From a virus (lineage: Duplodnaviria > Caudoviricetes): DNA of 61,702 nucleotides. The position numbers were made by a program, and so were the translations under genes. Below, piece by piece: positions 1 to 61,702 of the stretch (the first letter of the stretch is position 1; each line of letters begins with the position of its first letter). Location of the stretch: the IMG/VR virus record IMGVR_UViG_3300048011_000479, positions 1 through 61,702 of that record. One strand, given 5' to 3'. The notes below the pieces were generated by a model. The model had not been told where the DNA came from, did not search any database, and worked only from the letters and a program-made list of their open reading frames with translations.

Positions 1-292
1 TGGTCTTACGACTCCTGCTGCTGATACATGGACTGTCAGATCTACTAGTATTGCAGAACCTAAAATACATATTGACGGTGGCGAGAATGGTAGTATGCGG
101 GTGGACGTTCCGTTAGTTGTAAATGGCAGAGATGTTATGCGAGAGATTGACGAAATGCGGGATGCTCTGTTATTATTAAAGCGTGACGTAGATATGGAAG
201 CAAAGTATCCTAAGTTGAAAGCAATAAAGGACGAATACGAACGTGCTCTTGACATGTATACAACATTCGAAACGATTAAGGAATCAAAATGA
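1..292 (+). CDS. hypothetical protein, probably 5'-truncated by the window
   Basis: The frame of ORF 95..292 has no stop back to position 2. Its stop overlaps the next start (ATGA). Confidence 0.6.
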   Translation, partial: GLTTPAADTWTVRSTSIAEPKIHIDGGENGSMRVDVPLVVNGRDVMREIDEMRDALLLLKRDVDMEAKYPKLKAIKDEYERALDMYTTFETIKESK

Positions 293-852
293 TTAAAAAA
301 CATTATTACTCATGGCAAGACGTAGAAAACGCTTGTGTTAACATTGCACTACAGATGTACAAAGATGCGTGGCGTCCTGATTATATTGTAGGCATTACAC
401 GCGGCGGCAATGTACCTGCTACTATTTTATCTAATATGCTAGATGTACGTTGCGAAGCACTAAAGGTAAGTTTGCGTGATGACAGCATGGGTCCAGAAAG
501 TAATCTTTGGATGGCAGAAGATGCGTTCGGATATGTTGATCAAGATGAACAAGAAACTCTAAAGTGTCGTTGGGATATTAGTAAGCGTAAAAACATTCTA
601 GTCGTAGATGACATCAACGATACTGGTGCTACGTTTAACTGGATCAAGGAAGATTGGCAGAGCAGTTGTTTGCCTAATGAAGAAAGTTGGAACACTGTAT
701 GGGAAGGTCCTAATGCAAACGTTCGCTTTGCTACTATTACAGAAAATTTAAGTAGCGAGTTTGGTAGTGTACGTTACAGTGTACACGAAGTTAACAAAGC
801 AGAAGAAGATGTTTGGTTAGTTTACCCTTGGGAGAATGTAGGTGGAATTTGA
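289..852 (+). CDS. type I phosphoribosyltransferase (Gpt/xanthine-guanine PRT-like)
   Basis: IVGITRGG loop, PRPP-binding motif ILVVDDINDTGATF, C-terminal WLVYPWE. Confidence 0.85.
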   Translation: MIKKHYYSWQDVENACVNIALQMYKDAWRPDYIVGITRGGNVPATILSNMLDVRCEALKVSLRDDSMGPESNLWMAEDAFGYVDQDEQETLKCRWDISKRKNILVVDDINDTGATFNWIKEDWQSSCLPNEESWNTVWEGPNANVRFATITENLSSEFGSVRYSVHEVNKAEEDVWLVYPWENVGGI

Positions 853-1216
853 CACCCTAGAAACGGCACAACAAGACAATCGAGCACCGTGGACTAACGT
901 AGAGCTTGACACACGCGACTTTGTTGTATATAATGACATATACCCTGTTACAGAAGGACATATGCTTGTAGTACCTAAAGTAAATCATCAAGACGCACTA
1001 ATGAAGTGTTTTAAATTTGCTGTTGCTATGGGTGAACAAAATGTAGAAACAACTAGTAACAATGTTACAGGTTATAATGTAGGAATTAACATGGGAGAAA
1101 GTGCAGGACAAACTTGCATGTATCCACATGTTCATCTAATCTTCCGTCGTGATGGAGACATGGAAGATCCGAAAGGCGGCGTAAGAGGCGTCATTCCATC
1201 AAAACAAAAATACTAA
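842..1216 (+). CDS. HIT-family nucleotide hydrolase
   Basis: DIYPVTEGHMLVVPK and GYNVGINMGESAGQTCMYPHVHLIFR. The first His of the triad is replaced by Tyr. Confidence 0.85.
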   Translation: MEFDTLETAQQDNRAPWTNVELDTRDFVVYNDIYPVTEGHMLVVPKVNHQDALMKCFKFAVAMGEQNVETTSNNVTGYNVGINMGESAGQTCMYPHVHLIFRRDGDMEDPKGGVRGVIPSKQKY

Positions 1217-1228
1217 GGAAAGGAATAT

Positions 1229-1438
1229 ATGGACTTGCGTAGAGAACTATTAAAAGCAACTAGAGATCATGCTCTAGGTCATGTTGAAAAACACAGAATG
1301 AATGTTGAAGTGTACCTTCATAACCCAGCAGGTATTGGTGAGCATCCTGATATTTTAGAAGCTATTGAAGCAGAAATGATGCAAATGGCAAAATATCAAG
1401 ACGTCTTGGAAATACTAGATGGCTATTTTGCAGAATAA
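1229..1438 (+). CDS. small phage hypothetical protein
   Basis: AAGGAAAGGA RBS; 69-aa ORF in the operon with NPAGIGEHPD motif. Confidence 0.7.
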   Translation: MDLRRELLKATRDHALGHVEKHRMNVEVYLHNPAGIGEHPDILEAIEAEMMQMAKYQDVLEILDGYFAE

Positions 1439-1440
1439 AC

Positions 1441-1469
1441 TTGACAATAAACCTAAATAAGTGTATACT
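1441..1469 (+). promoter_or_regulatory. sigma70-type promoter for folE, with a late-type CTAAATA in the spacer
   Basis: TTGACA(1441-46)-17 nt-TATACT(1464-69); CTAAATA at 1453-59. Confidence 0.75.
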
Positions 1470-1525
1470 ATGTATAATAATATGTAGTATACACGGCAAT
1501 CCTCTGCCTCAACATCGGAGATATA

Positions 1526-2215
1526 ATGAAAATGAGCAAAGCATTACAAATTAAAAGCAAGCTAGAAGACGCAGGCTTACGCTACTGGGCAGGAGATAAT
1601 ATCTCTCAAGTCCTACAGAAAGGCGATAAGGAAGAACTTATCGAAGGCGCAACTGAAGCATTTGAAAATGTATTAGATGCACTAGTAATTGATCGACATA
1701 ACGATCCTAACTCGCACGGCACAGCACGTCGACTGGCTAAGATGTACTTTAATGAAATTATGGCAGGACGTTATGATCCTATGCCTAGCGCAACAGCATT
1801 TCCTAATGATAGCGATGAACGTTACGAAGGTATGCTAGTAGTGCGTTCAGAACTAAAGAGCATGTGTAGTCATCATCACCAGCCAGTAAGCGGTGTAGCG
1901 TACATTGGTATTATTGCCGCAGACAAACTTATTGGGCTGAGCAAGTACACACGTATTGCACAGTGGTGCGCTCGACGTGGCACACTACAAGAAGAACTTG
2001 CAAATGATATTGCACGTGAGATACAAAATGCAACAGGTGCAGAACACTTGGGTGTTTACATTCAAGCAACACACGGTTGTTGTGAGAATCGAGGCATTAT
2101 GGCGCATAGCAGTCTTACACAAACAACTGTACTAAAAGGTGCGTTTAAAGATGATGCAGGTACAAAGAAAGAGTTCTTTGACAACATCAAACTACAACAG
2201 GAGTTTAGTTGCTAA
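1526..2215 (+). CDS. folE: GTP cyclohydrolase I
   Basis: TARRLAKMY, SMCSHH Zn ligands, IGLSKYTRIA, LQEEL, HGCCENRG. Confidence 0.95.
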   Translation: MKMSKALQIKSKLEDAGLRYWAGDNISQVLQKGDKEELIEGATEAFENVLDALVIDRHNDPNSHGTARRLAKMYFNEIMAGRYDPMPSATAFPNDSDERYEGMLVVRSELKSMCSHHHQPVSGVAYIGIIAADKLIGLSKYTRIAQWCARRGTLQEELANDIAREIQNATGAEHLGVYIQATHGCCENRGIMAHSSLTQTTVLKGAFKDDAGTKKEFFDNIKLQQEFSC

Positions 2216-3108
2216 TGAAGTTACGATATTCAGAAGCGTTTTATAGCGTACAAGGTGAAGGTAAGTTTGTAGGAGTACCTAGTGTGTTCTTACGTACATT
2301 TGGTTGTAACTTTCGTTGCATGAACTTTGGGTTAAAGGATGAGCCCATGCGTGACGAAAAACTAAAGCAAGGCATTAAACACAATCAAGAAGTTGCAGAT
2401 CTTATTGCTAAAGATGTTCATAAGACTACAAAAGAGTTTAACGACTTGCCTATTATACACACAGGCTGTGACACTTATGCAAGTATCTATCCTGAGTTTA
2501 AACACTTTAACAAACAAGCAGAAGTTGAAGAAGTAGTTGAACATCTGCTATCACTCACACCTAATGGTAAGTGGGTACAGGACAATGGACAAGATGTTCA
2601 TTTGATTTTAACAGGAGGCGAGCCGTTGTTAGCGTGGCAACGACTGTATGTAGAACTGTTCGAACATCCACGTATGCGAGACTTAAAAAATGTTACATTT
2701 GAAACAAACACTACACAAAACTTACACGATGATTTTAAAAATTATCTTATCAATCAAGACAGATTTACAGTCACTTGGAGTTGTTCCCCAAAACTTAGCG
2801 TTAGCGGAGAACCTTGGGAAACTGCTATTAAGCCTGACGTTGCTAGTGAGTATAGCAGTATTAACGGCAGTGACATGTATCTTAAGTTTGTTGTCGCTAC
2901 TCAAGATGACTTTGAAGAAGTTGAAAGAGCTGTGGACGCTTACAGAAGTGCCGGGGTACAATGTCCGGTTTATCTTATGCCGTTGGGCGGACGCAGTGAA
3001 GAATATTCCCTCAACGTTAAAGATGTGGCAGAGGCGTGTATGGAAAAAGGATGGCGATTTACCCCAAGACTCCACATATCCTTATTCGGAAATGCATGGG
3101 GGACTTGA
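2215..3108 (+). CDS. queE: 7-carboxy-7-deazaguanine synthase (radical SAM)
   Basis: YSEAFYSVQGEG, FLRTFGCNFRC...GCDT, TGGEPL, FETN, SCSPKL, FTPRLH. ATG 2215 is coupled to the folE stop (TAATG). Confidence 0.9.
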   Translation: MKLRYSEAFYSVQGEGKFVGVPSVFLRTFGCNFRCMNFGLKDEPMRDEKLKQGIKHNQEVADLIAKDVHKTTKEFNDLPIIHTGCDTYASIYPEFKHFNKQAEVEEVVEHLLSLTPNGKWVQDNGQDVHLILTGGEPLLAWQRLYVELFEHPRMRDLKNVTFETNTTQNLHDDFKNYLINQDRFTVTWSCSPKLSVSGEPWETAIKPDVASEYSSINGSDMYLKFVVATQDDFEEVERAVDAYRSAGVQCPVYLMPLGGRSEEYSLNVKDVAEACMEKGWRFTPRLHISLFGNAWGT

Positions 3109-3208
3109 GAATGCTTTTGATCCAGAAGAATTTATTAACGAACAGCACGAGCGAGCTATGAAGAAAAAAGTTACACTCGAAGATCGTGCAAGGGAGGCAG
3201 GACTATAA
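3092..3208 (+). CDS. putative 38-aa small protein (MHGGLENAFDPEEF...AREAGL)
   Basis: ATG at 3092 after CGGAA; fills the gap between queE and the next gene; TAA overlaps the next ATG. Confidence 0.4.
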   Translation: MHGGLENAFDPEEFINEQHERAMKKKVTLEDRAREAGL

Positions 3209-3624
3209 TGGGATGGTGGAATAAAAAAGTAAGAGACTTAACAGGCATTACTGCTAAGGAAGAAGCATTGGCAGCTGAAGAAGCACGTATTGCTGAAGAA
3301 GAAATGAAACTTCTTAAAAAGAAAGATCCTAAAGAATATGCTACAAGACGCAAAGAGGCTTGGGTAAGTGTATTAGATGTTAAAGTTAATCAAGAGAACG
3401 TTCGTAACGGTTTCTTTGAAATGGATTGGAATGAATATTTTATTAAAGATCTTATTCGTGCAGGCTACGGCGAAAAAGGCGATCTAGAAGAAGAAATTGT
3501 AGATCGTTGGTTCCGTGATATTGTATACGGTATGCTCGAACAAGAAGGAATTGATCCTAGTGACCGCAGTGCAGGATATATCAATGTTACTTCTATTGAT
3601 AAAGGTAAGGCAGAAGTATCTTAA
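3208..3624 (+). CDS. hypothetical protein
   Basis: 138-aa ORF, GGAGG/AGGA RBS, TAATG coupling. Confidence 0.75.
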   Translation: MGWWNKKVRDLTGITAKEEALAAEEARIAEEEMKLLKKKDPKEYATRRKEAWVSVLDVKVNQENVRNGFFEMDWNEYFIKDLIRAGYGEKGDLEEEIVDRWFRDIVYGMLEQEGIDPSDRSAGYINVTSIDKGKAEVS

Positions 3625-3627
3625 TGA

Positions 3628-3656
3628 TTGACTTGAGACATATTAGAGTGTATACT
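3628..3656 (+). promoter_or_regulatory. sigma70-type promoter
   Basis: TTGACT(3628-33)-17 nt-TATACT(3651-56). Confidence 0.75.
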
Positions 3657-3688
3657 TTATATAACAATAGACAATTAAAGGCAATATA

Positions 3689-4672
3689 ATGGCGACTTAT
3701 ATACTAGTAGATACAGCAAACACTTTCTTTAGAGCTCGACACGTAGTACGTGGCGATGTAGATACTAAATTAGGTATGGCACTACATATCACACTTAACA
3801 GTGTTAAGAAAGCATGGACTGATTTTAATGCAGATCATGTTGTATTTTGTTTAGAAGGTCGTTCTTGGCGTAAGGACTATTACGAACCTTATAAGCGTAA
3901 TAGACAACAAACTCGAGATGCAATGACACCTACACAGCAAGAAGAAGATACGCTGTTTTGGGAAATCTTTGACGAGTTTAAAGACTTTATTGGTGAGAAA
4001 ACAAATTGTACGTCAATACGACATCCGCAACTAGAAGCAGATGATTTAATTGCTGGTTGGGTACAAGCACACCCTAATGACAAACATGTTATTATTAGTA
4101 CTGATGGTGACTTTGCACAGTTAATTGCTCCTAACGTAAAGCAATACAACGGTGTAAGCAATACAACTATTACACACGAAGGTTACTTTGACGACAAAGG
4201 CGAGCCTGTAATTGACAAGAAAACTAAAGAAGCAAAGCCTGCGCCAGATCCTGCATTTATGTTGTTTGAAAAGTGTATGCGTGGTGACACAAGTGATAAC
4301 GTGTTTAGTGCATATCCAGGTGTACGTAAAAAAGGCACTAAGAACAAAGTTGGACTGATTGAAGCATTTGAAGATAAACAAACAAAAGGCTATAACTGGA
4401 ACAATATGATGCTACAACGTTGGGTAGATCATGAAGGCGTTGAACATCGTGTACTAGATGATTACAATCGAAATGTTACACTTTGTGATTTAACTGCACA
4501 GCCTGCAGAAATTAGAGAGATAATTAATAACACTATTGCAGAAATAGAACCTAAAGAAGTGTCACAAGTTGGCATGCGTCTTATGAAGTTCTGTGCTAAG
4601 TGGGATATGCAACGTATTGCAGATCAAGCGGCACAATATGCACAACCATTACAAGCGAGGTATCCTAAATGA
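3689..4672 (+). CDS. rnh: T4 RNase H-like 5'-3' exonuclease/flap endonuclease
   Basis: ILVD, LEADDLIA, IISTDGDFAQL, GDTSDNV..YPGV motifs of the FEN/5'-nuclease family. Confidence 0.88.
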   Translation: MATYILVDTANTFFRARHVVRGDVDTKLGMALHITLNSVKKAWTDFNADHVVFCLEGRSWRKDYYEPYKRNRQQTRDAMTPTQQEEDTLFWEIFDEFKDFIGEKTNCTSIRHPQLEADDLIAGWVQAHPNDKHVIISTDGDFAQLIAPNVKQYNGVSNTTITHEGYFDDKGEPVIDKKTKEAKPAPDPAFMLFEKCMRGDTSDNVFSAYPGVRKKGTKNKVGLIEAFEDKQTKGYNWNNMMLQRWVDHEGVEHRVLDDYNRNVTLCDLTAQPAEIREIINNTIAEIEPKEVSQVGMRLMKFCAKWDMQRIADQAAQYAQPLQARYPK

Positions 4673-5142
4673 TAAAAACAAAAACTATTCTTAAAGATAA
4701 ATTTTGGATATTAGAAGAGCAAGGTGTAAGAGTAGGTACACTAAGTATTTCTGAAGATAAATTTATGTTCAGTGGTCCTAGCGGAACAAAATACTTTGAC
4801 AGTGAAAATGCGTTAAAGAAAACTTTTGGCAAAGGTGTTATGATTAATGAAGTACCTATCCAAGAAGAACAAGACAGTGTTGAGAAAGAAGCATACGGGT
4901 ATCCAACTAGTACTACTCCGTATAATCCTATGTTAGATATACAGCGTAAACTTCCATTGTTTACTAAGAGCGCAAAAAGTAAAAGTTTATATTGCGCAGG
5001 ATTTTATATTATTCATTTCGACAAAGGTTGGGTTAAAAGTTTTTGTCCTAAACAAATTACAGTAGAACGTTACGAAACTAAAGGACCGTTTAAAACAGAA
5101 ATCGAAATGCGTACAGCACTGAGTAAAGCAAATGCAAAATGA
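4669..5142 (+). CDS. hypothetical protein
   Basis: 157-aa ORF, ATGA-coupled to rnh. Confidence 0.75.
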   Translation: MIKTKTILKDKFWILEEQGVRVGTLSISEDKFMFSGPSGTKYFDSENALKKTFGKGVMINEVPIQEEQDSVEKEAYGYPTSTTPYNPMLDIQRKLPLFTKSAKSKSLYCAGFYIIHFDKGWVKSFCPKQITVERYETKGPFKTEIEMRTALSKANAK

Positions 5143-5368
5143 TCCGTTAAACACTGCTCCAATACAGCAGTTTATTCAACAAGTAAAAAATGCTGATTTA
5201 AGCAATTCTAAAGAAGTTAAATTAAGTATTACACAAGCAAAAAATCTAGCGTATACACTAGGAATCGCAATGGCTAGACTAGAGGGCGATCTCGAACGAT
5301 ATGTTAAGGAAAACTCTAGTGGCGGCCCTGTTGAAGTGCAACTAGACGGCGGAACTGGCTGGAAGTAA
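5132..5368 (+). CDS. hypothetical protein
   Basis: 78-aa ORF overlapping the upstream stop. Confidence 0.7.
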   Translation: MQNDPLNTAPIQQFIQQVKNADLSNSKEVKLSITQAKNLAYTLGIAMARLEGDLERYVKENSSGGPVEVQLDGGTGWK

Positions 5369-5381
5369 ACTACGTAGATAA
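5366..5381. promoter_or_regulatory. 16-bp pseudo-palindromic operator-like motif
   Basis: TAAAC-TACGTA-GATAA; 15/16 identical to the reverse complement of 46259-46274. Confidence 0.55.
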
Positions 5382-5393
5382 CTTCAAAAAAAG

Positions 5394-5400
5394 ATAAATA
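5394..5400 (+). promoter_or_regulatory. T4-type late promoter -10 element
   Basis: gATAAATA upstream of ORF 5431 (T4 consensus TATAAATA). Confidence 0.6.
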
Positions 5401-5413
5401 TATGCGTATATAA
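5398..5413. promoter_or_regulatory. operator-like motif copy
   Basis: Reverse complement TTATA-TACGCA-TATAT. Confidence 0.45.
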
Positions 5414-5430
5414 TTAAGGAGTATACGTAT

Positions 5431-5721
5431 ATGAGCAGACCAAAGCCAACCGTATTATTAGAATACATTGATAAGAAAACTTACAGGGCAGAGCAAGTCC
5501 TAGATGCGGAGGCAATTTGGGCAGTGTTCTTCAACGGCAAACCTTTTAATCTAAAGAGCTTAAATTCTATCACAAACTATCCCGGACCTAAATATAAAAA
5601 AGTTTCATTTTCTAATCCCGGACATGCACATAACTTGGCGTCTAAGTTAAACGACATGTTTAATACAGACGAATTTGCGGTATATAAGTTAACAGCAGGC
5701 GAATTAGAAACAGAAGAATGA
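5431..5721 (+). CDS. hypothetical protein (candidate regulator)
   Basis: 96-aa ORF, TAAGGAG RBS, preceded by a late promoter and operator-like sites. Confidence 0.75.
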   Translation: MSRPKPTVLLEYIDKKTYRAEQVLDAEAIWAVFFNGKPFNLKSLNSITNYPGPKYKKVSFSNPGHAHNLASKLNDMFNTDEFAVYKLTAGELETEE

Positions 5722-6098
5722 ACTGGAAAGAAACATATACCAAAATATTTTTAAATCAACTAGGAAAGACTTCAAACGATATAACCGTAAAAGAGTACTT
5801 TCCGTTATGGTGGAAAAATACTAGAGAAACCGGCGGACTTCGTTTAACAGACGAAGGCTTTGATATTCTGACCGAAATTGAATTAGCAACATACGAAGTG
5901 CCGTTTCCTAAAGAAATGCCTGTTACTACACAAGTTATTATATTTTTAGACAAGTTTATCGACTGTCCGTACTACCTTACTAATAGAGCAATACACGTAA
6001 CGAGCGAAAAGAAAGCAATGGAACTGCATCTTTTTAGCGGTGACTTACGCAAGTATGGCTTAACCAAAGCTATGAATCGGCAAGAAAAATCCAAATAA
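5718..6098 (+). CDS. hypothetical protein
   Basis: 126-aa ORF, ATGA-coupled. Confidence 0.75.
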   Translation: MNWKETYTKIFLNQLGKTSNDITVKEYFPLWWKNTRETGGLRLTDEGFDILTEIELATYEVPFPKEMPVTTQVIIFLDKFIDCPYYLTNRAIHVTSEKKAMELHLFSGDLRKYGLTKAMNRQEKSK

Positions 6099-6112
6099 AC
6101 CTTTAAAAGAGG

Positions 6113-6141
6113 TTGACTTTCGCCTCATATGAGCGTATTAT
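6113..6141 (+). promoter_or_regulatory. sigma70-type promoter
   Basis: TTGACT(6113-18)-17 nt-TATTAT(6136-41). Confidence 0.65.
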
Positions 6142-6197
6142 ATATACATAGTTAGAAATAACTTACGCACTGATTTATGTTATATGAGGAATATGAA

Positions 6198-7286
6198 ATG
6201 GATAACGTAGCAATTCGCACAACAAGCCCAAACAAGGCAAAAACTAGCATTACACATGCAATGAAAAAGAAGCGTCCAATCTTTCTTTGGGGGCCTCCAG
6301 GTATTGGTAAAAGTGAAGTAGTTGAACAAATTACTAATAGCTTGCCTAACTCACACCTAATTGACATTCGTTTGAGTCTTTGGGAACCTACAGACATTAA
6401 AGGTATTCCATACTTCGACAGCAACTCAGGTACAATGGTTTGGGGTGCGCCTAGCGAACTGCCAAGCGAAGAGTTTGCGGCACAATATGATAACATTGTT
6501 CTTTTCCTAGATGAAATGAACTCTGCGGCACCTAGTGTACAAGCGGCAGCATACCAACTTATTCTTAATCGTCGTGTAGGACAGTACAAACTGCCAGACA
6601 ACGTAATGATTGTTGCGGCAGGTAACCGTGACGCTGACAAGGGTGTTACATATCGTATGCCAGCACCGTTGGCTAACCGTTTTGTTCACTTAGAGCTTTC
6701 TGTATCATTTGATGATTGGTTTGAGTGGGCAGTTAATAACAATATTCACAAAGACGTTGTAGGTTTCCTACAGTTTAGCAAGAAAGACTTGTACGACTTT
6801 GATCCTAAAAGCCCTTCACGTTCGTTTGCAACACCGCGTTCTTGGACATTTGTTTCAGAATTGCTTGAAGACGAGCTAGACAACGAAACTACTACTGATT
6901 TGGTTAGTGGTTCAATTGGTGAAGGACTTGCCATTAAGTTTATGGCACACCGTAAAGTAGCGGCATCTATGCCTAACCCAAGTGACATTTTGTCAGGTAA
7001 GGTTAAAGAACTGAAACAGACTGAAATCAGTGCAATGTATTCCTTAACTGTTTCACTTTGCTACGAACTAAAAGAAGCGTCGGACGCAAACGACAAGAAG
7101 TTTGATGACATGGTTAATAACTTCCTACGCTTTGCAATGGACAATTTTGAAACTGAGCTAGTTGTAATGGGTGTTAAGGTTGCACTTACTCAGTATGCAT
7201 TGCCCATTGACCCAGACGAAGTAGAATGCTTTGATGAATTCCACGATCGTTATGGCAAGTATATTAAGGCAGCACAGCAGTCTTAA
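6198..7286 (+). CDS. MoxR-like AAA+ ATPase
   Basis: Walker A WGPPGIGKS, Walker B VLFLDEMN, AAGN sensor, PLANRF arginine finger, TPRSW. Start moved to ATG 6198 after GAGGA. Confidence 0.88.
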   Translation: MDNVAIRTTSPNKAKTSITHAMKKKRPIFLWGPPGIGKSEVVEQITNSLPNSHLIDIRLSLWEPTDIKGIPYFDSNSGTMVWGAPSELPSEEFAAQYDNIVLFLDEMNSAAPSVQAAAYQLILNRRVGQYKLPDNVMIVAAGNRDADKGVTYRMPAPLANRFVHLELSVSFDDWFEWAVNNNIHKDVVGFLQFSKKDLYDFDPKSPSRSFATPRSWTFVSELLEDELDNETTTDLVSGSIGEGLAIKFMAHRKVAASMPNPSDILSGKVKELKQTEISAMYSLTVSLCYELKEASDANDKKFDDMVNNFLRFAMDNFETELVVMGVKVALTQYALPIDPDEVECFDEFHDRYGKYIKAAQQS

Positions 7287-7303
7287 TATGGTGTACCGGG
7301 TTC

Positions 7304-7335
7304 GGGCGATTATCCTTCAAAATCGCCCATTTTTT
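7304..7335 (+). terminator. intrinsic terminator
   Basis: GGGCGATT/AATCGCCC stem followed by a T6 tract. Confidence 0.7.
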
Positions 7336-7336
7336 C

Positions 7337-7365
7337 TTGACAAACTCGTTAAATAATAGTATACT
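7337..7365 (+). promoter_or_regulatory. sigma70-type promoter (TTAAATA in the spacer)
   Basis: TTGACA(7337-42)-17 nt-TATACT(7360-65). Confidence 0.75.
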
Positions 7366-7399
7366 ATATGTATAGAAACTAGCAAAGAGAGTAGGGCAA

Positions 7400-8731
7400 A
7401 TGGCAAAAGCAAAAGATACTGCAAGTAAACTTAAAAACTGGGCTCCTAATCCAGATATTACTCCTGAAGAACTAGAGGAAATGCGTGTCGAAGTATACGA
7501 TCGCATTATTGTTGCACGAGTAGGTTTGTTACTGCGTCACCCTTTCTTTGGCAACATGGCAACTCGTTTGCGTATTTTGGCAGCAGATGATTGGTTACCG
7601 ACAGCCGCTGTAGACGGACGCAATTTGTATTACAATACACAGTTCTTTAATGCTATGAACAATAAAGAAATTGAGTTTGTTGTTGCACACGAAATTCTAC
7701 ACATGGTGTTTGATCATTTAGGACGTAGAGAAGATCGACATCCTATGCTTTACAATATTGCCGCAGACTACAAAGTTAATAACTTGCTAGTACGAGATCG
7801 CATTGGCACTGTACCTAGTATTGTAGATTGCTTTCAAGACTTTAAATACGAAGCAGATACTTCAGAAGATATCTATGATAAACTTTTTGAGGATGCAAAA
7901 CAAGCAGGCAAAGAATTACAAGAACTTCTAGATCAGCTCGACGAAGAAGGCGAGATGCTAGACGAACACCTTGACGACGGTGACGGAAGTAGTGATGAAG
8001 GTGAAGAAGAAAAAGACGCAAACGGCAATAATGTTTCTAAGAAGCGTCCAAAGTACTCTAAAGAAGAATTAAAGAAAATTAAAGACGAAATTAAAGAAGG
8101 CATGATGACTGCCGCGCAAGCCGCAGGTGCCGGTAATGTTCCAGGTGAAGTTGCTCGAATGATTAAAGAGCTTACTGAGCCTAAGATGAACTGGCGTGAA
8201 ATTCTACAACAACAAATTCAATCAACTATTCGAAACGACTTTACGTTTGGACGTCCTAACCGTAAGAGCTGGCATACTGGTGCTATTCTTCCAGGACAGG
8301 ACTTTGACGAAACAATTGATATTGCTGTAGCACTTGACATGTCAGGTTCAATTGGTAACGCTCAAGCAGAAGATTTCTTAGGCGAAGTTAAAGGCATTAT
8401 GGATCAATATGCTGATTACAATATTAAAGTATGGTGCTTTGATACTAAGGTGTACAACGAACAAGACTTTACAGCAGACGGCGGTGAAGACTTGTTAGAT
8501 TATGAAATTATGGGCGGCGGCGGCACTGACTTTGACGCTAATTGGAATTATATGAAAGAAACAGGTTATGTGCCTAAGAAGTTCATTATGTTTACAGATG
8601 GTTACGCTTGGGATAGCTGGGGCGACGAAGACTACTGCGACACAGTATTCCTAATTCACTCACACCACGACAAGAACGTACAAGCACCATTTGGTACTAC
8701 TGTACGTTATGAGGAAGCAAGTGCCGCATAA
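7400..8731 (+). CDS. HExxH metallopeptidase-like plus VWA domain protein (DUF2201-type), MoxR partner
   Basis: VAHEILH, acidic linker, MIDAS DMSGS, GGGTDF, FTDG. Confidence 0.85.
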   Translation: MAKAKDTASKLKNWAPNPDITPEELEEMRVEVYDRIIVARVGLLLRHPFFGNMATRLRILAADDWLPTAAVDGRNLYYNTQFFNAMNNKEIEFVVAHEILHMVFDHLGRREDRHPMLYNIAADYKVNNLLVRDRIGTVPSIVDCFQDFKYEADTSEDIYDKLFEDAKQAGKELQELLDQLDEEGEMLDEHLDDGDGSSDEGEEEKDANGNNVSKKRPKYSKEELKKIKDEIKEGMMTAAQAAGAGNVPGEVARMIKELTEPKMNWREILQQQIQSTIRNDFTFGRPNRKSWHTGAILPGQDFDETIDIAVALDMSGSIGNAQAEDFLGEVKGIMDQYADYNIKVWCFDTKVYNEQDFTADGGEDLLDYEIMGGGGTDFDANWNYMKETGYVPKKFIMFTDGYAWDSWGDEDYCDTVFLIHSHHDKNVQAPFGTTVRYEEASAA

Positions 8732-9008
8732 ACTAAAAGAACCAAATTCTTTAAACTTATTCGATTTACGGAAATCTAAAGTTGTTGTACCGTATTTCGA
8801 TTATATATCCATTCCTTACACCTATAACCTCGAAGATTCATTAAATAAATGGATAGTAAAAAACTTAAAAGGAAGATATTTTGTGGGCAAGACTGTTGAT
8901 GTTTTACCACAAACTAACAAGGTAGAAACGCTAATGAAAGTGGGCTTTGAAGACTCAAAAGAAATGAGTTATTTCATGTTAGCCTGTCCACTTTTAAAGT
9001 ACAAGTAA
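8721..9008 (+). CDS. hypothetical protein
   Basis: ORF 8691..9008; GTG 8721 after GAGGA is the more plausible start. Confidence 0.65.
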   Translation: MPHKLKEPNSLNLFDLRKSKVVVPYFDYISIPYTYNLEDSLNKWIVKNLKGRYFVGKTVDVLPQTNKVETLMKVGFEDSKEMSYFMLACPLLKYK

Positions 9009-9024
9009 TTAAGTACGCATATAT
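9009..9024. promoter_or_regulatory. operator-like motif copy
   Basis: TTAAG-TACGCA-TATAT; the 13-mer AATTAAGTACGCA recurs exactly at 39096-39108 (-). Confidence 0.55.
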
Positions 9025-9047
9025 AATTATACACAAGGAGAAAACTT

Positions 9048-9299
9048 ATGGCTGATGAAAAAACTCAAGCAACTGCACCACAAGCAGAAGCAAATACACA
9101 AGCGGAAGCGCCAGCGGCAGCTGAACTAACAGTTCAAGACTTAACTGCTATCAAGCAGATTATCGACGTTGCAAGCTCTCGTGGAGCATTTAAAGCAAAC
9201 GAAATGGCTGTTGTGGGCACAACGTATAACAAATTGGAATCTTTCTTAGGTGCTGTACAAGCACAGCAAGAGCCCAAGGAAGAACCTAAAGGAGAGTAA
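9048..9299 (+). CDS. hypothetical protein
   Basis: AAGGAG RBS, 83 aa. Confidence 0.8.
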   Translation: MADEKTQATAPQAEANTQAEAPAAAELTVQDLTAIKQIIDVASSRGAFKANEMAVVGTTYNKLESFLGAVQAQQEPKEEPKGE

Positions 9300-9301
9300 T
9301 T

Positions 9302-9913
9302 ATGGCTCTAAAACACGTAGGCCGTATTGCGGCAACTGGTAAAAAAGTAATTGTAGCATACAGAGTAATTCCCGGCGATCCAGAGAATTGCTTAGTTATT
9401 CCTACACAAGCACTTGATGCAGCACAACACGACGATGTTATGAAGTGTTTAGAATCAAATGCAGGACAGAATGCATACGAGTTTGCAGAAGCAATGGCAC
9501 GTACTACACTAAGCGACGGACTAAACATGCTTGCAGGTATGCAAAAATATGGTAAGATTGTAAAGGTAAAATCTAATACAATCGAAATGACTCCTGATAC
9601 TAAGAGCGTTATTAATCTTGCTGAGTTAAACAAAATGTTGGCTGAGCAAAAAGGGGTTACTGTAGCAGACTTAGCACTTAAAGGTCCAGATGGTCAAACT
9701 GTACAACCTAAAACAGAAACTACAACTGCTGATCCTGTAGGTGATTATGCAACTACAAAAGTAGATGGTGTACTAACTGACGAGGATTTAGCGGCACAAT
9801 ATCGCTCACAAGCAGATGCACTGTTTAAAGAAGCAAAGGCGCTTAGAGAACAAGCGGAAGAACTTGTTCCGACTAAGAAAAAGACCAAAACTAGTGCCAA
9901 AGAAACCCAATAA
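9302..9913 (+). CDS. hypothetical protein
   Basis: AAGGAG RBS, 203 aa, C-terminal coiled coil and basic tail. Confidence 0.8.
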   Translation: MALKHVGRIAATGKKVIVAYRVIPGDPENCLVIPTQALDAAQHDDVMKCLESNAGQNAYEFAEAMARTTLSDGLNMLAGMQKYGKIVKVKSNTIEMTPDTKSVINLAELNKMLAEQKGVTVADLALKGPDGQTVQPKTETTTADPVGDYATTKVDGVLTDEDLAAQYRSQADALFKEAKALREQAEELVPTKKKTKTSAKETQ

Positions 9914-10208
9914 AAAGCTACCCCAAGAAGTAATTAGTCATTGGCCCGAGGTATTCGATGATGTGGAAATAGATGTTGTTCCACTAGAATACCTCGACTC
10001 AGTTCGTGTAGAATTTGTAGACGGCAAAGTTTGGGACATTGAAATAAATACCGAAAAAAACAAAGTCGAAGATTTAGAAAAGTCACTTGACGACTTATTT
10101 GAACAATATCAAAATCACATTAAAAATGTTGACTTTAGGCTTAATACTAACAAAGTTAAGCGTGATATTACTACTCGAACACAAAAATTCCTCAAACTAA
10201 GAAGATAA
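9894..10208 (+). CDS. hypothetical protein
   Basis: ORF 9816..10208; GTG 9894 is a plausible start but uncertain. Confidence 0.65.
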   Translation: MPKKPNKKLPQEVISHWPEVFDDVEIDVVPLEYLDSVRVEFVDGKVWDIEINTEKNKVEDLEKSLDDLFEQYQNHIKNVDFRLNTNKVKRDITTRTQKFLKLRR

Positions 10209-10226
10209 GCCATTCCTCCTTAATCG

Positions 10227-10234
10227 GATAAATA
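10227..10234 (+). promoter_or_regulatory. late promoter
   Basis: GATAAATA upstream of the fibre gene. Confidence 0.6.
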
Positions 10235-10274
10235 CTTTTAACAAATTATAATATGTTATCAGGAGTTAACTAAA

Positions 10275-11921
10275 ATGGCATTACAGATCAGACGTGGCAC
10301 AGATGCTGAACGTACCGCTGGCGGAGGCGTTATATTTGCAGAAGGCGAACTAATATACGTAACAGATACGGATTCACTTTATATAGGTGACGGTTCAACA
10401 GCAGGTGGCATAAAACTTACAGACAACGCAGGCGCAGTACTTAATACGTATATTACTGCCGATACAATCAATTCAACAATAGATTTACAACAAGATTTAG
10501 ACCTTAACGGTAATGATATTATCGGAACAGGTAATATTAATATAAACGGTACTATCACTGCAACAGGTAATATTAACATCGGTGACGATGCTGATGCAGA
10601 CACTGTAGACTTTACTGCTAAAATAACAAGCACACTAACTCCTAACGCAGATTCTACATACGATATCGGTGCAATGAATGCACGTTGGAACAATGGTTAC
10701 TTTACTGGGTTAGCTGTCGACGGACAAATAGAAGCAGTAGCAATCAACGCAGACGTTATTGCAGATAATTCCACTGTAATGGTAGACACAAGTAGTAATA
10801 CACTTACAGGTGACTTAACAGGTGATGTTACCGGTGACACAGCAGGTACCCACACTGGTGCTGTTGTAGGTAATGTAACAGGTGGTGTTACTGGTGACAC
10901 AGCAGGTACCCACACTGGTGCTGTTGTAGGTAATGTAACAGGTGATGTTACTGGGGATGTTGTAGGTAACGTAACTGGTGACGTAGTAGGTAATTTAACT
11001 GGTACTGTAACTGGTGACATTAAAGGATCAACTAGTAGCGATCTTATTATAGAATCACTCCTGGGTCCTGCGGATGCTTTAATTAATGCTTTTAATATTA
11101 CAGCAACAGGCACAATTACAGGTGATTTAACTGGTAATGTAACTGGTAATGTAACTGGTGATGTAACTGGATCCCACACAGGCGATTCCAAAGGGTCTGT
11201 ATTTGCAGACGATTCTACCTTACTAGTAGACGCTGTTGCAGGATCTATTCCAGGAGAAAATATTACCGGAACTGTTACAGCAGATTTAACAGGCGATGTT
11301 ACAGGTAATGTTACAGGTGATGTTACAGGTAATGTTACAGGTAATGTTACAGGCAATATTTTTACTAACTCATTAGATTCAGATGATAGTTCAGCTATTA
11401 TTGTTACTCCAAGAATGGACTTTAGTTCTGATGTTATAGTAAACAATAGTTTATCAATAAATCGTTCAGGAAATCCAGGCAGCGATATTATTAAGTTAGA
11501 TAATACAGGAACTGTAAACTGTCTTAAGTTAGAATCTCAAATTATCACACACACTGATAACGGAGAAATTAGATTTGAAGATCGAGTAGGATTTATTCAA
11601 AGAGCTGTATTTGAACAAGAAGCAGTATTTGGCAATGATGTAAGTATTCAAACTGGTAACTTTGCAGTAGAAACATTTACGGGCGATCCGGACGACGACG
11701 ACTCTGTTGCAAATCCTGCAAATTACGACAAGCACCTTGAGGCAACAACTGAAAAAGTATCTTTTGGTGTTCCAGCTAAATTCCCTAGTCTATCACAAGC
11801 TGAAGTTGATGCAATTGACAACGAAGTTGGTATGGTTGTATTCAATACTACTAATAGTAAATTAGAAGTATGTACAGGTGCAGGCACAGGCGGCGCACAA
11901 ACATACGTAGCATTACACTAA
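10275..11921 (+). CDS. tail-fibre/virion fibre-like protein with G-[ND]-V-T repeats
   Basis: N-terminal MALQIRRGT...FAEGELIY..D...YIGDG attachment motif; long GNVT/GDVT repeat shaft; AGGAG RBS. Confidence 0.7.
   Translation: MALQIRRGTDAERTAGGGVIFAEGELIYVTDTDSLYIGDGSTAGGIKLTDNAGAVLNTYITADTINSTIDLQQDLDLNGNDIIGTGNININGTITATGNINIGDDADADTVDFTAKITSTLTPNADSTYDIGAMNARWNNGYFTGLAVDGQIEAVAINADVIADNSTVMVDTSSNTLTGDLTGDVTGDTAGTHTGAVVGNVTGGVTGDTAGTHTGAVVGNVTGDVTGDVVGNVTGDVVGNLTGTVTGDIKGSTSSDLIIESLLGPADALINAFNITATGTITGDLTGNVTGNVTGDVTGSHTGDSKGSVFADDSTLLVDAVAGSIPGENITGTVTADLTGDVTGNVTGDVTGNVTGNVTGNIFTNSLDSDDSSAIIVTPRMDFSSDVIVNNSLSINRSGNPGSDIIKLDNTGTVNCLKLESQIITHTDNGEIRFEDRVGFIQRAVFEQEAVFGNDVSIQTGNFAVETFTGDPDDDDSVANPANYDKHLEATTEKVSFGVPAKFPSLSQAEVDAIDNEVGMVVFNTTNSKLEVCTGAGTGGAQTYVALH
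10816..10952 (+). repeat. 60-nt tandem repeat (~2.3 copies) within the fibre gene
   Basis: ggtgacacagcaggtacccacactggtgctgttgtaggtaatgtaacaggtg repeated at 60-nt spacing. Confidence 0.9.
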
Positions 11922-11941
11922 TACTTAATTTATTAAGTCAC

Positions 11942-11970
11942 AAAAAAAGGAGCGTTAATGCTCCTTTTTT
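11942..11970. terminator. bidirectional intrinsic terminator between convergent genes
   Basis: AAAAAAAGGAGC-GTTAAT-GCTCCTTTTTT. Confidence 0.9.
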
Positions 11971-11988
11971 ATTATCTAGTGTTTTGTA

Positions 11989-14619
11989 TTATACTTTAAG
12001 AACGCATTCGACTAGTTTTTCTTCTTCAATACTGATTGTTTCTAATGCTATACCTACCATTGAGCCACCGTTAATAGCAGTACTTGCACAACCTTTGTCG
12101 TCTACATATACTGCTTGACCTTTTTTAACTGCGCCAATAACACGTACAGGCAAACGTCCTTTAAGTCCAATGTATTGTCCTTCAGCCTTGCTGTTCATCA
12201 TAAGTGCAGGATCTGTTGATACAACACCAATTGCTATATCGCCTCTATTAGCTGGGTCAACTTCGTGTCCTGGCATTCTGCCTACTGTAACTACTGTTCC
12301 GTTTGGAAGTTCTTCTGCTGTTGAATATTTTTCTGCTAAGTCAGCATATTCTGCTTCAGTAGCAGTACCAACAAACTTTTTGCCACTTTGTAACTCAATT
12401 CCATTTGCTGTAACTTGTCCGATTAGTGTGCCACTAACTGTCATAGTTACATTTGAGCTACTATTTACTGTAACATTACTACTTCCGTTTACAATTCTTT
12501 CTGAACTAATTCCTGAAATATCGCCTTGTAATCCAGAAACTAAACTATCAACTTGCGCTGTACTGTAAATTTCTAAATTTGTTCTAGCTGCACTAGCAGT
12601 AGTTGCACCTGTGCCACCATTTGCAATAGCAGTTACGTTTGATCCAAAATTAAAGTTAGATGCATTAATTGTACCAACAGTTAAGTTATCAAACCAACCA
12701 TCATTTGCTGTTCCTGCTTGGTTAACATGTCCTACAAGTCTTACATTTGCAGTAATAGTATCACCGTCAATATCACCGTCAGCATCAATTTGTCCAACCA
12801 TAATTTTGTTGTTAACGTCACGTGCTACAAGTGTATTAGCACGTTTAGCTGTGTCAGCATCAATACCTAATTGTACCGCAGCATTCTCTACTGCTGCACC
12901 GTCTAAATCAGTGTTGACATAAATGTTCATGTACGGATCATTATTATAAACACTAATACCGTTTACATAATTACCGGTAGTATCTGTTCCTAATGCAACT
13001 TGATTAGGACCAACTGTTAAACTTAATGTAACATCTTGAGAGCCATCAAGCGTAACTGTTCCGTTTGCATCGCCGTCTACAGTAATTGTTCTTGGCGTAG
13101 TCCATTGTGCTGCTGTTGTTGATTGTCCGTTGAACGATCCTACAAACTCAGTAGCAAATAGTTTACCGTTGTTATCTCTAACTGCTACAGTATTAGGTTG
13201 TCCAACTAAGTTTGCAACTGCGGCAGATCTATATTCATATTGATTCGGTATTCCTGTTGGTACCTGCATAGTAGCAGCCCTTGTTGCTATACCGTTAAAC
13301 TGATTAGCAAAAACATTACCCGATGCATCACGCACTACTACTCTATCTGCAACAGATGCAGTGGTTCCAGGTACATAAGAACTAGTTCCTTGAATAAGCA
13401 CTCCGTTTGCTTTAGAAACTGTACCAATTACTGGCTGAGCAGTATCTAAAGAATTATATATGTGTGTTCCTCTAAACGAAGTAGCAAATATATCTCCAAC
13501 ACTATCTCTTGTTACAATTGAATCATTTGTATTTGTTTTAGTAGCAATTTTATAAGTGCCATCACTTAGTAAGCTATCTGCTCTATCTGATACACCTCTT
13601 AAGTTTGCAACATGCAATTCGCTCCAGCGTAGGCTTGAACTACCAATTGCATAAGTGTTGTCTGATATTGGCATCAACCCGTTTTGGGTAAGTGTTAAAG
13701 GTGTAACAGTACTTCCGCCTGTGTCTTTAACTTTAAAATTCATTTTGGCGCCAGTAATAGTAGATTCTAATATTGCTTCGCCGCCGCTAACTTTTAATAA
13801 TACTTCGTTGTTCGGACCAATTAATAATCCATCATTATCATCAATATCAACTTGTGTTTGGAACACAGGATTCGAACGTTGAACAAATTCTTCTGCTAAT
13901 GTGCCGCCTAAACGTAATGCATCTGCTGAACTACCGTGAAACTGATAGTTGCCGCCTGTTACTCCGTTGTTAGCATTTTGTGTATTAACTAGTGTAATAC
14001 CTTTCTTAATTCTATCAAAGCCGGAAATTGCATTTGAATCATCTAGTGTAAATTCGTCATTACTTGCTATAAAGACTACAACATCGTCAACAAACCCTTT
14101 TAGAATTTTATGCTGATACGGAGTAGGGTCTTGTTGCCCGGCAAATAAGTTATCATATACTACAACGTCAGTAACTTCTGTTCTAACATCTTGAGACGCT
14201 TTTGGACCAATTAGTACAAATGGATCACCTGTTAGTGAGCCGTTATGTGCATATAGTTGACTAGTAACATCGTCCCACCATAAGTCGCCTTTGTTAACAT
14301 TTGCTGCTGTAATTGCATTGCCTGTTGGTTTTGCGCCAATATGTACGTTTCCGAGGGGAACAAAAACGTTTTCATCGTTGCCGTCAAATACTTTTATTTT
14401 ACTGTCGTCAGTATCAAACCATAATTGACCTGCAACTGGTCTTGGTGGTTGATTTGCTCCTGCAAAATTTTCTAGTAAGTATACGAAATTTTCATTTTGT
14501 ATCTCACCGTACCCTGCGTAGTTTTTACCTATTAGTTTTAGGTCAGTGCTATTATCAATAGTACCATCTTCAACTACTGCAATCTCATTATTTCTAGTAT
14601 TAAAAATTGTATATGCCAT
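11989..14619 (-). CDS. tail fibre protein
   Basis: MAY..DGTID..L.LIGKNY..YGE..NENF..LLENFA..GQLW.D N-terminus shared with the two adjacent genes; IANGGTGATTASAARTNL fibre motif; C-terminal ADLAE.Y...GRLPVRV.G.V.KG domain. Confidence 0.75.
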   Translation of the reverse strand: MAYTIFNTRNNEIAVVEDGTIDNSTDLKLIGKNYAGYGEIQNENFVYLLENFAGANQPPRPVAGQLWFDTDDSKIKVFDGNDENVFVPLGNVHIGAKPTGNAITAANVNKGDLWWDDVTSQLYAHNGSLTGDPFVLIGPKASQDVRTEVTDVVVYDNLFAGQQDPTPYQHKILKGFVDDVVVFIASNDEFTLDDSNAISGFDRIKKGITLVNTQNANNGVTGGNYQFHGSSADALRLGGTLAEEFVQRSNPVFQTQVDIDDNDGLLIGPNNEVLLKVSGGEAILESTITGAKMNFKVKDTGGSTVTPLTLTQNGLMPISDNTYAIGSSSLRWSELHVANLRGVSDRADSLLSDGTYKIATKTNTNDSIVTRDSVGDIFATSFRGTHIYNSLDTAQPVIGTVSKANGVLIQGTSSYVPGTTASVADRVVVRDASGNVFANQFNGIATRAATMQVPTGIPNQYEYRSAAVANLVGQPNTVAVRDNNGKLFATEFVGSFNGQSTTAAQWTTPRTITVDGDANGTVTLDGSQDVTLSLTVGPNQVALGTDTTGNYVNGISVYNNDPYMNIYVNTDLDGAAVENAAVQLGIDADTAKRANTLVARDVNNKIMVGQIDADGDIDGDTITANVRLVGHVNQAGTANDGWFDNLTVGTINASNFNFGSNVTAIANGGTGATTASAARTNLEIYSTAQVDSLVSGLQGDISGISSERIVNGSSNVTVNSSSNVTMTVSGTLIGQVTANGIELQSGKKFVGTATEAEYADLAEKYSTAEELPNGTVVTVGRMPGHEVDPANRGDIAIGVVSTDPALMMNSKAEGQYIGLKGRLPVRVIGAVKKGQAVYVDDKGCASTAINGGSMVGIALETISIEEEKLVECVLKV

Positions 14620-14649
14620 TTTCGTCAATATCCCCTATTACGATAATAG

Positions 14650-14657
14650 TATTTATC
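14650..14657 (-). promoter_or_regulatory. late promoter
   Basis: GATAAATA on the - strand upstream of 14619. Confidence 0.6.
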
Positions 14658-14677
14658 GTATTTGCCCATTAAAATCT

Positions 14678-16927
14678 TTACGGAGTCTCTCCGTTTGGTC
14701 CTGTTGCAGACGTTGTCCATTCTTTTGTTCCGCCATTATCAATAACTTTAAAAAATCGTTTTACCCTAGTTGATGCCGGTGTAGGCGTAGCCCCATCGTC
14801 TGCTTTTAGCGTAACATCGCCCGATGTATTACCTGTAAATCCAATGTTTGATATTAACTGTTGATTAGGTGAGCCGCCACTTACAGGTGTAACGCCGTAA
14901 GGTTCAACGGTATTAATATCAGTAAAATCAGCACCTATTGACGTAGTATCAATAGTTCCTGCTACATCAATATTACTAACTGCGCCGCGCAATGAAGTAG
15001 TATGCATTCTTGCATATGTATTAATACGCTTTTCAGCTGCTGGGTGCAAGAAATCTAATATGTCGATAAGTTGTGCTGTAACTGACCCAAAGCCTGGCTG
15101 CGGCATATCTGTAATATCTAGTGCAACTGCAACTGTGTTACTTTCCATTTGTGTATCGACATAATCTTTATTTGCCGCATCAGACAAGTTTCCAGTATCG
15201 TAATTAGTTGTTGTCAAACCTGTAAGCATTACAGTACTAGCACCATTTTTAAATGTCACTGTACCAGAACTATCTATAGTCAAAGGTGATGTAGTGGTAA
15301 TCGTAGGTATGCCACTAAGTTCGTCTAATGTCATACTACTGTGAACACGCAATCTATCCATAATGCCAACGTCACGTAACCCTAATGCTTCTTCAACAGC
15401 AACTCCAATTTCGTGGAATGTTCCGCCAGAGTTTTCTTGAATCATCATAATATCGTTAATCTTATATGCTTTTCCTTCTACAAGATTAAGATTATCATTT
15501 AGTTCCCAGTTTGTACCGTTAATAGTATCGTTAACCCAAGTAATAGTTTTATCAGCAGATGCACCTGGTTCGCCTTTAACAGTTATACCTGCTCCGTTAG
15601 CTGTATCATTATTACGCTGTATTAAACTATTAACATAAACAGGAGTAAACCCATTTTCTTCATAAAATATGCCGTTAGTAGATGCTGTTAAGGTATCGCT
15701 AGTAGCAGTAAATAATCCATTTACAGGCTCTAAGTATATAACAGTCCTATTATCTGAAATTCTTTTGTAAGTACCTGTTGCTCCGCTTGTTGTTTGCGTG
15801 ATAGTTTCGCCAACTGTAAGCTGTCCTGCTATAGCCGAGTTTAATGGAGCATTAAATGTTATAATTGTATCTGTATGACCCAATTCTATGTTATAATCGT
15901 CGATGCTAACTGTAGTTGCTTCGATAATTTGATTATTGCCTTGTACAGTTAAATCTCCTCTAATAAACACGCTACCATTAACATCTAGCGAAGCAGTTGG
16001 TAATTCGTCTGTTGCGAGATTTACACCCATACGTTTTGTCTGAGGGTCAAGTACTATGCCGTCATAGTCTGTATCACCTAGTAATCTAAATCTAAGTTGA
16101 TCGTTTAGTGCTGTATTTTGAAATATTGTGCCGTCAGCAGTAATAAAAATTCGTGTTTCGCCGGAGTTACCTATAGTAAGTCCGCCACTATCGCTAATTG
16201 TTAACGATCCGCTTGTTTCGCCATCGTCGTCTGATGGTAAGAACTGCGATGCTGTTTTCTTAACACGTAATCCTGTATCAGGATCAATTTTATCTGTAAC
16301 CAAAGAGTTTGTAGAATCTGCAATCCCATAAAAACGAAATTCATCTTCGTTTACAATGTTTATTCCTTTTTTAACATTACCTGTAATTTGAAGTAAAGAT
16401 TGTTCTGCAACAGTCGGAGTATATTCTTCGTTACTAATAAATGCAACTAAGTCTTCCCCTACATACATTTTTAACAATGTATGATCAACAGCACTTCTAT
16501 CACGCACTGTATCAACTTCCCAACCAGTCTTTCCCTGAGCATTTTCGTAAACAGGTCCTACAAGTGTTGTATCTGTTCCGTCATAAAAATATAACTGATC
16601 AGTTGAATTGTTAATCCAAATATCTCCAGCAACCATGTTAGGTCTGTCATTGCTTACAATAGGACCATTTGATTTAAATCCTGTACCATCATATACCTTT
16701 AATCTTCCTTCTGATCTATCATACCACAACTGCCCTGTAATAGGAGTTGATGGAGCTCCTGATCCTGCAAAATTTTCAAGTAGTTTTATTAAATTTTCAT
16801 TAAATGCTTCACCAAACCCTACATAGTTTCTTCCTATAAGAGTAATGTCACAAGTAGTAGTGTCTATTTGCCCGTCAACTAACTCTGTAAGAAGTGTTCC
16901 GTCTGTTTTATTAAGTTTATAAGCCAT
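14678..16927 (-). CDS. tail fibre/baseplate-associated structural protein
   Basis: Paralogous MAY...LLENFA...GQLWYD N-terminus; DAANKDYVD fibre motif. Confidence 0.75.
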   Translation of the reverse strand: MAYKLNKTDGTLLTELVDGQIDTTTCDITLIGRNYVGFGEAFNENLIKLLENFAGSGAPSTPITGQLWYDRSEGRLKVYDGTGFKSNGPIVSNDRPNMVAGDIWINNSTDQLYFYDGTDTTLVGPVYENAQGKTGWEVDTVRDRSAVDHTLLKMYVGEDLVAFISNEEYTPTVAEQSLLQITGNVKKGINIVNEDEFRFYGIADSTNSLVTDKIDPDTGLRVKKTASQFLPSDDDGETSGSLTISDSGGLTIGNSGETRIFITADGTIFQNTALNDQLRFRLLGDTDYDGIVLDPQTKRMGVNLATDELPTASLDVNGSVFIRGDLTVQGNNQIIEATTVSIDDYNIELGHTDTIITFNAPLNSAIAGQLTVGETITQTTSGATGTYKRISDNRTVIYLEPVNGLFTATSDTLTASTNGIFYEENGFTPVYVNSLIQRNNDTANGAGITVKGEPGASADKTITWVNDTINGTNWELNDNLNLVEGKAYKINDIMMIQENSGGTFHEIGVAVEEALGLRDVGIMDRLRVHSSMTLDELSGIPTITTTSPLTIDSSGTVTFKNGASTVMLTGLTTTNYDTGNLSDAANKDYVDTQMESNTVAVALDITDMPQPGFGSVTAQLIDILDFLHPAAEKRINTYARMHTTSLRGAVSNIDVAGTIDTTSIGADFTDINTVEPYGVTPVSGGSPNQQLISNIGFTGNTSGDVTLKADDGATPTPASTRVKRFFKVIDNGGTKEWTTSATGPNGETP

Positions 16928-19095
16928 TAGCCCTCTTCTCCTGCGTAAATTAGATAGTTAAGCGTTAAGAACGGATTCAATACTTCTATCGGTTGCCCTG
17001 TACTTGTGTCTGATAAAATACCACCAGTACCTGCATACAATGCACCCGACCCTGTACCAACTAAGTCGTCAACTGCTAACGTGTGTGCTCTGTTTAAATT
17101 TTCTACACTTTGCGTGGTGCTAACACCATAGAACTGAGATCCGCTTGGATCGTTTCTATCATTAATCATATCGTGTTCGTGTTCTGGTAGTTGTTCTTTA
17201 GTTAATGTTACTTCATCAGATCCACTGCGGCCGCCGTGCTGATCAGCAGCGGCACTTGTTGTTGTATTTGCTGCGCCACGTCGCCCCATACTATCGTTAC
17301 CTAGTGGAAATCTACCTCTCATATCCGGTACTGCAAAAAATTGGTCTGCAACACCTTCTTCTTGATCTACATCTCCCTTTGGTTTAAACGAATATGCAAT
17401 TCTTTGGAATAAAGGCTGATAAGCAGATATTAAATAATTTGAGCCATCACACACTAACCAACCTGGTGGTAATGGAATATCAACATCATTAATTATTCCA
17501 GCATATGGAATAATTGTTCCTACAGGTACAATAGCAGTAACGCCAGCAAGTATTCTGTCTCGTGGCATTCTAAATATGCCTGAAGGTTTGTTTACAAGAA
17601 ATTCGTCATCTGCTTCTGATGCTACAGGTGTAGCGTCATCGCCGGATCCAAAAGCTGTTGGTTTATTAGAAATAAATTCATTAGTAATACTTGTATTAAA
17701 AGTTACTGTACCTTGTTGACCGTCAAATTCAATGTTATTAGCAGTAATATCTCCTGTTACTTGAAATACAGTTGGTGATGATAATCTGTTTGCTTGTCCA
17801 GAACGTCCTGATACGTTGCCTTGTACATCTCCTCGTAAACTGCCTACAAATTCTGTAGAGTACATAGCACTAAACACTTTATCAGGCTGTCCAATTGCTC
17901 TTAAATTATTCGAATCTGGAAGTATTGCTGCAGAAACTGGATTAACTGACCCTGTATCTGGATTGATAAGGTTAGCTTTACCAACAACAAGTGGTCCGTC
18001 TATGTCTGCAATGCCGCCTACATATAAATTTTTAGCAATTCCTGCGCCGCCGCTTGTTATAATACTGCCGCTACTTACACCTGAACTATTAGTTAAACTT
18101 GTTACACGTAGTTGTTCGCTTGTTTGAATAACTCCTGTAACATCTAATTCGTGTTGCGGGCTCGGGTTATTAATACCGACTTTTTCTGTACTGTCTACAG
18201 TAATAACTGTAGTTGTAGTACCTGCATTATTCATTCTAATTTGTAAATTAGATCCACTGATGTCGTGTTGTATTATACCAGCAGTACCGTCAACTTGCAA
18301 TTTAAGTTCATTGCTAATACCAACATTAACACCTTCGGCGTTTTTAATTTTTAATGGAAAATTAGCAATATTAACTGCATCTTTACGCATAACATTAGTA
18401 GCAGTAATAAGTGTATCCGTTGCAGCAGTTACTCCCGGAATAACTAAATTTAGTGATTTTTCCGAAATACCGTTAAACTGTGCTATTCCGTCGCCTTCTA
18501 AATTTTTATTTGATAAGTTAATGCCTGGACGAATGCCATCTTCAAAACCTTCAATTGTTGCTTTAGGATTAAATGCTTCACTAGCTACAATAGCAACCGG
18601 TTTGCCTTTTACTTCTATAAAAACAACATTGTAAATATTATTATCAATAGCAGTAACTTCAGTTGGCCTACTACCAGTAACTAATCCTTCTGCAAATTCT
18701 GGACCTACTAATACCCAGCCAGAACCTGCAAACAAATATAATTGTTGGTTATCTGTATCAACCCACAAATCGCCAATTATTGAATTTGCTGCATCTGGAG
18801 CTAAATTTGCTTTCTTTAGTCCGCCAGCTGCTACCCACGTAGTACCATCCCACAATTTAAGTTGATCAATTCCTGGTGTATTATCATACCATAATTGTCC
18901 TTCAACTGGGTTTAAAGGTTGAATTGAATTAGCAAAGTTTTCTAATAGGTGTAAAAAGTTTTCTGCAATACTTGATCCGTATGCAGTAGTATTACGCCCA
19001 GGAAGATTTAATGAAGTTTCTTGGTTAATAGTATTGTCTTCGATAACAATACTACCTTTATTTACAAAATCTGAATATCTAATAGTATATGCCAT
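16927..19095 (-). CDS. short tail fibre-like protein with tail-collar domain (gp12-like)
   Basis: PVGTIIPYAG..PPGWLVCDGS..FAVPDMRGRFPLG collar motif; LPEHEH; NPFLTLNYLIY. Confidence 0.8.
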   Translation of the reverse strand: MAYTIRYSDFVNKGSIVIEDNTINQETSLNLPGRNTTAYGSSIAENFLHLLENFANSIQPLNPVEGQLWYDNTPGIDQLKLWDGTTWVAAGGLKKANLAPDAANSIIGDLWVDTDNQQLYLFAGSGWVLVGPEFAEGLVTGSRPTEVTAIDNNIYNVVFIEVKGKPVAIVASEAFNPKATIEGFEDGIRPGINLSNKNLEGDGIAQFNGISEKSLNLVIPGVTAATDTLITATNVMRKDAVNIANFPLKIKNAEGVNVGISNELKLQVDGTAGIIQHDISGSNLQIRMNNAGTTTTVITVDSTEKVGINNPSPQHELDVTGVIQTSEQLRVTSLTNSSGVSSGSIITSGGAGIAKNLYVGGIADIDGPLVVGKANLINPDTGSVNPVSAAILPDSNNLRAIGQPDKVFSAMYSTEFVGSLRGDVQGNVSGRSGQANRLSSPTVFQVTGDITANNIEFDGQQGTVTFNTSITNEFISNKPTAFGSGDDATPVASEADDEFLVNKPSGIFRMPRDRILAGVTAIVPVGTIIPYAGIINDVDIPLPPGWLVCDGSNYLISAYQPLFQRIAYSFKPKGDVDQEEGVADQFFAVPDMRGRFPLGNDSMGRRGAANTTTSAAADQHGGRSGSDEVTLTKEQLPEHEHDMINDRNDPSGSQFYGVSTTQSVENLNRAHTLAVDDLVGTGSGALYAGTGGILSDTSTGQPIEVLNPFLTLNYLIYAGEEG

Positions 19096-19097
19096 TG

Positions 19098-19715
19098 TTA
19101 TCCCTCATTAAATCCGGTTAAACTTTGAACTCTTACAGTATAATCAATTTGTATAAGTCTGTTTAATGACTTTTGAACTGGATGGAAGATAACGTGTGTT
19201 AGTAATCTGCCGTCAGCGCCACTTGCGCCTGCACTAACTAATCCTAATTCATCAAAAACATAAAGATTTTCTGTGTTTGTAGCAGTATCAAACGCATCTT
19301 GTCCGCTTGGTTCACCGTAATCAAGTAAGCAACTAACAAGTATGTCTGTATAGTTTGTGCCACTTACGTGCCTTGTTTCAAGTTTATTTCTTACTGGATC
19401 TGTATTGTTACTTGCTTGATCGTCTACTACTTTATCAAATGTTTTGTTATATAAACTTGCATTTGTACCTGTACTGTTTGGTGTTAAGTAAGTAATAATA
19501 CCAGTTGGATCAACTGATGTACCACCATTACCGAACGCCATTTTATAAATTGGTCCTTGACCTGCGTTGGCTAAGGACTCAGCAAGTGCTATACTCATAT
19601 TTTCATAATGAATAGCATTGCGTTTGTCAATAAGAACTTCGCCACTCTCAGGATCACTAATTTTAATATGTCCTTGGAGTAGTACTCCGTTTAAATCTTT
19701 AAATGTATCTGTCAT
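19098..19715 (-). CDS. baseplate-region structural protein
   Basis: 205-aa ORF in the tail module; MAFGNGG, FDELGL, HVIFHPVQKS. Confidence 0.65.
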   Translation of the reverse strand: MTDTFKDLNGVLLQGHIKISDPESGEVLIDKRNAIHYENMSIALAESLANAGQGPIYKMAFGNGGTSVDPTGIITYLTPNSTGTNASLYNKTFDKVVDDQASNNTDPVRNKLETRHVSGTNYTDILVSCLLDYGEPSGQDAFDTATNTENLYVFDELGLVSAGASGADGRLLTHVIFHPVQKSLNRLIQIDYTVRVQSLTGFNEG

Positions 19716-19733
19716 TTTATCTTCCTGCTAGTG

Positions 19734-19740
19734 TATTTAT
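19734..19740 (-). promoter_or_regulatory. late promoter
   Basis: ATAAATA overlapping the stop of the giant gene. Confidence 0.55.
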
Positions 19741-22700
19741 TTAGGTAAGTCAGTTGTTGCTCCGCGGATGAATTGTGCTACTGGATTATCTGAATATCTT
19801 AGTTGTTGACCCGGTATTTGCCACAATTTTCCTACTTTTCTTACTATTAGTGTTCTGCTATTTGTTGCCGGTTTTTCTGCAAGTTCTACTATAGCAACAT
19901 CGTTCTCTATAGTAAGAGTAAACTCTGCATCTAGTGTAGTGTCACCTTCTGGACTATCTTTATCAATAAGCCCTGTTACTAAGTTTCCATTTTCATCAAC
20001 TTTCTGGAATTGATATGCTGCTATTGCATTTTTACGCAATCTTTTTCCGCCGACAAATATTTCAAACTCGTCTACACCTTTAGTAGGTAACCAATCAAGT
20101 ACAATTTGTGTAGATTCGTCTTCAAGTGCTATTAAAGAAATCATTCGGTCTCTATAAGGAACAGTTTCTTTATCACTTTGGTCCATAATTTCAGTTCCTT
20201 CTTCGTAAACTGTTCGAGAACCAGTACCTAGTGTACCTCTACGCAATTGCGAAAGTGTATTGCCGGCTACTTGGAAGTATTCGATGCGCTCACCTTCAAT
20301 GAATAGTACACCCGGATTGTTTGCATCTACATCAGGAATAGTGATATTTGACGCATCTGCAAGTACAATTTGCTTGTCAGTTATATTTAACTCTTGTGCA
20401 AGAGTATAAACGTTGTTTTTGTTTAGACGTTTGTAGTTTGTTCTGTTTAACATGTCTTTAAACATTCTAAATCCAAATTTTTCATTAGATTTAGGTGCAG
20501 CAAAATGTATAACTTGTATTATATCGTTAGCTTCTAGTGGACGAGTTATTTGTACGTAACTGTCTAGTTTAACTAGTTTATAATCTCTATTTGCTGTAAG
20601 TAATGTCCCGTTTAACACTACCCATATATATGCAGCATCAAGTGCAGGTTCTCTTAATTCAATTAAGCCTTTTCCTCGTCTATGTGCTTCGTAATAATCT
20701 TCACTGCCAATAGTTAACACTCTTCTAGAAACATTAGTCTTAGTTTCCATTTGTATATCTTGTAACTCATGTCTTGCAAATGTAAATATGTCAATCACTG
20801 TACCTTCTGCAGGAGCAGTATTAATAACTAAGTTATCGCCTGCTTCAATTAAATCTACATCTTGCACAATGTTTGTTGATGCGCCACTTGTTTGTCCTTC
20901 AATTGGTATAGTGTCGTCGGCATCAACTAATTGTTCTAAGCCTGGTAACGTACCTATTATTGTAAGCAAGTTAGTTGAGTATGATTTAACTGTTGCTGTA
21001 AATTGGGTACTATCTGGATAGCCAATTGTTATAGTTTCACCAACTTCAAATGTTCCAGTTGTTTGACTTAGTCCTAATCTAGTGTTTTTAGAGAACGCAT
21101 AATCTGCTGTTGAAGGAACAACAACTTCTAAATCATCTCCAGTTTCGCCCACGTTATCAAATAATATAACTTGTGTGTTAGCAAAGTCCCAGTTATAGTC
21201 TGACAGAAGTTTTAATTTTCTTCCATTTAGATATACATCTACTAAGTCTGGAGCTAAACTACTTCCTGCCCATTGTGATGTATCTAATTGATAGTTTCTA
21301 TCTGGAACAATATACCACTGTTGAGTATATCCAGGATACAATATTGTATCATCAACTTTAACAATAACATTGTGGCTTAATGGTAACTTTGAACTAGGTT
21401 CCGGAGCAAGCTCAAACCCTACCGTACTTCCGTCGCCGATAAATCTATTTACATTAGTTGCGCTATATCTCTGTACAGTAGATTCGTTTGTATCGTATAG
21501 TGCATAGTAAATAAATGCATCGTTATCGGGTGCAGTCGAAAATTCTAAGGCAACTAATCCTTGTCTATCTCCGTATGTTGCGTCTGTTTCAAATAGTGCT
21601 ACCGTTGCTGTCAATCCGTTTACAGTAATATAAGATTGTAAATCATCTCTGTAAACGCTATTAGTTACAAATACTCGAGTATTACCGTCACCGATAAAGT
21701 TATCAATGTCAAGTATATTTTCGCCATTGCCGCTCATTGATGAAATATTAACTCTATCTCCTGCGTTTAAAGCATTAGTAAGTGTAATTTTCTTTTGTGC
21801 AAGGTCAACGTTATAATCAGAATCTGTAAGCATACTGCCATTTACTTTTACAAATAGTGAAAAGATGTTATGTGGCAATATATCTAAATCAAATTCAGTC
21901 TGTAAAGCGGTAGCAGTATAATTTCTATTAGACATTACGCTGCCGCCATCTGCAACCCTGTCAAAAACTTTTAAGTCTAGTGTATCGTGCATCTGTCCTG
22001 GTATAAGTTCTTCAGGTCCTTTTGATGTAGTCGGAGTAATAAATCCGTCGCCATCTATTGTAATGTCGCCAGCGTCTAATCCTGTAGCAGTACCATACTG
22101 CAAGTTACCACCTTCAATTAAACTATCAAATCCAGCGCCGCTTGGTAAAAAGCTACCATCACTTGATGATTTTCTAATAGTAATAGTCGGTGTAATTGGA
22201 TTACCATCAAACGTAAAGTACTCTTCCCACTCAGCAACATTTTCAATATTAATTGTATATACCGGTGCGCCATTTGCGCCTGTAGTTACTTCGTATTCGC
22301 CACTATTAGTAGTAAGAGACTTCATTAGTGCATTAGGATTTCCTAATGCTAATACTGTAGATCCGTCTTCTGCTAGATAAGTTTTTGTACTACCGTCATA
22401 GTTTGGATCGTCAACTCGTGTAGCATTTATGTATACATTGTATAACGAGTTTTCTTCTAACGGCTTAGATAATGTAAATGAAGTTTGTACACCTGTAGTA
22501 GGAAAGCTCTCGTCATCAAAAGTTTCGTCATATGAGTCCCACGATGTTGTATACCAAGGTTGACTATCAAATCCTAAATCTTGTCCAAACTCAAATCCAC
22601 GAACTTCAACTCCACCGTAGTCAATTCCGTCCATTAACTGTCCTAAATCTGTACCATACTGTCCTGTTTCTGGATTGTATAGCAGTTTAGTTCTATCAGC

Positions 22701-25700
22701 AGCTGATAACATTTCGTAGCTCTTATTGTAAGTTACTACAATAGTTGTACCTGCAACACGAGATTGCTCAAGTAAAATATATCCCAAATCATGTGTGTGA
22801 GTTTTGTCACTACTAATTGAACTTTCATTATTATATGAGTATTCGCTATCAAGTGCTTCGACACCATTAATTACAACACTAACATTTGCTCTTGTTAGAT
22901 CCATTGGATACTTTAATCGAAGTTTTAATTCTGTACCTGTGCTTACAAACGTTTCACTTTCTTTAAGAACAAGTATTTCATAATCAGGTGTAGTTCTATC
23001 AAATTTCTGTTTAACATTTAACGTTCTAATTTTCTTATTTCCAAGAACAACACTTACTCTAGGCTGTGTTCCACCGTCGGCTTGTGTGCCTTCAATGTTA
23101 ACTGTTGGTACACTAGTGTAACCACTTCCTGGATTGTCAACAACAATACTCTTAACTGATCCGCTACCAATAAATGCACGAGCAGTTGCACCAGTGCCGC
23201 CGCCGCCACTAATAGTAACTAGTGGAACTTCACTATATCCGCTTCCGCCGTCTTTAATAAGTATTTCTTCAACTTCGTATGTAAAGTTATCAATCCAGTG
23301 TTTCTGCGGATATACATCTACGTTAAAGTTAATGTCTGATAATACACCTTCATTAATTGTAACCTTAGGTGAAATAATTTCTCCACGTTGTGGATCATAA
23401 AACGGTGATAGTTCAAAGTCTGTTAATACGCTCTGAGTATTGTCTAGTTTATCATAAGCAGACAAGTATTCTCTAATTTTAGTCTTATATGGTTTAACTT
23501 CTTCAACATATGCTTCAAAGCTAGGCAAATTATCATTTTGGAATGTAGTTTTTTCTACTAACTCGCCAACATTGTGTTTTGCTTTGATAAAACTTGTTTT
23601 AAATAACCAGTCTGCATAATTTTGTTCTGAAAGAACATAACGTAAACTTGCAAAGAACAATTGATTATATTCATTTGCTAATTTATCAACAAATAAGTCA
23701 TCTCTAATAGTTTCTAATATCTTACGTAATTCAGTATCTCCACCAGTTTGTGTATATAACTTATCTAAGAACTCTACAGTTCCGTTTTGTCTACCAATAG
23801 TTCTGTATCCTGTAGTATAATCGGGCGTATCTATGTTTACAATTTTTTCTAGTAGTATCCATCCGCCGGCTCCTACGTCACTAATTTTTACAATATCACC
23901 AATTGCATCATCAATAATGTTTAACTGATAATAATCATCTATCAAGAAGTCTACCGAAGTTAGTGAACTATATCCTTCTGCATACCAATCTTTATAATTC
24001 CAATAATCTGCTACATTATAATATTGTTGTACAGACTTGTTCCAGGATCTTGTAGTATTGTTCCAGGCGTATATTGCCCAAGCTCCTGCAAGTGTGCTAT
24101 CAGCACGTACAAGCGCACTAAGAGCCCTTACAGTAAGCGTTAGTGTGTCTTGGTAGTTAGTGCCGCCGTTAACAACATCGACGCTTGTAATAGCACCTAT
24201 GACGTTTATATTAGCACGTAATTCTAAGTCTTCACCAGTGCCTTCAAATTCAATTTTAGGAGGCAATCTGTAACCTCTGCCAGCGTTTACAATATTAACA
24301 CTTGTTACTGTACCGTCTACAATTACTGGTTGCAATACTGCTGTTTCAGCTCGTACTGTACCAACTAAGCGCAATTCTTCTTCAGTGTCTACAGCAGTAT
24401 CGTATACTCCTGACAACTCTGACGGTATTGGATCTTTTTCAAACAGTTTGTTAATGTTTAGGCTATCAACTGCTAGTTCATCTGCAAGAACTCTGTTTAC
24501 TCTTTCAATAAATTGTTTTAGAGCTTCTTGTCTATTAACAAACCAACCTTGTCGTGGTTTAAGTTGATTTCCGTATTTTTGTTTTACACTTAGTGTAGGG
24601 TCTGGTACTTCTCTATGATATTTGTCTGCACCAACTAAACTATCAAACCATTTTTCTTCAATTACACTTTTTGGACGACTTGTGTCCAATCCGTCAGTAA
24701 TAATCTGATATTCAGTATGTATATTATTATCTTGGTTGTCAATAGTCCAGTAACGGAAGTTTATAGCAACATCTTTTTCATTAGTAAGTTTATTTGTATT
24801 GTGTACTACAAATCTATCGTTACCTAATATCGTAACAAAGCGTAGTTGCTGTCCTGCTGGATCTCTAATAATATTTGCAATATCAAATGCTGTTTTGTTT
24901 CTGTTTGCTACATTTGGAACGATACGAGTGTCTTTAACCCAGAAATAATAACGCTGACTAAAGCTCTGTGAAATGTTGTCGTATATGTCTTTTTGTACAT
25001 ATCGTGTATCACCATATAGAGTTTGGCCACTGTAGCCGCTTGCTACACCTTGATTTGTATTTGCTCTAACGTCCCATTGGCTAGGTATAACTCTCGATTC
25101 TACCCATTCATAAACGTCTATACTTGCACCTTGTGCAAGATTTCCCCATATATTACTCGAATATAATATATCACCTTGATGATAATCGACAAATTTTACA
25201 GTGCTTAAATCCCACCATATTTTACCAACCTGTTCTTGGGCCCAAACTGTAAGAGCTTCTTTAGTAGATTCGTTACCAACATTATAATTAGCTGGGTCAT
25301 AATAAGTTTTGTAGGAAATTTCTTGTTCGGCAATGCCTGCAACTTTTCCAAGTATAGGATCAATAATATCTAAGCGTGATAGCATTAGATTTTTGTTTGT
25401 ATCATACACAAACGATCCTCGCATCTTATCTACATCAACTGGCACAACTGGTTCTCTGTGCATACTCCAAACCTGAGTGTCTGCATCTTTAATATATACA
25501 GCAACCTTTCCACCTTCCAATGTAGGCAATCCCACTAATATAGCATTATCTTGTACAATAGCATTTTTACCAAAATTTTCAACATTAAAATTATTATATT
25601 TTAATTTCTGTCCAAATATTAAACTGTCATTAACATTCTCATATAGATAAACAATGCCGCTATCTTGTATAGAACTTACATATGTTGTAAAGCCGTTATC

Positions 25701-28700
25701 AAATGTAGTTTGCCCTACTGACAGCTCACGCTGTGGATCGTTAACATACTTACTATTAAACTTATCTTCAGAGTCTGGGTCTCTATTTAAATATCTATCA
25801 AATGTAGTTTCAAGAACTATATCACTAGTGCTACCTGAAACAATTAGTTGATTGCCGTCAAATCCTACTCTTAATCCAAACCCTTCTGCAAGTTCTTTAT
25901 TTGGACTTTCTAGCGTTTGATGTAAACTAAATGTTCCGCCTGTATTTTTATAAACATAAACTTTACCTTGTAGTAAGTTTTCTGCATCTGTTTCCGGAGC
26001 ACTTACTGCAATCAAGTTGCCGTTGTTAGATACTGCAATCTGCGATCCAAAGCCTTTACTATCTACCGGAGCAGTAAACTCTGTTTTATATTCAAAGTGA
26101 TTATCTGCTAACGAGTATATTATTAGTTTGTTTTCATCATCATATTCAGCAATCGTAGCGAGCACATTTCCTTTCTCACTGATGTCAAATGTTCTACCAA
26201 AATTACTTGTGTTCAAATCAACAATGCTAGAGTCATCACCTGGGAAAACATATCCTGAAGTATTTGGCAAGTATCCTACAAAGTCAACATGATCACTTAA
26301 CAGTTGCCACTTAGATGTGTTAAATTCTTCATTACCTAAGTTAGTTAGTGCTTTATAAAATACATCATTGTATATAACAATTTGTCCTTCATAATAACTG
26401 TCTGTATTACTATAAACACCTTTAAAGTTTTGATTTTTACCTAGCTGCCAATTATATTCACCAAACTGGTTACTACCGTGAACAACAAAGTATAATCTGC
26501 CTGCGCCGCCTTCTACATCAGTATCGTTAATATGATTTTCACCGCTATTAACAACTAGTTTATAAAAGTCTCCGTTGTTAATTAATTTAATTTCACTAGC
26601 AAGACGTCTATTGTTTTCTCGGTTAGGAAGGATATAACCATTAACTAAATCGTATTTGTCGGTTTCAACATTATGTTCATATACAAAGAAAGCACCTTCT
26701 CTAATAAATGTACTTGCATCTCTACCTACATTAATTGGAATGTTATCTACTTCCGCCCAATCATTATTTTCTGTGCTAGGAGCAAGAGTATTACGAGGCA
26801 ACCCTGGTTTAAATTCTTCAATCCAAGTTTGGTATTCAATACCTGTAATAAACTTAGTCTCGTAGTCTGCAATTTCGTCTGTTTGACTTGTTACTGGATA
26901 TTCTAACTTAGGCGGTATAGCTAAGTTTTCAGTGTGTTGGAATACTGCTAATTTACCGATATCGTCATCAGCTAGTTGTCTTGATTCGATTGTTCCGAAG
27001 CGATTTCTATTACTACCTACTTCTTTGTTGATATATTTGTTAGCAAATCCATATCGACTTCCTATTGTAAATGTACCAGCAACATCTTTAACATAAATCC
27101 TAACCTTATCTAAATCTCGTTGATAATAAGTTACTATTGCTGTTGGGCCTGTGTCGCCCTCGCGTACTTTATCCCCTGGAACTAAATCAAACTCATTTCC
27201 GCCTGTTTGTGAAATATCAATATCAATATAACCATCCCACAATTCATATGGTGTTTGAACGTTGTTTATTATACTATAAGGATTATCTCCAAATCCTCTA
27301 TCCGATAAGTCAACAATAGACCCATCTTGTTCTCTAACATCATTTAAGAAAACACCTATAGACGTTGTTGGATCAGTTTGGCTTTTATCAGAAACACTCT
27401 TAGGAAGTCTTACTATCCACTTGTCACTTAAAACATCAACTTCATTCACATCTCCGCCAATTCCTTGACTTCTATGACTTAGTACTCTAATTAAATCAAC
27501 TTCTTTTTGGAATGGCTGGTCTTCTACTAATTGTACTGGATTGTCAAAAGTATTTTGTACACTTGACTTATACGGAAGTCTAGTAGAACTTTCTTTCCAG
27601 GCTGCATCCGGATTGCTGAATGTATTTGGGTTGTATCCGTTTTTAATATCAGATATTACTAATCCATATGCATTATCGCTAGTTATATCTCCAGGAATAT
27701 AACTATTGTCTGTTGCTATTTCCCAGTATCCGCCTAGGACATCGCTTCTGTTAACAGCATCGTGTAATGGACGTTCATAGTCTCCAATTAAGAACTGATC
27801 ATCTATGTATAACTGTCCAGAAGGAGCAAATACTCCGTTCTTGTCGTTAGCATAAATTACTAGCCTTCCTAGCTCTTTTCTAATATATACAACAGTAGCA
27901 TTACCTGTTTCTGTAGTAATCCTTGTACCTGTACTAATTAATGCACTAATATCAGTAGGTACTGTAGATGCACCCAAATCAATCCAAGAATTACTATCTT
28001 CTACTGTTTTATTAAGCAAGTTTCCAGTAGTTTTAAATATCCCAGAAACATTAATTACTTCAATAGTATTTCCGTTAATTTTATTAACTGTAGCAAACAC
28101 TGTATTATTTTCTTGTCCTAGTATATCGCCAACTGCAATATTCTCTGTAGGTATACTACCAGTAGTTGTTATAGTAACTGGTATATTTGGAATGTTTACC
28201 GGATCAACAATATAAAATACTTCCTCAACTTTACGTCTAATTGTATGAACAGTTTCAGTTAAAAATTCTTTTGTTATTTCATTTTGTTTTCCGCTAAACG
28301 GAATATTAATTTTACGAATAATACCTTGAACTGTGCCGTCGCCTAAATTAAAGTTATTTGCTGCGGCGCCAATTGGTGTGCCAGTAAACCCTACTGTACC
28401 ATTTACTTTAACAGTTAGCTCTGCATCTCTGTACAGCTCAACTTGTTGATCTAGTGTCTTTTTAACATAATATGTAAATCCTTCAAATCCTTTAACACCT
28501 TGTTGCTCAAGTGTATCAAAAGGAGTATTTACGTCACTGTTATCATAAATGTCATTTCTAAATGTTAAGTTATCGTTTGGAAAATCTGTTAATACTATTT
28601 GATCGCCGTCGACTAATCCGTGATCTTTATTTGTTGTTAGTTTTACAGGATTGCCCATATCTAACCCAACAATTTCAATGCCTTCATTATTAATATATGC

Positions 28701-31700
28701 TTCAGTAATATCATTCCAGTTAAAGTAAACCGCATCACCAATATTACTTCCTTGGTATGCATCAGCAGGTGCTCTTACAAGAATATGATCTGTTGTTACG
28801 TCATTTAATGGATAATCGCCTGTAGTGATTACAGGAAAGTCTAAATAATTATTATGCTGTTTGTAAAGCTCTGAACGCCAGCGGCTTACGCTATCAAATG
28901 TTCCAAATACAATATTATCAGTTCTACCAAATACACGTCTACGTGATTTGTATAATCCGCCGTTGTATTGTACAATAGCACCTAGTTTATAATCTGTTGC
29001 AAAATTAAAGTTATCTTTAAATGCACTTTTAACATAAGTTGCTTCTGGAGCGCCGACAACAATATATTTTCCATCCGGGCTCATTGTAACACTGTCGCCA
29101 AACTTACTTGCACCGTTATCAAAGTTTGTAATTGGCTCTAGTGTTTGATGTGACTGTAATGTTCCATATACTGTACTGCCGTCTTGTTCTCTCTTATATA
29201 TATGAACTTTGCCTTCGCCATCAGTTGGAGCGCCGACCGCTACAAAATTATTATCTGCATCTGTTGCTAAACTGTCACCAAACGTATCGCTGCTATTTGG
29301 ATTATAAATGTCTTCATCAAAGTTATATGCAGTTGATGCTTTTAGTACAGCCCATTTATTATCACTATCGACACTATCGACCCAAATAAGTTCATCTGGG
29401 CTTATATCAGTTTCTGCATATTTGTTAGCATCTTCAAGTTTAGCAACACGATTTGATAATAATGTTGAAACAACGCCTGATAGTCCAGTTTCTTCGGTAG
29501 CAAGTACTCCATCGCCTAAATCAATAGTAACTCTGTTTAAGTTTATATCTAAGACTTCATAAAATCCGTCTAACTCAACAACATTTTTAATACCAATATA
29601 ATCACCAATATTAAAGTTATGTATTTTATTAAGTACAAGTTCTGCTTGATTACTATCTGCAGGGACAGCACTTACTACTATAAATTGTGTATCAACATGT
29701 TTATAAACATTCCAGTCTTGTCCCTCAAATGTTACCCAAATATAATCGCCTTCTGCAACGTCTGCAATATCAGCACCAAGAATGTCTTCTTTAAGTGTTG
29801 CAATAAATTGTACATCAGTATCTCTAACATATCCAGCAGTTTTAATCGGGGTATCACTTACATAACGTGTAGGAAATGGAGTATGATTGTAATGATTAGA
29901 TTTAACATAAACATCACTAGACGGTATTCTATGTACTAAATCGCCTTCGTCGCCGGCAATATCATCTGTAAGTAATACAGGTTGTGGGCTTAGATCCATT
30001 TCTTCTTCGTCAAGAATGTATTCAACTTCTTCAAAACCGTCAGCGGCGCCGTATTGTCCAACACGTACAGCCCATTCTTCGTAAAATTCTAAACTTTCTT
30101 TGTCTGCTGCACCTAGTGCATCAAATAGTTTTGTTAGCGCATTGCGAGTGCCTTTGTCTTGTATCATTCCTTGATAGAATTTATACTGACTTACATCATC
30201 ATTAATAATGTTTGCTAGATAATCACGTTTTTGATAACCTATTAAATGCTGTGCAATTTCTTGTTGATTAACATCAAAATTATCTGTATCTAAATCATAA
30301 AAGTCTGCAAACTGATTAGTTTTATATTCTAAGTTTGGTATTAGTCCAGAAGTTGGTTTTTCAGCTAGCCTGTACCAGCTCGAAGATTTAAAATCTTTTG
30401 TGCCGCTTACTTTTGATGTTGCAGTATAATAAAATTCTTTATACTTAACAACATCGCCGATTGCATAATCTTTGTAGGGTGTCCATTCAAATACTTGTGC
30501 TTGATCGTATACAAATCCAGGAATGTTTAATCCGCCTGTCCAGTCAGCAGTTCTGTAGCCTAATACACGAATACGTTCTTGTCTATATCCAGGTTCTGGA
30601 TCATAAATTACATCTTTAAACTCTGTTTCGTTATCGAGCAGTACAACATGTTCTGTTTGCACTAATGGAAGTTTTAGTGCATAAATTCCGTCAGCAGTAT
30701 TTTTTAAAGTTAACACAAATGTATTGTCGTCTTGTCTAAATATATTACAAAATTCTTGTTTTAGTTTTGATCCGTCTGCTTTTACTAATCCGTAATCATA
30801 AAATGTATCAAAAACATTATCAACTACTGCACTATCTCTTTTGAATTGAATTTTATCTGCAGAGGGACTTAGTGTAATTAATGCACCAGCGTCCCAATTT
30901 TGCAATGTCCAAAACATAAATTCTTTTGCACTTAATTTCCAATTCTCAACAGACTCTAATTCTCCATTAAAGTTGTCAAATACAAATCCTTGATCTTTTA
31001 AGTGTTCTCCATATCCTATTAGAAAATCTACTACTTCTTGTGTAGTTCTTAATAGTGTTCCGTATGGTAGCTCCTGTGGAAATACTCTATCAAATTTTGT
31101 TCTAAATACTGCACTTCTTCCACCTACTTCTGGCAAGAATGGCAACCTAACAAAGTTAGAAGCATCAAATACCTGAGTACTAGTATGTGCTATTTTTGTT
31201 CTATAAAATTGTCCGTCATATCTAACTATAACTCCTTCGATATAACGCTTGTTATTGTCCCATTCAATAAAGTTATCACTTATGCCGCCTACATTTACTG
31301 TAGGATCTTTTTCGTTAGACTGATAATTGTAATACTTAAAAGACGGATTAGTAGAATCATATCCTCTAATAATATAGCCACTGGTTGCTTTTTCAATTAC
31401 AACGCCGCTATAAGCCACAAGTTCGATAGGACTACTTGTTTGTAATATTACTTCGTAATTTTCGTCTGGAACAAAAACGTTTCCTTGACTTAGGGGTGTT
31501 CTTGAATCTAAAATTAGATTGAACTTACTCTTATCAGTAAATCCGCCAATTTTAAATGCCATTTGATTGCTAATACGCTTAACATTATTTTGATAATCTT
31601 CGTAGTTTACAAGAATATTACTTGCAAGATAGTTTGCAATTAAATTAACAAATCCAGAAGTATATGTTCTTGATCTTGTTTCTAGTGTAGAATTGTTTGG

Positions 31701-34700
31701 AAATACTAAATCTTCTAACCTAATACGCTTACCTGTTTCAGAATAAACAATTTGATTTGCAATATTACGTTGTACACGCAGTCTATCAAATCCTAGTCCG
31801 ATAATTTTTGCAGGCTGTATTAACGTCCATGCTTTAAATAACGAGAACGCATATTCTGAACTTCTACGCCATGCTGTTTCTACTGGTGCTTCGTCACCAA
31901 ATACAAAGGTGCTACGGGTTAATCTGTTGACATAGTTTTTAGCATATCCGCTGTCTAACGGACTTAGCAAGTTACCTTGTGTATCAACTGGAACAAATGT
32001 TGTTAATCCCGGACGCTTGTATTTTTCAACTATTATGTTAACTGTGTCTGGTTGAGCAATAGTACCTTTTTCTAAGTCTTCCCACATCAACAAGTTATTG
32101 CTAGTGTATGGTGCTGCTCCGTATTTGTCTTCCCACCACGTTGGTTTAATACTAAACCCTAGCATTTCCCAAGGATGTGTATGAGGACGATCTGTGTCAA
32201 ATGCTTGCTTGTAAACTGCTCTCCAGTAACCAGGAAGTTTTTCACCTGTAGGGGAATTCATACTTCCGTAGTTGTATGTAAATCTATTTTCTCTTTCGTA
32301 GAAATCAAAGCCAGTATAGTCAACGTCTCCTACTGTGCTTAACCAAGATGCAAAGTCTTTGAGCATAACATTGTCAATTGCTTGTTTGGAAACTGTAGTA
32401 TTTCTATTAGCACTTGGAACAAAACTGTGTATGTCAATAACTGCTGTATCGTAATCTACACTTAGATTATTAAATATTCTTTTTTCAAATTCTAATAATA
32501 AGTCGTCTCTATAATCACCGTACGCTCTAGTTATAGAACCATCGTGTCCTTGGATAACTTCGGTAGGTGTAGTATATGTATTGTCAACAAATTTAGCAGG
32601 AATAAACTTTGGATACATACCAAGTTTAGTCGGAGTAGGCGGAACATAAGAACCGTCTGTATTTTCATATTCAAAAATTTGTATTACATCATCTTCAGTT
32701 AATGGTAGTTCAATTTCACAGAAACCGTCTGCGTTAAATGTATAATCTCTACCATATACTAATTGTTCGTCATTTATGTAAACTGTAACTGCTTTTACGC
32801 TCGGTGTTGTAATATCAAATATTTCATTTAGTGCATAAAACTTATTATTAGGTATACCATTATAAGTAATTGTTCTTGCGCCACCCGTTGGTACCATGTC
32901 ACTAAAGTAAAATGGCAGTGTGCTGGTTTTGTTTTTATTAAGTTCTTTAAAGATTAAATCTACGTGTGCTTTAGGAGTTCCGTCAAATCCTAATTCTGTA
33001 GCAGTTTGTAAAAACAATCTTTTAAATTTAGCATACTCGCGTCTTGCAAAATCAATTGCCTTAATAACGTTTGCACTTTTATCTGTTATGTGATAAAGAG
33101 ATAAGTTAATTGGTCCAGTGTGTTGTAAAAACTTACGACCGTACTGTGCAGGATTAGCAATGTCTCTTAAATTACCTGCACCTGGAAAGTTTCCAAAGAA
33201 GTTATCTGCTTCTTGCACAATACTCGAAACATGTTCGTTAACTTCACCTAGTGTAAATGTATTAACATCATTATTAAGTGGATTTCTTTCTAGATTTCCT
33301 GCTAATTCATATACGCCGTTAGCATTTTTAGTAGCAGACGAACGTGTTTTTAAAACTACAATATCATCTATTTCCAACGGATTATTAAATCTTACAACAG
33401 CATTTGTACCCGCTGTTACAATTTCAAAATCAGTTCCTTCAAATTTAAAATTATTATTAACAGTAACACGGATATTTAAATCTGTTAAATCTGCACTATT
33501 ATTATATACATCAACTGGATAGTCTGTTTGATTACGTACTGTAACATACTGTCTTAGAACACGCTGTGTGCTTTCTATATTAGCTTGTGTCCACCCATTT
33601 ATGTTAACAAATTCTTCTCTATTTACATGCTTGTGTAAAAAGCCGTTGTCGGTGCCAACTGTTACAGTTTCTAAATTATCGTTTGTATATGTAAACGAAC
33701 GTCTCAATAAGTCAAAGTTAAAAACAACGTCACCAATGTTTTCAATACTTCTATAACTTAGTGGAAATCCTAACTGTTCGTCGTCTGCACCTGCGCCAAC
33801 TGCATATGAAAAAATCATATTACCTCGGAACGTGCTATCGCTATAGTTAGCATAACTCACACCGTCAGCATCAAATAATTCAAATAGCGGTTGTTGATTG
33901 GCTGTATTCTTTTCTTGTGTTAGACTCCAAGTTTCGCCATCATACCAAAACATACGTCCTTGATAAGTTTCGCCACTTAGTGCTAATACTGTTTCATGTA
34001 GCTGCGGTGCAGAATCGTCTTCTTCAACAAGACTAATTTGTCTACGTCCTTTGTGTATAATAAATTTAACTTTAAATATTTTTCCTGCTTCACGAATATC
34101 TTCCTCAGCAGTAAACAATACACGCATACCGTCTACAAGTTCAACACCATCAATATTGTATCCTATTGACCCTTCGATAGTTGAAAATATATCTTTTGTA
34201 AATGTGTCAATTAGGTCTACGTTTACTTTGTTTACAGTACCAAAGTTCATTAACTTTAGATCTGCATTAAATTCTATAATTGGACGAGTAGCACGTTGTG
34301 CTTGATCAACATTTATAGTTTGTCCGTTTGCTTCTGCACTTGCTTGTATAACATCTTTGTGGAACCAGCGATTGTATCTGCTCCACATGTTTTTATCTAA
34401 ACTACCTCTGTTAATTACAATATAATCTTTTGTAGCAGGATAACCATTTGCATTAGCAAAAGGCAATCTATCAAATGCATTTGTATCAAAAGGTAAGTCT
34501 CTATTTTCTGTATAAGCACCTGGAATTTCTAAATCAGTTTCTTTAACTAATCTAATCGATGTTCCTACACCTTCTACATAAAAGTCGCCTTTGCTGTATA
34601 TTTCAGGAGTTACAAATCCAGCAAAAGAGATTTTCATTCCGTTTGATAAACTTAATCCGTCTTTAGTAGTGTAGCTAGTTTTACCTATTACTTCACGCTC

Positions 34701-35549
34701 AACATTAATTTCGGTATTTTCTTCAATGTCTTTAATTTGAATTAAACCACTATTATTAATGTCATTTTCTGCAACATAATATAATACTTCAGGAGTATCA
34801 TTTCTTACAGTTATTGTTATACTGCCTTTTTCGACACCCTGTGCGCTAACACCGTCATTGTAATTAAAACTTTCTTCAAGTGTTCTTTTTGTTTTAAATG
34901 TTAACGGATTACCTGGGGCAGTAATATCAAACGTATAAGTTTGTCCTCTATATAATATTAGAGTTGGATTGTTAACTAACTCGTCTGTGCTAAAGCTATA
35001 AGTGTTATTATCAACATTGTTAATTAAGTTTACTGCAATTGTACTTTGCACACCTCGACTTTGTCCAGCAATACGAACAGTTTGCGGACCATATGGTAGC
35101 CAATAGTATTCACGGAAGTTTGTAAAAGCGTCCCAATTAATATTGGCGTTCCAAGCGTAATATTCTTGCCCGTTAAGCACTTCTTGATTGTCTACATTTC
35201 CACCAAAACTTTTAATTTGATTCAAGTAATCGTTATAGTCTTTATAAAAAGTAACATTATCTAAATCGTCTTTGATTAGTGTAACAGGTTCAAATTGATA
35301 ATTTTCACGTTGATCAGAAACATCGCCGACATAGTTGTCGTCAGCATTATATGCTTTTGAAATTGTTCTTCCGTAATATCCGTTTAGTTTTTCTGCAACA
35401 CCAGGTTGTGTTAATTGGTCTAATGTAGACTGTAAAAACTTTTTGTTAGCATCTGTTCTAAAAAACTTAGGTAGAAACTTTTCACTTTTTCTATCCGACT
35501 TTCCGTCTGCTGGTAACGGATATTCTTGTTGATCGTTATCGTAAGCCAT
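19737..35549 (-). CDS. giant (5270 aa) baseplate wedge/structural protein in the gp7 position
   Basis: Uninterrupted ORF directly after gp6-like; FG-GAP-like propeller repeats, CBM5/12-like repeats, GSGY..P.V.I.GGGG repeats, VKPYKTKIRE motif. Confidence 0.75.
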   Translation of the reverse strand: MAYDNDQQEYPLPADGKSDRKSEKFLPKFFRTDANKKFLQSTLDQLTQPGVAEKLNGYYGRTISKAYNADDNYVGDVSDQRENYQFEPVTLIKDDLDNVTFYKDYNDYLNQIKSFGGNVDNQEVLNGQEYYAWNANINWDAFTNFREYYWLPYGPQTVRIAGQSRGVQSTIAVNLINNVDNNTYSFSTDELVNNPTLILYRGQTYTFDITAPGNPLTFKTKRTLEESFNYNDGVSAQGVEKGSITITVRNDTPEVLYYVAENDINNSGLIQIKDIEENTEINVEREVIGKTSYTTKDGLSLSNGMKISFAGFVTPEIYSKGDFYVEGVGTSIRLVKETDLEIPGAYTENRDLPFDTNAFDRLPFANANGYPATKDYIVINRGSLDKNMWSRYNRWFHKDVIQASAEANGQTINVDQAQRATRPIIEFNADLKLMNFGTVNKVNVDLIDTFTKDIFSTIEGSIGYNIDGVELVDGMRVLFTAEEDIREAGKIFKVKFIIHKGRRQISLVEEDDSAPQLHETVLALSGETYQGRMFWYDGETWSLTQEKNTANQQPLFELFDADGVSYANYSDSTFRGNMIFSYAVGAGADDEQLGFPLSYRSIENIGDVVFNFDLLRRSFTYTNDNLETVTVGTDNGFLHKHVNREEFVNINGWTQANIESTQRVLRQYVTVRNQTDYPVDVYNNSADLTDLNIRVTVNNNFKFEGTDFEIVTAGTNAVVRFNNPLEIDDIVVLKTRSSATKNANGVYELAGNLERNPLNNDVNTFTLGEVNEHVSSIVQEADNFFGNFPGAGNLRDIANPAQYGRKFLQHTGPINLSLYHITDKSANVIKAIDFARREYAKFKRLFLQTATELGFDGTPKAHVDLIFKELNKNKTSTLPFYFSDMVPTGGARTITYNGIPNNKFYALNEIFDITTPSVKAVTVYINDEQLVYGRDYTFNADGFCEIELPLTEDDVIQIFEYENTDGSYVPPTPTKLGMYPKFIPAKFVDNTYTTPTEVIQGHDGSITRAYGDYRDDLLLEFEKRIFNNLSVDYDTAVIDIHSFVPSANRNTTVSKQAIDNVMLKDFASWLSTVGDVDYTGFDFYERENRFTYNYGSMNSPTGEKLPGYWRAVYKQAFDTDRPHTHPWEMLGFSIKPTWWEDKYGAAPYTSNNLLMWEDLEKGTIAQPDTVNIIVEKYKRPGLTTFVPVDTQGNLLSPLDSGYAKNYVNRLTRSTFVFGDEAPVETAWRRSSEYAFSLFKAWTLIQPAKIIGLGFDRLRVQRNIANQIVYSETGKRIRLEDLVFPNNSTLETRSRTYTSGFVNLIANYLASNILVNYEDYQNNVKRISNQMAFKIGGFTDKSKFNLILDSRTPLSQGNVFVPDENYEVILQTSSPIELVAYSGVVIEKATSGYIIRGYDSTNPSFKYYNYQSNEKDPTVNVGGISDNFIEWDNNKRYIEGVIVRYDGQFYRTKIAHTSTQVFDASNFVRLPFLPEVGGRSAVFRTKFDRVFPQELPYGTLLRTTQEVVDFLIGYGEHLKDQGFVFDNFNGELESVENWKLSAKEFMFWTLQNWDAGALITLSPSADKIQFKRDSAVVDNVFDTFYDYGLVKADGSKLKQEFCNIFRQDDNTFVLTLKNTADGIYALKLPLVQTEHVVLLDNETEFKDVIYDPEPGYRQERIRVLGYRTADWTGGLNIPGFVYDQAQVFEWTPYKDYAIGDVVKYKEFYYTATSKVSGTKDFKSSSWYRLAEKPTSGLIPNLEYKTNQFADFYDLDTDNFDVNQQEIAQHLIGYQKRDYLANIINDDVSQYKFYQGMIQDKGTRNALTKLFDALGAADKESLEFYEEWAVRVGQYGAADGFEEVEYILDEEEMDLSPQPVLLTDDIAGDEGDLVHRIPSSDVYVKSNHYNHTPFPTRYVSDTPIKTAGYVRDTDVQFIATLKEDILGADIADVAEGDYIWVTFEGQDWNVYKHVDTQFIVVSAVPADSNQAELVLNKIHNFNIGDYIGIKNVVELDGFYEVLDINLNRVTIDLGDGVLATEETGLSGVVSTLLSNRVAKLEDANKYAETDISPDELIWVDSVDSDNKWAVLKASTAYNFDEDIYNPNSSDTFGDSLATDADNNFVAVGAPTDGEGKVHIYKREQDGSTVYGTLQSHQTLEPITNFDNGASKFGDSVTMSPDGKYIVVGAPEATYVKSAFKDNFNFATDYKLGAIVQYNGGLYKSRRRVFGRTDNIVFGTFDSVSRWRSELYKQHNNYLDFPVITTGDYPLNDVTTDHILVRAPADAYQGSNIGDAVYFNWNDITEAYINNEGIEIVGLDMGNPVKLTTNKDHGLVDGDQIVLTDFPNDNLTFRNDIYDNSDVNTPFDTLEQQGVKGFEGFTYYVKKTLDQQVELYRDAELTVKVNGTVGFTGTPIGAAANNFNLGDGTVQGIIRKINIPFSGKQNEITKEFLTETVHTIRRKVEEVFYIVDPVNIPNIPVTITTTGSIPTENIAVGDILGQENNTVFATVNKINGNTIEVINVSGIFKTTGNLLNKTVEDSNSWIDLGASTVPTDISALISTGTRITTETGNATVVYIRKELGRLVIYANDKNGVFAPSGQLYIDDQFLIGDYERPLHDAVNRSDVLGGYWEIATDNSYIPGDITSDNAYGLVISDIKNGYNPNTFSNPDAAWKESSTRLPYKSSVQNTFDNPVQLVEDQPFQKEVDLIRVLSHRSQGIGGDVNEVDVLSDKWIVRLPKSVSDKSQTDPTTSIGVFLNDVREQDGSIVDLSDRGFGDNPYSIINNVQTPYELWDGYIDIDISQTGGNEFDLVPGDKVREGDTGPTAIVTYYQRDLDKVRIYVKDVAGTFTIGSRYGFANKYINKEVGSNRNRFGTIESRQLADDDIGKLAVFQHTENLAIPPKLEYPVTSQTDEIADYETKFITGIEYQTWIEEFKPGLPRNTLAPSTENNDWAEVDNIPINVGRDASTFIREGAFFVYEHNVETDKYDLVNGYILPNRENNRRLASEIKLINNGDFYKLVVNSGENHINDTDVEGGAGRLYFVVHGSNQFGEYNWQLGKNQNFKGVYSNTDSYYEGQIVIYNDVFYKALTNLGNEEFNTSKWQLLSDHVDFVGYLPNTSGYVFPGDDSSIVDLNTSNFGRTFDISEKGNVLATIAEYDDENKLIIYSLADNHFEYKTEFTAPVDSKGFGSQIAVSNNGNLIAVSAPETDAENLLQGKVYVYKNTGGTFSLHQTLESPNKELAEGFGLRVGFDGNQLIVSGSTSDIVLETTFDRYLNRDPDSEDKFNSKYVNDPQRELSVGQTTFDNGFTTYVSSIQDSGIVYLYENVNDSLIFGQKLKYNNFNVENFGKNAIVQDNAILVGLPTLEGGKVAVYIKDADTQVWSMHREPVVPVDVDKMRGSFVYDTNKNLMLSRLDIIDPILGKVAGIAEQEISYKTYYDPANYNVGNESTKEALTVWAQEQVGKIWWDLSTVKFVDYHQGDILYSSNIWGNLAQGASIDVYEWVESRVIPSQWDVRANTNQGVASGYSGQTLYGDTRYVQKDIYDNISQSFSQRYYFWVKDTRIVPNVANRNKTAFDIANIIRDPAGQQLRFVTILGNDRFVVHNTNKLTNEKDVAINFRYWTIDNQDNNIHTEYQIITDGLDTSRPKSVIEEKWFDSLVGADKYHREVPDPTLSVKQKYGNQLKPRQGWFVNRQEALKQFIERVNRVLADELAVDSLNINKLFEKDPIPSELSGVYDTAVDTEEELRLVGTVRAETAVLQPVIVDGTVTSVNIVNAGRGYRLPPKIEFEGTGEDLELRANINVIGAITSVDVVNGGTNYQDTLTLTVRALSALVRADSTLAGAWAIYAWNNTTRSWNKSVQQYYNVADYWNYKDWYAEGYSSLTSVDFLIDDYYQLNIIDDAIGDIVKISDVGAGGWILLEKIVNIDTPDYTTGYRTIGRQNGTVEFLDKLYTQTGGDTELRKILETIRDDLFVDKLANEYNQLFFASLRYVLSEQNYADWLFKTSFIKAKHNVGELVEKTTFQNDNLPSFEAYVEEVKPYKTKIREYLSAYDKLDNTQSVLTDFELSPFYDPQRGEIISPKVTINEGVLSDINFNVDVYPQKHWIDNFTYEVEEILIKDGGSGYSEVPLVTISGGGGTGATARAFIGSGSVKSIVVDNPGSGYTSVPTVNIEGTQADGGTQPRVSVVLGNKKIRTLNVKQKFDRTTPDYEILVLKESETFVSTGTELKLRLKYPMDLTRANVSVVINGVEALDSEYSYNNESSISSDKTHTHDLGYILLEQSRVAGTTIVVTYNKSYEMLSAADRTKLLYNPETGQYGTDLGQLMDGIDYGGVEVRGFEFGQDLGFDSQPWYTTSWDSYDETFDDESFPTTGVQTSFTLSKPLEENSLYNVYINATRVDDPNYDGSTKTYLAEDGSTVLALGNPNALMKSLTTNSGEYEVTTGANGAPVYTINIENVAEWEEYFTFDGNPITPTITIRKSSSDGSFLPSGAGFDSLIEGGNLQYGTATGLDAGDITIDGDGFITPTTSKGPEELIPGQMHDTLDLKVFDRVADGGSVMSNRNYTATALQTEFDLDILPHNIFSLFVKVNGSMLTDSDYNVDLAQKKITLTNALNAGDRVNISSMSGNGENILDIDNFIGDGNTRVFVTNSVYRDDLQSYITVNGLTATVALFETDATYGDRQGLVALEFSTAPDNDAFIYYALYDTNESTVQRYSATNVNRFIGDGSTVGFELAPEPSSKLPLSHNVIVKVDDTILYPGYTQQWYIVPDRNYQLDTSQWAGSSLAPDLVDVYLNGRKLKLLSDYNWDFANTQVILFDNVGETGDDLEVVVPSTADYAFSKNTRLGLSQTTGTFEVGETITIGYPDSTQFTATVKSYSTNLLTIIGTLPGLEQLVDADDTIPIEGQTSGASTNIVQDVDLIEAGDNLVINTAPAEGTVIDIFTFARHELQDIQMETKTNVSRRVLTIGSEDYYEAHRRGKGLIELREPALDAAYIWVVLNGTLLTANRDYKLVKLDSYVQITRPLEANDIIQVIHFAAPKSNEKFGFRMFKDMLNRTNYKRLNKNNVYTLAQELNITDKQIVLADASNITIPDVDANNPGVLFIEGERIEYFQVAGNTLSQLRRGTLGTGSRTVYEEGTEIMDQSDKETVPYRDRMISLIALEDESTQIVLDWLPTKGVDEFEIFVGGKRLRKNAIAAYQFQKVDENGNLVTGLIDKDSPEGDTTLDAEFTLTIENDVAIVELAEKPATNSRTLIVRKVGKLWQIPGQQLRYSDNPVAQFIRGATTDLPK

Positions 35550-38500
35550 TAATAACTAGTGCCTCCGCTTGTACCTTGACTAATAATAGTTCCTGTTGAA
35601 CTTGTAACACCTGATTGTGCTGCTGTTGCTTCGTCTGCATATATTGCGCCTGTTGCTTTTAATTTAGATGCAGTCAACGAAGATACAATTTCTATGTTTT
35701 CTACCGTTGCCGAACTTACAAATATTTCATCTGCTTCTGAGTTAACTTCAAACATACTACCAAACGATAAACTTTCCTGCAATGGAACAATTACAAATGC
35801 CGATAAGTTTGGTGCTAACTGACTCATTACATATGTACTAAGTTCTGTAAAGTAGAATGTATCGCCAAACTCCCAATTTTCAATTGCAAAAAATTCATTA
35901 ATAGCAGTAATCACACTTGCTTTAATTTCATTGTCATTTACAACACGATTAGGATTCTTAACTATTTTAAATGTTGCTTTCAAATCTTCTGTCGAGTCCT
36001 TTCCAAACAGTACTTTGTACTTAACCGGATGATAAATTACTTCGTCACTGATTGATTTAATTGAATTAATTTCTTCACCAAAGTTAACAAATAGTGCATC
36101 ACTACTCGGAGCTAAAGGTTTAGTAGTTGTAGAACCCTGTAAATATTGTCTAAACTGTGTATCATATTGTTTGGTTAGCATATACACATCAATAATATTC
36201 GAACTGCTTGGATCTATTCTGTTGCTTTCGTCAGCAGCATGTTCATATTGGAAAATAATATCGTCTCTGCCTTCATAAGCACGATAGTTTACAATAAGTT
36301 GTAGAGTTTCTGTGTCTGTATTATATTGTTTAAAAATATTTTTATCAATCATATAAAATACAGACCCATCTGCATAACTTGATATGCCGTTGTCAATAAC
36401 TTCTTGCTCATTTAATACAACTTGTATAAGCTCGTCTGTAGCATCAACATAACGGAAGTCGTCAACATTGTCTGTTGTTGTATATTGTTTTAAGAAAATA
36501 AATTTTTCTTTTTCATTTGTAGTAACAAACTTAGTAAATATTTCTGGATCGTCTACAACACCGTCATCGTCTGAATCAAAAAATCCAATCTCAATTTTTT
36601 TGCTATCAATATATCCTTCTTTGTCTCTATATTCTGCAATTATTTCCCAATCAAACGGAACAGTAAAAGGAGTCAATGCATATCCAGATCCAGTTGGAGT
36701 TCTATTAATACTCATTAAAGAAATTTTATCTTTAACAATTGTATTTGTTTGTGGGTCATAAACTTTATCAGTGCTGTCATAATAAAATCTTATTTCTTTG
36801 TCACTTTCGAATACATAACGCTGTCCACGTGATGTAATTGTATATGTTTCTCCGTCTGTTTGAAACAACAGTGTCCAACTTGCATCTAAGTTTTGATTTG
36901 TTAAGTCACCAGTTTTACCAGTACTAAATGCTGATGCTGTATCTAAGTTAGTATCTAATACAACACGCCAGGTTGACGTGTTAAAGTCATAACGTAATCC
37001 GAATGTTTTGTATGTAAACACTTGATCAATAATTTGTGTTTGAATTTGTGTTTCGATACCTGTTACAAACACTGGTTTAATTTCTGTAAGACGAGGTGCT
37101 GTGTTTAAGTCACCATTTAGTGGTCCTGGAATAACATCGTTAAGAATAATAGGTCCTAATCCGTCATTAGTATTATTAATACCCGAGCCGTTAACACTTA
37201 CAACCTTTACCCATTTGTAAGTAGTAGCACCTGGATGATCAGCGGCGCCTTCCATAATGGTTCCATTAGGCATAAAGTGATAGCCCTGAGGGGTTACAAA
37301 TTTTAGCATTGATCCTGGTTCTAAGTATTGTAACGTTGATCCTGTGAACGTACCTGCTCTTAATTTAGATGCATCTCCGTCACTAATAAACCCCGTTGAT
37401 AAATTTTGTGCTTTAGAAACTTGGTTCCATCTTGCGCCTAAGTCGCCAACTAATATTTTAGAAAATCTTGAATAATAAAAATTCTTAGTTTTGTAATCAC
37501 CTAAAATTCTTTCTATTTGATTCTTAATTACACCTTCAATATCTGTTCTTGTGTTAAAGGTAAAATTTTCTTTACTAGTAAGATATTGTGTGTAAATTAC
37601 GCCATCTTTACCATATAAGTTTGTTTTACTATATTTTCCAGTAGCATCTAATAAATCATAATATCTTGATATTCCACTAGATGTTCTATTAACACTTTTT
37701 ACTTTAAGTATTTCTTGACTAACTGCAAGAGGAGCAATATTGTAATCTTCTCCTGTAACCATTCTATTTTGTGTATAATATGTTGCAGGAGCATTTGCTT
37801 TAATTTCTGCATTTGTTTCACTAGTAGTGCCGTTATCAATTGTATACTTTAATTCTAAGCCAATAGTTAATCTTTCACTTGTTCCTGCTTTGCTTTGATA
37901 AGGTATACTAATTGTAATGTTTATCATTTCATCAGGAGAAATTACATAACTTCTATTTTCACTTACACGATAATACACTTTAAACGAACCTTTTGGTAGC
38001 TCACCAAAAGTTCCATCTGAGAATATTAAACTAATTCTGTCTTCAACTCTAGTTAATACACTATAAATGTTTCTAATGTTTTTACTTAGACTATTGTAAA
38101 CAATGTTGTTGCCTTCAACAGCATCAACTTTTGACCATAGTTCAGTTTCGTTACCAATACTATCTAATTTGTACAGCCAGGTGTCAGTGTTGTTTACATT
38201 AACTGCGTCTAATGATACTACTTGGTTAGTAGATGGATTAGCTACATTAAAGTTTCCTTGATCTAATCTGCCTTGACGGAAGTGTGCAAAGAACCCTGTG
38301 TTCGAACTGCCGGCGCCTTGGCCGTCATCTCTATAAAGAAATGCAAAGTTATTGCCCGGTAAAGGTGCTTCTTCAGTTATTGCATCATTTTCAATGCTAG
38401 TTGATACTATTTCAAACTGTGTATTTTTACCGTCAACATTTTTGCTAAATCCGAAAATAGGAATGTCAGTATTTGTGCCGTTTACTCTGTATTGTTCGGC

Positions 38501-39049
38501 ACTTATGCCATTTACTGTTCCTGTTTTTACAGGACGGCCATATACCGAGTTTGCAGGTAACGCTGAATTTAAAATTTTAATGAACTGTTCGTACCAATCT
38601 TGATTTGAAATGTCATTCCAAAGAACAGTTTGTCCAGATAGGTTTGTGCCATTAGAATCGTAAAGCTCTTCTGTTGTACTTACAGATTCAAACTTTAGCA
38701 AACCGTTTGCTGCTTGGTTACGTTTAGGATTATAGGAAAGCAATCTTGCTAAACGTAATACACTCTCACGGCGTTCTGCTAATTCTAAGAAGTTTTCTCT
38801 AGCATTCAAGTCAATGCGATAGCTAATGTTTTGGCCTAGGAAAGCAATAAGGTCAATTAGTGCTAAGTATTCGCTTGATTCAATGTAATCGTTAAAATCT
38901 TCTGGATAGTTTTGGCGTAAATAGCCAATCATAGTTCTGCGTAAATTGTCAAAGTCATAGCTTTGGAAATCTGCATTGCGGAAGGTTTGGTATACTCTTT
39001 TCCAATCTTCAGCTAATAATAATCTGTTTTGTCTGTCTGTACTTGACAT
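35549..39049 (-). CDS. gp6: baseplate wedge subunit, gp6-like
   Basis: DFDNLR..Y...DF.DY.ESS...LID..A, ARENFL..A.RRESV..LA..L.Y.P, FSDG.FG..P, TQNRMVTGEDY. Confidence 0.85.
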   Translation of the reverse strand: MSSTDRQNRLLLAEDWKRVYQTFRNADFQSYDFDNLRRTMIGYLRQNYPEDFNDYIESSEYLALIDLIAFLGQNISYRIDLNARENFLELAERRESVLRLARLLSYNPKRNQAANGLLKFESVSTTEELYDSNGTNLSGQTVLWNDISNQDWYEQFIKILNSALPANSVYGRPVKTGTVNGISAEQYRVNGTNTDIPIFGFSKNVDGKNTQFEIVSTSIENDAITEEAPLPGNNFAFLYRDDGQGAGSSNTGFFAHFRQGRLDQGNFNVANPSTNQVVSLDAVNVNNTDTWLYKLDSIGNETELWSKVDAVEGNNIVYNSLSKNIRNIYSVLTRVEDRISLIFSDGTFGELPKGSFKVYYRVSENRSYVISPDEMINITISIPYQSKAGTSERLTIGLELKYTIDNGTTSETNAEIKANAPATYYTQNRMVTGEDYNIAPLAVSQEILKVKSVNRTSSGISRYYDLLDATGKYSKTNLYGKDGVIYTQYLTSKENFTFNTRTDIEGVIKNQIERILGDYKTKNFYYSRFSKILVGDLGARWNQVSKAQNLSTGFISDGDASKLRAGTFTGSTLQYLEPGSMLKFVTPQGYHFMPNGTIMEGAADHPGATTYKWVKVVSVNGSGINNTNDGLGPIILNDVIPGPLNGDLNTAPRLTEIKPVFVTGIETQIQTQIIDQVFTYKTFGLRYDFNTSTWRVVLDTNLDTASAFSTGKTGDLTNQNLDASWTLLFQTDGETYTITSRGQRYVFESDKEIRFYYDSTDKVYDPQTNTIVKDKISLMSINRTPTGSGYALTPFTVPFDWEIIAEYRDKEGYIDSKKIEIGFFDSDDDGVVDDPEIFTKFVTTNEKEKFIFLKQYTTTDNVDDFRYVDATDELIQVVLNEQEVIDNGISSYADGSVFYMIDKNIFKQYNTDTETLQLIVNYRAYEGRDDIIFQYEHAADESNRIDPSSSNIIDVYMLTKQYDTQFRQYLQGSTTTKPLAPSSDALFVNFGEEINSIKSISDEVIYHPVKYKVLFGKDSTEDLKATFKIVKNPNRVVNDNEIKASVITAINEFFAIENWEFGDTFYFTELSTYVMSQLAPNLSAFVIVPLQESLSFGSMFEVNSEADEIFVSSATVENIEIVSSLTASKLKATGAIYADEATAAQSGVTSSTGTIISQGTSGGTSY

Positions 39050-39074
39050 ACTTGCTTTCCTTTATTTGATACAG

Positions 39075-39081
39075 TATTTAT
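39075..39081 (-). promoter_or_regulatory. late promoter
   Basis: ATAAATA on the - strand upstream of gp6-like. Confidence 0.6.
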
Positions 39082-39090
39082 TAAGATTAG

Positions 39091-39106
39091 AAAAGTGCGT
39101 ACTTAA
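39091..39106. promoter_or_regulatory. operator-like motif copy
   Basis: Reverse complement TTAAG-TACGCA-CTTTT. Confidence 0.5.
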
Positions 39107-39113
39107 TTCTATA

Positions 39114-39557
39114 CTATGCTATTGCGTTATCTTCATCAAATTTTAGTCGCATACTTTCTGAAATATTATATGGCAAATATGTAAGCGTACACTCGATTAA
39201 AATACCACTTTCATAAGTGTCTACTGTTACTTGTTCAACTTGTACTCTTGGATCGTAATTAATAAGATCTGTAACATTGTTAGCAATAGCATCTCTTAAT
39301 GCGTCAGTCATAGGTTCAAACAATACATCCCAAATGATTGTTCCAAACCCAGGGTTTTCTAATTTTTCGCCTACTCTAATATGGAAATGGTTAATAATAT
39401 CTTGTTTAATTAGAGCAATGTCATAGAGATTAAAACTATTACTATCGTTATTAACAGTTGAAATGCCCTTATAAGCACGACTTTCTACTGGTGCAGAAGG
39501 ACGTTTATTTGATTTTATTTCAATTTCTTTGTATAACTTTTTTTCTTGTGTGCTCAT
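39114..39557 (-). CDS. gp25: baseplate wedge subunit, gp25-like
   Basis: LIKQDIINHF.IR.GEKL.NP.FGT.IWD.LFEP, YDPRV. Confidence 0.88.
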   Translation of the reverse strand: MSTQEKKLYKEIEIKSNKRPSAPVESRAYKGISTVNNDSNSFNLYDIALIKQDIINHFHIRVGEKLENPGFGTIIWDVLFEPMTDALRDAIANNVTDLINYDPRVQVEQVTVDTYESGILIECTLTYLPYNISESMRLKFDEDNAIA

Positions 39558-39561
39558 AACG

Positions 39562-39568
39562 TATTTAC
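39562..39568 (-). promoter_or_regulatory. late promoter, probable leaderless transcript
   Basis: GTAAATA 4 nt before the gp25-like ATG. Confidence 0.5.
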
Positions 39569-39569
39569 C

Positions 39570-42428
39570 TTACCCGGCGCCGCCGCTTCGTGAATTTCTT
39601 TTATCAATTCTTCTTTGATATGCTTCGCTATATGTCTTACCTTCTGGCAGTTCACGCGGCGTTTTTGTTAACGAAGTTGAATCTCTTTTCTTAAATTCTG
39701 GTTCAGGTTTACGTGTGAAAGTTCGTTCTTTGCGTTCTGGTAATTCGATAGCATCATACTCTTCGTCCGATAATTCGGTTTCAGAAGTTGGCGCAAAGAA
39801 AGGATCTTCGTTTGGATCGTAATTTTCTGGAGCTACTTCAGAAGGCGGTGATGCTGCTGGCGGTGGCGTTGTAGTAGTTGTAGTTTCTGTACTACTAGTT
39901 GTCGTAGTTTCTGTACTTTCAGTTGTTGTAGTTTCAGTTGTTGTACTTGTTTCTGTGCTAGTTGTTTCTTCTGCATCAGGATCAACTCTGTTACCTGCTT
40001 CGATATTTGTACCTGCTGGTTCTGTTGTAATACTTGCTACTGGCGTTAAGTCTCCAGTGATAATTTTACTTGCAAAACCTCTACCAAGTCCAATACGATT
40101 GTTTGTTTCTGCACCGCCTTGATTAGCGTAGCCAACTGCTACACGGAATTGCTCGCCAAGTGTGCCAAAGTTAGCACTATCCCAACTAACAGATTTTGAC
40201 TGAATGTATGCACACGCAATTCTTACTGCAATTTCCGGATCGTTAACTAAGTCAGGATTTTCAACAATTTCAGGGTGTCCTGCTTTAGGTCCGTAACGTT
40301 GGTAGTTTTCTTTAAATGTTAACTGTATAAGCCCTCTACCACGATACTTATAACCTTCATTTTGTGCATTTCCATAACGTCCGCCATACATTGTATTAGC
40401 AATTGCTGCAGGACCTGCTGCAACTAGCTCGTTAGCAAACGCTAAACTTCTAACCCGAGATGGAAATACTCTGCGCAGTGTAGCAGCTCTATAATTTAAG
40501 TTTTCGCTTCTTGGTTTAAATCCGCACTCTGCTTGTATCTGTGCCATTGCCATACCAAGTGCTTCTGCATTACCCGGAGTTTCTCCAGGTGCAAGCCTGT
40601 TTGGATCTGCTGTTTTAAGTGCGTTTGCAGGATCAAGACCAATTTTCTTTATAAGTTCGCCTAAGAAGAATTGTTGTAATAGTGTAACTTCAACAGGCTT
40701 AGCAGGTTGATCGCCTGCGGGTCCTACTTCTCCTGGAACAACTCTCTGCGGACCATTTAAGTTTGCTGCTGATACTGTTGCACCAGTTGCTGCACCTGCA
40801 CCTGCTAAGTCGGCATCGCTGCCAAGTTGTGGAGTTGTCTCTCTTAGTGCAGGACTTGGATTTGGTGCTGCTTGGGTATATTGTGGTGTAAATGTTCCAG
40901 GGTCTAAATGTTCGTGTGCATTCCACGGCTCGTGTACTGGTACACGCACAGGCCAAAGCGCCGGGGCTGCTACTGCTGCTGTTGCGGCTGTGCCTGCACT
41001 TGCTGCTCCTGTGGCTGCTGGACCGTTCATATGAATATTTGTACCTGTTTCTAAAATGTCGCCGCCTGCTGCAATTTCTGTATTTGCTCCACTTGTTAAG
41101 TAATTGTATCCGCCGGTATTTAAATCTAAATTTGCTTGTGTATCTTTTCTATCGCCAGTTGTGTTAATATCAAGTGTTGCTTGGCTTGTAATACTATGAG
41201 GTCCAGTTACGAGTAAATTATTATCAGCACCAACAAATATTTTTTGTGTTGCGCCAACATAAACATCGTGATTGGATCCAACATCTAGTTTATGATCTAC
41301 ACCTACTTTAACGTCACTGTTATTTGACGCTGTAAGTTTATAATCTCTACCGGAATTAAGATTGATATCTCGAGCAGCAGTCATGTTAATATCTCTATCA
41401 GCACTTATATTAAGGTCAACATTTGTTCTAATGCTAATGCTATCTTGTGCATAGATATCAATTTTTCCATTACCTGTCATTTCAATCCAAGAAGTACCAT
41501 TGGCATTTCCAATGTAAATTAAGTCTTCTGAATTATGCATTAACAACTGATGTCCGGTACGTGTCCTAAAGCGCATTAACTCGCCCTTAGGAACAGTAGG
41601 TATTCCTGTTGTTGCATCAGGAGTATCTACTAAATTTGTATACTCTTTAGGACCTTGCGTTGCAAAACTATTGCGTATTTCGCGCTCGTCGCCGTCGTCC
41701 ATTACAATACTAGAGCCGCCGAGTACACTAGAAAAACTTTGTGTTCTTGAATTTGAATCGCCGATGTTTGCTTTAGGAGCGCCATCTCGCTTGTCTCTAG
41801 GTCCAGGTGTACTTACTCCGTAAATATGCGAAGGTGTTTCCCTACGACTAGAATGATTTCCTGGGCCTCGTATAGGATCGTCAACTAACCCCTGTTTTGC
41901 TAAAATTGTATAAAAATCAGTATTAATTGGCTTTATGTACTTTGTAGGATCGTTACCCATTCCAGTTGCTGTTCGCTTATTAAATTCGCCAACTGGTAAC
42001 GGCCTACCTTGTGTTTGATTATTATACTCACTCCCCGACCACGGATCTGGAGTCATCCAGTTCATGTATGTATCGTGAACACATCCTATCCAATATCCTC
42101 TTGCAATATTGCCTTCGGCAAACATAACAAGAACTTTAGTGCCTGGACTAGGAGGAACAAACCACATACCGTAACTTTTTTGCGTTCCTTGAAACGTATC
42201 TTCGGCTGTATTTCCGTTAATTGGTGTTTGTCCTGCAAAAGGACTCATATATTTTACTGTAACAATTTGTCCAGATCTTTCTGGTTGATTTCCGCCTTCA
42301 CTATTTTTCAATAGTTCAACAGTTAGTCCGCCCATTTTTTTAGGATCAAGATGAGATACAACTAATGCCTCATACGGACCTGGGTTAGTTACTAATTTTT
42401 GATTACCTGGACGACTATCTACTGCCAT
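39570..42428 (-). CDS. gp5: baseplate hub/cell-puncturing protein (gp5/VgrG-like) with a GH19 lysozyme domain
   Basis: OB-fold DPKKMG.L.V and YGMWFVPP.PGT.VLV.F; RTRTGHQ; beta-helix repeats; GH19 motifs AQIQAEC..ENLNY and YRGRGLIQLT. Confidence 0.82.
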   Translation of the reverse strand: MAVDSRPGNQKLVTNPGPYEALVVSHLDPKKMGGLTVELLKNSEGGNQPERSGQIVTVKYMSPFAGQTPINGNTAEDTFQGTQKSYGMWFVPPSPGTKVLVMFAEGNIARGYWIGCVHDTYMNWMTPDPWSGSEYNNQTQGRPLPVGEFNKRTATGMGNDPTKYIKPINTDFYTILAKQGLVDDPIRGPGNHSSRRETPSHIYGVSTPGPRDKRDGAPKANIGDSNSRTQSFSSVLGGSSIVMDDGDEREIRNSFATQGPKEYTNLVDTPDATTGIPTVPKGELMRFRTRTGHQLLMHNSEDLIYIGNANGTSWIEMTGNGKIDIYAQDSISIRTNVDLNISADRDINMTAARDINLNSGRDYKLTASNNSDVKVGVDHKLDVGSNHDVYVGATQKIFVGADNNLLVTGPHSITSQATLDINTTGDRKDTQANLDLNTGGYNYLTSGANTEIAAGGDILETGTNIHMNGPAATGAASAGTAATAAVAAPALWPVRVPVHEPWNAHEHLDPGTFTPQYTQAAPNPSPALRETTPQLGSDADLAGAGAATGATVSAANLNGPQRVVPGEVGPAGDQPAKPVEVTLLQQFFLGELIKKIGLDPANALKTADPNRLAPGETPGNAEALGMAMAQIQAECGFKPRSENLNYRAATLRRVFPSRVRSLAFANELVAAGPAAIANTMYGGRYGNAQNEGYKYRGRGLIQLTFKENYQRYGPKAGHPEIVENPDLVNDPEIAVRIACAYIQSKSVSWDSANFGTLGEQFRVAVGYANQGGAETNNRIGLGRGFASKIITGDLTPVASITTEPAGTNIEAGNRVDPDAEETTSTETSTTTETTTTESTETTTTSSTETTTTTTPPPAASPPSEVAPENYDPNEDPFFAPTSETELSDEEYDAIELPERKERTFTRKPEPEFKKRDSTSLTKTPRELPEGKTYSEAYQRRIDKRNSRSGGAG

Positions 42429-42437
42429 TTAAAATTC

Positions 42438-45074
42438 CTATCTCTCAAATCCCCATACATCTACAGCACCTCGGTCAACCGGAGTAGGTGCCGGAGTAGG
42501 TGCCGGAGTAGGTGCCGGAGTTGTTTCTGTTGTAGTTGATCCTGTAGCGGTTGCAGGCGTTGCACCGCTTCCTCCAGAATTAGCAGCTGGTGGCGATGTT
42601 TGATCTCCTCTCGGATCGTTTGCATCAGGATTTGATGTTGTTGCCGGTGGTGGATTTTGTGTTCCTGATTGTGACTCGGTTGCCGGTGTATCTGTTACTG
42701 CATTATTATCATTTTGCGATCCTTCAACTCCAGTATCAGAAGTTTGATTTGGACGTCTAATTAATTTTAAAATTTGTGTAAATTTGCCGCCTGACAAAGA
42801 ATTTTTTACAGTATTAACTTTATATAACCCACCAAATGCATTTACTGGTACAGTATCGCCAGTGCCGTTTAATCCGGTTGGGAAAATCATATCACCGCCT
42901 TGTGTCGGGTAATCAATAGGAGTTCTAAAATTAACATTAACTTCAACTTCGCCTCTTTGATAATCCATTGTGCCGTCTGCTGTATAAGCAGGATCTCCTG
43001 ATGGTGGTGAACTATAATTTCCTTGGCCGCTATCTGCTAGATAATACGGATCTCCTAATATAGTTAAATCCATTGTAACCAAATCAACATTGTTATTTAC
43101 AATAGCTTCATTAAACATTCTTGCAACCTGAACTTTTGGACTGTCGGCATCGCCGCCGCCTCCTTGCCCTGTTGTAACTGCATTTGCAACTTCTGTAACA
43201 TTAGGATTACCTGTTAAACTTACTACTCCTGCTGCACCTTCTGATTGTGTAAAATTAGGATCGTTAGCATTATTTGTGCTGTCTCTAGTTTGTGTTTGTG
43301 CTGTTCCTGAAGAGTTTATTCCTGAACTAACTGCTTTAAAGAACGCATTATTAAAGTTAATTTCAAAGTCTATAATATCATCGTTTTGTCCAGTATAGAT
43401 ATAATCATACTGTTTTGCTGCTTGCGCTTTTCTTTTTTCAATTCCTACCGATGGCTGTGTTGCATTAGAAAATACGCTCGAGTGTACTAAGTATGGAACT
43501 ACTGCGTAAACATAAATTTTTGGATTTTGTCCGCTAACACTTCTTACTTGTTCATCAGACACTAAGAACGTTTGGGTATGTATTCTAAACCAAGGAATCA
43601 TACCATTAGAGTCTGGTTTAATTTCTGTTGCTGCTTTTTGTCCGTATGTACTTAGGATTACAATTTCTTCAATCATCTGTTCAATTGTAGTTCCGGTTTG
43701 GAACTGAAACGTTCTAAAATCATTTGAAATTTGAACATTATCAGAAACATACACATCTTTTTCATTTTTAACATATGCTTCTTGTCCAAAGGGTTGTGCC
43801 CCTCCGGTAGCCATACTTTCTACAATAGATGATTTTCCTATATCGTTCAATAATTCAGAACTATCAGCTATTCTTCTAACCTGTCTAGAAACTGAACTGT
43901 TAGAAAATAACTGTTGATACTGTCGAAAGTTTACATCTAAATCAGCTTGTGCTTGAGGCGGCAAATTTGAAAATTGTGTATTTCCAGGACTTATTCTAGC
44001 ATAATAATCTTGAATTGTCATTGCTGCTAAATCACCAGATCCGTCATCGTTGTTACTTAATCCTAAACTTGAACTAAGTTCCTTAGGAAACATAATTACG
44101 TATTCGTCTTTGTTAATTGCGCCAGCACCGTCTGCTATCGCTTTTTCTCTAATTCTTTGATTTAATATATTTGTTAAACTTAAAGGACCAGTTTGTAACA
44201 ATTCTGTAACAGTGTTACCTGTAATTTTTATATCTGTTCTAGAAGATTGTGCAGACGACGATAGTGAATTTTCATTCCAGGCGTGTGCTCTAATATTGTA
44301 TCTGCTGCCGCCACCGCTTACATCAAAATCAACTTTGTTAAGACTGATAGGAAATACTCGTCTACCTAGTTGAGAGTTTGAAACTCTGCCGTCGTCGTCA
44401 TAACCAACAAATTCTATTATTAGTGCATACGGCGCTTTTAAGTAATCTGCATGTCCTGCGTTATTTGCTGCTATCATTAGTGTTTGTAAAAATAGACCCA
44501 TACTATATGGTTCCATAACTGTAAAACTAGAAATAGTAGCATTAGATGTACGTGTTTGTGTAGTTGGTGCAATAACAGTATCCATTTCAATTTCGTCAAT
44601 GAAGTATTCTAATTGTGCATTTGAACTTTCAAATGCTGTCATTGCTTTTCCAGGGGCGCCGCCACCTGAACGTAGTACTGTTACTTGTGGGCTTCTTGCC
44701 CTATATGTAGAATCTGGAAAGTTAATTTCGTTAACTGTTAGACATGCTAATGTTACAACGTAATTGTAACTAGCATACGATTTTAAAATATTTTCAGTTG
44801 CACCAATTGGCCCGGATGCTGCTTCAGGACCTCTTCCGGGCGGGAATGCTGTTGGCGGTTTTGGTTTTAGGTCTTTAAATGCTTGTGAAACTGATTCTGC
44901 TGCTGCTCCGACAGGATTTTCTCCTGTAAGAACTTGTATAGAGTTATCAACTTTGTTTTGGATTTGATTTTTAAGATTTTCAGCTTGTTGAGAAGCGTCA
45001 TTAAGAAGATCGGTGCCAAAGCCTTTGGCTCTATCTAAACTTCGTTGAACAATGTTTGTAGGTCTAATTGCCAT
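42438..45074 (-). CDS. baseplate hub/tail protein (gp27/gpD-like position)
   Basis: Lies between gp53-like and gp5-like; LTILGDPYY and GLYKVNTVKNSLSGGKFTQ.L.L.R C-terminal motif. Confidence 0.6.
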   Translation of the reverse strand: MAIRPTNIVQRSLDRAKGFGTDLLNDASQQAENLKNQIQNKVDNSIQVLTGENPVGAAAESVSQAFKDLKPKPPTAFPPGRGPEAASGPIGATENILKSYASYNYVVTLACLTVNEINFPDSTYRARSPQVTVLRSGGGAPGKAMTAFESSNAQLEYFIDEIEMDTVIAPTTQTRTSNATISSFTVMEPYSMGLFLQTLMIAANNAGHADYLKAPYALIIEFVGYDDDGRVSNSQLGRRVFPISLNKVDFDVSGGGSRYNIRAHAWNENSLSSSAQSSRTDIKITGNTVTELLQTGPLSLTNILNQRIREKAIADGAGAINKDEYVIMFPKELSSSLGLSNNDDGSGDLAAMTIQDYYARISPGNTQFSNLPPQAQADLDVNFRQYQQLFSNSSVSRQVRRIADSSELLNDIGKSSIVESMATGGAQPFGQEAYVKNEKDVYVSDNVQISNDFRTFQFQTGTTIEQMIEEIVILSTYGQKAATEIKPDSNGMIPWFRIHTQTFLVSDEQVRSVSGQNPKIYVYAVVPYLVHSSVFSNATQPSVGIEKRKAQAAKQYDYIYTGQNDDIIDFEINFNNAFFKAVSSGINSSGTAQTQTRDSTNNANDPNFTQSEGAAGVVSLTGNPNVTEVANAVTTGQGGGGDADSPKVQVARMFNEAIVNNNVDLVTMDLTILGDPYYLADSGQGNYSSPPSGDPAYTADGTMDYQRGEVEVNVNFRTPIDYPTQGGDMIFPTGLNGTGDTVPVNAFGGLYKVNTVKNSLSGGKFTQILKLIRRPNQTSDTGVEGSQNDNNAVTDTPATESQSGTQNPPPATTSNPDANDPRGDQTSPPAANSGGSGATPATATGSTTTETTPAPTPAPTPAPTPVDRGAVDVWGFER
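42479..42521 (-). repeat. 12-nt tandem repeat (3.5 copies) encoding PAPT
   Basis: ccggagtaggtg x3 plus a partial copy. Confidence 0.9.
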
Positions 45075-45077
45075 TTA

Positions 45078-45380
45078 TTAGTATCCTAAAAACTTTTGTA
45101 GTTGATCTTCTCTTGGTAGGAAAATTTTAATTCCTGCTTCTAAATCAAAAACAGGGTCTTTTAGTACATCCATGTTTCTTTGTGCAAACACCCACCAAAG
45201 TTTAGGTGTTCCGTAAACTGAGAATGCTAACAAATCCGGACGATGTGTAAACTGTGGTTGCACTTCATATAGTACATCGTCGTCGCTTTTAGGTATTGGA
45301 CGTATTCTTAGAACATCTAAGTATTGTCTATTAACAACTTTTGTAGATCCCCAAGGACTAATTGGTCCGTATGTTGCCAT
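45078..45380 (-). CDS. gp53: baseplate wedge subunit, gp53-like (LysM-type)
   Basis: RPDLLAFSVYGTPKLWWVFAQRN...GIKIFLP. Confidence 0.8.
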   Translation of the reverse strand: MATYGPISPWGSTKVVNRQYLDVLRIRPIPKSDDDVLYEVQPQFTHRPDLLAFSVYGTPKLWWVFAQRNMDVLKDPVFDLEAGIKIFLPREDQLQKFLGY

Positions 45381-46222
45381 TAGATAAATCCTCCGTTATC
45401 TAAGTAGTCTCCTTTGACAAAACTATCTAAGCTAAACTGTGAAGTTCTTGCACGTGAGTAAACTGGTTGTACTGTTATCATTACTTGACTTTGTACCGGA
45501 GCCCATCCTTCATAAAATCCTTCTACTGATGTTCCTGCATTAATTTTCGAAACTTCGCCATCGACCTGTGTTTTAATATAATCTACGTCAGCTGGCAAAT
45601 CAACACTGAATGTTTTAACAATTACAGGTACGTTTGGAAATACAAAGTCTCCGTACCCATTTAAAAATATTAACGGAGGTGGAGCACCTGCGTTTGTACT
45701 TTGTCCATATGCCATTTTAGTTATGCTTCTTAAATAGTGAAGTGCTGCTGCCCAGTATTGTGCATCTACTGCATTTTCACAGAAAAAATCACCTGTAATA
45801 ACAATATCGTCAATTTGACTATTCTGATAAGCAGGAAAAGGATAATTACTATGAGTCGGCTGCATTGCATCATAGTTAGCTGAATGTTGAATTAATATAG
45901 TAGGAGTATAAGGAAACACTAAGCCATTTGTTTCATCTAAAGGTTTTAGTATTCCAGTTTTGTCCATTGTCGAAGGAAGACTTAATCGCACACGCCAATC
46001 GTTGTCAGCACCTTTAACTTTAGCTGCAACTGCGTTATTTAAACTAGGTTGTGATGACGGACCGCCTAGCAAAGATTTTAAAATACTTGCTGCGCCGCCG
46101 CCTAATGCATTTTCAAGTGCATTGCCAATAAGATTGTTTCCAAATGATTTAGCTTTACCTTCAAGATCACTTGCAAAGTTTTTTACATTTGACTGGACGA
46201 CACTTCCTATTTTATCTAACAT
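45380..46222 (-). CDS. baseplate/tail-tube junction protein (gp48/gp54-like)
   Basis: VFPYTPTI, PPPL..LNGYG..VF.NVPVIV; first gene of the baseplate operon. Confidence 0.55.
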   Translation of the reverse strand: MLDKIGSVVQSNVKNFASDLEGKAKSFGNNLIGNALENALGGGAASILKSLLGGPSSQPSLNNAVAAKVKGADNDWRVRLSLPSTMDKTGILKPLDETNGLVFPYTPTILIQHSANYDAMQPTHSNYPFPAYQNSQIDDIVITGDFFCENAVDAQYWAAALHYLRSITKMAYGQSTNAGAPPPLIFLNGYGDFVFPNVPVIVKTFSVDLPADVDYIKTQVDGEVSKINAGTSVEGFYEGWAPVQSQVMITVQPVYSRARTSQFSLDSFVKGDYLDNGGFI

Positions 46223-46242
46223 AATTTTGCTCCTATATACAT

Positions 46243-46249
46243 TATTTAG
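46243..46249 (-). promoter_or_regulatory. late promoter of the baseplate operon
   Basis: CTAAATA on the - strand, followed by an AGGAG RBS. Confidence 0.55.
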
Positions 46250-46278
46250 TTGACAAAATTATGTACGTAGTTTATAAT
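46250..46278 (+). promoter_or_regulatory. perfect sigma70 consensus promoter for the late sigma gene, containing an operator-like motif at 46259-46274
   Basis: TTGACA-17 nt-TATAAT; TTATG-TACGTA-GTTTA in the spacer and overlapping -10. Confidence 0.85.
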
Positions 46279-46301
46279 AGAGTAATAACCTGGAGAATTT
46301 A

Positions 46302-47150
46302 ATGCGAAAAGTAAATTACCTTAACAATAAGGACATGCTAAAACAGATACACAAGTCAAAAAGTGGTTTTTGTAGCTTTGTAGAAGCTGATTACAACCAA
46401 TATGACATTATCTTAACTGATATTGACAAAATTAACATACGTACCATTGCAGAAGCAAAAAGAAATAAAGCAAAAAGACTAACACTAGCTGATTTTGAAG
46501 CACGTAAAGCTGCTGGAGAGAAAGTAAAGCAAGCAGAATGTGAAGTAGATTACAAGAAAATGAAGAAAGAAGAACTAATCTTTCGAATTATGACATTTGA
46601 TCATATTCCAGAAGAGCCAGGTCGTAAAAAGAATCCAAAGACAGTAGCTGACACTAGGGTAAAATTAAATTTTCCTCCATTTCAACACTACAAGTTTAAC
46701 GATGACGGAGAACTAGTTTGTGTAGGGAAAAGTCACTGGGTTGGAGGTATGGAGAACGGACATTTTAGTCAAAGTCATGCTCGAGCAAACAACGAACTTG
46801 CTCGCATGTGGATGAAGCTAGTTGATCGTTATGCTACTCGAGGAAATGTACGTGGTTACACTTACAATGACGAAATGAAAGGGCAAGCAATACTACAACT
46901 GTCACAGATTGGTTTGCAATTTGACGAATCAAAGTCTAATAATCCTTTCGCTTATTATACTGCGGCAGTTACTAACTCGTTTGTACGTGTTATCAACCTT
47001 GAAAAACGCAATCAAAACATTCGAGACGATATTCTTGAAATGAATGAAATGAATCCAAGTTATACTAGACAGCATAATGCAGAGTGGGAAGCAAGTGTAA
47101 AAAGAGAAACTGCTAAAATTAATGCAGAAAAAGCTGCCAAAAATAGTTGA
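46302..47150 (+). CDS. gp55: late-transcription sigma factor, gp55-like
   Basis: NYLNNKDML, NVRGYTYNDEM, FDESKSNNPFAYYT, SFVRVINLEKR; T4 order 55-47-46. Confidence 0.85.
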   Translation: MRKVNYLNNKDMLKQIHKSKSGFCSFVEADYNQYDIILTDIDKINIRTIAEAKRNKAKRLTLADFEARKAAGEKVKQAECEVDYKKMKKEELIFRIMTFDHIPEEPGRKKNPKTVADTRVKLNFPPFQHYKFNDDGELVCVGKSHWVGGMENGHFSQSHARANNELARMWMKLVDRYATRGNVRGYTYNDEMKGQAILQLSQIGLQFDESKSNNPFAYYTAAVTNSFVRVINLEKRNQNIRDDILEMNEMNPSYTRQHNAEWEASVKRETAKINAEKAAKNS

Positions 47151-47175
47151 CTTTGTTAGTAAATGAACGTATACT
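47147..47175 (+). promoter_or_regulatory. sigma70-type promoter
   Basis: TTGACT(47147-52)-17 nt-TATACT(47170-75). Confidence 0.7.
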
Positions 47176-47205
47176 AACATAACATAATAGTAGAGGATTT
47201 ATATT

Positions 47206-48216
47206 TTGTTTAAAAAAGCGGCTGTCTTTACAGACATACACTTTGGCTTAAAAGGCAACAGTAAGGTACACAACAACGATTGCGAAGAATTTATCGATTG
47301 GTACATTGAGCAAGCAAAAGCTAACGGTTGCGAAACTGGTATCTTCTGCGGCGACTGGCATCACAACAGAAATAGTTTAAATCTAACAACTATGGATGCT
47401 ACAATCCGTAGTTTAGAAAAATTAGGTGCTGCGTTTGATAAGTTTTACATGTTTGTTGGTAACCACGACTTGTACTACAAAGACAAACGTGACGTAAGTT
47501 CTACTATTTTTGGCAAACACATTGAAGGTATTACGTTTGTAGACGAAATATACGAAGAAGAGGATGTTGCACTAGTTCCGTGGCTTGTAGGCGAAGAATG
47601 GAAGAAGATTGAAAAGATTAAAGCCAAATACATGTTTGGGCACTTCGAACTTCCTAGTTTTTATATGAACGCTATGGTGCAAATGCCGGATCACGGTGAC
47701 TTGCGTCCAAGTCATTTTGCCAATCAAGACTATGTGTTTAGTGGACACTTCCACAAACGTCAAGTACAAGGTAAAATTCATTACATTGGTAATGCATTTC
47801 CTCACAACTATGCAGATGCAGGCGATGACGAACGCGGCATGATGATACTTGATAGAGAAAACGGCAAGGAACCAGAATATATCAACTGGTGGAACTGTCC
47901 TAAGTATCGTACAACTACGCTGAGTAAACTACTAGACCCTGAAGCAAACATTATTAAACCTAAAATGTACTTGCGTGTTACTATTGATGTTCCGATTAGT
48001 TATGAAGAAGCACAATTTATTAAAGAGACATATATTAGTACACATGACTGTCGTGAAATAACACTAATACCACAGAAACAAATTGAAGAAATTACAACAG
48101 ACTTAGACATTTCAACATTTGAAAGTGTTGACGAAATCGTATCTAAAGAAATTACTGCAATTGATAGTGAAAACTTCAATAAGAAAATGCTATTGGACAT
48201 ATATAACGACCTATGA
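47206..48216 (+). CDS. gp47: recombination endonuclease subunit (Mre11/SbcD-like)
   Basis: DIHFG, GDWHH, GNHD, GHFE, SGHFH; TTG start after GAGGA. Confidence 0.92.
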   Translation: MFKKAAVFTDIHFGLKGNSKVHNNDCEEFIDWYIEQAKANGCETGIFCGDWHHNRNSLNLTTMDATIRSLEKLGAAFDKFYMFVGNHDLYYKDKRDVSSTIFGKHIEGITFVDEIYEEEDVALVPWLVGEEWKKIEKIKAKYMFGHFELPSFYMNAMVQMPDHGDLRPSHFANQDYVFSGHFHKRQVQGKIHYIGNAFPHNYADAGDDERGMMILDRENGKEPEYINWWNCPKYRTTTLSKLLDPEANIIKPKMYLRVTIDVPISYEEAQFIKETYISTHDCREITLIPQKQIEEITTDLDISTFESVDEIVSKEITAIDSENFNKKMLLDIYNDL

Positions 48217-49982
48217 TTAAAATTAAAGACTTAACAGTAAAAAACTTTATGAGTGTGGGCAATCAGACCCAGGCTGTAGACTTTAACAGAGAAAAATTAA
48301 CTCTTGTTCTTGGTGAAAACTTAGATCAAGGTGGCGACGACAGCGGAAGTCGTAATGGTACAGGTAAAACAACAATTATCAATGCATTAAGTTATGCAAT
48401 GTACGGCAAAGCTCTTACAAATATTAGAGCAAACAACCTTATTAATAAAACAAACTCAAAAGGTATGGTTGTTAGCTTAGATTTTGAAAAAGACGGTAAT
48501 CAATATCGATTAGAACGAGGACGTTCTCCTACTTTCTTTAAATTTTATATTAATAACGAAGAACAAGTAGAAGACGAATCGCAAGGTGACAGTCGCAAAA
48601 CACAAGAATACCTAAATGATTTGTTAGGTATGTCGCATGACATGTTCAAACACATTGTTGCGCTGAATACCTATTCAGAACCGTTCCTTGCAATGCGACA
48701 AAACGATCAACGTGCTATTATTGAACAGTTGCTAGGTATTACTATACTGTCTGAGAAGGCAGAAAACTTAAAAGAACAAGTTCGTAATACAAAAGACGCT
48801 ATTACACAAGAAACTCTTAAGATTGAGGCTATACAAACTGCTAATAGTAAAATTGAAACTACTATTACTAGTCTACAAAGTAATCAAAAGGCTTGGCTTG
48901 CAAAACGCAGTACTGATACTATTAAATTAAAAGAAGCAATCGACGAGTTAGAACACTTAGACATTGAAAAAGAACTGAATTTGCATGAACAGTTATCTAA
49001 CTGGACTGAGCTTAATACAGCAATTACTGCTCTTAATAAAGAAAAAAGCACACTAGACTCTGCACTATTACGTGCAACCAAAAGTGTCGAAAAAGCAGAA
49101 AAAGACATTGCTGATTTAGATGATGCTACTTGTTATACATGTGGACAGGAACTACATGCAGACAAAAAAGCTGAAATTGAAACACGAAAATCAAAAGAAT
49201 TAACTGATGCAATAGCATATCAAACTGAAGTTGCTGGCAAGTTAGAAGAAGTAATAAAAGCACTTGACGAAATTGGTGATATCAACGGCAAGCCTAATAC
49301 TTACTACGAAACTGCTAAAGAGGCATATGAACATAGACAAAATGTTGACAGTTTAAAACAAGCATGGGAAACTAAAAAATCTGAAGAAGATCCTTATCAA
49401 ACACAGATTGATGAACTAACTGCTAGTGCTATACAAGAAATTAACTGGGATAGCGTAAACGAACTTACTAATCTAAAAGAACACCAAGAGTTCTTGCTCA
49501 AGTTGCTAACAAACAAAGATAGCTTTATTCGCAAGAAGATTATTGAGCAAAATCTAGCATATCTAAACAATAGACTTACATATTATCTTGACAAACTAGG
49601 TTTACCGCATCAAGTACTGTTCCAAAACGATTTAAATGTTGAAATTACACAACTAGGACAAGACTTAGACTTTGATAACCTGTCACGTGGTGAGCGCAAC
49701 AGACTTATCTTAGGGCTGAGCTTTGCATTCCGCGATGTTTGGGAAAGTCTGTATCAGAATATCAACTTGTTGTTTATCGACGAGCTTATTGACAGTGGAA
49801 TGGACACTGCTGGTGTAGAAGGTGCGTTGAGTGTTCTCAAGAAAATTGCACGTGAGCGTGAGAAAAACATTTTCTTAATCTCACACAAAGATGAACTAGT
49901 AGGTAGAGTCAACACAATCCTTAAAGTTATTAAGGAAAACGGCTTTACATCATATGAAAACGATTTAGAAGTAATAGAATGA
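48213..49982 (+). CDS. gp46: recombination ATPase subunit (Rad50/SbcC-like)
   Basis: KNFMSVG, NGTGKTT Walker A, CYTC zinc hook, LSRGE signature, LLFIDE Walker B, ISH. Confidence 0.93.
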   Translation: MIKIKDLTVKNFMSVGNQTQAVDFNREKLTLVLGENLDQGGDDSGSRNGTGKTTIINALSYAMYGKALTNIRANNLINKTNSKGMVVSLDFEKDGNQYRLERGRSPTFFKFYINNEEQVEDESQGDSRKTQEYLNDLLGMSHDMFKHIVALNTYSEPFLAMRQNDQRAIIEQLLGITILSEKAENLKEQVRNTKDAITQETLKIEAIQTANSKIETTITSLQSNQKAWLAKRSTDTIKLKEAIDELEHLDIEKELNLHEQLSNWTELNTAITALNKEKSTLDSALLRATKSVEKAEKDIADLDDATCYTCGQELHADKKAEIETRKSKELTDAIAYQTEVAGKLEEVIKALDEIGDINGKPNTYYETAKEAYEHRQNVDSLKQAWETKKSEEDPYQTQIDELTASAIQEINWDSVNELTNLKEHQEFLLKLLTNKDSFIRKKIIEQNLAYLNNRLTYYLDKLGLPHQVLFQNDLNVEITQLGQDLDFDNLSRGERNRLILGLSFAFRDVWESLYQNINLLFIDELIDSGMDTAGVEGALSVLKKIAREREKNIFLISHKDELVGRVNTILKVIKENGFTSYENDLEVIE

Positions 49983-50188
49983 TTGATGACGATACACATG
50001 ACAAGCTAACAAAAGCCTACATGGAGTATTTTAAGGCAAGCGAGGCGTATGAGTCGCGCAAGTCACACAGGACACACGCAGCCAGCAGACGTTGGTTGCG
50101 TGAAATTCGTAAACTTGCAAAAAAACGTATGGACGAAATCCACAACGACTACACCGCCAAGAAAGAGGCTGAAAAACAAGGCAAATAA
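49979..50188 (+). CDS. small basic helical protein
   Basis: 69 aa, Arg/Lys-rich, ATGA-coupled to gp46. Confidence 0.65.
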   Translation: MIDDDTHDKLTKAYMEYFKASEAYESRKSHRTHAASRRWLREIRKLAKKRMDEIHNDYTAKKEAEKQGK

Positions 50189-50199
50189 TAAGTACATTC

Positions 50200-50649
50200 A
50201 TGCAGTGGACTTATCAAGGAAAAACAATTGACACAATACCAGACGAGTATGAAGGCTTTGTTTATCTTATTACAAATACCACTACAGGCCAAAAATACGT
50301 AGGCAAAAAACTAGCAAAATTTAAAACTACTAAGCCACCTCTAAAAGGCAAGAAAAATAAAAGACGCGGTTACAAAGAAAGCGATTGGAAGACTTACTGG
50401 GGATCCAGTGATAGGCTAAACGCAGATGTAGCAGCACTAGGCGAAGAACACTTCACAAGAGAAATATTATACCTATGTAAAGGTAGGGGCGAAATGTCCT
50501 ACATAGAGGCAAGAGAACAGTTTGATCGCAGAGTACTTGAAACTGATGATTACTACAATGGTATCATTAATGTTAGAGTAGGCGGATCAGACAAACTCAA
50601 ACAGGCATTGCTAGAACATCACATCCAGGCAAAACAATCCAACACTTAA
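50200..50649 (+). CDS. minimal GIY-YIG nuclease
   Basis: GFVYLITN..GQKYVGKK, YWGSS, FTREIL, conserved Glu (IEAREQ), YYN; no C-terminal DNA-binding module. Confidence 0.8.
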   Translation: MQWTYQGKTIDTIPDEYEGFVYLITNTTTGQKYVGKKLAKFKTTKPPLKGKKNKRRGYKESDWKTYWGSSDRLNADVAALGEEHFTREILYLCKGRGEMSYIEAREQFDRRVLETDDYYNGIINVRVGGSDKLKQALLEHHIQAKQSNT

Positions 50650-51092
50650 GGTTGGCGGGCCAGTTCGAAAATACCGCTGTGGAAAAAGCTAGGGTGATAC
50701 CTGCACACGTAACATACTGATTGACTACCCAGAGGTAGGAAGCCATCAAACAAATTGGGCTCACTAGTTGGTATAGATAGATTGTTGGCTGTCGAAAAAC
50801 ACAAACACAGTACATAAAAACTCTTTAGCAATAGGAACGAAGCGAGAGGTAATGTATTATATAGATAGCATTAACCTAGTTAATGTATTCTTTATGTTAC
50901 ATATGTCGACGTAGGTTGGGAAAGGTCAGAGCCCATTGTACTTTGTGTATAAACAATTACCTACTTCCAAGTCTCGGCTGTGACGAACTCACATGAAGCT
51001 AATTTTGAGACAGGCTGGAACCGTAACAGGTTCCGTCTGACTGAAACAATCTACATGAAACTTAGACGCATTACATTCGTAATGCGTTTTTT
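50650..51092 (+). ncRNA. candidate large structured ncRNA (family unassigned)
   Basis: No credible ORF; many local hairpins plus crossing long-range helices (50756-62/50929-35, 50778-86/51045-53, 50809-14/50937-42, 50911-16/50959-64); ends in a terminator. Confidence 0.6.
51064..51092 (+). terminator. intrinsic terminator
   Basis: ACGCATTAC-ATTC-GTAATGCGT followed by a T tract. Confidence 0.85.
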
Positions 51093-51179
51093 CATATATA
51101 ATCACTTCTATCACGCATAATTAAATACGAAGTAAGTAGTTTGAGCGTTAGCGAAAACTTTATTCGCACAGCGAATAAC

Positions 51180-51186
51180 ATAAATA
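51180..51186 (+). promoter_or_regulatory. late promoter
   Basis: cATAAATA upstream of ATG 51225. Confidence 0.6.
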
Positions 51187-51224
51187 TACTTAACAATACA
51201 TCTTTAATAAGGATAACTCAGAAA

Positions 51225-51914
51225 ATGCGTGTACAAGACATAATTGCGGAAAACAAAGAATTAGATGAAGCTCCTGTTGGACTACTAAAGCAAGTAGGAC
51301 GTAAAATAGGTGCAAAAGCAGCTGGTGCTATTGGCATGAAAGGCACAGCAGCTAAATTAAGTGGTGCTGCCGAAGCTGGTGACGAAGCAAGACAACTTAG
51401 TGTTGCTCTTAAGGGATATGCTGGCAAAACTGGTATTAATTTAAAACAAATGCAAGGTCCGCAACTTGCAGCATTTTTAAAGTCTAAAGGTTATCCTAAC
51501 ATGCATCTTAAGGGTGTACAAGGTATTATGACGCCTAAGCAACAAGATCAAGCAATTATGACAGCAGTACAGGATGCTAATAAAGCTGGAGGAGATACTA
51601 CAGTAGGTACTAGTAGTGCCCCTGCACAACCAAGCGCACCGGGTGCCGCTGGCGCGGCTAAAGGGCAAGGCACTAGTGTTGCTGGTAAGCCTACTAGCCC
51701 GCAAGTAGACAAAAACAAAGATGGTAAAGACGATGCAACTGGTGAGCCAATGGGCGCAGTTGATGCAAACAAGGATGGTAAGGACGACAACACTGGTAAA
51801 GTTATTCCAATGCCTAAAGCAAGTGCAGCAGCAAAAGGTATTCCTGCAGATTTACAAAAACAACTTGATGCACTGTCTCCAACAGAGAAAAAAGTATTGG
51901 CAGGAGCTCTATAA
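51225..51914 (+). CDS. Ala/Gly/Lys-rich putative virion (head-internal) protein with DxNxDGxDD repeats
   Basis: ATG 51225 after TAAGGA and a late promoter; IAE/LDEA motifs; DKNKDGKDD and DANKDGKDD. Confidence 0.65.
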   Translation: MRVQDIIAENKELDEAPVGLLKQVGRKIGAKAAGAIGMKGTAAKLSGAAEAGDEARQLSVALKGYAGKTGINLKQMQGPQLAAFLKSKGYPNMHLKGVQGIMTPKQQDQAIMTAVQDANKAGGDTTVGTSSAPAQPSAPGAAGAAKGQGTSVAGKPTSPQVDKNKDGKDDATGEPMGAVDANKDGKDDNTGKVIPMPKASAAAKGIPADLQKQLDALSPTEKKVLAGAL

Positions 51915-53983
51915 TGAAACTACAAGAAGTAACAGGTTATAATTCACGTACAGCACAGATATTAACTGAAGGTTATCAAGACCTAACAGAAAGCCAAGTA
52001 TTATACTTAGGCAAGTTTGAAAAAGAACTTTGGCCACTAGTTGAACAATATACTAAACTTGCAGAAGCAGAACTTACAGCAGATCAAATTAAAGATATCT
52101 TTAATGGTGCAGAACAAGTTGCAATGGACAGTGGAGACAATAAAACTGTTGCTGGTAAAGTTGGCGCAGGTGCATTAGCAGCAGCAAAACTTCCAGTAGA
52201 CATTGCTAAAAAGGTTGATGCAAAAATTAATGAACTAGGACGCATGGCACAAAATGCAGGTCCTATTAAAAATGCAGATCAAAAGTTCGAAGATCTTAAA
52301 AAACAAATTACAGCAAACAACAGCGACAGTAAAATTGTACAAGGCATTCAAAAGATCAGTGACTGGGCAAAAGAAAATCCAGGCAAGGCTTCACTAGCAG
52401 TAGGTATTTTAACTACTATGGCAGCATTTGCAGGTGGTCCTGCAGGTGGTGCAGCAGCAGGTTTAATTCTACGTGCTTCGAAAGATTTATTACAAGGTGA
52501 AAAACTTTCAACAGCAGTAGGCAAATCAATCAAGACTGGTGTTTATGGTGCTCTTGCTGGTATGGCATTCAAAGAACTTACAGATAATGTTGTTGACAAC
52601 ATTGCAAGTGCGCAAAACGCAGAACTAGATGCAATGGAAGCAGCAATGAAAGCAGAAAACTTCCAAAATGCAAAAGCAGATTTGTTTGCTGATCTAGGAA
52701 TGGACGTTGATGCATTAGACGGTGCAAGTAGAATGAGAATGAGTGGTAACTTAAATGCGTTTAACTATTCATACGATACTGTTATTCCACCAGATATGAT
52801 GTCACAGTATAACGCTCTTGAAGCTGCAATGGACGGTGCAAAATCATTTAGTCCAGAACATTATGCTGCGGCAGCTAAGTTCCACGACTTTATGGGACAA
52901 CTAGTAAACAATCCTGAAGCAAAGAATTTAACAGCAGCCTGGGACGCATTAAAAGAAATTCCCAAAGATAGCCTTTCAATAGGTAATTTAGAAACATTAA
53001 TTGCACAAAGCGAATCAGGTGATGAAGTTTTAAAAGCTATTATGGATGCAGGCGGTGCAACCGCAGCAGTAGCACAAGGTGCTTTACAAACTGTTGATGA
53101 TAATGCTAAAAAAGCACAAACAGCAAAGCCAGTTGATCCAGAAATTAAAGACCAACTTGAATTAGACTTAAAAGGTGGTAAAAATCCTAATGAATCACTA
53201 TCAATGGAAGAACGTTTTGAATTGTATCTTGCAGAAGCAGACCCTGCACAAGGTGAATTACCATTAGACAATCCTAATTCACTAGGCGCAAAATTAAAGC
53301 GTGGCGCTAAAGGACTTGCAGGCAAAGCAGCAGGCGCAGTTAAAGGTGCTGCTAGTTCAGCAGCAGGTGCAGTTAAACAAGGTGCTAAAGATTTAGGTAA
53401 CAAAGTAACTGCTAACAAGTTAATGAAAACTTGGAAGTCAATGGGAGAGCCACTAGATAGCGGAAGTATTGCTAATATTTTACAAGACGCAGGAATGAGT
53501 GACGAGCAAATTAAATCTATTGGACAAACACAGTCAGTAGAACTAACACCAAATGCGCAAGATACTGCACAAACAGAACCAGATGCACAAGATAATGCGC
53601 AAACTTCTGCACCTAATGATGCAGATGGTGACGGCAAAGATGATACTACAGGCAAACCAGTTGCTAAGAAAGCACCAGCAGTTAAAGACGGTCCAATTGA
53701 AAAAGGTACTGTGATTAACAAAGGTGGCAAAGACTATGAATGGGCAGGAGCTCTTTGGATTGATGCTGCAACTAAGAAACCATTAGGTGTACAAGCAAGT
53801 TATGATATGGGATTACCTAATCCTAAATTTACTGCTATTATTAATGCGGCTAAGAAAGATCCTGAATTAGCAAAACTAATTAAAGCACAACTTACTTCTA
53901 AGGGTGTTAAAGCTGGAACTGCTGATGCAGCAAAAGCAGCAACCGCAGGTGTTAAAGGAACTGAAAAACTTAAAACTGCCTAG
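51914..53983 (+). CDS. Ala-rich putative virion (head-internal/ejected) protein
   Basis: 689 aa; LQE/LTE/LAE motifs; hydrophobic Gly/Ala segment; DADGDGKDD. Confidence 0.65.
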   Translation: MKLQEVTGYNSRTAQILTEGYQDLTESQVLYLGKFEKELWPLVEQYTKLAEAELTADQIKDIFNGAEQVAMDSGDNKTVAGKVGAGALAAAKLPVDIAKKVDAKINELGRMAQNAGPIKNADQKFEDLKKQITANNSDSKIVQGIQKISDWAKENPGKASLAVGILTTMAAFAGGPAGGAAAGLILRASKDLLQGEKLSTAVGKSIKTGVYGALAGMAFKELTDNVVDNIASAQNAELDAMEAAMKAENFQNAKADLFADLGMDVDALDGASRMRMSGNLNAFNYSYDTVIPPDMMSQYNALEAAMDGAKSFSPEHYAAAAKFHDFMGQLVNNPEAKNLTAAWDALKEIPKDSLSIGNLETLIAQSESGDEVLKAIMDAGGATAAVAQGALQTVDDNAKKAQTAKPVDPEIKDQLELDLKGGKNPNESLSMEERFELYLAEADPAQGELPLDNPNSLGAKLKRGAKGLAGKAAGAVKGAASSAAGAVKQGAKDLGNKVTANKLMKTWKSMGEPLDSGSIANILQDAGMSDEQIKSIGQTQSVELTPNAQDTAQTEPDAQDNAQTSAPNDADGDGKDDTTGKPVAKKAPAVKDGPIEKGTVINKGGKDYEWAGALWIDAATKKPLGVQASYDMGLPNPKFTAIINAAKKDPELAKLIKAQLTSKGVKAGTADAAKAATAGVKGTEKLKTA

Positions 53984-54210
53984 AAATAAGGCATTTGAGT
54001 TTTCTTAGTAATCTCAAAGTTTTCCTCGACCATTTTTCCTATTATTTCACGTTCTTCGTGGCCAAGGTAATATGCTTCTTCGTAAGTAAGGCCTCCACGC
54101 ATGTGCCAACATAATTTAGTTAAATCTAACTTAAATTGCTTGCACTCTTGTTCGAGGACCTTTACTTCTGCTAGGATCTCTGGGACGGTCCACGTCAGGA
54201 TCCTTATTCG
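53980..54210 (-). CDS. gp51-like 76-aa segment, probably expressed by -1 frameshift from the gp26-like gene
   Basis: Open frame RIRILTWTVPEILAEVK...CWHMRGGLTYEEAYYLGHEERE...QMPYF* with no 5' start codon; begins at T TTT TTC; absent from the ORF track. Confidence 0.75.
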   Translation of the reverse strand, partial: RIRILTWTVPEILAEVKVLEQECKQFKLDLTKLCWHMRGGLTYEEAYYLGHEEREIIGKMVEENFEITKKTQMPYF

Positions 54211-54216
54211 AAAAAA
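54173..54216 (-). other. programmed -1 ribosomal frameshift signal
   Basis: Slippery T TTT TTC (54216-54210), 5-nt spacer, then an AGGATC...GATCCT hairpin with inner GACG/CGTC pairing. Confidence 0.7.
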
Positions 54217-55088
54217 TTCGATTGATCAAACGTAATTGGTACTTCGTATGTAGTAGGAACACCTTTTTCAATTTCTTCTGGTGTTGCTTCTGCTGTTAAT
54301 GGTTTAATTGCAAACTTTTCTCTTTCACCTTCAAGATGTTTTTGTACTTTATTAAAGAATTGTTTGTCTGCATTTTTTATAAAATCAAGAATATGGTTGT
54401 GATCGCTTACAATAATAGGCTCTTCGTTTTCATCTAGTTGAGATAATTTTATCGATACAACACCTTTAGTCATCATATCAACTGTTAAATCAGTTAGCTT
54501 TGCAAAACTGTTAGTAAACGCCTGAAGTTTGTCTTCTTCTGTAATTTTATCGTCATTAACAATATTAAAAATTCTTTGTTCTTCAAATGTTTTTAATGCG
54601 CCTTGTGTAAATTCTTTATACGATAACGGTCTAAGATTGATTTGCATTTCAGGCATCATTACTGAGTTTGAATATTCTACATTAGAAAACGTGTCTAGCA
54701 AGTCTCTTAAATTTACCTGCATTTCTTTTTCTTCACCTGTAACTGGTGTTTTAATACTTAATGTCATAAATTCACCGTATGTAGCAAGTCTAATTGCAAT
54801 CAAACATACATCGAGATCTATACTAGGCATATTCCAAGCATCTTTAATTGCCGGAATACAACTTTGAATTACGTCAACTGTTGCTTGTCCGTTGAGCAAT
54901 GCATCTGGGGTTTTAAAAAGTAGTTCATCTTTAGCAGTCATTGAATAAATTGCAACTTCACCATTTTCGGGGTAATCAATTGCGCCTGCTGGATAGTATT
55001 TCCCTCCACTAGGTAAAGGAACATACAATTTTGGTTGGCGAAAGTACTTACTAAGTGGATTCGCCTGTTGGTTATTTTGTGACATCAT
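54204..55088 (-). CDS. gp26: baseplate hub assembly/tail chaperone protein, gp26-like
   Basis: RQPKLYV.LPSGG..Y, MTAKDEL, D.D..LIAIR.ATYG, C-terminal ITFDQSNFF. Confidence 0.75.
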   Translation of the reverse strand: MMSQNNQQANPLSKYFRQPKLYVPLPSGGKYYPAGAIDYPENGEVAIYSMTAKDELLFKTPDALLNGQATVDVIQSCIPAIKDAWNMPSIDLDVCLIAIRLATYGEFMTLSIKTPVTGEEKEMQVNLRDLLDTFSNVEYSNSVMMPEMQINLRPLSYKEFTQGALKTFEEQRIFNIVNDDKITEEDKLQAFTNSFAKLTDLTVDMMTKGVVSIKLSQLDENEEPIIVSDHNHILDFIKNADKQFFNKVQKHLEGEREKFAIKPLTAEATPEEIEKGVPTTYEVPITFDQSNFFE

Positions 55089-55096
55089 TTTCTCCG

Positions 55097-55147
55097 TATA
55101 AATACATTATATGAATATGTATCTCTTTTATTTATGTACGTATATAA
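55097..55147. promoter_or_regulatory. face-to-face late promoters plus an operator-like motif
   Basis: TATAAATA + (55097-104); cATAAATA - (55136-129); TTATG-TACGTA-TATAA (55132-147). Confidence 0.65.
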
Positions 55148-55163
55148 CTAGGATCTGAAAAGA

Positions 55164-58100
55164 ATGGCTGAAGAAGTAAAAATTGTTGATGTAGCCGGCG
55201 GCCCAGCCGCAGAAGCAACATTACAAGAAATATTAAAGTTGATGCGCCAAAAAGGCGGTGGAGGCGGCGGCACCGGCTCAGCAGCAAAAGCACAAGAACT
55301 TTATACTACGGCAGTTACTCGAGGTACTACAGTACGTCAACAAAATACCAAAGAAGTTAAAAAGAGTACTGAAGCACTAGGAAGTTTTACTAGTGGGCTT
55401 ACAAAAGGAATCGGCGGAGCATTTAGTGCCTTAGGTAGTGTGCTAATGGGTGCTACCGGTTTAGTAACAAACTTTGGAAATTCTTTAGCAAATGCTAATA
55501 CTATAGGCGAACTAGTCGAAGCTGTACCAATCTTTGGAAGCATGTTAGGCAAAGTCACAGGATACTTTGATGAAAGTCTATCAACATTTCAACAGTTAAG
55601 TCAGGTCGGTGCAGGATTTGGCAATGATATGATGGCTATGCGTAGTGCAGCAGCACAATCAGGTCTATCATTACAACAGTTTGCAGAAGTAATTGGTAAC
55701 AATTCGCAAAATATGGGTTTACTCGGCGGCACAACTTCTGAAGGTGCTAAAAGATTTGGACGTTTAACTAGAACACTAAGGCAGTCAGAAGCCGGACTTA
55801 CCCGCTTAGGTATGACGCAACAAGATGTTAATGAAGGGTTTAATGAATACATCGAAATGATGGCATCTTCAGGACAACTTAGAGGACGTTCAGATAGAGA
55901 ACTAACAGCAGGTGCAGCTAACTATCTAACAGAAATTGATAAACTTGCAAGAGTAACAGGTAAAAGTCGTAAAGAATTGCAAGAAGAAATGAATCAACGT
56001 ATGGATGCTGCTAACTTTAATATTATGGCTTCAAAATTATCTGGAGAAGCGTTAACAAACTTTACTAACAATACACAGTTTACTTCTGACATGATGGGCT
56101 CAGATTTTGCAAATGCACTTACAGATATGGCTGACGGTGTATCTCAATCGCCATTTGCACAAGTGTTAGAATCTAATGTTCCTGGATTGAAAGCATTAGC
56201 AGAAGCAAACGCAACAGGCAAAATAAGTCAAGAAGAATATCAAAGTAGATTACAAGCATTAATGCCGCAAATTACAGCATTTGCAGATGGCATGGGAGAA
56301 GCTGGTGCTACACAATTAGCAGGAGTTGAAGGTTTTGATTCTATGATGGCTGCTGTTGGTAGAGCTAGAACATTTACTCAACGTTATGCAAACGCACAAG
56401 AAGCAGCAGCAGCACAAGCAAGAAGAGCACCATTAACAGAATCATATGCTGGATTTGCACAAAAAATTGCAGAAATAAGAACAACTATTGAAGAAGCACT
56501 GTTAGAAAGTGGTGTTCTTGAATTGTTAGGAAATGTATTAGCAGGCACTTCGGATACATTATTAGCATCCGGCAAAGCTATAGCAGAAGCATTTAAACAA
56601 ATATTAGGTGATGGCGATGTAAAAACAGGTATTGCAAGTTTTAACGAAAAAATTAAAAGCGCAACAGCTACTATAGTAAAATGGATTAGAGAGTTTGCTG
56701 ACGGAACAATGAAGCAAAAACTAGATGAGTTTACAGCAGGTATAAAAAATGCATGGACAGCAGTATCAGACTTTATTACAAAAATAAAAGAAACAAGTTT
56801 TAGCGAAGCTGTAGCGAGTTTATTCGGAGGTGTTGATGGACAAGGTATCGGCGATTTAATATCACAAAAACTTAGTGACGGCATAAAAAGTATTTGGGAA
56901 AATCATTCAGGTAAAATCGTTGGAGCAATAACTGCATTATTCTTAGGACCTAAAATTATAGGAGCATTAACTGGCGGCATAGGTAAAATGTTCGGCGGAC
57001 TGTTCGGCGGCGGAGGCGGCGGCAGAGCACCCGGCGGAGTTAGAGGTCCGTCAGGCGCTGGTAAAGCTGGCAAGGGAGTTGGAGACTTTGTTGGTAATGT
57101 CGGTGGCGGGGTATTAAAGGGTGTTGCTAAAGGACTTGCAGCATTTGGTAATCCACAAGTAGCAATCGGCGGCGCAGTACTAGCAGGTGTTATACTTGTT
57201 ATTGGTGCAGCAGTTGCAGGTGCTACTTGGCTAGTAGGTAAATCATTACCAACATTTGCTGAAGGAATGAAAGCCTTTGAAGATCTTGACGGCACAAGAC
57301 TTAGTGCAGCAGGTAAAGGTATGCTTGCAGTTGCAGGCGGAATGGCAGCGTTTGGCGCAGGATCAGCAGTTGCAGGAATAGGAAATGCAGTAGGTGCTAT
57401 TGGAGATGCAGTTGCAGGACTATTTGGCGGCGAAGATCCTATGGATAAAATACTTCGCTTCCAAGAATATAATTTTGATGCTGCTAGAATTGAAAACAAT
57501 GCCAATGCAGTTGTTGCATTTAGTAAAGCAATGGCAGCACAAGGTGCAGGCGCAGCAGCAAGTGGCATGGGCGGCGCAGTAGGAGCAATTGGCGATGCTA
57601 TTGCAGGCTTCTTCGGAGGCGATACTGGTATACCGTACAATGATATATTAGACTTCCAAACATATTCGTTTGATGTAGAAAAAGTAAGAGCAAATGCTAC
57701 AGCAATGGCTGTGTTTAACAAAGCACTAGTAGAAAGTGGTGCAGCAAGCGCAGCAAGTGGAGCCGGAGGCGCTATTGGCGCTATTGGTGATGCAATATCT
57801 AGTTTCTTTGGCGGCGAAACACCATTTGAAAAAGTTCAAAACTTTGGTAATATGGACATTAATGCTGAAGGCGTTAAAGTAAATGCACAAGCAATGGCAG
57901 ATATGGCGAATGCACTTAATGCATTTAGCGGCGGCGAAGCAAGCGAAATTGAAATTTCATCAAGAACAGTAACATCTCTTACAAGACTTTCTGAACTAGG
58001 TGCAACAACAGGTTTAGGAACACTTGCTACTGATCTAAATAGAGTTGCAACTGTACAAGGGTTGTCTGCAAATATTTCTTCGCTCAATTCACTTGACGCA

Positions 58101-58400
58101 GACGGTGTTACGTTGTATAATACAGCTATGGAGAAATTAGTTGATACTCTTGAAGACTTAAACAAAGTACTAGCTGAAGACAACTCAGGAACATTTGGCG
58201 GCGGAACTGGAGTTTCAGCAGCAAGCATGTTAGAAAACGGCCAATTAAATACTGGCGGCTCCGGAACAGGTAGTGCAGAACAGCTAGAACGGTTAAATAT
58301 GTTAGTTACGCAATTAGTATCATTGCAAGGCGAAGGAAATAGAAATACAAGACAAACTGTTGCAGCAATAACCAATAATTTACAAGCAGGAATAGGATAG
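55164..58400 (+). CDS. tail tape measure protein
   Basis: 1078 aa, helical and Ala/Gly-rich; Y..E.DKLA.VTGKSR motif; hydrophobic segments; three GAIGDA...[LF]FGG repeats; adjacent to the chaperone gene. Confidence 0.75.
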   Translation: MAEEVKIVDVAGGPAAEATLQEILKLMRQKGGGGGGTGSAAKAQELYTTAVTRGTTVRQQNTKEVKKSTEALGSFTSGLTKGIGGAFSALGSVLMGATGLVTNFGNSLANANTIGELVEAVPIFGSMLGKVTGYFDESLSTFQQLSQVGAGFGNDMMAMRSAAAQSGLSLQQFAEVIGNNSQNMGLLGGTTSEGAKRFGRLTRTLRQSEAGLTRLGMTQQDVNEGFNEYIEMMASSGQLRGRSDRELTAGAANYLTEIDKLARVTGKSRKELQEEMNQRMDAANFNIMASKLSGEALTNFTNNTQFTSDMMGSDFANALTDMADGVSQSPFAQVLESNVPGLKALAEANATGKISQEEYQSRLQALMPQITAFADGMGEAGATQLAGVEGFDSMMAAVGRARTFTQRYANAQEAAAAQARRAPLTESYAGFAQKIAEIRTTIEEALLESGVLELLGNVLAGTSDTLLASGKAIAEAFKQILGDGDVKTGIASFNEKIKSATATIVKWIREFADGTMKQKLDEFTAGIKNAWTAVSDFITKIKETSFSEAVASLFGGVDGQGIGDLISQKLSDGIKSIWENHSGKIVGAITALFLGPKIIGALTGGIGKMFGGLFGGGGGGRAPGGVRGPSGAGKAGKGVGDFVGNVGGGVLKGVAKGLAAFGNPQVAIGGAVLAGVILVIGAAVAGATWLVGKSLPTFAEGMKAFEDLDGTRLSAAGKGMLAVAGGMAAFGAGSAVAGIGNAVGAIGDAVAGLFGGEDPMDKILRFQEYNFDAARIENNANAVVAFSKAMAAQGAGAAASGMGGAVGAIGDAIAGFFGGDTGIPYNDILDFQTYSFDVEKVRANATAMAVFNKALVESGAASAASGAGGAIGAIGDAISSFFGGETPFEKVQNFGNMDINAEGVKVNAQAMADMANALNAFSGGEASEIEISSRTVTSLTRLSELGATTGLGTLATDLNRVATVQGLSANISSLNSLDADGVTLYNTAMEKLVDTLEDLNKVLAEDNSGTFGGGTGVSAASMLENGQLNTGGSGTGSAEQLERLNMLVTQLVSLQGEGNRNTRQTVAAITNNLQAGIG

Positions 58401-58402
58401 AC

Positions 58403-60154
58403 ATGAGTTGGAAAAAACACTTTACACCAGTAAAAACTGGTAATAACCCGGAAGGAAGTTACAGTCCATTTACTCGTGCTGGCAATGGCAGTAGTCAAGC
58501 AGGACCAGCTAAATCAAATTATTCATCATACCTGCCTGATGTTTATGTAGGTTCGCCAAATCGTGTTGAGCGTTACGGACAATATAATACTATGGATTTA
58601 GATTCAGAAGTAAATGCTGCTCTTGATATTCTTGCTGAATTTACTACACAACAAAATAAACAAAATAAAACTCCATTCTTAATTGACTTTAAAACCAAAG
58701 CAACTAATTCAGAAATTACTATTATTCAACAGTACTTACAGCAGTGGAGTAAGTTACAAAACTTTGAAACACGTATGTTCCGCTTGATGCGTAACGTGTT
58801 TAAGTATGGCGATCAATTCTTTATTAGAGATCCAGAAACTAAAAAGTTGTTCCATGTTGATCCTGCAAAAGTTACAAAAATTATTGTAAATGAAAGCGAA
58901 GGTAAAACACCTGAGCAATATGTAATCAAAGATTTTAATTTAAACTTTGCTGAAATGGTTGCAACAACACCTTATCAAACAAATGGTAATATTACCGGCG
59001 GAGGCGATGGCTATGTACAAGGCGGCGTCCGCGGTATGGTAGGTAATACACAAACTAGTGCTGGCGGCAATAGATTCCAAACAGGCGAAAATGAAATTTC
59101 GGTTGATTCAGAACATGTATTACATTTAAGTTTATCGGAAGGACTAGATTTAAATTATCCGTTTGGTAACAGTTTACTAGAAACAGTATTCAAAGTATTC
59201 AAACAAAAAGAATTGCTCGAAGATGCGATTATTATCTATCGTGTACAAAGAGCTCCGGAAAGAAGAGTATTCTACGTTGATGTGGGCAACATGCCATCAC
59301 ACCTTGCTATGCAATTTGTTGAACGTGTTAAGACGGAAATACATCAAAGACGTATCCCATCGCAAACGGGGGGTGGCCAAAATGTTATAGACTCAGCTTA
59401 TAATCCCCTATCAATTAACGAAGACTACTTCTTCCCACAAACAGCTGAGGGACGTGGTTCTAAAGTTGAAACACTACCGGGAGGAACTAACCTAGGAGAA
59501 ATTGATGACCTTAGATATTTTACTAATAAGCTCGTACGTGGTTTACGAATTCCTTCCAGTTATCTTCCGACTGGGCCCGATGATGGAAACTCTCAATACA
59601 GTGATGGTAGAGTCGGAACAGCATACATACAAGAATTACGGTTTAATACATACTGCGAACGATTACAGAACTTGGTTGTAGAAGAATTTAATCAAGAATT
59701 TAAACGTTACCTATTAGAAAAGGGAGTTAATATTGACACAGCAATGTTTGATGTTAGGTTCCAGCCACCGCAAAACTTTGCAAGTTATAGACAATCAGAA
59801 ATTGATAATGCTAGAGTACCAACTTATACACAAATGAGTGCTATACCTTATGTTTCAAATCGCTTTGCTATGAAACGTTTCTTAGGAATGAGCGACGAAG
59901 AAATTGCAGAGAACGAACGTCTATGGCGTGAAGAAAACGACGAAACACTTCAAGCAACCGAAACAGATGCAGCAGGCGAAATGCGTGGTGCAGGAATTAG
60001 TTCAGCAGGAATTAGTTCAGATCTTGGATCAATTGAAGATACTACAGGCGAAGAGCCTGACCCGACTATGGGCGGAGATGAGATGGCAGGTGCAACACCT
60101 GAAGCCGGAGCAGCTGAGCCTGCGGCGGCACCAACAACGGATCAAACGATATAA
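58403..60154 (+). CDS. gp20: portal protein
   Basis: LLEDAIIIYRVQRAPERRVFYVDVGNMP, EDYFFP..EGRGSKVETLPGG.NLGEIDD..YF. Confidence 0.95.
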   Translation: MSWKKHFTPVKTGNNPEGSYSPFTRAGNGSSQAGPAKSNYSSYLPDVYVGSPNRVERYGQYNTMDLDSEVNAALDILAEFTTQQNKQNKTPFLIDFKTKATNSEITIIQQYLQQWSKLQNFETRMFRLMRNVFKYGDQFFIRDPETKKLFHVDPAKVTKIIVNESEGKTPEQYVIKDFNLNFAEMVATTPYQTNGNITGGGDGYVQGGVRGMVGNTQTSAGGNRFQTGENEISVDSEHVLHLSLSEGLDLNYPFGNSLLETVFKVFKQKELLEDAIIIYRVQRAPERRVFYVDVGNMPSHLAMQFVERVKTEIHQRRIPSQTGGGQNVIDSAYNPLSINEDYFFPQTAEGRGSKVETLPGGTNLGEIDDLRYFTNKLVRGLRIPSSYLPTGPDDGNSQYSDGRVGTAYIQELRFNTYCERLQNLVVEEFNQEFKRYLLEKGVNIDTAMFDVRFQPPQNFASYRQSEIDNARVPTYTQMSAIPYVSNRFAMKRFLGMSDEEIAENERLWREENDETLQATETDAAGEMRGAGISSAGISSDLGSIEDTTGEEPDPTMGGDEMAGATPEAGAAEPAAAPTTDQTI

Positions 60155-60157
60155 ATA
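60150..60157 (+). promoter_or_regulatory. late promoter, probable leaderless transcript
   Basis: TATAAATA 5 nt before ATG 60163. Confidence 0.65.
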
Positions 60158-60162
60158 CTAAC

Positions 60163-60408
60163 ATGATACTACGTGAATTATTTTATTACGATAAAGAAAC
60201 TTTTGAACCTATTGAAGATGATCGCTATGAAGAACGCGATGATCAGTCACCTCTTGAATACGACGATACACGTAAAACACGTCTAACATTACGCCAGATT
60301 AACAAAGTTCGCAAAGCAGCGGAGCTACATACAAAAGAACAGGATAAAGAATTAGATTTTGTTCGTCAAATGTATGGTGTAGCAGCCAATGCTGAAGCGG
60401 GCGTTTAA
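60163..60408 (+). CDS. small head-module protein
   Basis: 81 aa after the portal; MILRE start, TRKTRLTLRQINK. Confidence 0.75.
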   Translation: MILRELFYYDKETFEPIEDDRYEERDDQSPLEYDDTRKTRLTLRQINKVRKAAELHTKEQDKELDFVRQMYGVAANAEAGV

Positions 60409-61139
60409 TGGCAAAAATAGACAAGTCTAAATATACAAAACAACAAATAAAAAACTTACTAGCTGAAAGAAAGCGTCAAAAGAGCATCGAAAAACAGCTT
60501 GATTCTCAGCCTCAAGAAAAAGTTCTAAACGATCATACTAGAAATGAATACGGATTTGTTTTAGGTAATGGTACAAGTCGAAAAGGTATTGACCTTGCAA
60601 AACTACAAGAATTTGGAAAAGTGTATGGCTGTAATGCATTATACAGAGAATTTGATCCTGATTACTTAGTTGCAGTTGATGTTAAAATGATACTTGAAAT
60701 AGACAAACACAAGTATCAAATGCGTAATCCAAATGTATGGACTAATCCTAATAAATCATACAGACGTATTGAAGGTTTAAATTATTTCAAACCTTCAAAA
60801 GGTTGGAGTAGCGGACCTACTGCATTGCATTTATCTACAGAACATAATCCAACATATGATAAAATCTTTATTTTAGGCTTTGATTATAAAGGACTTGAAC
60901 AAGGTAAGCTAATTAATAATTTATATGCAGGCACACCAAATTACAAAAAAGTAACAGATAGTGCAACGTATTACGGAAATTGGCTTAAACAAACTGCTAC
61001 AGTAATTAAAAATAATCCCTTAATTACGTTTCATAGAGTAATAACACCAGATAACTTTATGCCGCCTGAACTAAATAAATTTAGTAATTTTATGAACATA
61101 TATATTGAAGATTTTAAAAAAATGTTCAACCTTTCTTAG
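60408..61139 (+). CDS. GT42/Maf/DUF115-like nucleotide-binding protein (glycosyltransferase-like)
   Basis: VLGNGTSRK, VYGCNALYR, SSGPTAL, IFILGFDY. Confidence 0.6.
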   Translation: MAKIDKSKYTKQQIKNLLAERKRQKSIEKQLDSQPQEKVLNDHTRNEYGFVLGNGTSRKGIDLAKLQEFGKVYGCNALYREFDPDYLVAVDVKMILEIDKHKYQMRNPNVWTNPNKSYRRIEGLNYFKPSKGWSSGPTALHLSTEHNPTYDKIFILGFDYKGLEQGKLINNLYAGTPNYKKVTDSATYYGNWLKQTATVIKNNPLITFHRVITPDNFMPPELNKFSNFMNIYIEDFKKMFNLS

Positions 61140-61188
61140 GTTTGTGTCAAAACGAACCGTTTTTAGCCTATATCTAGGTACTTTTTCG

Positions 61189-61203
61189 TATAAATAGTAA
61201 ATA
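61189..61203 (+). promoter_or_regulatory. tandem late promoter elements
   Basis: TATAAATA(61189-96) and GTAAATA(61197-203). Confidence 0.65.
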
Positions 61204-61249
61204 CAAATGACAGCCTTACCATAGGTAAACTTTTTATAGGAGAATAGAA

Positions 61250-61702
61250 ATGGCAGATCGCAATAAATTTGAAGAAATGCTTGAGCGTCTTATCAACGAA
61301 GATAAAGCAGGCGCAGAAGAGTTATTTCACGAGATTGTCGTAGAAAAGTCAAGAGACATCTACGAAGGATTATTAGAAAACGATTTAGAAGAAGTAGCAG
61401 ACGAAGAAGTCGACGAAGCAACTGACGAAGAAGTTGACGAGTCAAGTGATGACGAAGAAGTTGATGAAGCTACAGACGAAGAAGTTGACGAGTCAAGTGA
61501 TGACGAAGAAGTTGACGAAGGATTCGACTTAGACGAATTTGAAGTTGAAGCTGACCCAATGGATGACATGGGCGGCGATCCAGCTGACGACATGATGGGC
61601 GACATTGAAGCCGGTGATGACGAAGAAGATGAAGGTGAAGAAGACGGCGATATGGAAGACCGTGTTGAAGACCTAGAAGATGCACTAGATGACCTAAAAG
61701 CT
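61250..61702 (+). CDS. highly acidic prohead core/scaffold-like protein, 3'-truncated
   Basis: AGGAG RBS; MADRNKFEEMLERLINEDKAGAEELFHEIVVEKSRDIYE... open to the window end; absent from the ORF track. Confidence 0.75.
   Translation, partial: MADRNKFEEMLERLINEDKAGAEELFHEIVVEKSRDIYEGLLENDLEEVADEEVDEATDEEVDESSDDEEVDEATDEEVDESSDDEEVDEGFDLDEFEVEADPMDDMGGDPADDMMGDIEAGDDEEDEGEEDGDMEDRVEDLEDALDDLKA
61400..61519 (+). repeat. 51-nt tandem repeat (~2.3 copies) encoding DEEVDEATDEEVDESSD
   Basis: Direct repeat at 61400-450 and 61451-501 plus a partial third copy. Confidence 0.85.

What the first reader, a model, noticed from the sequence alone, without database searches (positions are those of the whole stretch)
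50188..51092. Minimal GIY-YIG nuclease immediately followed by a ~440-nt multi-pseudoknot non-coding element: candidate nuclease-RNA system
Seen: the longest non-coding stretch in a gene-dense window starts right at the nuclease stop and ends in a strong terminator. Local hairpins: TGGCGG/CCGCTG (50653-79), CTACC/GGTAG (50725-38), an AT-rich arm with CATTAAC/GTTAATG (~50852-902), GTCTCGG/TTGAGAC (50971-51011) enclosing TGTGA/TCACA, and GGAACC/GGTTCC (51017-34). Long-range helices cross each other: TGGGCTC 50756-62/GAGCCCA 50929-35, TAGATTGTT 50778-86/AACAATCTA 51045-53, AGTACA 50809-14/TGTACT 50937-42, GTAGGT 50911-16/ACCTAC 50959-64. The 149-aa protein has only the catalytic core plus a very basic insert (KFKTTKPPLKGKKNKRRG) and lacks the C-terminal DNA-recognition domains of I-TevI/Seg homing enzymes. 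Inference: ORF and RNA are one late transcript and may form a ribonucleoprotein, with RNA-supplied specificity by analogy to HEARO/OMEGA systems, or the RNA is a new large phage RNA or ribozyme of the GOLLD/ROOL kind. I cannot assign it to a known family by eye.
Basis: partly seen in the sequence, partly recalled or inferred. Interest (0 to 1): 0.85.

Follow-up and report, generated by a model that had tools for sequence, protein, structure and literature searches.

The report
New large phage RNA beside nuclease
Right after a small DNA-cutting enzyme gene, this giant marine phage carries a large, intricately folded non-coding RNA that matches no catalogued RNA family, recurs in well over a hundred related phage fragments, and has no known function yet.

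Summary
The finding is real. Window 50650-51062 plus the terminator at 51064-51089 is a conserved, pseudoknotted non-coding RNA of about 370-515 nt. It starts at the stop codon of an intact, catalytic-domain-only GIY-YIG gene (50200-50649).

- **Structure:** Compensatory changes support about ten helices. The core is 91.8% paired against 34-43% when partners are slid, 23 of 42 pairs change on both sides, and 0 of 500 shuffles reach this. The 5' domain is 98.8% paired. Two supported helices cross, so there is at least one pseudoknot.
Seven hold. Two long-range ones (TGGGCTC/GAGCCCA and TAGATTGTT/AACAATCTA) and the inner TGTGA/TCACA do not.
- **Rfam:** No match.
- **Linkage:** sbcD-sbcC-GIY-YIG-RNA is kept in 41 of 41 SbcC-selected loci (three carry a divergent RNA, two are cut short). 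The RNA also occurs without the nuclease in a phage of about 30 kb, and a nuclease relative occurs without the RNA in phage Melnitz.
- **Unexpected feature:** Two exposed 7-12-nt words, R1 and R2, stay identical to each other while changing between lineages (95 of 98).

Function is unknown. My best guess is an autonomous scaffold RNA that presents two identical recognition words. A nuclease-RNA particle is neither shown nor excluded.

The parts
47206..48216 (+). SbcD-like nuclease subunit gene (context, conserved upstream neighbour)
   Evidence: PHROG 100, E 5.5e-70. Pfam Metallophos.
48213..49982 (+). SbcC-like subunit gene (context). The order sbcD-sbcC-GIY-YIG-RNA is conserved.
   Evidence: PHROG 77, E 2.4e-105. 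The same order is found in loci whose SbcC is only 52-60% identical.
49979..50188 (+). 69-aa basic ORF of no known family. It is variably present between sbcC and the nuclease gene.
   Evidence: No Pfam, PHROG, PADLOC or NCBIfam match. It is alignable in 58 of 80 loci and over at least 80% of its length in 23.
50200..50649 (+). Minimal GIY-YIG nuclease gene (149 aa, catalytic domain only, conserved basic beta-hairpin insert)
   Evidence: Pfam PF19835, 121.5 bits. Invariant residues include Y22, Y33, R87, E103 and N120 in 32 sequences. AlphaFold2 pLDDT 91.3, and the best PDB match is the I-TevI catalytic domain, TM 0.66.
50650..50798 (+). RNA 5' domain with six helices:
- H1 50654-58/50674-78
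- H2 50679-81/50706-08
- H3 50688-89/50703-04
- H4 50714-20/50768-74
- H5 50725-29/50734-38
- H6 50776-80/50789-93

Other lineages carry a different 5' domain here.
   Evidence: 98.8% paired against 25-45% when slid, and 11 of 27 pairs change on both sides. The alternative 5' domains are visible.
50799..51062 (+). Conserved RNA core:
- Helix c 50810-14/50937-41, long range, with further lineage-specific pairs on its 5' side.
- Helix d 50821-25/50844-48 and 50828-29/50842-43.
- Variable arm e, base at 50852-54/50900-02.
- Helix f 50911-16/50959-64, which crosses c.
- Helix k 50917-20/50932-35.
- Helix g 50924-30/51036-42.
- Helix h 50971-77/51005-11.
- Helix j 51016-22/51029-35.
   Evidence: Helix g never breaks but shows only one-sided changes: all 36 true variants at 50927 are C to T, which keeps the pair. 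In short forms, arm e shrinks to hairpins capped by GAAA, GTAA or GCAA.
50988..50999 (+). Word R1 (CTCACATGAAGC), in the loop of hairpin h
   Evidence: It shares a word of 7 nt or more with R2 in 95 of 98 sequences, against 92 of 1960 shuffles. About 12 different words occur.
51050..51061 (+). Word R2 (TCTACATGAAAC), single-stranded tail just 5' of the terminator
   Evidence: Same evidence as for R1. The replaced words are AGGTTAATGTA in L226, ATCATCAAGT in L116 and GAATAAT in L328/L330/L333.
51064..51089 (+). Intrinsic-terminator-like hairpin followed by a T run
   Evidence: Relatives carry other hairpins at the same place.
51138..51159 (+). Small conserved hairpin after the terminator. The stem covaries (AGTT/AACT) and the loop is TGAGCGNNAGCGAAA. 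It may or may not belong to the RNA.
   Evidence: It occurs once in the window. It is present in 116 of 157 distinct loci, with stem variants GTGT/ACAC, ACTT/AAGT and TGTT/AACA.

Best explanation
This is a genuine new family of pseudoknotted non-coding RNA, about 370-515 nt long.

**Where it sits**
- It is encoded once per genome in an uncultured marine and estuarine lineage of jumbo phages.
- It starts at, or just inside, the stop codon of a conserved minimal GIY-YIG nuclease gene and ends at an intrinsic terminator.

**Architecture**
- A replaceable 5' domain and a variable-length arm surround an almost invariant core held together by crossing helices.

**Proposed mechanism (inferred, not shown)**
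- The fold is a rigid scaffold that displays two identical single-stranded words.
- R1 lies in a hairpin loop. R2 lies just before the terminator.
- Both words go to one common partner acting in trans: a nucleic acid read by base pairing, or a sequence-specific protein bound at both sites.
- The RNA is an autonomous module, because it also occurs in an unrelated small phage.
- In the jumbo phages the nuclease gene is a stably co-inherited, probably co-transcribed neighbour whose physical link to the RNA is open.
For: **Conservation**
- All related loci that reach far enough hold the element.
- Among the 80 loci (chosen by likeness to the nuclease), and counting only the loci where the segment aligns over at least 80% of its length, the core is 89-98% identical (46 and 58 loci), against 78% for the sbcC 3' end (78 loci) and 88% for the nuclease gene (80 loci).

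**Structure**
- MAFFT core alignment A2: 91.8% paired against 34-43% slid, 23 of 42 pairs change on both sides, and 0 of 500 shuffles reach the observed values.
- 5' domain: 98.8% paired.
- Model-fitted alignment A4: 96% paired. It leans towards helices c, d, e, h and j, but not towards f, k and g.
- Helices c and f cross, and both have compensatory changes.
- The arm shrinks to GNRA-capped stubs.

**Not coding:** only 37- and 46-aa ORFs lie in it, and its length differs between relatives by 141 nt (374-515).

**Not a known family:** Rfam gives nothing at gathering score on the whole window, nothing at E up to 10 on 50100-51300, and nothing on the element in 7 diverse loci.

**Copy number:** one copy per long contig in each of 5 records.

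**The two words**
- 95 of 98 sequences keep the same word of 7 nt or more at both sites, against 4.7% of shuffles.
- About 12 different words occur, three of them wholesale replacements.

**Autonomy:** the RNA is in a contig of 25.6 kb estimated 85% complete, with no sbcCD or SegE-type gene.

**Expression hint:** RNA-library contigs from 4 runs cover 50190-51087 and none cover 51088-51195.
Against: - No partner for the words was found.
  - No exact 7-nt complement recurs at a consistent place within 1.5 kb.
  - No complement turned up in the 64 kb held of the L226 record.
  - Complementarity to arm e exists only in a subset of members.
- Helix g and much of the core never vary, so part of the fold is untested.
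- All RNA evidence comes from assembled contigs of RNA libraries. These cannot show transcript ends, strand or level, and may contain DNA.
- The very tight linkage with the nuclease gene over deep divergence (41 of 41; SbcC down to 52% identity) is what a functional pair would show. That speaks against calling the RNA simply autonomous.
Confidence: 0.5

Rival explanations
1. Nuclease-RNA particle. The minimal GIY-YIG protein binds this RNA, which supplies target recognition or regulation. R1 and R2 would be guide or protein-binding sites.
For: - The gene and the RNA are directly adjacent, and the order is fixed over deep divergence.
- The protein has no DNA-binding domain, yet its catalytic residues are invariant.
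- RNA-library contigs bridge the junction.
- The words vary between lineages, as guides would.
Against: - The RNA keeps its R1/R2 identity in a phage with no such nuclease.
- A nuclease relative lacks the RNA in Melnitz.
- The PHROG profile it matches best (phrog_447) is itself only 148 positions long, so short stand-alone proteins of this kind are a family of their own.
- One word, ACATGAA and its extensions, is shared by about 70% of members. That is far less variable than the guides of known RNA-guided nucleases (recalled).
- No target was found.
Confidence: 0.15
2. Free-standing homing endonuclease parked beside an independent, highly conserved RNA gene that serves as its homing target. 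The linkage would be selfish rather than functional.
For: - The protein matches the SegE family, and weakly matches homing-endonuclease models.
- The conserved block starts 10-20 nt before the ATG and ends just after the RNA, while the flanks vary and carry insertions of 1-2.7 kb.
- The invariant core of the RNA would make a stable cleavage target.
Against: - Homing genes are sporadic among close relatives (recalled). Here 41 of 41 SbcC-selected loci with enough sequence carry the gene, and no empty site was seen.
- The protein diverges in step with SbcC (56-72% against 52-60%), as vertical descent would give.
- The catalytic residues are under purifying selection.
Confidence: 0.12
3. Self-processing ribozyme, for example a diverged relative of group I introns or a new class. 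R1 and R2 would be equivalent reaction sites or substrate mimics.
For: - Its size, crossing helices, invariant junction nucleotides, replaceable peripheral domains and GNRA-capped variable arm are what large ribozymes show (the resemblance itself is recalled).
- It lies next to an I-TevI-type endonuclease gene.
- It has moved between unrelated phages.
Against: - No group I match, even at E up to 10.
- No interrupted host gene: a stop codon precedes the RNA, a terminator follows it, and the next gene has its own start.
- No joint between R1 and R2 appeared in the RNA-library contigs, although contigs drop rare forms.
- The helix order differs from P3-P9 (my comparison, recalled).
Confidence: 0.12
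4. Cis-acting 3' element of the nuclease mRNA, or an RNA antidote that keeps a toxic nuclease in check. R1 and R2 would be two binding or cleavage sites for the protein, loosely like type III toxin-antitoxin pairs.
For: - The RNA begins at the stop codon and shares the terminator.
- Two identical sites within a locus that differ between loci is the pattern of cognate RNA repeats in type III systems (recalled).
Against: - About 400 nt of pseudoknotted fold is far more than a stabiliser would need.
- The RNA exists without the gene.
- The order is reversed, and the repeats are 7-12 nt set 62 nt apart rather than tandem units.
- PADLOC gives only a weak homing-endonuclease match.
Confidence: 0.08
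5. Template RNA for a reverse transcriptase. R1 and R2 would be the repeats that allow template jumping, as in DRT2.
For: Two direct repeats flank a 62-nt segment. The analogy with DRT2 is recalled; of that paper I saw only the search listing and the start of the abstract.
Against: No RVT_1 match in 4 records: contigs of 256, 186 and 169 kb and a 2.4-Mb bin.
Confidence: 0.02

Closest known systems
GOLLD and ROOL (large, ornate, phage-associated RNAs of unknown function)
   Same: It is a large structured RNA carried by phages. It has a conserved core with variable periphery, it was found by comparative analysis, and it has no known function.
   Different: No match to any Rfam model. It is smaller (about 370-515 nt). 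It has a fixed partner gene (GIY-YIG) and two identical words that change together. Whether it forms multimers was not tested.
HEARO / OMEGA systems (IscB or TnpB with their RNA)
   Same: A small nuclease gene lies directly next to a structured RNA several hundred nucleotides long, and the two are co-inherited.
   Different: The nuclease is GIY-YIG, not RuvC/HNH. The RNA lies 3' of the gene. No hypervariable guide lies at an RNA end. Transposon ends were not looked for. The RNA also occurs without the nuclease.
Group I introns that carry GIY-YIG homing endonuclease genes (T4 td / I-TevI)
   Same: An I-TevI-type catalytic domain lies next to a pseudoknotted RNA of intron-like size with replaceable peripheral arms, and the RNA has been transferred between phages.
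   Different: No interrupted gene and no group I model match. The protein lacks the I-TevI linker and DNA-binding domain. The helix order differs.
T4 Seg proteins and the SegE_GIY-YIG family (PF19835)
   Same: The protein is a full-length match to the family domain, and its catalytic residues are intact.
   Different: It is 149 aa with no C-terminal DNA-binding part. It is not sporadic among relatives. An RNA partner is not described for Seg proteins, as far as my three literature searches reach.

Membership tests
Any Rfam 15 family (including GOLLD, ROOL, HEARO, group I/II introns, RNase P, tmRNA) | Covariance-model score at or above the family's gathering score | tested here: not met
   - 0 matches at gathering score on the whole window.
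- 0 matches at E up to 10 on 50100-51300.
- In 7 diverse loci, 4 matches at E up to 1, none of them on the element.
- ARAGORN finds no tRNA or tmRNA.
Group I intron | Interrupts a host gene, with exons that join to a continuous gene | tested here: not met
   The nuclease ORF ends with TAA at 50647-49. A terminator follows the RNA. The next gene has its own ribosome-binding site and ATG at 51225.
Group I intron | P3-P7 pseudoknot enclosing P4-P6, with a G-binding P7 | tested here: inconclusive
   Crossing helices exist (c crosses f; g crosses both). Their order does not map cleanly onto P3-P9. That comparison is mine, made from memory.
Group I intron | Self-splicing | not testable with these tools
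   No skipping joint at the element's ends appeared in the RNA-library contigs, but contigs drop rare forms.
HEARO / OMEGA | IscB, IsrB or TnpB nuclease (RuvC with or without HNH) | tested here: not met
   The only Pfam match is SegE_GIY-YIG. The fold matches the I-TevI catalytic domain.
HEARO / OMEGA | A variable guide segment at one end of a conserved scaffold | tested here: not met
   The variable parts are a hairpin arm and the 5' domain. The words R1 and R2 are internal, duplicated and mostly the same across members.
SegE_GIY-YIG (PF19835) | Pfam score above the cut-off over the whole domain | tested here: met
   121.5 bits against a cut-off of 25. Residues 3-123 match profile positions 1-123 of 123.
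SegE_GIY-YIG (PF19835) | Catalytic Tyr, Tyr, Arg, Glu and Asn conserved | tested here: met
   Y22, Y33, R87, E103 and N120 are invariant in 32 sequences of 56-88% identity. Assigning these residues to catalytic roles is by recalled analogy with I-TevI.
Free-standing homing endonuclease (behaviour) | Sporadic presence among close relatives, with empty sites | tested here: not met
   41 of 41 SbcC-selected loci with at least 1500 nt after sbcC hold the gene. The order is kept down to 52% SbcC identity.
Free-standing homing endonuclease (behaviour) | A C-terminal DNA-binding domain | tested here: not met
   149 aa. The model shows one domain plus a C-terminal helix.
Type III toxin-antitoxin | Tandem RNA repeats upstream of an endoribonuclease toxin gene | tested here: not met
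   The RNA is downstream. It has two short words 62 nt apart. PADLOC gives only a weak homing-endonuclease match.

The most novel reading that the evidence does not exclude
The minimal GIY-YIG enzyme and this RNA form a particle in which the duplicated word R1/R2 directs the nuclease to its substrate. That would be an RNA-directed nuclease built on a GIY-YIG fold, outside Cas, OMEGA and Argonaute systems. In that case the RNA-only copy in the small phage would work with another protein.
Probability: 0.12. Interest if true: 0.95.

Novelty: categorically new. Interest (0 to 1): 0.8.

Why it matters
Structured RNA classes of 400 nt or more are rare, and each one so far (ribozymes, GOLLD, ROOL, OLE, the OMEGA RNAs) has opened new biology.

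- **Abundance:** This RNA is widespread in marine and estuarine viromes.
- **Test material:** The fold is already well constrained by covariation. There is a fixed nuclease partner in a jumbo-phage lineage, and a nuclease-free copy in an unrelated small phage.
- **A specific signal:** Two exposed words are kept identical while they drift. That is a rare signature, and it points to a specific unknown partner.
- **Testable question:** The finding makes it possible to ask directly whether a GIY-YIG enzyme can work with an RNA.

Tried and rejected
**Coding region or remnant of a C-terminal domain.** Rejected. The longest + strand ORFs inside the element are 37 and 46 aa. Its length differs between relatives by 141 nt (374-515). 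The substitution pattern is base-pair compensatory.

**Partner for R1/R2 in cis.**
- Exact 7-nt complements within 1.5 kb gave 7 scattered hits in 123 loci.
- Complementarity to arm e exists in the window (CTTTATGT at 50890-97, with one G-U pair) and in L226. It is absent from most members, including all those with short arms.
- R1 pairing with R2 through the CATG palindrome is lost in the variants ACATAAT and ACAGAAAG (reading).

**R word as a genome-wide DNA signal.** 17 matches against 14 expected in the window.

**Reverse-transcriptase template.** No RVT_1 match in 4 records.

**Homologues in cultured phages.**
- blastn against 50,697 phage records matched only the nuclease gene, in 4 Melnitz records.
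- The RNA model found nothing in the whole genomes of PA5oct and Phosso, and only a weak match (E 0.4) in Melnitz.
- PA5oct's four published ncRNAs lie elsewhere in its genome (passages and Table 1 of PMC7318152).

**Cellular genomes.** 15 exact-motif hits, about the number expected by chance for an 18-mer by my own estimate. Only 3 were true, and all 3 lie on phage-type contigs binned into MAGs.

**RNA-library contigs.**
- No joint between R1 and R2. The only recurrent joint is the short-arm allele.
- The lack of cover over 51088-51195 and the low cover of the flanks are not evidence of transcript ends.

**Other negative searches.**
- PDB sequence search with the nuclease gave 0 hits.
- Proteins next to the RNA in the small phage matched no informative family.

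**Literature.**
- Three searches found no description of a GIY-YIG-associated structured RNA.
- PMC10690425, a catalogue of more than 10,000 candidate viral structured RNAs built from IMG/VR, was seen only as the search listing, the start of the abstract and 3 passages. Its supplementary tables are closed and may list this motif.

Full report
**What is at the coordinates**

The window is a 61.7-kb fragment of an IMG/VR virus record, estimated about 16% complete. Around the finding the + strand carries these features in order:

- an SbcD-like gene (47206-48216);
- an SbcC-like gene (48213-49982);
- a 69-aa basic ORF (49979-50188);
- a 149-aa ORF (50200-50649);
- a stretch with no ORF of 60 aa or more;
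- a terminator-like hairpin (51064-51089);
- the next gene, whose ATG is at 51225.

The 149-aa protein matches Pfam SegE_GIY-YIG over the whole model (121.5 bits against a cut-off of 25). The + strand of 50650-51092 folds better than its shuffles (z -2.61, 0 of 100). The - strand does not (z -0.55). No tRNA or tmRNA is found, and no Rfam family matches at gathering score or at E up to 10.

**It is conserved**

The best 80 were kept.
- In every locus that reaches far enough, the non-coding stretch is alignable by blastn. Its length runs from 374 to 515 nt.
- Identity to the window was measured in those 80 loci. They were chosen by the protein, so they are biased for the gene but not for the RNA. 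The medians below count only the loci where the segment aligns over at least 80% of its length (number in brackets):
  - sbcC 3' end: 78% (78 of 80);
  - nuclease gene: 88% (80 of 80);
  - RNA 5' domain: 83% (53 of 80);
  - the two core blocks: 98% (46 of 80) and 89% (58 of 80);
  - downstream gene: alignable over at least 80% of its length in only 4 of 80.

**It is structured**

- Core alignment A2 (plain MAFFT, 76 sequences under 90% identical). I named eight helices, which the tool counted as seven because the two parts of helix d fall within its 3-column rule.
  - 91.8% of cells pair, against 34-43% with partners slid by 1-3 columns.
  - 23 of 42 pairs show changes on both sides.
  - No measure was reached by any of 500 shuffles.
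- 5' domain on alignment A1 (50 sequences): 98.8% paired against 25-45% slid, and 11 of 27 pairs change on both sides.
- Alignment A4 (98 sequences aligned to a covariance model built from A2): 96% paired. It is fitted to helices c, d, e, h and j, so it leans towards those but not towards f, k and g.
- Helix c (50810-14/50937-41) changes on both sides at all 5 pairs.
- Helix f (50911-16/50959-64) has UA 88, GC 4, CG 3 at one pair. It crosses helix c, so at least one pseudoknot rests on covariation on both sides.
- Helix k (TGGG/CCCA) has UA 83, GC 3, CG 1 at its closing pair, with 8 unpaired.
- Helix g joins the loop of k to 51036-42 and never breaks, but it shows only one-sided changes.
  - A scan for non-C letters at 50927 found 38 stretches. 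36 were true members by the model, and all 36 carry T, which keeps a G-U pair.
  - This is consistent with pairing but is not proof.
- Arm e varies from about 6 to about 115 nt. In short forms it is capped by GAAA, GTAA or GCAA.
- The 5' domain is replaced by a different fold in some lineages.
- Three loci carry a much more divergent RNA that keeps the 3' module.

- Supported: CTACC/GGTAG, the AT-rich arm, GTCTCGG/TTGAGAC, GGAACC/GGTTCC, AGTACA/TGTACT and GTAGGT/ACCTAC.
- Plausible but invariant: TGGCGG/CCGCTG.
- Not supported: TGGGCTC/GAGCCCA and TAGATTGTT/AACAATCTA. They have 0 of 16 pairs with compensatory change and are broken in many members.
  - TGGGCTC is missing from whole lineages.
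  - 50779 covaries with 50790 in the local hairpin H6.
- Not conserved: TGTGA/TCACA.

**An unexpected feature: two words that stay identical**

- R1 (50988-99) lies in the loop of hairpin h. R2 (51050-61) lies between helix g and the terminator.
- The two share a word that differs between lineages yet stays the same at both sites.
- In A4, 95 of 98 sequences share at least 7 nt between the 30-nt tail and the hairpin-h region, against 92 of 1960 shuffles.
- About 12 words occur:
  - ACATGAA and its extensions (about 70%);
  - ACATGATG, ACATAAT, ACATAAAG, ACGTGAA, ACATGAG and ACAGAAAG;
  - GCATGAAG, GCATAAAG and GTATGAA;
  - the wholesale replacements AGGTTAATGTA (L226) and ATCATCAAGT (L116).
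- GAATAAT occurs in the divergent form.
- The relation is identity, not complementarity.
- I found no partner in cis, and the word is not a genome-wide signal.
- Identity kept through many independent changes implies that both sites are read by one thing. What that thing is remains inference.

**Linkage to the nuclease**

- Loci found through the RNA's 18-nt core motif: 118 loci, of which 104 have at least 800 nt upstream. 102 of those 104 hold the GIY-YIG gene.
- Loci found through SbcC (best 80): 41 have at least 1500 nt after sbcC, and all 41 hold the gene.
  - 36 hold the RNA core by the model.
  - 2 contigs end before the RNA core.
  - 3 hold the divergent RNA.
- The order sbcD-sbcC-GIY-YIG-RNA persists in loci whose SbcC is only 52-60% identical to the window's. 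The nuclease there is 56-72% identical. This looks like vertical descent, not sporadic homing.
- The catalytic residues are invariant in 32 sequences.
- The AlphaFold2 model (pLDDT 91.3) best matches the I-TevI catalytic domain (probability 0.96, TM 0.66 on the target). It has no further domain.
- The link is not obligate in either direction.
  - Five loci of another phage type hold the RNA with no sbcCD and no SegE-type gene. One is a 25.6-kb contig estimated 85% complete. The family search had no positive control; tblastn also found nothing.
  - Four Melnitz records hold a 68%-identical nuclease gene after the ribonucleotide reductase genes, and the RNA model finds no convincing match in that whole genome.
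- In L074 and L066, about 290 and 110 extra nt separate the stop codon from the RNA.

**Which phage**

- SbcC is closest (49% identity or less) to jumbo phages such as PA5oct, Phosso and Atu_ph07.
- A related 256-kb contig is rated 72% complete, which implies a genome of about 350 kb.
- The RNA occurs once per long contig.
- Runs that hold the stretch are labelled seawater, estuary, marine, riverine and salt-marsh metagenomes.
- Three genome-collection hits are phage-type contigs binned into MAGs.

**Expression**

- Assembled contigs from four RNA libraries (four studies) cover 50190-51087, bridge the ORF-RNA junction and give no cover over 51088-51195.
- Contigs cannot show transcript ends, strand or level, and RNA libraries can hold DNA. 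This is a hint of co-transcription up to the terminator and nothing more.

**Interpretation**

- Shown:
  - a new, abundant RNA family with a pseudoknotted fold supported by covariation;
  - stable co-inheritance with a minimal but intact GIY-YIG gene;
  - independent occurrence in an unrelated small phage;
  - concerted identity of two exposed words.
- Inferred:
  - the fold is a scaffold that presents the two words to a common partner acting in trans;
  - the RNA is an autonomous module.
- Open:
  - whether the nuclease binds the RNA;
  - whether the RNA is catalytic;
  - what the words recognise.
- I put about 0.5 on the scaffold-with-two-words reading. The remainder is 0.15 on a nuclease-RNA particle, 0.12 each on selfish homing linkage and on a ribozyme, 0.08 on cis control or an antidote, and 0.02 on a reverse-transcriptase template.

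**Novelty**

- There is no Rfam match for the window or for seven diverse relatives.
- Three full-text searches found no GIY-YIG-associated structured RNA.
- The IMG/VR-based catalogue PMC10690425 may list the motif in supplementary tables that I could not open.
- It fails the tested defining features of group I introns, of HEARO/OMEGA and of homing-type Seg genes. I therefore file it as a new class and not as a member of any of these.

Noticed in passing
window 50789-50798 (RNA position about 140-149); loci L008, L034, L036, L045, L052, L060, L062, L069, L071, L276, L280, L290, L311, L312, L325: Many independent contigs end 139-149 nt after the nuclease stop codon: 9 of 80 loci and 6 of 80. 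The point lies just before helix c, where deeply different alleles begin (ACACAAACACAGTACA against CTGCACATTACACA). It is probably an assembly break caused by co-existing alleles and not a genome end.
   Followed up: partly
window 51138-51159: A small hairpin lies between the terminator and the next gene. Its loop is conserved (TGAGCGNNAGCGAAA) and its stem covaries. It occurs once in the window and in 116 of 157 distinct related loci. It could be a 5' leader element of the next gene or a tail of the RNA.
   Followed up: partly
L328 5930-6290, L330 and L333 5975-6360: A much more divergent RNA lies after the same nuclease gene. It has a different core, but keeps hairpin h, hairpin j, a g-like strand, the terminator and a new R1/R2 word (GAATAAT). 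This suggests a wider superfamily.
   Followed up: partly
window 19737-35549 (- strand): A single ORF of 5270 aa, followed by ORFs of 1166, 952 and 878 aa on the same strand. Not examined.
   Followed up: no
L245, L256, L259 (genome contigs): Contigs of 73, 335 and 153 kb filed under Crocinitomicaceae and Neomarinimicrobiota MAGs carry the phage cassette sbcD-sbcC-GIY-YIG-RNA. They are likely jumbo-phage contigs binned with bacteria. The 335-kb one may be a near-complete genome.
   Followed up: partly
L026, L031, L039, L045, L046, L048, L053, L067, L069, L070, L276: Insertions of 1-2.7 kb lie between sbcC and the nuclease gene in some relatives. The conserved block begins only 10-20 nt before the nuclease ATG.
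   Followed up: no
L201 7368-8030 (PA5oct) and L202 6911-7924 (Phosso): Both of the closest cultured jumbo phages have an unannotated gap of 0.66-1 kb a few genes after sbcC. The RNA model finds nothing there.
   Followed up: partly
window 50890-50897 and L226 13330-13350: In the window, the 3' strand of arm e (CTTTATGT) can pair with R1 and R2. In L226 the tip of the arm holds both a third copy of the word and its complement. This is seen only in a subset of members.
   Followed up: partly
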